From contig JBHLOY010000025.1 in assembly GCA_048939995.1 (NCBI GenBank), positions 1 through 22,433 of the forward strand: a DNA stretch of 22,433 nucleotides, read 5' to 3'. Position numbers and translations under genes: made by a program. Shown piece after piece: positions 1 to 22,433 of the stretch (the first letter of the stretch is position 1; each line of letters starts with the position of its first letter). This DNA is from Promethearchaeota archaeon. Its GTDB lineage: Archaea; Asgardarchaeota; Lokiarchaeia; Sigyniarchaeales; SOKP01. The notes under the pieces were generated by a model, which searched no databases, was not told the DNA's origin, and saw only the letters and a program-made list of their open reading frames with translations.

Positions 1-1
1 A

Positions 2-661
2 ATAACTCTTTCAAGTGAATTACAAGATCTAATAAAGAGTTCCATTCAGGAATTAAATGCATATAAAAACTGGGTCGAAGGAGAGTCTGAATCAGTTGGA
101 ATCATTAGAGAAATAGCATGGTTAGTAGATAAAAATTCAAGATTAAATTTTGAAATTGAATTATTGAAGGAACATTATAAAAATATTGAGTATAATGCTG
201 TAACTAACACTTTGAAGGTAGATATGAAAGGAAAGATGAAGACCCAAGATTTGACCTTTCAATTCCAAATCGATTTACCAATTGATTATCCTATGAAAGT
301 ACCTACAGTAAAAGTATTAAATGAATTTGATTTAGAAGCGCATGAAAAGATTAAGAATGATCTTCAAAATTCGTTTAAAGACTTTTTTGATGATTGGACG
401 CCATTTAGTTATTTAGTTGATTTATTTAATTCAGTATCCAAGAAAATCTTTGAAGTTTCTGTTGTTTCGTGTGTAATCTGTCATAAGATAGAATGTGCTA
501 CTTGTAGTTTAAAAATTGCGGGGTCTGATGGGGATACATGTCATACTGATTGTCCGTATTGTGAGAGATCTTATCATAAGCACTGTTGGGAGCAAACAAT
601 AAAATCTTTTGGCAAATGTGGTTTCTGTCTTAAAACTCCTCCCCCAGATTTAATGCCCTAG
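2..661 (+). CDS. 5'-truncated protein with E2-like (UBC/RWD) fold domain(s) and a C-terminal RING-variant zinc finger; putative E3 ubiquitin ligase of FANCL/LTN1-like architecture
   Basis: The frame is open from base 2 (ITLSSELQDL...), so the TTG start at 164 in the ORF track is an artefact. FQIDLPIDYPMKVPTV matches the UBC/RWD YPxxxP turn; DDWTPFSYLVDL resembles the E2 W-x-P helix start; there is no HPN...Cys catalytic motif. The C-terminal CATC...CPYC-x4-HxxCW...CGFC fits a C4HC3 RING-variant. Confidence 0.75.
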   Translation: MTLSSELQDLIKSSIQELNAYKNWVEGESESVGIIREIAWLVDKNSRLNFEIELLKEHYKNIEYNAVTNTLKVDMKGKMKTQDLTFQFQIDLPIDYPMKVPTVKVLNEFDLEAHEKIKNDLQNSFKDFFDDWTPFSYLVDLFNSVSKKIFEVSVVSCVICHKIECATCSLKIAGSDGDTCHTDCPYCERSYHKHCWEQTIKSFGKCGFCLKTPPPDLMP

Positions 662-662
662 T

Positions 663-682
663 AAATAGAAAATCTATTTTTT
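663..682 (+). terminator. Weak hairpin plus T-run after the RING gene
   Basis: AAATAGA (663-669) / TCTATTT (673-679) inverted repeat merging into a T6 run, just after the TAG at 659-661. AT-only stem, so weak. Confidence 0.3.
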
Positions 683-795
683 GAAAATTTTTATCTTTTC
701 GTTATATTGTTAGATCAAAATTGACACAACTAACAAGAATTGGTAAAATTTTTTTACTTTTCTTACTTTAATAATCCAATTACGTTTTTAACAAG

Positions 796-3700
796 ATGAT
801 ATGCGTGGAAGCATTAGATAAGAAGTTAGATCTTCAAAAATTAGAAGAAAAGATATTTAAATTTTGGGACAAAGAAGATATCTATTCTCTAATAAGGAAG
901 AAAGAAGATGGTAAAGAAGTCTGGAGATTTATAGATGGACCTCCATATACCACAGGTTCCATTCATCTTGGTACTGCATGGAATAAAATCATGAAAGATT
1001 ACGTAATACGCTATAAAAGAATGCGTGGATTTAAGGTCACGGATACTCCGGGATATGATACTCATGGATTACCAATAGAAGTTCAGATGGAAAAGGAGTT
1101 AGGAATAAAAAATAAGCAAGAAATATTAGATTATGGAGCAGATAAATTTATAAAAAGTTGTAAGGAGTTTGCTCTAAAAAATCTTGCAATCATGAATAAT
1201 CAATTCAAACGATTAGGTTGCTATTTTTGGGATTGGGAAAATCCTTATGTCACATATAAGAATAGTTATCTTGAGGGAATTTGGTGGACTTTGAAGAAAG
1301 CATGGGAAAAGGGTTTATTATATCAATTTTATCGACCAATAAACTGCTGTCCTCGATGTGCAACTGCTTTAGCAAAACATGAACATGAATACAAGAATAT
1401 CAAAGATACAAGTTTATTTTTGAAGATTAAATCAGCTGATATGGATGATACCTATTTTATAATTTGGACTACAACTCCATGGACATTAGTAGCGAATTCA
1501 GCCATAATGGCAAATCCATTAGCGGAGTATGCTAAGGTTTATATAGAGGATCTTAAAGAATATTGGATTTTATCAAAGGTATCTATAACACATTTAATTT
1601 CGGGTGAATTAAATTATAAGTATAAAATTGTAGAAGATTTCTTAGGAGAAGAATTAGAAGGTAAGAAATATATCCATCCTTTATTAGATGAAGTCCCTTA
1701 TCAATGGGAGCTTTCAAGGCAAAGCGAAAAAGTCCATTCAATAATACTTTCTGAAAAATATGTATCAGCAGCAGAAGGAGTAGGTTTAGTTCATTCGGCA
1801 CCAGGACATGGACCAGAAGATTTTGAAGTTGGAGTAGAAAATGGTATTCCTGTTTTCAATCCCGTAAATATTAGAGGCATTTATAATAAAGAAGCTGGTA
1901 AATTTACGGGAATGAATGTTTTTGATGCAAATGAAGTTATCTTAGATCTTTTAAAGAAAAAAGGCACCCTCATTTTGACTAATGAAATAGAACATGAATA
2001 TGCTCATTGTTGGAGATGTGATTCAAAACTAGTATATCGCGCAACAAATCAATGGTTTTTCAAAACAGAAAGCTTAGTTCCTGAACTCCTTAAAGAGAAT
2101 GAAAATATTTATTGGATTCCTGATTGGGCAGGAGATCGATGGTTTAAAAGTTGGTTATCTACTTTAAAAGATTGGTGCATATCACGGCAACGTTTTTGGG
2201 GTATTCCTTTGAGTATTTGGATATGTGATAATAAGGATTGTGGAGATATCACAGTAATAGGTTCAAGTAAGGAACTAAAAGAATTAGCAGGAGAATGTCC
2301 TGAAGATTTACATAGACCATGGATTGATAAAGTTACATGGGAATGTAAAAAGTGTAATAATGGTACTAAAAAAAGAATTCCAGATATTTCAGACGTATGG
2401 TTGGATTCTGGTTCAGTTGTGTGGGCAGCTCAAGAAGTTTATGATGGCAAAAGTCATTATGATACCTGGACTCCAGTAGATTTTATAATAGAAGGAAAAG
2501 ATCAAATAAGGGGATGGTTCAATAGTTTACTCAGCAGCGCAATGATATCCTCAGGCAGAAAGAATTATGATGCTTGTTTTATGCACGGATGGGTTCTACT
2601 AGAAAGAGCAAAAATGAGTAAATCAAAAGGAAAAGTAGTAAGTCCTGAGGACCTCATTACTGGTGATGTGCCAGAACTGCAGAGAAATAAATCTTTATCA
2701 AATATTAAAGGAGCAGAGACATTCAGATTTTATTGCATAGGAGTAACTCAACCAGGTCGCGATTTCAACTTTAGTCTTAAAGAGTACACTGATACTTACA
2801 AGATTCTTAATACAATATGGAATGTGTACGTTTATGCTCATGAAAAATTCAATTTAGCTGAATTTAATCCTTCAAAAGTTCAATTCGATTTAAAAAAGAT
2901 TAGCAAATTTGACAAATGGATACTTTCAAGATTAAATTCTACTATAAAGAAAATAACTCAACTTTCGGATGAATACCAACTTCCATGGATTACAGGAGAA
3001 TTAAGGGATTTTGCGGTCAATGATATAAGCAGATGGTACATTATGCTAAACCGTGAAAAACTGGATGTTTACTCTGAAGACCCAAATAAATTACAAATAA
3101 TGTCAGTCTTACATCATGTACTTTACAATTATTTACTATTGCTAGCACCAGTTAACCCCATGATGACAGAGGAAATATATTTGAAAATGTTTAAAAAGTA
3201 TTCAAAGTTAATGGGATTGGGTGAGGCAGAAAGCATTCATTTGCAAGATTGGCCACAGTTTAATGAAAAATTGATTGATACAGATTTGGAAAACCAGATG
3301 GCTTTTACAAGAGACTTAATAGAAAATATAAGAGCATTAAAAGATGAAAATAATATTAGATTAAGATGGCCAAATAAAAGACTTAGTATCGAACCTAAGG
3401 AAGGAATGCCTGAGATCGAGTTTCCAGAAATCATAAAACAAATTGGAAACGTAAGAGATTTAGTAGTTTCAAAATCAGTTAAATATACTGAGCAGCTACT
3501 CAAAATGGAAACAAAATTCTGCAATTTATATCTAGATATCAGCCTAGATGATGAATTATTAGCTGAGCGAGTAGTTAATGATTTAATCAGAAATATTCAG
3601 TATTCTCGAAAAAGAAATAATTATAATGTTGGAGAAAATATTGAATTAACACTAAGCGCAAAGGCTGATTACTTGAATAATTATCTCGATAAGAATAAAG

Positions 3701-3945
3701 ATTTGATTTCAGAGAAAGTAACAGCAAGTAATATAAATGTTACTAATCAAAACTTAAAGAAGGAGAAAGAAAAAGTACGTAGTCAGTTACACATATGTCC
3801 TAATAGAGAGTGCTCAGCATCATTAAAGGATAATATAGTCTCAAGGTTCAAAAAGCAAGCTGAAGTAAAGTGCCCTTATTGCGAGACAAATATAAAGGAA
3901 AAAGATGTTAAATTAATAGAATTTGAATTTAATCGACAAAAATAA
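796..3945 (+). CDS. ileS: Isoleucine--tRNA ligase, archaeal/eukaryotic type
   Basis: DGPPYTTGSIHLGTAWNK (HIGH-equivalent), GYDTHGLPIE, WTTTPWTL (CP1 editing), DWCISRQRFWG, EGKDQIRGWF and KMSKS; 1049 aa. The start could be GTG at 805. Confidence 0.97.
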   Translation: MICVEALDKKLDLQKLEEKIFKFWDKEDIYSLIRKKEDGKEVWRFIDGPPYTTGSIHLGTAWNKIMKDYVIRYKRMRGFKVTDTPGYDTHGLPIEVQMEKELGIKNKQEILDYGADKFIKSCKEFALKNLAIMNNQFKRLGCYFWDWENPYVTYKNSYLEGIWWTLKKAWEKGLLYQFYRPINCCPRCATALAKHEHEYKNIKDTSLFLKIKSADMDDTYFIIWTTTPWTLVANSAIMANPLAEYAKVYIEDLKEYWILSKVSITHLISGELNYKYKIVEDFLGEELEGKKYIHPLLDEVPYQWELSRQSEKVHSIILSEKYVSAAEGVGLVHSAPGHGPEDFEVGVENGIPVFNPVNIRGIYNKEAGKFTGMNVFDANEVILDLLKKKGTLILTNEIEHEYAHCWRCDSKLVYRATNQWFFKTESLVPELLKENENIYWIPDWAGDRWFKSWLSTLKDWCISRQRFWGIPLSIWICDNKDCGDITVIGSSKELKELAGECPEDLHRPWIDKVTWECKKCNNGTKKRIPDISDVWLDSGSVVWAAQEVYDGKSHYDTWTPVDFIIEGKDQIRGWFNSLLSSAMISSGRKNYDACFMHGWVLLERAKMSKSKGKVVSPEDLITGDVPELQRNKSLSNIKGAETFRFYCIGVTQPGRDFNFSLKEYTDTYKILNTIWNVYVYAHEKFNLAEFNPSKVQFDLKKISKFDKWILSRLNSTIKKITQLSDEYQLPWITGELRDFAVNDISRWYIMLNREKLDVYSEDPNKLQIMSVLHHVLYNYLLLLAPVNPMMTEEIYLKMFKKYSKLMGLGEAESIHLQDWPQFNEKLIDTDLENQMAFTRDLIENIRALKDENNIRLRWPNKRLSIEPKEGMPEIEFPEIIKQIGNVRDLVVSKSVKYTEQLLKMETKFCNLYLDISLDDELLAERVVNDLIRNIQYSRKRNNYNVGENIELTLSAKADYLNNYLDKNKDLISEKVTASNINVTNQNLKKEKEKVRSQLHICPNRECSASLKDNIVSRFKKQAEVKCPYCETNIKEKDVKLIEFEFNRQK

Positions 3946-3972
3946 TCTTTTTTAGGAGTTCAATCCTAAAAA
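3946..3972 (+). terminator. ileS terminator: oligo-T plus 9-bp inverted repeat
   Basis: TAA-TCTTTTTT directly after the stop; TTTTTAGGA (3949-3957) pairs with TCCTAAAAA (3964-3972) across a 6-nt loop. Confidence 0.55.
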
Positions 3973-3982
3973 TTTAATATTA
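3966..3982 (+). promoter_or_regulatory. Putative BRE/TATA promoter of the heptose-PPP operon
   Basis: CTAAAAATTTAATATTA: an A-rich BRE-like tract then TTTAATA, about 65 nt upstream of the hddA ATG. The identical 17-mer occurs at 10420-10436. Confidence 0.45.
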
Positions 3983-4046
3983 TATTATTTATTAATACTT
4001 ATCCAAGTAAAAATTAAGAATTAAATTCAGAAACTCATTATTTTTT

Positions 4047-5060
4047 ATGATAATACGTTCAAAAGCTCCTTTCAGAATAAGTTTTGGAGGTGGTGGTACA
4101 GATTTGCCTCCCTATTGCACGGAACATGGAGGTTGTGTTATTAATACTGCTATTGATCGTCATGTTTATATTTCAGTTTCTCCTCGAAATGATAAAAGAA
4201 TTAGAATCGTATCTACCAATTTAAATGAACAATTTGAATTTAATGTCAAAGATAATAACTATTCTAACGGTTATGAACTATTTAAAGGTACGATTAATGT
4301 GTTAGATATCTCTGATGGATTCGATATTAACATCTACTCAGAATTACCAGCTGGGTCAGGAATGGGTGGCTCATCTACGCTAGTTGTTGCTTTAATAGGG
4401 GCTTTCAATGAATACTATCAAAATGAATTAACAAAGCACGAAATTGCGCAAAAAGCGTATGAAATCGAAAGGATTGAGCTAGAACAAAAAGGAGGTTATC
4501 AAGATCAGTTTGCAGCCGCTTATGGAGGTTTTAATTTTATGGAGTTTACTGATAAAGCGAAAATATCTCCTGTGGATACAACAGAGCAAATATTAAATGA
4601 ACTACAATTTCGATTAGTACTATGCTATGTAGGAGGTTCGCATTTTTCCTCAGATATTCAAGATGAAGTATTAGAAGGATATAAAGATGAGAGAAAAACG
4701 TTTATTGAGACTATGCAAGATTTGAAGGATGTTGCATATGAAATGAAAGCTTTAATTGAATCTAAAGATGTTAATCAATTGACTAAATTTGGAGAACTTC
4801 TACATAAAGGTTGGATGTCGAAAAAAAGCCTCAGTTCAAAAATCTCCAGTAAGAACATTGAAAATTTTTACTTAACTTCAAGAAAATTTGGTGTTATTGG
4901 CGGAAAATTGCTTGGTGCGGGCGGTGGGGGACATTTACTTTTATTTTCAGATCCAGAGAAAAAATTTAATGTCATAAACGAATTAAAAAAAATTGGAGGA
5001 ACTATAGTAAATTTTCATTTTAATCCTAAAGGATTAGAAGTTTGGAGATTAGGATCTTAA
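4047..5060 (+). CDS. hddA: GHMP kinase; D-glycero-alpha-D-manno-heptose-7-phosphate 1-kinase
   Basis: KAPFRISFGGGGTD, PAGSGMGGSS (GHMP P-loop), GGYQDQFAAAYGG and GKLLGAGGGG; lies directly upstream of gmhA/gmhB. Confidence 0.9.
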   Translation: MIIRSKAPFRISFGGGGTDLPPYCTEHGGCVINTAIDRHVYISVSPRNDKRIRIVSTNLNEQFEFNVKDNNYSNGYELFKGTINVLDISDGFDINIYSELPAGSGMGGSSTLVVALIGAFNEYYQNELTKHEIAQKAYEIERIELEQKGGYQDQFAAAYGGFNFMEFTDKAKISPVDTTEQILNELQFRLVLCYVGGSHFSSDIQDEVLEGYKDERKTFIETMQDLKDVAYEMKALIESKDVNQLTKFGELLHKGWMSKKSLSSKISSKNIENFYLTSRKFGVIGGKLLGAGGGGHLLLFSDPEKKFNVINELKKIGGTIVNFHFNPKGLEVWRLGS

Positions 5061-5081
5061 TTAATGATAAAGAGGATATTT

Positions 5082-5648
5082 ATGGAAAACGAAATAATTG
5101 CAATATTGAATGAAAGTATTAAAATAAAGGAAGGAATTAAGAATTTATCATCTTTAATAGCACAAATATCTAAAGTAATTATTAATGCTTTTAAAAATAA
5201 AAAAAAAGTAGTGCTGTTTGGAAATGGTGGTAGTGCTGCTGATGCCCAGCATATCGCTGCTGAATTTGTAGGAAAATTTTACAAGGATCGTGAATCTCTT
5301 CCAGCTTTGGCATTTCACACAAACTCATCAGTACTTACAGCAACTGCTAATGATTATGGATATGAATTTGTGTTTGAAAGACAAGTATCTGCTTTTGTTG
5401 AAAAAGGAGACATTACAATTGGAATTAGCACATCTGGGAATTCTACTAATGTAATAAAAGCTTTAAATAAAGCCAAAGAAAAAGGAGCAATTACGGTTGG
5501 TTTTACTGGGCAAAAAGAAAATAAAATGGAAAAAATTGTGGATTATTGTCTTAAAATGCCATCTGATGACACCCCTAGGATTCAAGAGGGACATATAACT
5601 GTAGGACATATTATATGTTATCTAGTTGAAAAGGAATTATTTTGTTAA
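5082..5648 (+). CDS. gmhA: Sedoheptulose-7-phosphate isomerase (phosphoheptose isomerase)
   Basis: GNGGSAADAQHIAAE, ANDYG, STSGNS and RIQEGH SIS-domain motifs. ATG 5082 is preferred because of GAGGA at 5072-5076; ATG 5064 is the alternative. Confidence 0.95.
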   Translation: MENEIIAILNESIKIKEGIKNLSSLIAQISKVIINAFKNKKKVVLFGNGGSAADAQHIAAEFVGKFYKDRESLPALAFHTNSSVLTATANDYGYEFVFERQVSAFVEKGDITIGISTSGNSTNVIKALNKAKEKGAITVGFTGQKENKMEKIVDYCLKMPSDDTPRIQEGHITVGHIICYLVEKELFC

Positions 5649-5651
5649 ATA

Positions 5652-6215
5652 ATGATGATAAATAGTAATAAGGCAATCTTTTTGGACAGAGATGGAGTAA
5701 TAAATGAGGAAGTAAATCATCTATCTAATCCTGATAATTTGCAATTCATTGAAGGATCCATCGAGGCTTTAAAAATCTTAAAGGATCTTGGATATCTCTT
5801 AATTGTAATTACCAATCAGGCAGGAATAGCAAAAGGATATTTCTCAGAAGCGATCCTTGATGAAATTCATGACAAGATGAAACGTATATTGTATGAAAAT
5901 AATGTAATATTGGATGCCATTTTTTTTTGTCCTCACCATCCTGATTTCACGGGACCATGCAATTGTAGAAAACCAAATCCAGGGATGATATTAAAAGCAA
6001 GAGATAAATATAATATTAATTTAAGAGAGTCATTTATGGTAGGAGATACCTTAAATGATATTGAAACTGGGTTAAGAGCAGAGTGTCAAACCGTATTGGT
6101 ATTAACAGGTTATGGGAAAGAAGAAAGAGATAAAATTGATGAAATTTTACCTGACTTTATCTTTGATAGTTTAATAGAATTTGCTAAAAATTTAAAAATG
6201 GATTCAAAATTATAG
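5652..6215 (+). CDS. gmhB: D-glycero-D-manno-heptose-1,7-bisphosphate 7-phosphatase (HAD IIIA)
   Basis: FLDRDGVIN, ITNQAGIAKG, Zn loop CPHHP...CNCRKP and MVGD. Confidence 0.93.
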   Translation: MMINSNKAIFLDRDGVINEEVNHLSNPDNLQFIEGSIEALKILKDLGYLLIVITNQAGIAKGYFSEAILDEIHDKMKRILYENNVILDAIFFCPHHPDFTGPCNCRKPNPGMILKARDKYNINLRESFMVGDTLNDIETGLRAECQTVLVLTGYGKEERDKIDEILPDFIFDSLIEFAKNLKMDSKL

Positions 6216-6245
6216 AGTATTAAAAAGACTAGATGTGACGTTAAA

Positions 6246-6902
6246 ATGAAATTCTTTATAGATACTGCTAATTTAGAACAAATTCAAGAAATGCAAGATT
6301 TGGGAATAATTGATGGAGTAACTACCAACCCTACTCTATTATCGAAAGAAGGCGCTGAACCTATAGAACAATTAAAAAAAATATGTGAAATTGTTGATGG
6401 CCCTGTAAGCGCGGAGGTTGTGGGGTTGAAAACTGAAGAGATGATAAGAGAAGCAAGAGAATTAGCAAAAATTGCTCCGAATATCGTTATAAAAATTCCT
6501 ATGACTAAGGATGGTATTAAAGCTGTGAAAATTCTTGAATCTGAAGGAATAAAAACTAATGTGACTTTAGTTTTTTCTCAAAATCAAGTTTTAATAGCGG
6601 CTAAAGCTGGAGCTTCTTATATAAGCCCTTTTATTGGAAGATTGATGGATGATGGGCAAGATGAAGTTGATATGTTATGGGAATCTATGCAAATTATCCA
6701 AGCATATGATTTTCAATCCGAAATAATTGTGGCCTCGGTGAGGAATTCTAGACATGTAATTGAAGCAGCAAAGATGGGAGCTCATATTGCTACAATACCT
6801 TTCAATGTTCTTGAAAAAATGTTTAAGCATCCAAGGACAGATGAGGGACTAAATTCGTTCCTTAAAGATTGGGAAAAATTACAAGCAAAATTAAAAAAAT
6901 AA
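6246..6902 (+). CDS. tal: Transaldolase, short (TalC/FSA-family) type
   Basis: FFIDTAN, GVTTNPT, Schiff-base VIKIP and ASVR. Glu in SAEV and Phe in SPFIGR are the transaldolase-type residues; FSA has Gln and Tyr there. Confidence 0.93.
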
Positions 6903-6910
6903 GTTTAAAA

Positions 6911-7909
6911 ATGGCTTTAGTTGATTTGCTATCAAAATGGAAAAATAAGAAAGTTCTAATCATTGGAGAAGCATTAATAGATAGATATATTTTTGGACAA
7001 GCAGATCGCATTTCTCCTGATGCTCCAGTCCCTAATGTGAAGATTGAGCGCCATGAGACATATTTAGGGGCAATTGGGTTAGTTATACAGTTTATTAAAG
7101 CTCTAGGTGGAGTTCCAGAGATATGTACTATTGTGGGAGATGACTATGAGGGTGATTTTTTTATTAAAAGAATAAAAGAGCTAAATATTGATCACTCGAA
7201 TATAATAATTGATAAAGATATTAATACTCCTCAAATTACTCGAATAAAGGCTAAGAATCAACACTTATTAAGATTAGAAACAGATTATTCGACAGAAATT
7301 TCAAACGAGACTATTACAAAATTCTTTGACACAATTAAATCCAATTTTAAAAGCATTGATTCAATAGTGATCTTGGACTATGGAGCAGGAGATTTATTTA
7401 AAGATGAATTTATCCCTAATTTATTAGGTTCTTTAAAAAAGAATTATAAAAACATACCTATAATTGCTCGCCCAAATATCTCAAACTATTATCTTTATGA
7501 AGATATTGATTTGATAAAAATTAATCTTCAAAAAGCCTTGACTAATTTCTCGATAGATTGTTGTACTGAAACTAGTATTATTATTGCTGGTAAACGCATC
7601 ATTAATTCATCACAATGCAAAAATCTTCTTCTAAATTATTTGGAAACTGAGTCATATTTATTCTATAAAGATCAAGAGAAAGTAGAAAGAATAAAACCAA
7701 TTTTAACACAACCTGCAAGAAGTTATGTGGCTGTTGGTAGCTCAATTATGGCAATATTAGGTCTTATTTATGCCGCGAACATATCAGTATTAGATGGAGT
7801 AAAGATTGCAATGTCGGCAGCAGCACTTTCAGCAACTCTTCCACCAATTGAATTTTTTAATCAGGAGACTTTAAAAAGTTATATTTTAACGATTTCTAAT
7901 AATCAATAA
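6911..7909 (+). CDS. RfaE/HldE kinase-domain (PfkB family) homolog with degenerate catalytic motifs; probable pseudokinase
   Basis: KVLIIGEALIDRYIFG-QADRISPDAPVP, TIVGDD, NQHLLRL and ILDYGAG match the HldE kinase domain, but the DVTGAGDT motif reads SYVAVGSS. ATG 6911 is preferred over TTG 6869, which overlaps tal. Confidence 0.82.
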   Translation: MALVDLLSKWKNKKVLIIGEALIDRYIFGQADRISPDAPVPNVKIERHETYLGAIGLVIQFIKALGGVPEICTIVGDDYEGDFFIKRIKELNIDHSNIIIDKDINTPQITRIKAKNQHLLRLETDYSTEISNETITKFFDTIKSNFKSIDSIVILDYGAGDLFKDEFIPNLLGSLKKNYKNIPIIARPNISNYYLYEDIDLIKINLQKALTNFSIDCCTETSIIIAGKRIINSSQCKNLLLNYLETESYLFYKDQEKVERIKPILTQPARSYVAVGSSIMAILGLIYAANISVLDGVKIAMSAAALSATLPPIEFFNQETLKSYILTISNNQ

Positions 7910-7918
7910 TAAAATTTC

Positions 7919-8776
7919 GTGTATAACATCGTGAAGCTTTCAAATAGTGAAGAAAAGCAAATTTCAGTGGAGTTAATAGATCTTAAAAAAGATATTTTAA
8001 AAATGATATACAATGCACAGTCTGGACACCCTGGGGGTTCATTATCATGCATAAATATACTGTTTGTTTTATATACTAAAATTATGAGATTTAAAAAGGA
8101 TGATCCTCAATGGGAAGATAGAGATATCTTTATTTTAAGTAAAGGTCATGCTGCACCAGCTTTATATGCTGTACTATCTAAGATAGGTCTTATAAAAAAA
8201 GAGGAATTACTTAACCTTAGAAAATTTGGATCTGATTTGCAAGGTCATCCCGTCAAAAATTCAAAGTTAGGAATAGAGATTTCTACCGGTTCTTTAGGAA
8301 TGGGTTTATCAGTAGGAGTGGGTTGTGCTTTAGCATTAAAACTAGATAAAAAAGATAATTTTGTCTACGTATTAGTAGGCGATGGAGAATTAAACGAGGG
8401 TGCAATCTGGGAAGCAGCAATGGCAGCTAACCATTACAAATTAGATAATTTAATTACAATTGTAGATCGAAATGGAATCCAAATTGATGGATCCACAGAA
8501 GAAATAATGGCTTTAGAACCCTTAGCTGAAAAATGGAAAGCTTTTGGATGGGAAGTGATTGAAGTAGATGGTTCAAATATTAATGAGACAATTCAAGCGT
8601 TTGAGAGATCTAAAAAAATTCTAAGAAAACCCAAAATTATTATCTCATATTTAGTCAAAGGTTCAGAAGTCTCATTTATGGAACATACAAAGAAATTCCA
8701 TGGACGAGCTCCTAATAAAGAGGAATTCGAAATGGCAATGAAAGAACTTGAAACATTAAGAAGCAGGTTGACTTGA
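7919..8776 (+). CDS. tkt: Transketolase, N-terminal (ThDP-binding) subunit
   Basis: SGHPGGSLS, RDIFILSKGHAAPALY, LQGHP, STGSLGMG and the ThDP motif GDGELNEG...DRN. Confidence 0.95.
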   Translation: MYNIVKLSNSEEKQISVELIDLKKDILKMIYNAQSGHPGGSLSCINILFVLYTKIMRFKKDDPQWEDRDIFILSKGHAAPALYAVLSKIGLIKKEELLNLRKFGSDLQGHPVKNSKLGIEISTGSLGMGLSVGVGCALALKLDKKDNFVYVLVGDGELNEGAIWEAAMAANHYKLDNLITIVDRNGIQIDGSTEEIMALEPLAEKWKAFGWEVIEVDGSNINETIQAFERSKKILRKPKIIISYLVKGSEVSFMEHTKKFHGRAPNKEEFEMAMKELETLRSRLT

Positions 8777-8787
8777 GGAATTCAAAA

Positions 8788-9717
8788 ATGGAAAATCAAG
8801 CACTTAGAGATACTTTTGGAGAATTTTTAATAAATGTAGGCAGAAAAAATGATAAAATTGTCGTTTTAGATTGCGATTTATCATCTTCTACTCGGACTAA
8901 TAAATTTGCTAAAGCATTTCCTCAGAGATTCTTTAATATGGGAATTGCAGAGCAAAATATGGTAGGAGTGGCATTAGGTCTGGCAATTTCTGGCAAGATA
9001 CCAGTAATAAGTGGATTCTCTATATTCACAACGGGAAGAGCTTGGGAATTCATACGTTTAGCATGTCATGATAACTTAAATCTTAAAATTATTACTACTC
9101 ATGGAGGAGTCGTAGGAGAAGATGGAAGCACTCATAACGCTTTAGAAGACTTAAGTTTGATGGCTAGCTTGCCAAATTTAAGAATATTAGTGCCATCTGA
9201 CAGTATAGAACTTTTAAAGATATTAGATTATAGTATGAACACATTTGGTCCATTTTATATAAGATTACCGAGAGGCAGCTTTCCTATTATTCATAAAAAT
9301 GATTATTCATTTTCTATAGGCGATCCTGATGTGATTAAGGAAGGTGAAGATTATGGTATTATTGGAAACGGTTATGGAACAGTTTTAGGAGTTAAATATG
9401 CAACTAAATTAGAGAATGAATTAAATTGTTCAATAAAACTGATTAATTTTCCCACAATCAAACCAATTAATCAAAAGAGGCTTCAAGGAGAATTAAAATC
9501 TCTTAAAGGGGTAATAATTATAGAAGAACATAATATATATTGTGGTTTTGGGAGTATATTGGCTCGAATACTCGCTGAAAGTGATCTAACAATGAAATTT
9601 ATAGGAATAGAAAATTCTTTTGGAAGTTCTGGTTCTAGAGAGGATATTTTAAATTTTCTTGGGCTTAATTATGAAAATATAAAAAAGAATCTATTAGAAT
9701 TAATCAAATCATTTTAA
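8788..9717 (+). CDS. tkt: Transketolase, C-terminal (pyrimidine-binding + C-terminal domain) subunit
   Basis: RFFNMGIAEQNMVG, GEDGSTH, GPFYIRLPR and IEEH..GFGS. ATG 8788 follows GAGGA (8775-8779); TTG 8773, overlapping the upstream TGA, is the alternative. Confidence 0.93.
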   Translation: MENQALRDTFGEFLINVGRKNDKIVVLDCDLSSSTRTNKFAKAFPQRFFNMGIAEQNMVGVALGLAISGKIPVISGFSIFTTGRAWEFIRLACHDNLNLKIITTHGGVVGEDGSTHNALEDLSLMASLPNLRILVPSDSIELLKILDYSMNTFGPFYIRLPRGSFPIIHKNDYSFSIGDPDVIKEGEDYGIIGNGYGTVLGVKYATKLENELNCSIKLINFPTIKPINQKRLQGELKSLKGVIIIEEHNIYCGFGSILARILAESDLTMKFIGIENSFGSSGSREDILNFLGLNYENIKKNLLELIKSF

Positions 9718-9734
9718 ATTAAGGTAGTTATTTC

Positions 9735-10361
9735 TTGAAAATGAAAGTAGCAGTTTCTATTCATGCCACAGAGAATTTTGATCCTAATAGTCTAACAGGA
9801 TTAAAAGGTTTAGATTATGTCCATATAGACGTTATGGATGGTAAATTTGTAAGTTCGGAAAATCTAAATTTTGATGTCTTTAAAGTCATAAAAGAAAAAT
9901 TTGAAATCCCTATAATAGCTCATCTAATGGTAAACAATCCATTAGATCATATATTTAATATAATTGAATTTTGTTATGCAATTCTTTTTCATTTTGAAAT
10001 TCAAGAAGATCTCAATTATATTATTAAAAAAATAAAGGAAAAAGGAAAGAAAGCCGGAATTGTTTTAAATCCAGAAACAGAAGTTTCTGAAGTATTGAAA
10101 TACCTCCCTTTATTAGATTTAGTTTTAGTTTTAGGTGTAAATCCAGGTTGGTCAGGTCAAAAATTTAAATTAAATACTATAAATAAAGTAAATGAATTAG
10201 CTACGTTTAAGAAACAATTCTCATTTCTAATTGATGTAGATGGCGGAATCGATCTCACAAATGCCCCATTATTGGAAAAAGCAGACATATTAACTAGCGC
10301 AAGCACAATTTTAAGAGCAAAAGATCCCAATAATGTAATTCTTAAATTAAAAGGTAGGTAA
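9735..10361 (+). CDS. rpe: Ribulose-phosphate 3-epimerase
   Basis: HIDVMDGKFV, AHLMV, VNPGWSGQ and VDGGI: the His/Asp/His/Asp metal ligands are retained. Start at TTG 9735 or ATG 9741. Confidence 0.92.
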   Translation: MKMKVAVSIHATENFDPNSLTGLKGLDYVHIDVMDGKFVSSENLNFDVFKVIKEKFEIPIIAHLMVNNPLDHIFNIIEFCYAILFHFEIQEDLNYIIKKIKEKGKKAGIVLNPETEVSEVLKYLPLLDLVLVLGVNPGWSGQKFKLNTINKVNELATFKKQFSFLIDVDGGIDLTNAPLLEKADILTSASTILRAKDPNNVILKLKGR

Positions 10362-10372
10362 TCTTTTTTTAT
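10362..10372 (+). terminator. Oligo-T terminator of the heptose-PPP operon
   Basis: TAA-TCTTTTTTT directly after the rpe stop, the same TAATCTTTTTT context as after ileS. Confidence 0.5.
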
Positions 10373-10419
10373 TAATAAAATTTAATTGCCATGTTTTGAG
10401 AAATAAATTATTATTTATT

Positions 10420-10436
10420 CTAAAAATTTAATATTA
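10420..10436 (+). promoter_or_regulatory. Putative BRE/TATA promoter of the flippase gene
   Basis: CTAAAAATTTAATATTA, identical to 3966-3982, about 53 nt upstream of ATG 10489. Confidence 0.45.
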
Positions 10437-10488
10437 ATATTTCCATCTATCATTTGATATCACAGAATTTAATTGAATATGTGGTTCT

Positions 10489-12147
10489 ATGGAAGAAGAT
10501 AAAGAAAGTAAGCAAAGGAAAAGGGAGATGGAACGGGAATACAAAAGTCTCGCTAAAAACTCCATCTTATCCTTCATCCATAGCTATAGCGGATTTTTTC
10601 TTTCGATAATCACTTCGTTTATCATGGCAAGAATAATCTCCCAGATAACTTGGGGCTTCTTAATTATTGCTTTATCTTATGTAGCAATCTTTACGTTAAC
10701 TCTTACATTTCTCCCTCCTAGCCTTGGCTTATCATTTAATTATTTCATTCCAAGAGACAGGGCTTTAAAACAAAATACAAAACTCAAATCTTTCATAAAA
10801 AAATCATTAATAATTAGATTATTCTTCGTACTTGCAACTTTTCTCGTCAGTCTCCTATTTATGTTTCTATTAATTGATATTTTTTCTATTGAAATCGGAG
10901 GTTATGAATATCTTCTTTATTTATTATCCCCATTAATAATCATTCAAGGTATAGATCAAGTATTTAACGATATACTTCGGGGATTCAACCTATTTACGAT
11001 TGTATATTATATGTTATTAGTAAGAAATCTCATTTATATTGGTGGTTTAATTTTCTTATTTTTAAATGTCAACTTAGTGAGTTTAACTAATATTTCAATT
11101 ATTTTTGTATTGTCAAATTTGATCCCGTTTATTATAGATTTTTTTATTATTTTTAGAATTCAACGGAAAATAAGAAATACTGAGGAGAGCCCACTTACAT
11201 TTAAAGATGTGTTTTCACGATTAATAAAATATGGATCCCATTTAAGTATTAAAACCTATTTAGATCGATTTACTAGGGAATTCAAAACAATATTAGTTGG
11301 CACATTTCAACTATCTGGAATAGTTACGGGGTATAATATTGGAGTGCACTATTCAGATGTTAGTTTTGAAGCTATTGGATCCTTTAATAGACCTTTAACT
11401 ATCTCATTTTCAAGTTTAGATGCCAAGAATAAAACTAAGGAAATTGAGGGCATTTACAGAAATCTCTTTCACTATGCTCAATTTTTTATCTTATTGATTT
11501 CTGGTTTTCTATTTTTTCTAACAGATATTTACCTTAGTCTTATTTATTCAGATTATTCAGAATCTTTTGCGTTATATTCAGTTATACTGAAAGTGTTAAT
11601 CTTGGCTACAATCTTCACTCTTAAACCTGCATTTTTTTACAGTCTTTTGAGAGCGAGTAATAAAGTGAAATACATCGTTCCGATTAGAATAATCAATTTC
11701 GTAATTAATCTTGTTATTTTTTTAGTTGGTTTAATATACTTTGGAATCATTGGTGCAGTAATCGCAGTAATAATTGGAAATATATTCTCTTTTGTCCTCT
11801 TTACCTTTCTAGTTTTGAAGTTGTTTAATATCAAATTGGATGTATACAAAACAATTTGTCTCTATACATCATTCTTTTTTGCTTTGGGATTCTCTCTATT
11901 TTTGGAGAAACTTTTTCTTGCTGAGTTTAATTATTTTATTCTTAAGAACTTGCATCTCTTATTTCTCCAAGATTTTCAATTTTTAACTCTGATAACCTTT
12001 TTAATACTCTTCTTTTTATTTTTAATTTTGCTCGATATTTTCTCAGCAACAGATCTCACAAATTTGGAATCAATTTTTAGTAAAGACAATTTTATCGATA
12101 AAATAATAAGAAAGAGTTTGAGATTATTAAAGAAAGTTATAAAATAA
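10489..12147 (+). CDS. Oligosaccharide flippase (Wzx/MOP superfamily polysaccharide export protein)
   Basis: 552 aa with roughly 12-14 hydrophobic segments; LAKNS..SF and IMARII N-terminal pattern, FGIIGAVIA near the C-terminus; sits in a glycan locus. Confidence 0.85.
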   Translation: MEEDKESKQRKREMEREYKSLAKNSILSFIHSYSGFFLSIITSFIMARIISQITWGFLIIALSYVAIFTLTLTFLPPSLGLSFNYFIPRDRALKQNTKLKSFIKKSLIIRLFFVLATFLVSLLFMFLLIDIFSIEIGGYEYLLYLLSPLIIIQGIDQVFNDILRGFNLFTIVYYMLLVRNLIYIGGLIFLFLNVNLVSLTNISIIFVLSNLIPFIIDFFIIFRIQRKIRNTEESPLTFKDVFSRLIKYGSHLSIKTYLDRFTREFKTILVGTFQLSGIVTGYNIGVHYSDVSFEAIGSFNRPLTISFSSLDAKNKTKEIEGIYRNLFHYAQFFILLISGFLFFLTDIYLSLIYSDYSESFALYSVILKVLILATIFTLKPAFFYSLLRASNKVKYIVPIRIINFVINLVIFLVGLIYFGIIGAVIAVIIGNIFSFVLFTFLVLKLFNIKLDVYKTICLYTSFFFALGFSLFLEKLFLAEFNYFILKNLHLLFLQDFQFLTLITFLILFFLFLILLDIFSATDLTNLESIFSKDNFIDKIIRKSLRLLKKVIK

Positions 12148-12149
12148 AA

Positions 12150-13400
12150 TTATAAATTTTTGAAAAAATCAACGTAATCGTTAATTATATTCTTCCAATT
12201 ATATTTTTCAACAACTCTTTGGTGGCCCTTTTCACCCATAGATTTTCTAACTTGTTCATTTTCAAGTAAAAATATAATTTTCTGAATTAATTCTTCTAGG
12301 TTATTTGGCTTTATAAGAATACCAGTTTCCCCATCAACTACGGATTCTGAAACGCCAATAATTTTTGATCCTATTACTGGAACTTTATAGTAGTTAGCTT
12401 CTAAGTAAACTACCCCAAAACCTTCAATTGAATTTTTTTCTCTCGCAGATGGCATTAAAAACAAATCAGATAATTTATAGAATTTATTTCGTTTCAATAC
12501 ACCACATTCCCCTAAAAAGATTACTTCCTCTTGTAATCTCAACTGTTTTGTTAACTCTTTTAGCATCGGTGTAGCTTCACCATCTCCAATTAAATAATAT
12601 TTCAATTTAAGATCAGGAAATCTTTTTTTAATCTCATAAACAGCCCGTATAACTAAATCGAATTTTTTTCTTAAAACTTGGCGACCAACGCTTAATAGCA
12701 CAAAAATATCTTTTGGAATATTGAATTCATTTCTTAATTCTTCTTTTGTTTGATAAAGATTATAATCTTCTAAATTTATACCTGTTCTTACAATAGAAAA
12801 TTTATTATCGTCTAAATTGTGCATTTTCTTCATCATATCTTTAAGACTATACGTGTGGACCATAAATTTATCTATGTTTCTATAGAAATAAGTTCTTAGA
12901 GATAATCTTTTATGAATTATTACATCATTACCATGCGCAAACGATACTAACTTCAGATTATACAACTTAGACACTAAAAAAGCCAGCGGTAAAATTTTTC
13001 CTCCCGAATGGCCTCCAAATATTACATCAGGATTTAACTTTTTTAAAATGGGCTCAAATTGAATGCTCTTTTCTGTTATATAGCTTAAAATTTTAGGCTT
13101 TATTAATAAATATAAAATAATTTTTAATCTATGGGAAAACGGTACTTGTTTAGCTCCCAATAATCTCCAAATCGCTAAGATTATAACCTTCCAGAACTTC
13201 CTTGACTTTAATAAATTAAAATTAATCTTTTTATCGCTGGATTTTAGAGGAAATCGATAAATATTTTTACCACTTATGAAAGGATTAAAGACGTATAATT
13301 TATACTCCTTATCTTTAAAAAATTTGCATAGATATGTCAATGTATGCGAAATACCACCTAAATTTGGATAAAAATCATCTGTAATCAATACAATCCTCAT
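12150..13400 (-). CDS. Glycosyltransferase family 4 (GT-B, retaining)
   Basis: DFYPNLGGI, FAHGND, SVGRQVLRKK and the EX7E motif EGFGVVYLEA; ends with YNW. Confidence 0.92.
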   Translation of the reverse strand: MRIVLITDDFYPNLGGISHTLTYLCKFFKDKEYKLYVFNPFISGKNIYRFPLKSSDKKINFNLLKSRKFWKVIILAIWRLLGAKQVPFSHRLKIILYLLIKPKILSYITEKSIQFEPILKKLNPDVIFGGHSGGKILPLAFLVSKLYNLKLVSFAHGNDVIIHKRLSLRTYFYRNIDKFMVHTYSLKDMMKKMHNLDDNKFSIVRTGINLEDYNLYQTKEELRNEFNIPKDIFVLLSVGRQVLRKKFDLVIRAVYEIKKRFPDLKLKYYLIGDGEATPMLKELTKQLRLQEEVIFLGECGVLKRNKFYKLSDLFLMPSAREKNSIEGFGVVYLEANYYKVPVIGSKIIGVSESVVDGETGILIKPNNLEELIQKIIFLLENEQVRKSMGEKGHQRVVEKYNWKNIINDYVDFFKNL

Positions 13401-13546
13401 AAATCTTCGTCTGATTGTAGTTTTCTGCTATTTATTTTTTTATTATCTATTAAGATACTTGAATTACCAAGATATCTTACATTACTAAATATTTTTAATA
13501 AAATCATATAACTTTTAGGATTTTTATGCTTTAATCATCTTTTTTT

Positions 13547-14284
13547 TTATGATAAAGATATTTTTTGCCATACAAAACATGCGTTACAGTTCACACCCAA
13601 CGAAATTCTATCCTCTTTAGCATTCGAAATTGTTTTTGCTTTATCGAGATCACACCTAATCCAATTATTTGAATTATCGCGGAAAAAATATTCTTCATAA
13701 ATCAACTTTAAATCTCCTTGATCGAACAGTGAGCTTATTTCTTCATATGTAAAGGATCTCATGAAATCATCTTCATACTTTTTACCAAAGGGAACAGTAA
13801 CAATTAATTTTCCATCGAGCTTTAATAATTTAGAAAGCTTCTTACAAATCTCTTTAAGAGCAAACTCATTTCTTGCTTGTTTATAGGCTTTTAACCCAAT
13901 ATGTTCTAAGACAGAGATTGAAATGATATAATCAAACTTTTCTTCTTCCTCAAAATTTAATAGATTAGTTTGATGAAAAGTAAGATTTGGGTGTTTTAAA
14001 ATATATTTTCTAAGGTCAATTCCTACTACTTCATAACCTAAGACAGCAAGTTGTAAGGCAACATAGCTCTTAGCGCATCCAAATTCAAGTACTCTTTTCC
14101 CTTTACCATCTAAATCGATAAAGTGGTGAATGAATGGAAGTTCAAAGATTTTTGGGCTGATATGCCAATGTCCAGAAATATATCTAACTGGTAAATTAAA
14201 AAATTTGGGATAGTTAACGCTATTTAACTTAAAATATTTTAACAACTGATTAAGTTTTTTTCTTATAATCCTTGGAATTCTCAA
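13547..14284 (-). CDS. Class I SAM-dependent methyltransferase, probably glycan-modifying
   Basis: Motif I VLEFGC, VVGIDLR, FDYIISISVLEHIGL and LKLDGKLIVTVP; TTG start. Confidence 0.85.
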   Translation of the reverse strand: MRIPRIIRKKLNQLLKYFKLNSVNYPKFFNLPVRYISGHWHISPKIFELPFIHHFIDLDGKGKRVLEFGCAKSYVALQLAVLGYEVVGIDLRKYILKHPNLTFHQTNLLNFEEEEKFDYIISISVLEHIGLKAYKQARNEFALKEICKKLSKLLKLDGKLIVTVPFGKKYEDDFMRSFTYEEISSLFDQGDLKLIYEEYFFRDNSNNWIRCDLDKAKTISNAKEDRISLGVNCNACFVWQKISLS

Positions 14285-14343
14285 ATTATTTCAATTTTTT
14301 TTGTAATATTAAATTTTAAAGTAAAAAAAATTTTCATATAAGA

Positions 14344-15336
14344 TTATATTCCATCAATTTTACCTTTCCAATATTCTCTATGCCTTTCTAAATCCAGAAT
14401 TAAATGGCTCTTTATTTCAGAAAAGTTATATTCTTCATGATCCTGGATATTTAGAGAGTTATATTCATTAGGATCATGTACCTTTATATTTGGTATAATC
14501 CCTTCTCGTGAAAATTCGTTTGCCCATTTTAACAACATTTCCTGTTTCTTTTTATGCTCAAAAATATGAGCAAACCCTCCACTTGCCATGACAGGTATGC
14601 ATCCATGGCTTCTACCACCTATATAATATTTACATGCACTATATAAACTTTTATATGCTTTATAGTCGCTATTATAAAAAATGGGTTCCTCAAATAGTTG
14701 TTTTGCTCTAATATACTCAAATGGCTCGTGCACTGATATGATCGAAATTTTTTCTTTAATCTGTTCATAAAGATTCATGTAAAAATCACGAAATTTATCA
14801 ATTAATAAAGGAGTAAAAATTACATCTTCTTTTTTTCCTTCATGTTTATAATTCGCATGGAAAGCTGGATCAAAAAACCATTTTGCGTCTATATTAGCGG
14901 ATTTTAAATATTTCATTGCCCAGATATCCCTTACCGTGGCACCCTTAATCAATTTTTTTTCATTAGCTTTTTTAATAATATTTATAATATAATCAGCTTG
15001 ATACATTCCAACGCCAACAATATAAATGGGTATATTAAATTTTATACATAGCTTATATACTTTTAATAATGTATTTCCCCATTCTGGGGTTCCAGCAACA
15101 ATAAAAGCATTAACATACTTAATTAAATCATTAATTTGCGGATAATTCCTTTGTAACCTCCATTGAGGAGTCCAACGATATCCTTCTTCCTTATCTTTAA
15201 CAGAAATTTGATTTCGGTTTAGCCATAAGATTGAACTTTTAGGATCAATCTCCAATACATTATATACACCTTCTCGAATTAAATCATCACCAAGATTCCA
15301 ACCACTAGTTGTACTTAATATTATCATGTTTTCCAA
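14344..15336 (-). CDS. Polysaccharide pyruvyltransferase family protein
   Basis: NLGDDLI, GVG, TVRD, DPAF and GRSHG motifs; TTG start preceded by AGAGAGG. Confidence 0.8.
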   Translation of the reverse strand: MENMIILSTTSGWNLGDDLIREGVYNVLEIDPKSSILWLNRNQISVKDKEEGYRWTPQWRLQRNYPQINDLIKYVNAFIVAGTPEWGNTLLKVYKLCIKFNIPIYIVGVGMYQADYIINIIKKANEKKLIKGATVRDIWAMKYLKSANIDAKWFFDPAFHANYKHEGKKEDVIFTPLLIDKFRDFYMNLYEQIKEKISIISVHEPFEYIRAKQLFEEPIFYNSDYKAYKSLYSACKYYIGGRSHGCIPVMASGGFAHIFEHKKKQEMLLKWANEFSREGIIPNIKVHDPNEYNSLNIQDHEEYNFSEIKSHLILDLERHREYWKGKIDGI

Positions 15337-15378
15337 TCAAACCTCTCTAAGTTCTTAAATATTTAATTAATCACAATT

Positions 15379-16254
15379 CTAATAGTACCCATAATATCTC
15401 ATTAAATCTCCTGCAATAAGGTTAAATTTGTGCATTTGTTCGGGTTCCCAATTTTTCCAATGCGGAAGTTTAAAAGAACGTGTTTTATTAATCTTTTCTG
15501 ACAAAAGTGTATCTAGCTTCGATCTTTTTAAATCTAAGGAATAATCTAACTCAAAAAAATCCAATATTTTTTGAATTCCACTATAATTTTGCTTAAATAG
15601 ATCTTCAAAATGGATTATCATCGCTTTATTATCATCTTTTATAGCCTCTTGGATAAAACGATTAATTTTCTGCCATTTCCAAGCAAATCTTTCTAATTGA
15701 CTCATATGGTTCCATAGATCTCGATATGGATCATCCTTGAAATCGATAGCTCGAATCCGCCAGATATCCTTCATAATATTGTTTATTCTTAGTAAATTTA
15801 ATTTACGATACCAGTCAGTATTAATAGGGATCATTCTCAGTACATCTACTAAAGGTAAAGAAGTTTTAAAAACAAAAGATTCTTGAATTCCGCGACTCAA
15901 GGCTGATCTTAACCATTCTCTCCCATCTCTCACAATGTGGATAATTCTATAATCTGAAAAGATTTTTTTAATAATGGGGATAAGGGTGCTAAGATACGGA
16001 TTGGATTCAATATACGTTGCTTCTTGCACATTGTTGTATAGATTATATCTTAATTTGAGAAATTCTTGTGTTGCGTTCTCCAAAGAAATCTTCCCTACTT
16101 CAAACCTATATCTCAATTTCAAGAAATTAATTTCTGGTTCATGCCTAACATCAATATCGTTGAATAAATTATTCAATAAATAAACTAAAAATTTAGTACC
16201 AGTTCTTCCAGTAGAAACGATAAATCTAGGAGTAAAGCCTTGCCAAATTGTCAT
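15379..16254 (-). CDS. PAPS-dependent sulfotransferase
   Basis: 5'-PSB loop FIVSTGRTGTKFL, HEP, 3'-PB motif IIHIVRDGREWLRS and IHFEDL. Confidence 0.87.
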   Translation of the reverse strand: MTIWQGFTPRFIVSTGRTGTKFLVYLLNNLFNDIDVRHEPEINFLKLRYRFEVGKISLENATQEFLKLRYNLYNNVQEATYIESNPYLSTLIPIIKKIFSDYRIIHIVRDGREWLRSALSRGIQESFVFKTSLPLVDVLRMIPINTDWYRKLNLLRINNIMKDIWRIRAIDFKDDPYRDLWNHMSQLERFAWKWQKINRFIQEAIKDDNKAMIIHFEDLFKQNYSGIQKILDFFELDYSLDLKRSKLDTLLSEKINKTRSFKLPHWKNWEPEQMHKFNLIAGDLMRYYGYY

Positions 16255-16397
16255 TTGAAATTAAAATAATATGTAGTTTAATTAAAAGACCATTATCTAT
16301 GGATAGAAAGTTATAATTAATAATAGCGGAATTAAAATAAATTTTTTCTTAATGTATAAGTGAAAATTAGATTCGACTACCATGTTTTAATTTTTTA

Positions 16398-17276
16398 TTA
16401 CTTCTCTTCTTCCCAATTATAATCAACATTTAAATAATCATATAATTGTAGGTTATATGGTTTGAAATACTCTTTCAAATATTCACTCATTTTCTCATCC
16501 ATTTTTGTATATTCATGAGAAAACACTTTTTTGAATTGTTTATGTTTCATTTTGGGTAAGCCTAAGAATTCATAGACTCTATTCATTACATCCTGAGGAT
16601 AACGATACATCTCTTCGCTTTTAATTACTAAAATCTGCTCTTTGGGGAAATATTTATACCAGTTTTTGATTTGATTTACATATATCCCTCTAGTTAGATA
16701 TGAATAATTGGCATATTTTCTACTTCTATATTTTCTACTTTTAATAATCTTATCTTTTTCTCCTTTTAATCTTTCAGTTTCTTTCTTTATAGCTTCTTCA
16801 AAAGTTAAATTTTCGCGTTTATTTCTTACAGAATGATTATAATGAGAATAGGCTCTTTTTACGGGATTTCTTAAAAGAATTATTATTTTAACTTTTGGCA
16901 ATAATGAATAAATCCTTTGAGGAACAAGGGGATGAAAAATATAATAAGGAGATTTCTCTCCGGTAATAAAATTAATTTTTTTAAATTTCCTATAGAATTG
17001 TCTACTAATTTTTGTAGGAAAATAAGATTTGTACCAATTAATTCCATTATAAAAATGGTTATCGAAAAAGTGAATTTCTTTTTGGTATGCGGGTATTTTG
17101 ATATATGGATGCTCTGATAAAAAATTAATCAAAAAGCTAGTTCCACTTTTCATTGCTCCCGCAATGATAAAGTCTGGTAAAACTCTAGCATTATTGGTTA
17201 ATTTTCTAAATAAATTTATCAATTTTATTCTAAGCTTATGAGGAAGAAAAAAAAATCTATTTATGATTTTCTCCAT
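16398..17276 (-). CDS. PAPS-dependent sulfotransferase of the heparan-sulfate 3-O-ST / NDST sulfotransferase-domain type
   Basis: LPDFIIAGAMKSGTS (5'-PSB), KEIHFFD, GEKSPYY, LLRNPVKRAYSHY (3'-PB), NWYKYFPKEQILVI and LKEYFKPYN. Confidence 0.92.
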   Translation of the reverse strand: MEKIINRFFFLPHKLRIKLINLFRKLTNNARVLPDFIIAGAMKSGTSFLINFLSEHPYIKIPAYQKEIHFFDNHFYNGINWYKSYFPTKISRQFYRKFKKINFITGEKSPYYIFHPLVPQRIYSLLPKVKIIILLRNPVKRAYSHYNHSVRNKRENLTFEEAIKKETERLKGEKDKIIKSRKYRSRKYANYSYLTRGIYVNQIKNWYKYFPKEQILVIKSEEMYRYPQDVMNRVYEFLGLPKMKHKQFKKVFSHEYTKMDEKMSEYLKEYFKPYNLQLYDYLNVDYNWEEEK

Positions 17277-17464
17277 AACAGATCTAATTAATTTTCCATT
17301 CAGTTAGATAAAATGAATTAAAAGAAATTTAAGTATTTTATTTTTATCTATTCAATTTTAATGCTTTCACTTTTTAATTTCAAATAAAAAGACTTAAGAA
17401 TTTTTTAAAAGAAAATAAAAGAAAATATTACAAAATTAAATAATAACCTTAACTTTATTTCTTA

Positions 17465-18667
17465 ATGGATATATTAAAGCTAGTAATTCAGACTACTAAT
17501 TTAATATTTAACTCATTATCCAGATACCCATTTATTCTTTTCATTGTAGGTATAATTTTTGGATATCATTTGGTTCTTAATTTAATGAGAGACACAAAAT
17601 ATGTTAAAAAGATACAAAAACTTCAAGATTCAAATAAATATCTTATTGATGATTTAATTTCAAAACCATTAATTAATTTTATAGTACCTGCATGGAAAGA
17701 AGATCAAGTTTTGAACAAGACTTTAACCAAATTATTAAATTTATCTTATACAAATTATAGAGTTATTATAAACGCGGGGGGTAATCAAGAGACAATTCAA
17801 ATCGCAGATTCTTTTAAAAAATATGATAATTTTCTAATTCTAAAACAACAAGCGGGAAAAGGAAAAATTAGAGCGATTAATGATGCCCTAATTCAAATAG
17901 AAGAAGGAATAGTCTTTTTAATCGATGCTGATGTTCAATTGAACGATCAATTTCTTATAGATATGATTTTTCCTATTATTAATAAAAATGAATTCGTGGT
18001 CACCTCTCATCTTAAGCCTCATCATTCAATAAAGGATAAGGATCTAGTAAAATTTCTTTATACAGATAGAAATAGCAAATTTAGGAAAAAGATGGAAAGA
18101 TATATTGATGTGGTTGGTATAAATACAGCAATGAAATATGAAGTAATTGAAAAAGTAACACAATTTACTGAAGCTAAATTTTCAGATGATAATCGAGTAA
18201 TTGGCAAAGATTTAAGATCAAATGGTTATAAAATCTATTATATTGCTAATTTAATCGGAGAAACTTATAATTATCCTCAAACAATTTCTAATTTTATACC
18301 TCAACAGTTAAGATGGATGGAAAATGCATATTATAGAAGGAGAGAAGAGGGAAAGAAATTTTTTATTATTAAGAAGATTTTAGCCACGTTAATTTCAATT
18401 TATTTAATCATTTTTCCATTCCTCATATTTAACATTAATTTGATAATGATTTGCTTATATATTTTATTCTTTATCTATTTAGAAAAAATAAGAAAAATTA
18501 TTTTCTTTAAAAAAACTGATGCTGTCTCTTTGGAGATCAAATTTGGATTAAAATTTTACCTAAAATTATTTTTTTACATTTATCTTAAAGCAATCTTAAA
18601 CATATTGGTTATAATAGAGATAATTTTCTTTAAAAAGCGATATAAAAAACGAAAAAATATTGAATAG
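17465..18667 (+). CDS. Membrane-embedded glycosyltransferase family 2 with QxxRW motif (hyaluronan/cellulose/PNAG-synthase-like)
   Basis: One N-terminal TM segment; IVPAWKE, GKIRAIN, IDAD (DxD), SDD (in place of TED) and QQLRW (18302-18316); 2-3 C-terminal TM segments. Confidence 0.85.
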   Translation: MDILKLVIQTTNLIFNSLSRYPFILFIVGIIFGYHLVLNLMRDTKYVKKIQKLQDSNKYLIDDLISKPLINFIVPAWKEDQVLNKTLTKLLNLSYTNYRVIINAGGNQETIQIADSFKKYDNFLILKQQAGKGKIRAINDALIQIEEGIVFLIDADVQLNDQFLIDMIFPIINKNEFVVTSHLKPHHSIKDKDLVKFLYTDRNSKFRKKMERYIDVVGINTAMKYEVIEKVTQFTEAKFSDDNRVIGKDLRSNGYKIYYIANLIGETYNYPQTISNFIPQQLRWMENAYYRRREEGKKFFIIKKILATLISIYLIIFPFLIFNINLIMICLYILFFIYLEKIRKIIFFKKTDAVSLEIKFGLKFYLKLFFYIYLKAILNILVIIEIIFFKKRYKKRKNIE

Positions 18668-18699
18668 CATTATCTTCTTTATTACATAAATGAATCGTG

Positions 18700-20010
18700 T
18701 TAACTTTTAAAAATATTTGGTCCTTCTCCTTTCATATAATCGAATTTAGGCTTACCAAATAATTTGAGAATTATAGGTGCAATATCTTTATAATCAATCA
18801 AATCAATCGACCCTTTCTTAACATCTTTACCGTACGCCATAAAAAAACCTCGATTTGTATGACTAAAGACTTCTGTATTTCTTTTCAAGAAATAAGAACA
18901 CTCTTTGAACAAAATATAATTATCCTTAAGGGCAATGAGAAAATCTGGAAAACCTGCTTTATCATATTCATATATATTTTCGATATACTTATCTTTTTTA
19001 AGAACTTCTTTTATTTGTGTTTTTTTCTGCTCATCATCTCCAAATAGAAATAAAGCACCCATATTTGAAGTCAACTTTTGAATGAAGGTTTTTGGTTTTG
19101 TTTTATCAAAGAATTGTAGTTTTCGGTCTTTTTTTCTGTCCACCTCTCTTTTTTCAGCATTAAATAATTTTCGATAGATTCTTTTTGAAACTGATATTGG
19201 CATAAGAGGTCTTATAATATCATATAGTTTCAATATTAGGCTATTGATCCTTTTACCTTTTAAATCGTTTAGAAAAAGTAATCCTCTTTTTTCTAATAAC
19301 CTGGGAAAATATAGAACTTTTTTATAAAACTTCAAACCGTGGTCACTTAGAATCAAAATATTATCAAAATTTTCATATTTAAGTAATTCTCCAAGGAAAT
19401 CATCAATTTTTCCATAACCCAAGTTCATTGCATTTAATATTTCTTTTCTATCCCCTACCACATAATGAGAAATTGAATCTGGAACTCTTATTACATAGAC
19501 AAGCATATTAAAATCTTCTCCCATTTTTTTTAAAAATAAATTCTTCTTAATTTCGAATGCTTTTAAGATTTCTGTGAGATTATTTCCCTCAATTATCCAA
19601 TTATCTTTAATTGCATTTTCTAATTCTTTCGGATAACAAGAAATTGAAGGTGAAAGAATTCCTGTTATCATTTCTCCATTTATTGGCCAAGCAGGGTAAG
19701 TACCGGGGACATTTAAAGCCAATATCTTTAAATCCTTTAAAGAAAATATTGATTTCTCTTTCCATACAAGTGAACTAAACATTCCTTTAATGGGATGAAT
19801 AAAGGTATAATATCCTAAATCTACAACGTCCAAACCCGAAAATAGACATGGCCAAGAGGGTATTGTAGCGTGTGGAACAGTCACTTGAAGAGGGGCACTA
19901 AATCCATTATCAATGATTTTCTTAAAATTCGGGAGTTTATTTTGTTTTACTAGTGGCAAAATACTTTCAAAACAACCTCCATCCATTCCTATAATTATAT
20001 TCTTTATTAT
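18700..20010 (-). CDS. Alkaline-phosphatase superfamily, nucleotide pyrophosphatase/phosphodiesterase-like enzyme
   Basis: (KNIIIG)MDG, TVPHATIPSW (Thr nucleophile), PDSISH, LSDHG and a C-terminal His in FSHT. The conserved first strand lies upstream of ATG 19986, so the start is probably a non-canonical ATA/ATT at 20007-20013. Confidence 0.85.
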   Translation of the reverse strand: MIKNIIIGMDGGCFESILPLVKQNKLPNFKKIIDNGFSAPLQVTVPHATIPSWPCLFSGLDVVDLGYYTFIHPIKGMFSSLVWKEKSIFSLKDLKILALNVPGTYPAWPINGEMITGILSPSISCYPKELENAIKDNWIIEGNNLTEILKAFEIKKNLFLKKMGEDFNMLVYVIRVPDSISHYVVGDRKEILNAMNLGYGKIDDFLGELLKYENFDNILILSDHGLKFYKKVLYFPRLLEKRGLLFLNDLKGKRINSLILKLYDIIRPLMPISVSKRIYRKLFNAEKREVDRKKDRKLQFFDKTKPKTFIQKLTSNMGALFLFGDDEQKKTQIKEVLKKDKYIENIYEYDKAGFPDFLIALKDNYILFKECSYFLKRNTEVFSHTNRGFFMAYGKDVKKGSIDLIDYKDIAPIILKLFGKPKFDYMKGEGPNIFKS

Positions 20011-20013
20011 AAT

Positions 20014-20018
20014 TCACC
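20014..20018 (-). promoter_or_regulatory. Archaeal Shine-Dalgarno GGTGA for the phosphodiesterase-like gene
   Basis: The minus strand reads GGTGA-ATT-ATA-ATA-AAG-AAT-ATA-ATT-ATA-GGA-ATG. Confidence 0.5.
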
Positions 20019-20136
20019 AGATTAAAGGAATAAATTGAGTTTATTAAATTAAATTGATAAAACCTAAAAAAATTTGTTGAAAATAATAGTTTTCATTTTT
20101 TTTAACTAATATTTTTAATTATACTCTCTAACTGAT

Positions 20137-20164
20137 TGAAATGTGATATCATTATCGCATTTCA
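20137..20164. promoter_or_regulatory. 28-bp inverted repeat (operator-like or hairpin) in a divergent intergenic region
   Basis: TGAAATGTGATA-TCAT-TATCGCATTTCA; 11 of 12 positions are complementary and the mismatch would be a G-U pair; followed by T5. Confidence 0.5.
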
Positions 20165-20296
20165 TTTTTAAACCTAAATTTTTAGAAGATCTTAGGAAAA
20201 AAAGAAAAATCTAATAGGTTGCTAATCTTTAATCCAATAATGAAAAAAAGGGATTCCTCTTATAATTAAAAATCATCCTAGTTTTGTGAATGAATT

Positions 20297-21037
20297 ATGA
20301 AGTTGCCTGCTGTATTAAGAAAACTATTCAATATTTTTTATAAAAGGGTATATATAAATATGATATATAAAAATGTAAGCAGAGAAAAAAGCATTCAAGA
20401 TCAAATTGTCCATAACTTTCATAGATTATTTTATAATACAGCCGCATTCAAAGGTACATGGAAAGATATGGAATGGTTAGGTGTAAAACTTTTAAAAAAT
20501 CCTTTTGATTTATGGATTTTTCAAGAAATTATTTTTGATGTAAAACCAGATATAATCATTGAATCTGGCACAAAATTTGGAGGTAGTGCGTTATATCTTG
20601 CTTCAATATGTGATTTAATTGGTAAAGGGAGAATATTATCTATAGATGTAGAAGATTATAAAAATAAACCTGTACATGGCAGGATCAAATACCTTCTTGG
20701 TTCTTCTGTGTCTGAAGAAATTCTACTCCAAGTAAAAAGTGAAATAAGTAGTAATGACAAAGTTTTAGTAATCCTTGATTCTGATCATAGAGAATTGCAT
20801 GTGTTAACTGAATTAAGAAGCTATAGTCCTTTAGTTTCTAAAGATAGTTACATTATTGTTGAGGATACTCATTTAAATGGCCATCCAATAGATCCCCTTT
20901 TTGGTCCAGGCCCTATGGAAGCTGTAATTGAGTTTTTAAAGGGAAATCAAGACTTTATAATAGATAAATCCAAGGAAAAATTATATATGACCTGGAATCC
21001 GAATGGATATCTTAAAAAAATTAAAAGCTCAGAATAA
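20297..21037 (+). CDS. CmcI/cephalosporin-hydroxylase family SAM-dependent (sugar O-)methyltransferase
   Basis: WLGV..LKNPFDLWIFQEII..VKPDIIIESGTKFGGSALYLA, VILDSDH..HV, VEDT, GPMEAV and NPNGYL. Confidence 0.9.
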   Translation: MKLPAVLRKLFNIFYKRVYINMIYKNVSREKSIQDQIVHNFHRLFYNTAAFKGTWKDMEWLGVKLLKNPFDLWIFQEIIFDVKPDIIIESGTKFGGSALYLASICDLIGKGRILSIDVEDYKNKPVHGRIKYLLGSSVSEEILLQVKSEISSNDKVLVILDSDHRELHVLTELRSYSPLVSKDSYIIVEDTHLNGHPIDPLFGPGPMEAVIEFLKGNQDFIIDKSKEKLYMTWNPNGYLKKIKSSE

Positions 21038-21090
21038 AATATAATTTAACTATATTTCAAAAAAATTCTTAAACTGATTTAATTATTAAA

Positions 21091-22433
21091 ATGATGAATG
21101 AAGAGTTAAAGAATAAGACTGTTTTTCTATTAACAATAGATGCGCTTAGAGCAGATCATTTGAAATCCTATGGTTATCATAGAAATACCGCACCAAACAT
21201 GGAACAGTTTATAAGTCAAGGATCTACATTTTTGAATGCAATTTCAAATGGTCCTGAAACCCCTTCTTCATTTTCATCTATCTTTACATCAAAATTACCA
21301 TTTTCTGAAGGTGGTTATAGTCCTCTCCCTCTAAATAAAACAACTCTTCCGCAAATTTTAAAAAAAAATGGTGTTTTCACCTACGGAATTCACAGTAATC
21401 CCCATTTAGGAGCTTTCTTTAACTATAATCAAGGATTTCAAATTTTTCTAGACGGTGAGAGATATAAATTAGAGTTTAATAAACCAACTAAAATAACTCT
21501 CAAAAATCTTCTTTCTCTGAATATAAGAAAATTGCTAAACTTTCGCAACTTATCAAGAAAAATTACATATCGTCTTAGAGCGTTTAACAATATTAAACAT
21601 TTGATCCGAAGTAAATTTCCTTTTTTAACAGAAATATTCTTACCTTTCTTATCTATTGCATATGACGCAAAATATATCACAAGAAAAATCACAACATTTA
21701 TTCAAGATTATAAAGGGCCTTTATTTCTATGGGCTCATTTTATGGATGTGCACAGCCCATTTAATCCGCCTTCTAAAAATATTTTAAATTTTAGAGAATC
21801 TGATATTAGATATCTAAAGAGAGAGTATTTAAATGAATTTGTTAGAGTAAAACCGGGAGAATATAATCCTACCAAGAATTTAATAAACGATTTAAAAGAT
21901 TTATATGATGGTGGAATAAACTTTTTAGATGAATCTTTGGCAAAATTGTTTAAGTTCATTAGAAAAAACTATCAGGAAAATTGCTTATTAATCATTACTG
22001 CTGATCATGGAGAGTCATTTTACGAACATGGATATTTTCATCATACAGGAAGTATTTATGATGAGAATCTAAAAGTTCCACTCTATATCGTTAATTTTGA
22101 TAAAAAACCACAAATTAAAATCATAGATTTAATGGTTCAATTAAGAGATCTTCCTGCTACAATATTAGATTATTTTGGAATTAAGAAACCCCAAGATATC
22201 CAAGGGAAAAGCCTTTTACCACTAATTTATGGAGATTCAGATCAAGGCGAGAAATATGTAATTTCAGAATGTTTTCAGAAAGATGGGAAGATAAAGAGAA
22301 ATCATAAAGAAGGTTATATTTTGTTGTCAATTAGAACTCATAAGTGGAAATACATATTTGACGAAGAAAAGAATTTAGAATATCTATTTAATTTATCAAT
22401 TGATCCTTTAGAAAAAAATAATCTAATTAATAA
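21091..22433 (+). CDS. Sulfatase-like hydrolase/transferase (alkaline-phosphatase superfamily), 3'-truncated; missing from the ORF track
   Basis: Manual translation gives MMNEELKNKTVFLLTIDALRADHL..YGY.R.TAPN, NGPETPSSFSSIFTS, WAHFMDVHSPF, LYDGGI..LD, TADHGE...EHG...H and YLFNLSIDPLEKNNL. I saw no stop before the window end. Confidence 0.92.
   Translation, partial: MMNEELKNKTVFLLTIDALRADHLKSYGYHRNTAPNMEQFISQGSTFLNAISNGPETPSSFSSIFTSKLPFSEGGYSPLPLNKTTLPQILKKNGVFTYGIHSNPHLGAFFNYNQGFQIFLDGERYKLEFNKPTKITLKNLLSLNIRKLLNFRNLSRKITYRLRAFNNIKHLIRSKFPFLTEIFLPFLSIAYDAKYITRKITTFIQDYKGPLFLWAHFMDVHSPFNPPSKNILNFRESDIRYLKREYLNEFVRVKPGEYNPTKNLINDLKDLYDGGINFLDESLAKLFKFIRKNYQENCLLIITADHGESFYEHGYFHHTGSIYDENLKVPLYIVNFDKKPQIKIIDLMVQLRDLPATILDYFGIKKPQDIQGKSLLPLIYGDSDQGEKYVISECFQKDGKIKRNHKEGYILLSIRTHKWKYIFDEEKNLEYLFNLSIDPLEKNNLIN

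Follow-up and report, generated by a model that had tools for sequence, protein, structure and literature searches.

The eight genes at positions 4047 to 10361 of the window probably make up a heptose-phosphate cassette that is accessory and self-contained, belongs to a single Lokiarchaeia family, and has transketolase and transaldolase feeding heptose synthesis. The window, meaning the whole stretch of DNA that was analyzed (22,433 nucleotides), is the entire contig C32 of a 3.75 Mb genome that is 98% complete. Open reading frames and family matches place all eight genes on the plus strand, closely packed, with intergenic gaps of 3, 3, 30, 5, 9, -4, and 17 nt, which bears out the co-orientation and the gaps of about 30 nt or less described in the first-pass annotation. 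Their products are, in order, an HddA-like GHMP kinase, GmhA, GmhB, transaldolase (Tal), a PfkB protein, the two transketolase subunits (TktN and TktC), and ribulose-phosphate 3-epimerase (Rpe). Orthologs come from metagenome-assembled genomes labeled Lokiarchaeota/Promethearchaeota, and the contig is archaeal (Lokiarchaeia/Promethearchaeota) rather than bacterial. Of all known prokaryotes, Asgard archaea are the nearest relatives of eukaryotes, and their surface chemistry is little known; no paper describing this operon was found in the literature.

An AT-rich BRE/TATA-like promoter element (3966-3982, plus strand) is present 65 nt upstream of the hddA start codon, as had been claimed, and its surroundings are kept upstream of hddA in close relatives. 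This 17-mer has two exact copies genome-wide, both inside the window, the second of which (10420-10436, plus strand) lies 53 nt before the gene that follows the operon, orf552. A run of seven T residues (10364-10370, plus strand) just 3′ of the rpe stop codon is a candidate archaeal terminator. It had been presented as the single oligo-T of the operon, but it is not unique, as the operon itself contains further T runs of 6-9 (for example at 5920-5928 and 7156-7162).

Three of the genes encode enzymes from the same families as the first three of the bacterial GDP-D-glycero-alpha-D-manno-heptose pathway (GmhA-HddA-GmhB-HddC), which supplies S-layer glycans, capsules, and O-antigens in organisms such as Aneurinibacillus thermoaerophilus, Campylobacter jejuni, and Burkholderia pseudomallei (WcbL), and they likewise lie beside glycan genes. 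The hddA gene (4047-5060), present in a single copy in the genome, encodes an HddA-like GHMP sugar kinase that is predicted to be a D-glycero-alpha-D-manno-heptose-7-phosphate 1-kinase. It matches NF049969 over its full length with 253 bits, against an equivalog cut-off of 600, and its best PDB relatives are 4n3o, 4usk/4usm, and 3k85 (HddA-type), with full-length matches of 195-210 bits. Its PAGSGMGGSS stretch, which we take to be the GHMP-type GSG..GSS stretch, aligns with that of 4n3o. GmhA (5064-5648), a putative sedoheptulose-7-phosphate isomerase, scores 189 bits against TIGR00441, slightly below the cut-off of 209, and 178 bits against the phosphoheptose isomerases 2xbl/2x3y, with which its AQHIAAEFV (His/Glu) and QEGH stretches align. 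GmhB (5652-6215) is a putative HAD-IIIA heptose-1,7-bisphosphate 7-phosphatase that exceeds the cut-offs of both NF006506 (201 bits, cut-off 178) and TIGR00213 (167 bits, cut-off 150). Judged by these matches, the isomerase and the phosphatase of the GDP-heptose pathway are both predicted to be present.

The remaining genes, with the exception of that for the PfkB protein, encode non-oxidative pentose phosphate pathway enzymes. The short-type transaldolase (6246-6902; PF00923, 213 bits; TIGR00875, 306 bits, cut-off 246) scored 230-278 bits against the PDB transaldolases 1vpx, 3r8r, and 3s0c, versus about 114 bits against fructose-6-phosphate aldolase (FSA), and across the class this high-scoring type was found solely inside the module. 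Transketolase is split into an N-terminal, TPP-binding subunit (7919-8776; PF00456, 180 bits; NF004559, 306 bits) and a C-terminal, pyrimidine-binding subunit (8773-9717; PF02779 and PF02780; NF004559, 246 bits), the start of tktC overlapping the stop of tktN by 4 nt. Rpe (9735-10361; PF00834, 133 bits) is a divergent member of its family and borderline against NF004076 (163.9 bits, cut-off 165). Together with RpiA, encoded on contig C7, these genes complete the non-oxidative pathway. When the genome was checked for other copies, Tkt, Tal, and Rpe were each found once; the same searches gave matches in a control genome.

In the pathway that we propose, the split transketolase and transaldolase, with Rpe and RpiA, would convert fructose-6-phosphate and triose phosphate to sedoheptulose-7-phosphate (S7P). 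The standard stoichiometry is 4 fructose-6-phosphate to 3 S7P and 1 glyceraldehyde-3-phosphate. GmhA would then isomerize S7P to D-glycero-D-manno-heptose-7-phosphate, the HddA-like kinase would add a phosphate at O1, predicted to give the alpha anomer, and GmhB would remove the 7-phosphate to leave heptose-1-phosphate. Activation of this product by a nucleotidyltransferase encoded away from the cassette would make it available to the adjoining, probably sulfated, surface-glycan machinery.

The distribution of these genes was surveyed in 135 species-level genomes of the same Lokiarchaeia family as the host. GmhA, the PfkB protein, and Tkt occur on one contig in 59, and 65 genomes, several of them 100% complete, have none of the three. 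The other 11, with discordant marker sets, come from fragmentary assemblies, and wherever such a genome was inspected the position expected for the missing gene was off the contig or near its end. Within the family, Tkt, module-type Tal, GmhA, and the PfkB protein are jointly present or jointly absent, and the cassette is found in 21-22 of the 40 high-quality genomes of the class. Across more than 11 genera the genes keep their order or are interleaved. In the host genus it is ileS-hddA-gmhA-gmhB-tal-pfkB-tktN-tktC, and hddA to tktC is a clean presence/absence block of seven genes after ileS: in the cassette-less genomes G012 and G008 (both 100% complete), the gene right after ileS is the SDR gene found behind tktC in G022. 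Other genera most often have the order hddA-gmhA-rpe-gmhB-tal-pfkB-tktN-tktC, and rpe directly follows gmhA in 10 of 12 loci from these genera, usually between gmhA and gmhB. The module did not prove to be Asgard-wide; it is limited to a single Lokiarchaeia family apart from a partial copy in a sister family, and the same eight functions occur on a Bathyarchaeia contig. On the evidence of the cassette, a seven-carbon sugar is predicted in about half of the species of one large Lokiarchaeia family, where it would probably go into a sulfated surface glycan, but not in their relatives.

The first-pass annotation had assigned the pentose phosphate genes to heptose precursor supply rather than central metabolism. 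For Tkt and Tal this is supported by every comparative test that we ran, but Rpe is not cassette-specific. Rpe is attached to the cassette in the host lineage yet is not exclusive to it, being present in 98 of 161 genomes of the class, and in cassette-less relatives rpe sits in a purE-rpiA-rpe context. Genes of RuMP type (Fae-HPS, 534 bits; an HPS-like gene; and a PHI-like gene, 148 bits with a cut-off of 160) are present in the genome, as are RpiA and the erythrose-4-phosphate-independent ADH synthase (340 bits, cut-off 299), and a search of this 98%-complete genome for DAHP synthase I found none, so Tkt and Tal are not required for core metabolism. Since the cassette-less relatives also lack Tkt and module-type Tal, both enzymes would mainly supply S7P in the host's family. 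In cassette carriers, transketolase and transaldolase probably serve mainly the surface-sugar pathway. The entry "non-oxidative pentose phosphate pathway present" in metabolic reconstructions of this family needs rereading: here Tkt and Tal accompany the heptose genes, and core metabolism can do without them.

Co-occurrence alone fits both a pentose phosphate pathway that serves heptose synthesis and heptose genes that exist only where this pathway exists, and it cannot separate the two. The latter would be expected if tal-tkt(-rpe) were an ordinary non-oxidative pathway for pentose/hexose interconversion, adjoined by heptose genes since S7P exists only where that pathway runs. As the sole copies, tkt and tal would carry all of its flux; in relatives, the neighbors of Rpe include rpiA and an FGGY sugar kinase, showing that pentose phosphate metabolism matters in the family, and sister families include genomes (G028 and G047) that have Tkt but not the heptose genes. 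We nevertheless consider this explanation unlikely. In every well-assembled family genome with Tkt or module-type Tal, GmhA is present too; 65 relatives, several being 100% complete, live without Tkt and Tal; and the seven genes come and go as a single block. The two halves of the module are also interleaved, with rpe between gmhA and gmhB and the HldA-like gene between tal and tktN.

That HldA-like gene encodes a PfkB-fold protein with an altered active site (6908-7909; TIGR02198, 154 bits, cut-off 345). The ATG at 6908 was taken as its start because orthologs are 332 amino acids long and the listed TTG at 6869 overlaps tal. The gene had been called rfaE, and by sequence and fold the protein does resemble HldA/RfaE domain I, but a working kinase was not borne out. 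Its AF2 model (pLDDT 94) is consistent with a ribokinase-like fold, and the best Foldseek match is HldA (PDB 4e84; E 1.7e-25, TM 0.79-0.84). Aligned with 4e84, however, the PfkB catalytic motifs GAGD and NxxE read AVGS and NLQK (Glu to Lys). The catalytic Asp is replaced by Ser in 119 of 120 orthologs, and GAGD is retained in 114 of the 130 nearest cluster representatives. A DRISP(D/E)APVP stretch near the N terminus, presumably the heptose-binding substrate lid of HldA structures, is near-invariant in all HldA-like relatives aligned, including the host protein. The Asp-to-Ser form is kept across more than 100 sequence clusters and is a clear candidate for a pseudo-enzyme or a new enzyme. On these substitutions it is probably not a conventional working kinase, and we read it as a non-catalytic (binding or regulatory) or mechanistically altered partner coupled to TktN. 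More tentatively, such a conserved pseudo-kinase or new-reaction enzyme might bind heptose phosphate and couple or regulate the split transketolase, giving a feedback-controlled channel from S7P to heptose whose product, activated by a type of nucleotidyltransferase new to heptose, enters a sulfated heptose-containing surface glycan.

At none of the loci did a nucleotidyltransferase, of HddC, HldC, or other type, turn up within 10 kb of the module; among the bacterial hddA loci fetched, by contrast, roughly half have an HddC-like gene immediately upstream of hddA. Of the eight NTP_transferase genes in the genome, none reaches the cut-off for an HddC heptose-1-phosphate guanylyltransferase (best 118 bits, cut-off 300), the best match to HldC/RfaE domain II is 52 bits (cut-off 181.5) and gives no equivalog, HldD is absent from the genome, and there is no GT9 heptosyltransferase (PF01075) match in this 98%-complete assembly. 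The missing nucleotidyltransferase points to a further pathway step beyond the cassette genes. Points counted against the heptose-cassette explanation include a second, apparently crippled kinase, HddA and GmhA scores under the equivalog cut-offs, Rpe without Tkt in many relatives, and no linked nucleotidyltransferase.

Downstream of rpe, the operon had been said to abut a flippase and glycosyltransferase locus. The first gene of this locus, orf552 (10489-12147, plus strand), encodes a 552-amino-acid polytopic membrane protein with about 10 hydrophobic segments by hydropathy and has no match in Pfam or NCBIfam, so the name flippase is unconfirmed; rpe and orf552 are also adjacent in the cassette-less genome G151. 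The glycosyltransferase part of the claim stands. The glycan-modification locus (12150-22431, listed without a strand) encodes GT4, a methyltransferase, a pyruvyl transferase, two sulfotransferases, GT2, a phosphodiesterase-family protein, a CmcI-type O-methyltransferase, and a sulfatase. At six loci in other genera the module is flanked by genes for PAPS synthesis.

These neighbors bear on the direction of flux. The cassette could be imagined to run in reverse, with heptoses from bacterial cell wall debris in sediment being phosphorylated, converted to S7P by the reversible GmhA, and passed to glycolysis by Tal, Tkt, and Rpe, which are the exact set for S7P disposal. Two kinase-like genes without a nucleotidyltransferase would suit such salvage, as would the sugar-uptake and glycoside hydrolase genes near rpe in relatives. 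However, GmhA, an HddA-type 1-kinase, and GmhB form the classical anabolic set, GmhB having no obvious catabolic role, the PfkB protein lacks the catalytic Asp, no conserved transporter or glycosidase lies next to the module, and the neighbors build glycans (glycosyltransferases, sulfotransferases, PAPS synthesis), which together make salvage quite improbable. A soluble product derived from heptose (compatible solute, precursor of a cofactor, secondary metabolite, or signaling nucleotide-sugar) instead of a building block for glycans would fit the unlinked nucleotidyltransferase and heptosyltransferase and could give the conserved non-canonical PfkB protein a new step, but it is very improbable given that glycan genes recur as neighbors in Lokiarchaeia and in the Bathyarchaeia locus and that no conserved cyclase, reductase, or other tailoring gene lies within the module.

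A biosynthetic heptose-phosphate cassette of this kind differs in several ways from known systems. Compared with the GDP-heptose pathway, it lacks an HddC-type guanylyltransferase in or near the module and adds its own transketolase, transaldolase, usually Rpe, and an HldA-like protein. Among enzymes of the ADP-L-glycero-beta-D-manno-heptose pathway with split HldA/HldC, the cassette PfkB protein is closest to HldA (Burkholderia HldA, PDB 4e84) by sequence and fold, but it has Ser for the GAGD Asp and Lys for the NxxE Glu, and the genome lacks HldC, HldD, and GT9. In the Methanocaldococcus jannaschii type of non-oxidative pentose phosphate pathway, split TktN/TktC, a short transaldolase, and Rpe are likewise clustered; the Lokiarchaeia cluster, in contrast, is accessory (half of the family), interleaved with heptose genes, and never apart from them within the family.

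A further counterpart is the Bathyarchaeia contig CAYNQS010000005.1 (locus L144), where the same eight functions lie on one strand beside GT2 genes and a GDP-mannose-dehydratase-like SDR. As in Lokiarchaeia, there is no nucleotidyltransferase and the PfkB gene immediately precedes tktN, but the order differs (hldA-tktN-rpe-tktC-tal-hddA-gmhA-gmhB). Unlike the Lokiarchaeia proteins, its HldA-like protein retains GAGD (PfkB, 121 bits) and its Rpe is canonical (234 bits).

The window spans an entire 22.4-kb contig of a 3.75-Mb genome that is 98% complete, and opens with an RWD/UBC-like gene (2-661) cut by the contig start, followed by ileS and then by the eight cassette ORFs. These encode an HddA-like GHMP kinase (4047-5060), GmhA (5064-5648), GmhB (5652-6215), a short transaldolase (Tal, 6246-6902), a PfkB protein best matched by the RfaE-domain-I model (6908-7909), TktN (7919-8776), TktC (8773-9717) and Rpe (9735-10361). 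As the first-pass annotation had described, all are co-oriented (+ strand) and closely packed, with gaps from hddA to rpe of 3, 3, 30, 5, 9, -4 and 17 nt, none above 30 nt. A BRE/TATA-like 17-mer is indeed located 65 nt 5′ of hddA and a T7 run directly 3′ of rpe, but the latter is not unique, as further T runs occur inside the operon, which leaves co-transcription of hddA to rpe plausible. The 17-mer CTAAAAATTTAATATTA occurs at 3966-3982, before hddA, and at 10420-10436, before the gene for a membrane protein (orf552, 10489-12147). These are its only two exact copies in the 3.75-Mb genome. The element may serve as a common promoter, co-regulating the cassette with the adjoining glycan locus. 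Assignment of tal as a fructose-6-phosphate aldolase was ruled out, with transaldolase structures matching at 230-278 bits versus 114 bits for FSA.

A bacterial or contaminant origin of the contig was also ruled out. Both ileS and the RWD gene keep their synteny in relatives, at 73-90% identity, and named orthologues come from Lokiarchaeota/Promethearchaeota MAGs, which shows that the contig is archaeal. The RWD/UBC-like gene is 552-581 aa at full length in relatives, and its pairing with ileS is kept across genera.

In order to determine how widely the module occurs, we surveyed 161 species-level genomes of the class, 135 of which form the family. The PfkB orthologue was found in 68 and GmhA in 64 of the 161. 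Tkt_N was matched strongly (E no higher than 1e-33) in 65 genomes of the family, and in one more family genome (G101) Tkt is represented only by a fragment truncated at a contig end. Almost all carriers of these markers belong to the one family of 135, where 59 genomes have all three, always on one contig within a few kb of each other, and 65 lack them all. The remaining 11 are discordant and come from fragmentary assemblies, and in those inspected the missing gene would fall beyond or near a contig end. Markers were present in 21-22 of the 40 high-quality genomes of the class, and several 100%-complete genomes of the window's own genus contain none. Across 400 Asgard genomes, GmhA was detected outside the family only twice; one such match, in another Asgard family (G307), was rejected as a cassette because no other module gene is nearby. 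One genome has a second GmhA copy in an unrelated context (L141, G064:C162, 6024-6593; 204 bits, 53% identity). Most genomes of the genus, cassette-less ones included, have a further HddA-like GHMP kinase paralogue (33-38% identity; for example at L102, L103 and L113), at times divergent beside the cassette; the window's genome lacks it.

The order ileS-hddA-gmhA-gmhB-tal-pfkB-tktN-tktC is conserved in the window's genus at 60-97% identity. In other genera (12 loci, ten genera) the commonest order is hddA-gmhA-rpe-gmhB-tal-pfkB-tktN-tktC, and rpe directly follows gmhA in 10 of the 12, which places a pentose phosphate pathway (PPP) gene among the heptose genes. Across more than 11 genera the order is conserved or interleaved. 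Some of the 12 loci lack gmhB or tal or contain inserts. In the cassette-less genomes G012 and G008, ileS is directly followed by the SDR gene that comes after tktC in G022, indicating that hddA to tktC is a single seven-gene presence/absence block. The recurrent SDR epimerase/dehydratase neighbours resemble heptose-tailoring enzymes but are not specific to the cassette, since genomes without it have this gene directly after ileS as well. A partial copy, gmhB-pfkB-tktN-tktC, was found in one sister-family genome. Two single-contig genomes of the sister family (4.4 and 6.04 Mb) returned nothing in the GmhA, HldA-like and strong-Tkt searches. Module divergence runs roughly parallel to that of ileS and the concatenated module tree roughly tracks genus labels, which is consistent with an old origin followed by repeated loss, though not decisively so; poorly resolved as it is, the tree does not establish vertical descent and leaves room for transfer between members of the family. 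Insertions are tolerated: a 6-kb block encoding a GT2, a TSP3-repeat/EF-hand protein and two unknown proteins separates tal and gmhB in G055 (L097, 10460-16373), and an SDR epimerase gene lies between the PfkB gene and tktN in G111 (L112, 10540-11523).

The first-pass annotation had proposed that tal, tkt and rpe supply sedoheptulose-7-phosphate for heptose surface glycans and do not serve central metabolism. Tkt, Tal and Rpe are each single-copy in the window's 98%-complete genome, in answer to whether these were the only copies, and the high-scoring Tal type is confined to the module in a class-wide comparison. RuMP-type genes lie elsewhere in the genome: one for a bifunctional Fae-HPS (534 bits), another that is HPS-like and one resembling PHI (148 bits against a cut-off of 160). 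RpiA is present too, as is the ADH synthase through which aromatics are made independently of E4P (340 bits against a cut-off of 299); a search of this genome for DAHP synthase I found none. In archaea, such a gene set is sufficient for making ribose-5-phosphate and the aromatic amino acids with neither Tkt nor Tal, and core metabolism in this organism can therefore do without both. With moderate confidence, we regard precursor supply as the best supported reading, and the comparative tests support it for Tkt and Tal. A lower-scoring second TAL_FSA-family protein (about 145 bits and 225 aa, possibly FSA-like; for example G012:C37:20741-21346) is present in many genomes, whether or not they carry the cassette, and is absent from the window's genome.

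Rpe is also found apart from the cassette. It occurs, as the divergent type of the window or as the canonical one, in 98 of the 161 genomes of the class, and cassette-less members of the genus have it in a purE-rpiA-rpe unit adjoining an FGGY sugar kinase gene. This unit is located at 4957-8365 of L120 (G012), with equivalents at L121, L123, L126, L127 and L130, and these genomes have no transketolase. In G151, rpe-orf552 still follows ileS in the absence of the hddA-tktC block. In the window's genome, purE-rpiA stands without rpe, which shows that rpe has moved beside the cassette in this lineage.

The gene annotated as rfaE is most similar in both sequence and fold to Burkholderia HldA (4e84); its AF2 model (pLDDT 94) matches HldA in Foldseek with E 1.7e-25 and TM 0.79-0.84, and the N-terminal DRISPDAPVP lid is retained. 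The motifs of a working kinase are not, with AVGS in place of the catalytic GAGD and NLQK in place of NxxE. Serine (Ser278 in the window's protein) replaces the catalytic aspartate in 119 of 120 orthologues, the sole exception being a truncated sequence, whereas 114 of the 130 nearest 50%-identity cluster representatives retain GAGD. Gly-Ser was seen only in the Loki family and its four closest clusters, one of them named Promethearchaeota. Because the protein is as well conserved as its neighbours (55-81% identity), it must be functional, though a conventional kinase role is improbable.

In none of the fetched loci is there a nucleotidyltransferase within 10 kb of the module, whereas an HddC-like gene is directly upstream of hddA in about half of 76 other hddA loci from named, mostly bacterial, genomes. 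The best of eight NTP_transferase genes in the window's genome scored 118 bits against the HddC model (cut-off 300), and neither an RfaE-domain-II equivalog nor a GT9 heptosyltransferase was found there. Nucleotidyltransferases of this genome include a ManC-like one (C13:90596-91288) and GlmU-like ones. No convincing heptose-activating candidate emerged from the NTP_transferase genes, rfaE domain II or the locus flanks.

The closest non-Loki HddA (44% identity) is on a Bathyarchaeia contig (CAYNQS010000005.1; L144), where 4171-13850 reads GT2-hldA-tktN-rpe-tktC-tal-hddA-gmhA-gmhB-SDR-GT2. All eight functions are shared with the Loki cassette and a nucleotidyltransferase is likewise lacking, but the gene order differs and the HldA-like protein has an intact GAGD where its Loki counterpart has AVGS. 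The placement of pfkB directly 5′ of tktN is common to the Loki family, the sister-family copy and Bathyarchaeia, with the remaining order different. Contigs of Methanobacteriota, Hadarchaeota, Methanomassiliicoccus and DPANN carry HddA-GmhA-GmhB sets that lack Tkt. A Thermoplasma N-glycan has been reported to contain heptose (PMC11407970), and archaea in general to have heptose biosynthetic enzymes (PMC11573728). Our literature search (heptose with Asgard, hddA with archaea, gmhA with transketolase operons) returned no heptose-PPP operon and no Asgard heptose, in agreement with the earlier statement that no described Asgard system was known. Each enzyme of the cassette belongs to a known kind; the novelty lies in the fused, accessory organisation of heptose and PPP genes, the dependence of Tkt and Tal on the cassette within the family, the HldA-like protein with its conserved Asp-to-Ser change, and the absence of an activation enzyme from the module.

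The operon adjoins a glycosyltransferase locus, as had been noted. Downstream of rpe, the unassigned polytopic membrane protein orf552 is followed by a glycan-modification locus with genes for a GT4, a GT2, methyltransferases, a pyruvyl transferase, two sulfotransferases and a sulfatase. In other genera, six loci have the cassette flanked by genes for ATP sulfurylase, APS kinase, a phosphodiesterase-family protein and, in some cases, a TauE exporter (for example L112, 13312-16433, and L097, 1042-5671); in the window's genome these genes are located on another contig (C2:6507-9616). Together with the two sulfotransferases and the sulfatase of the window, they point to sulfated glycans.
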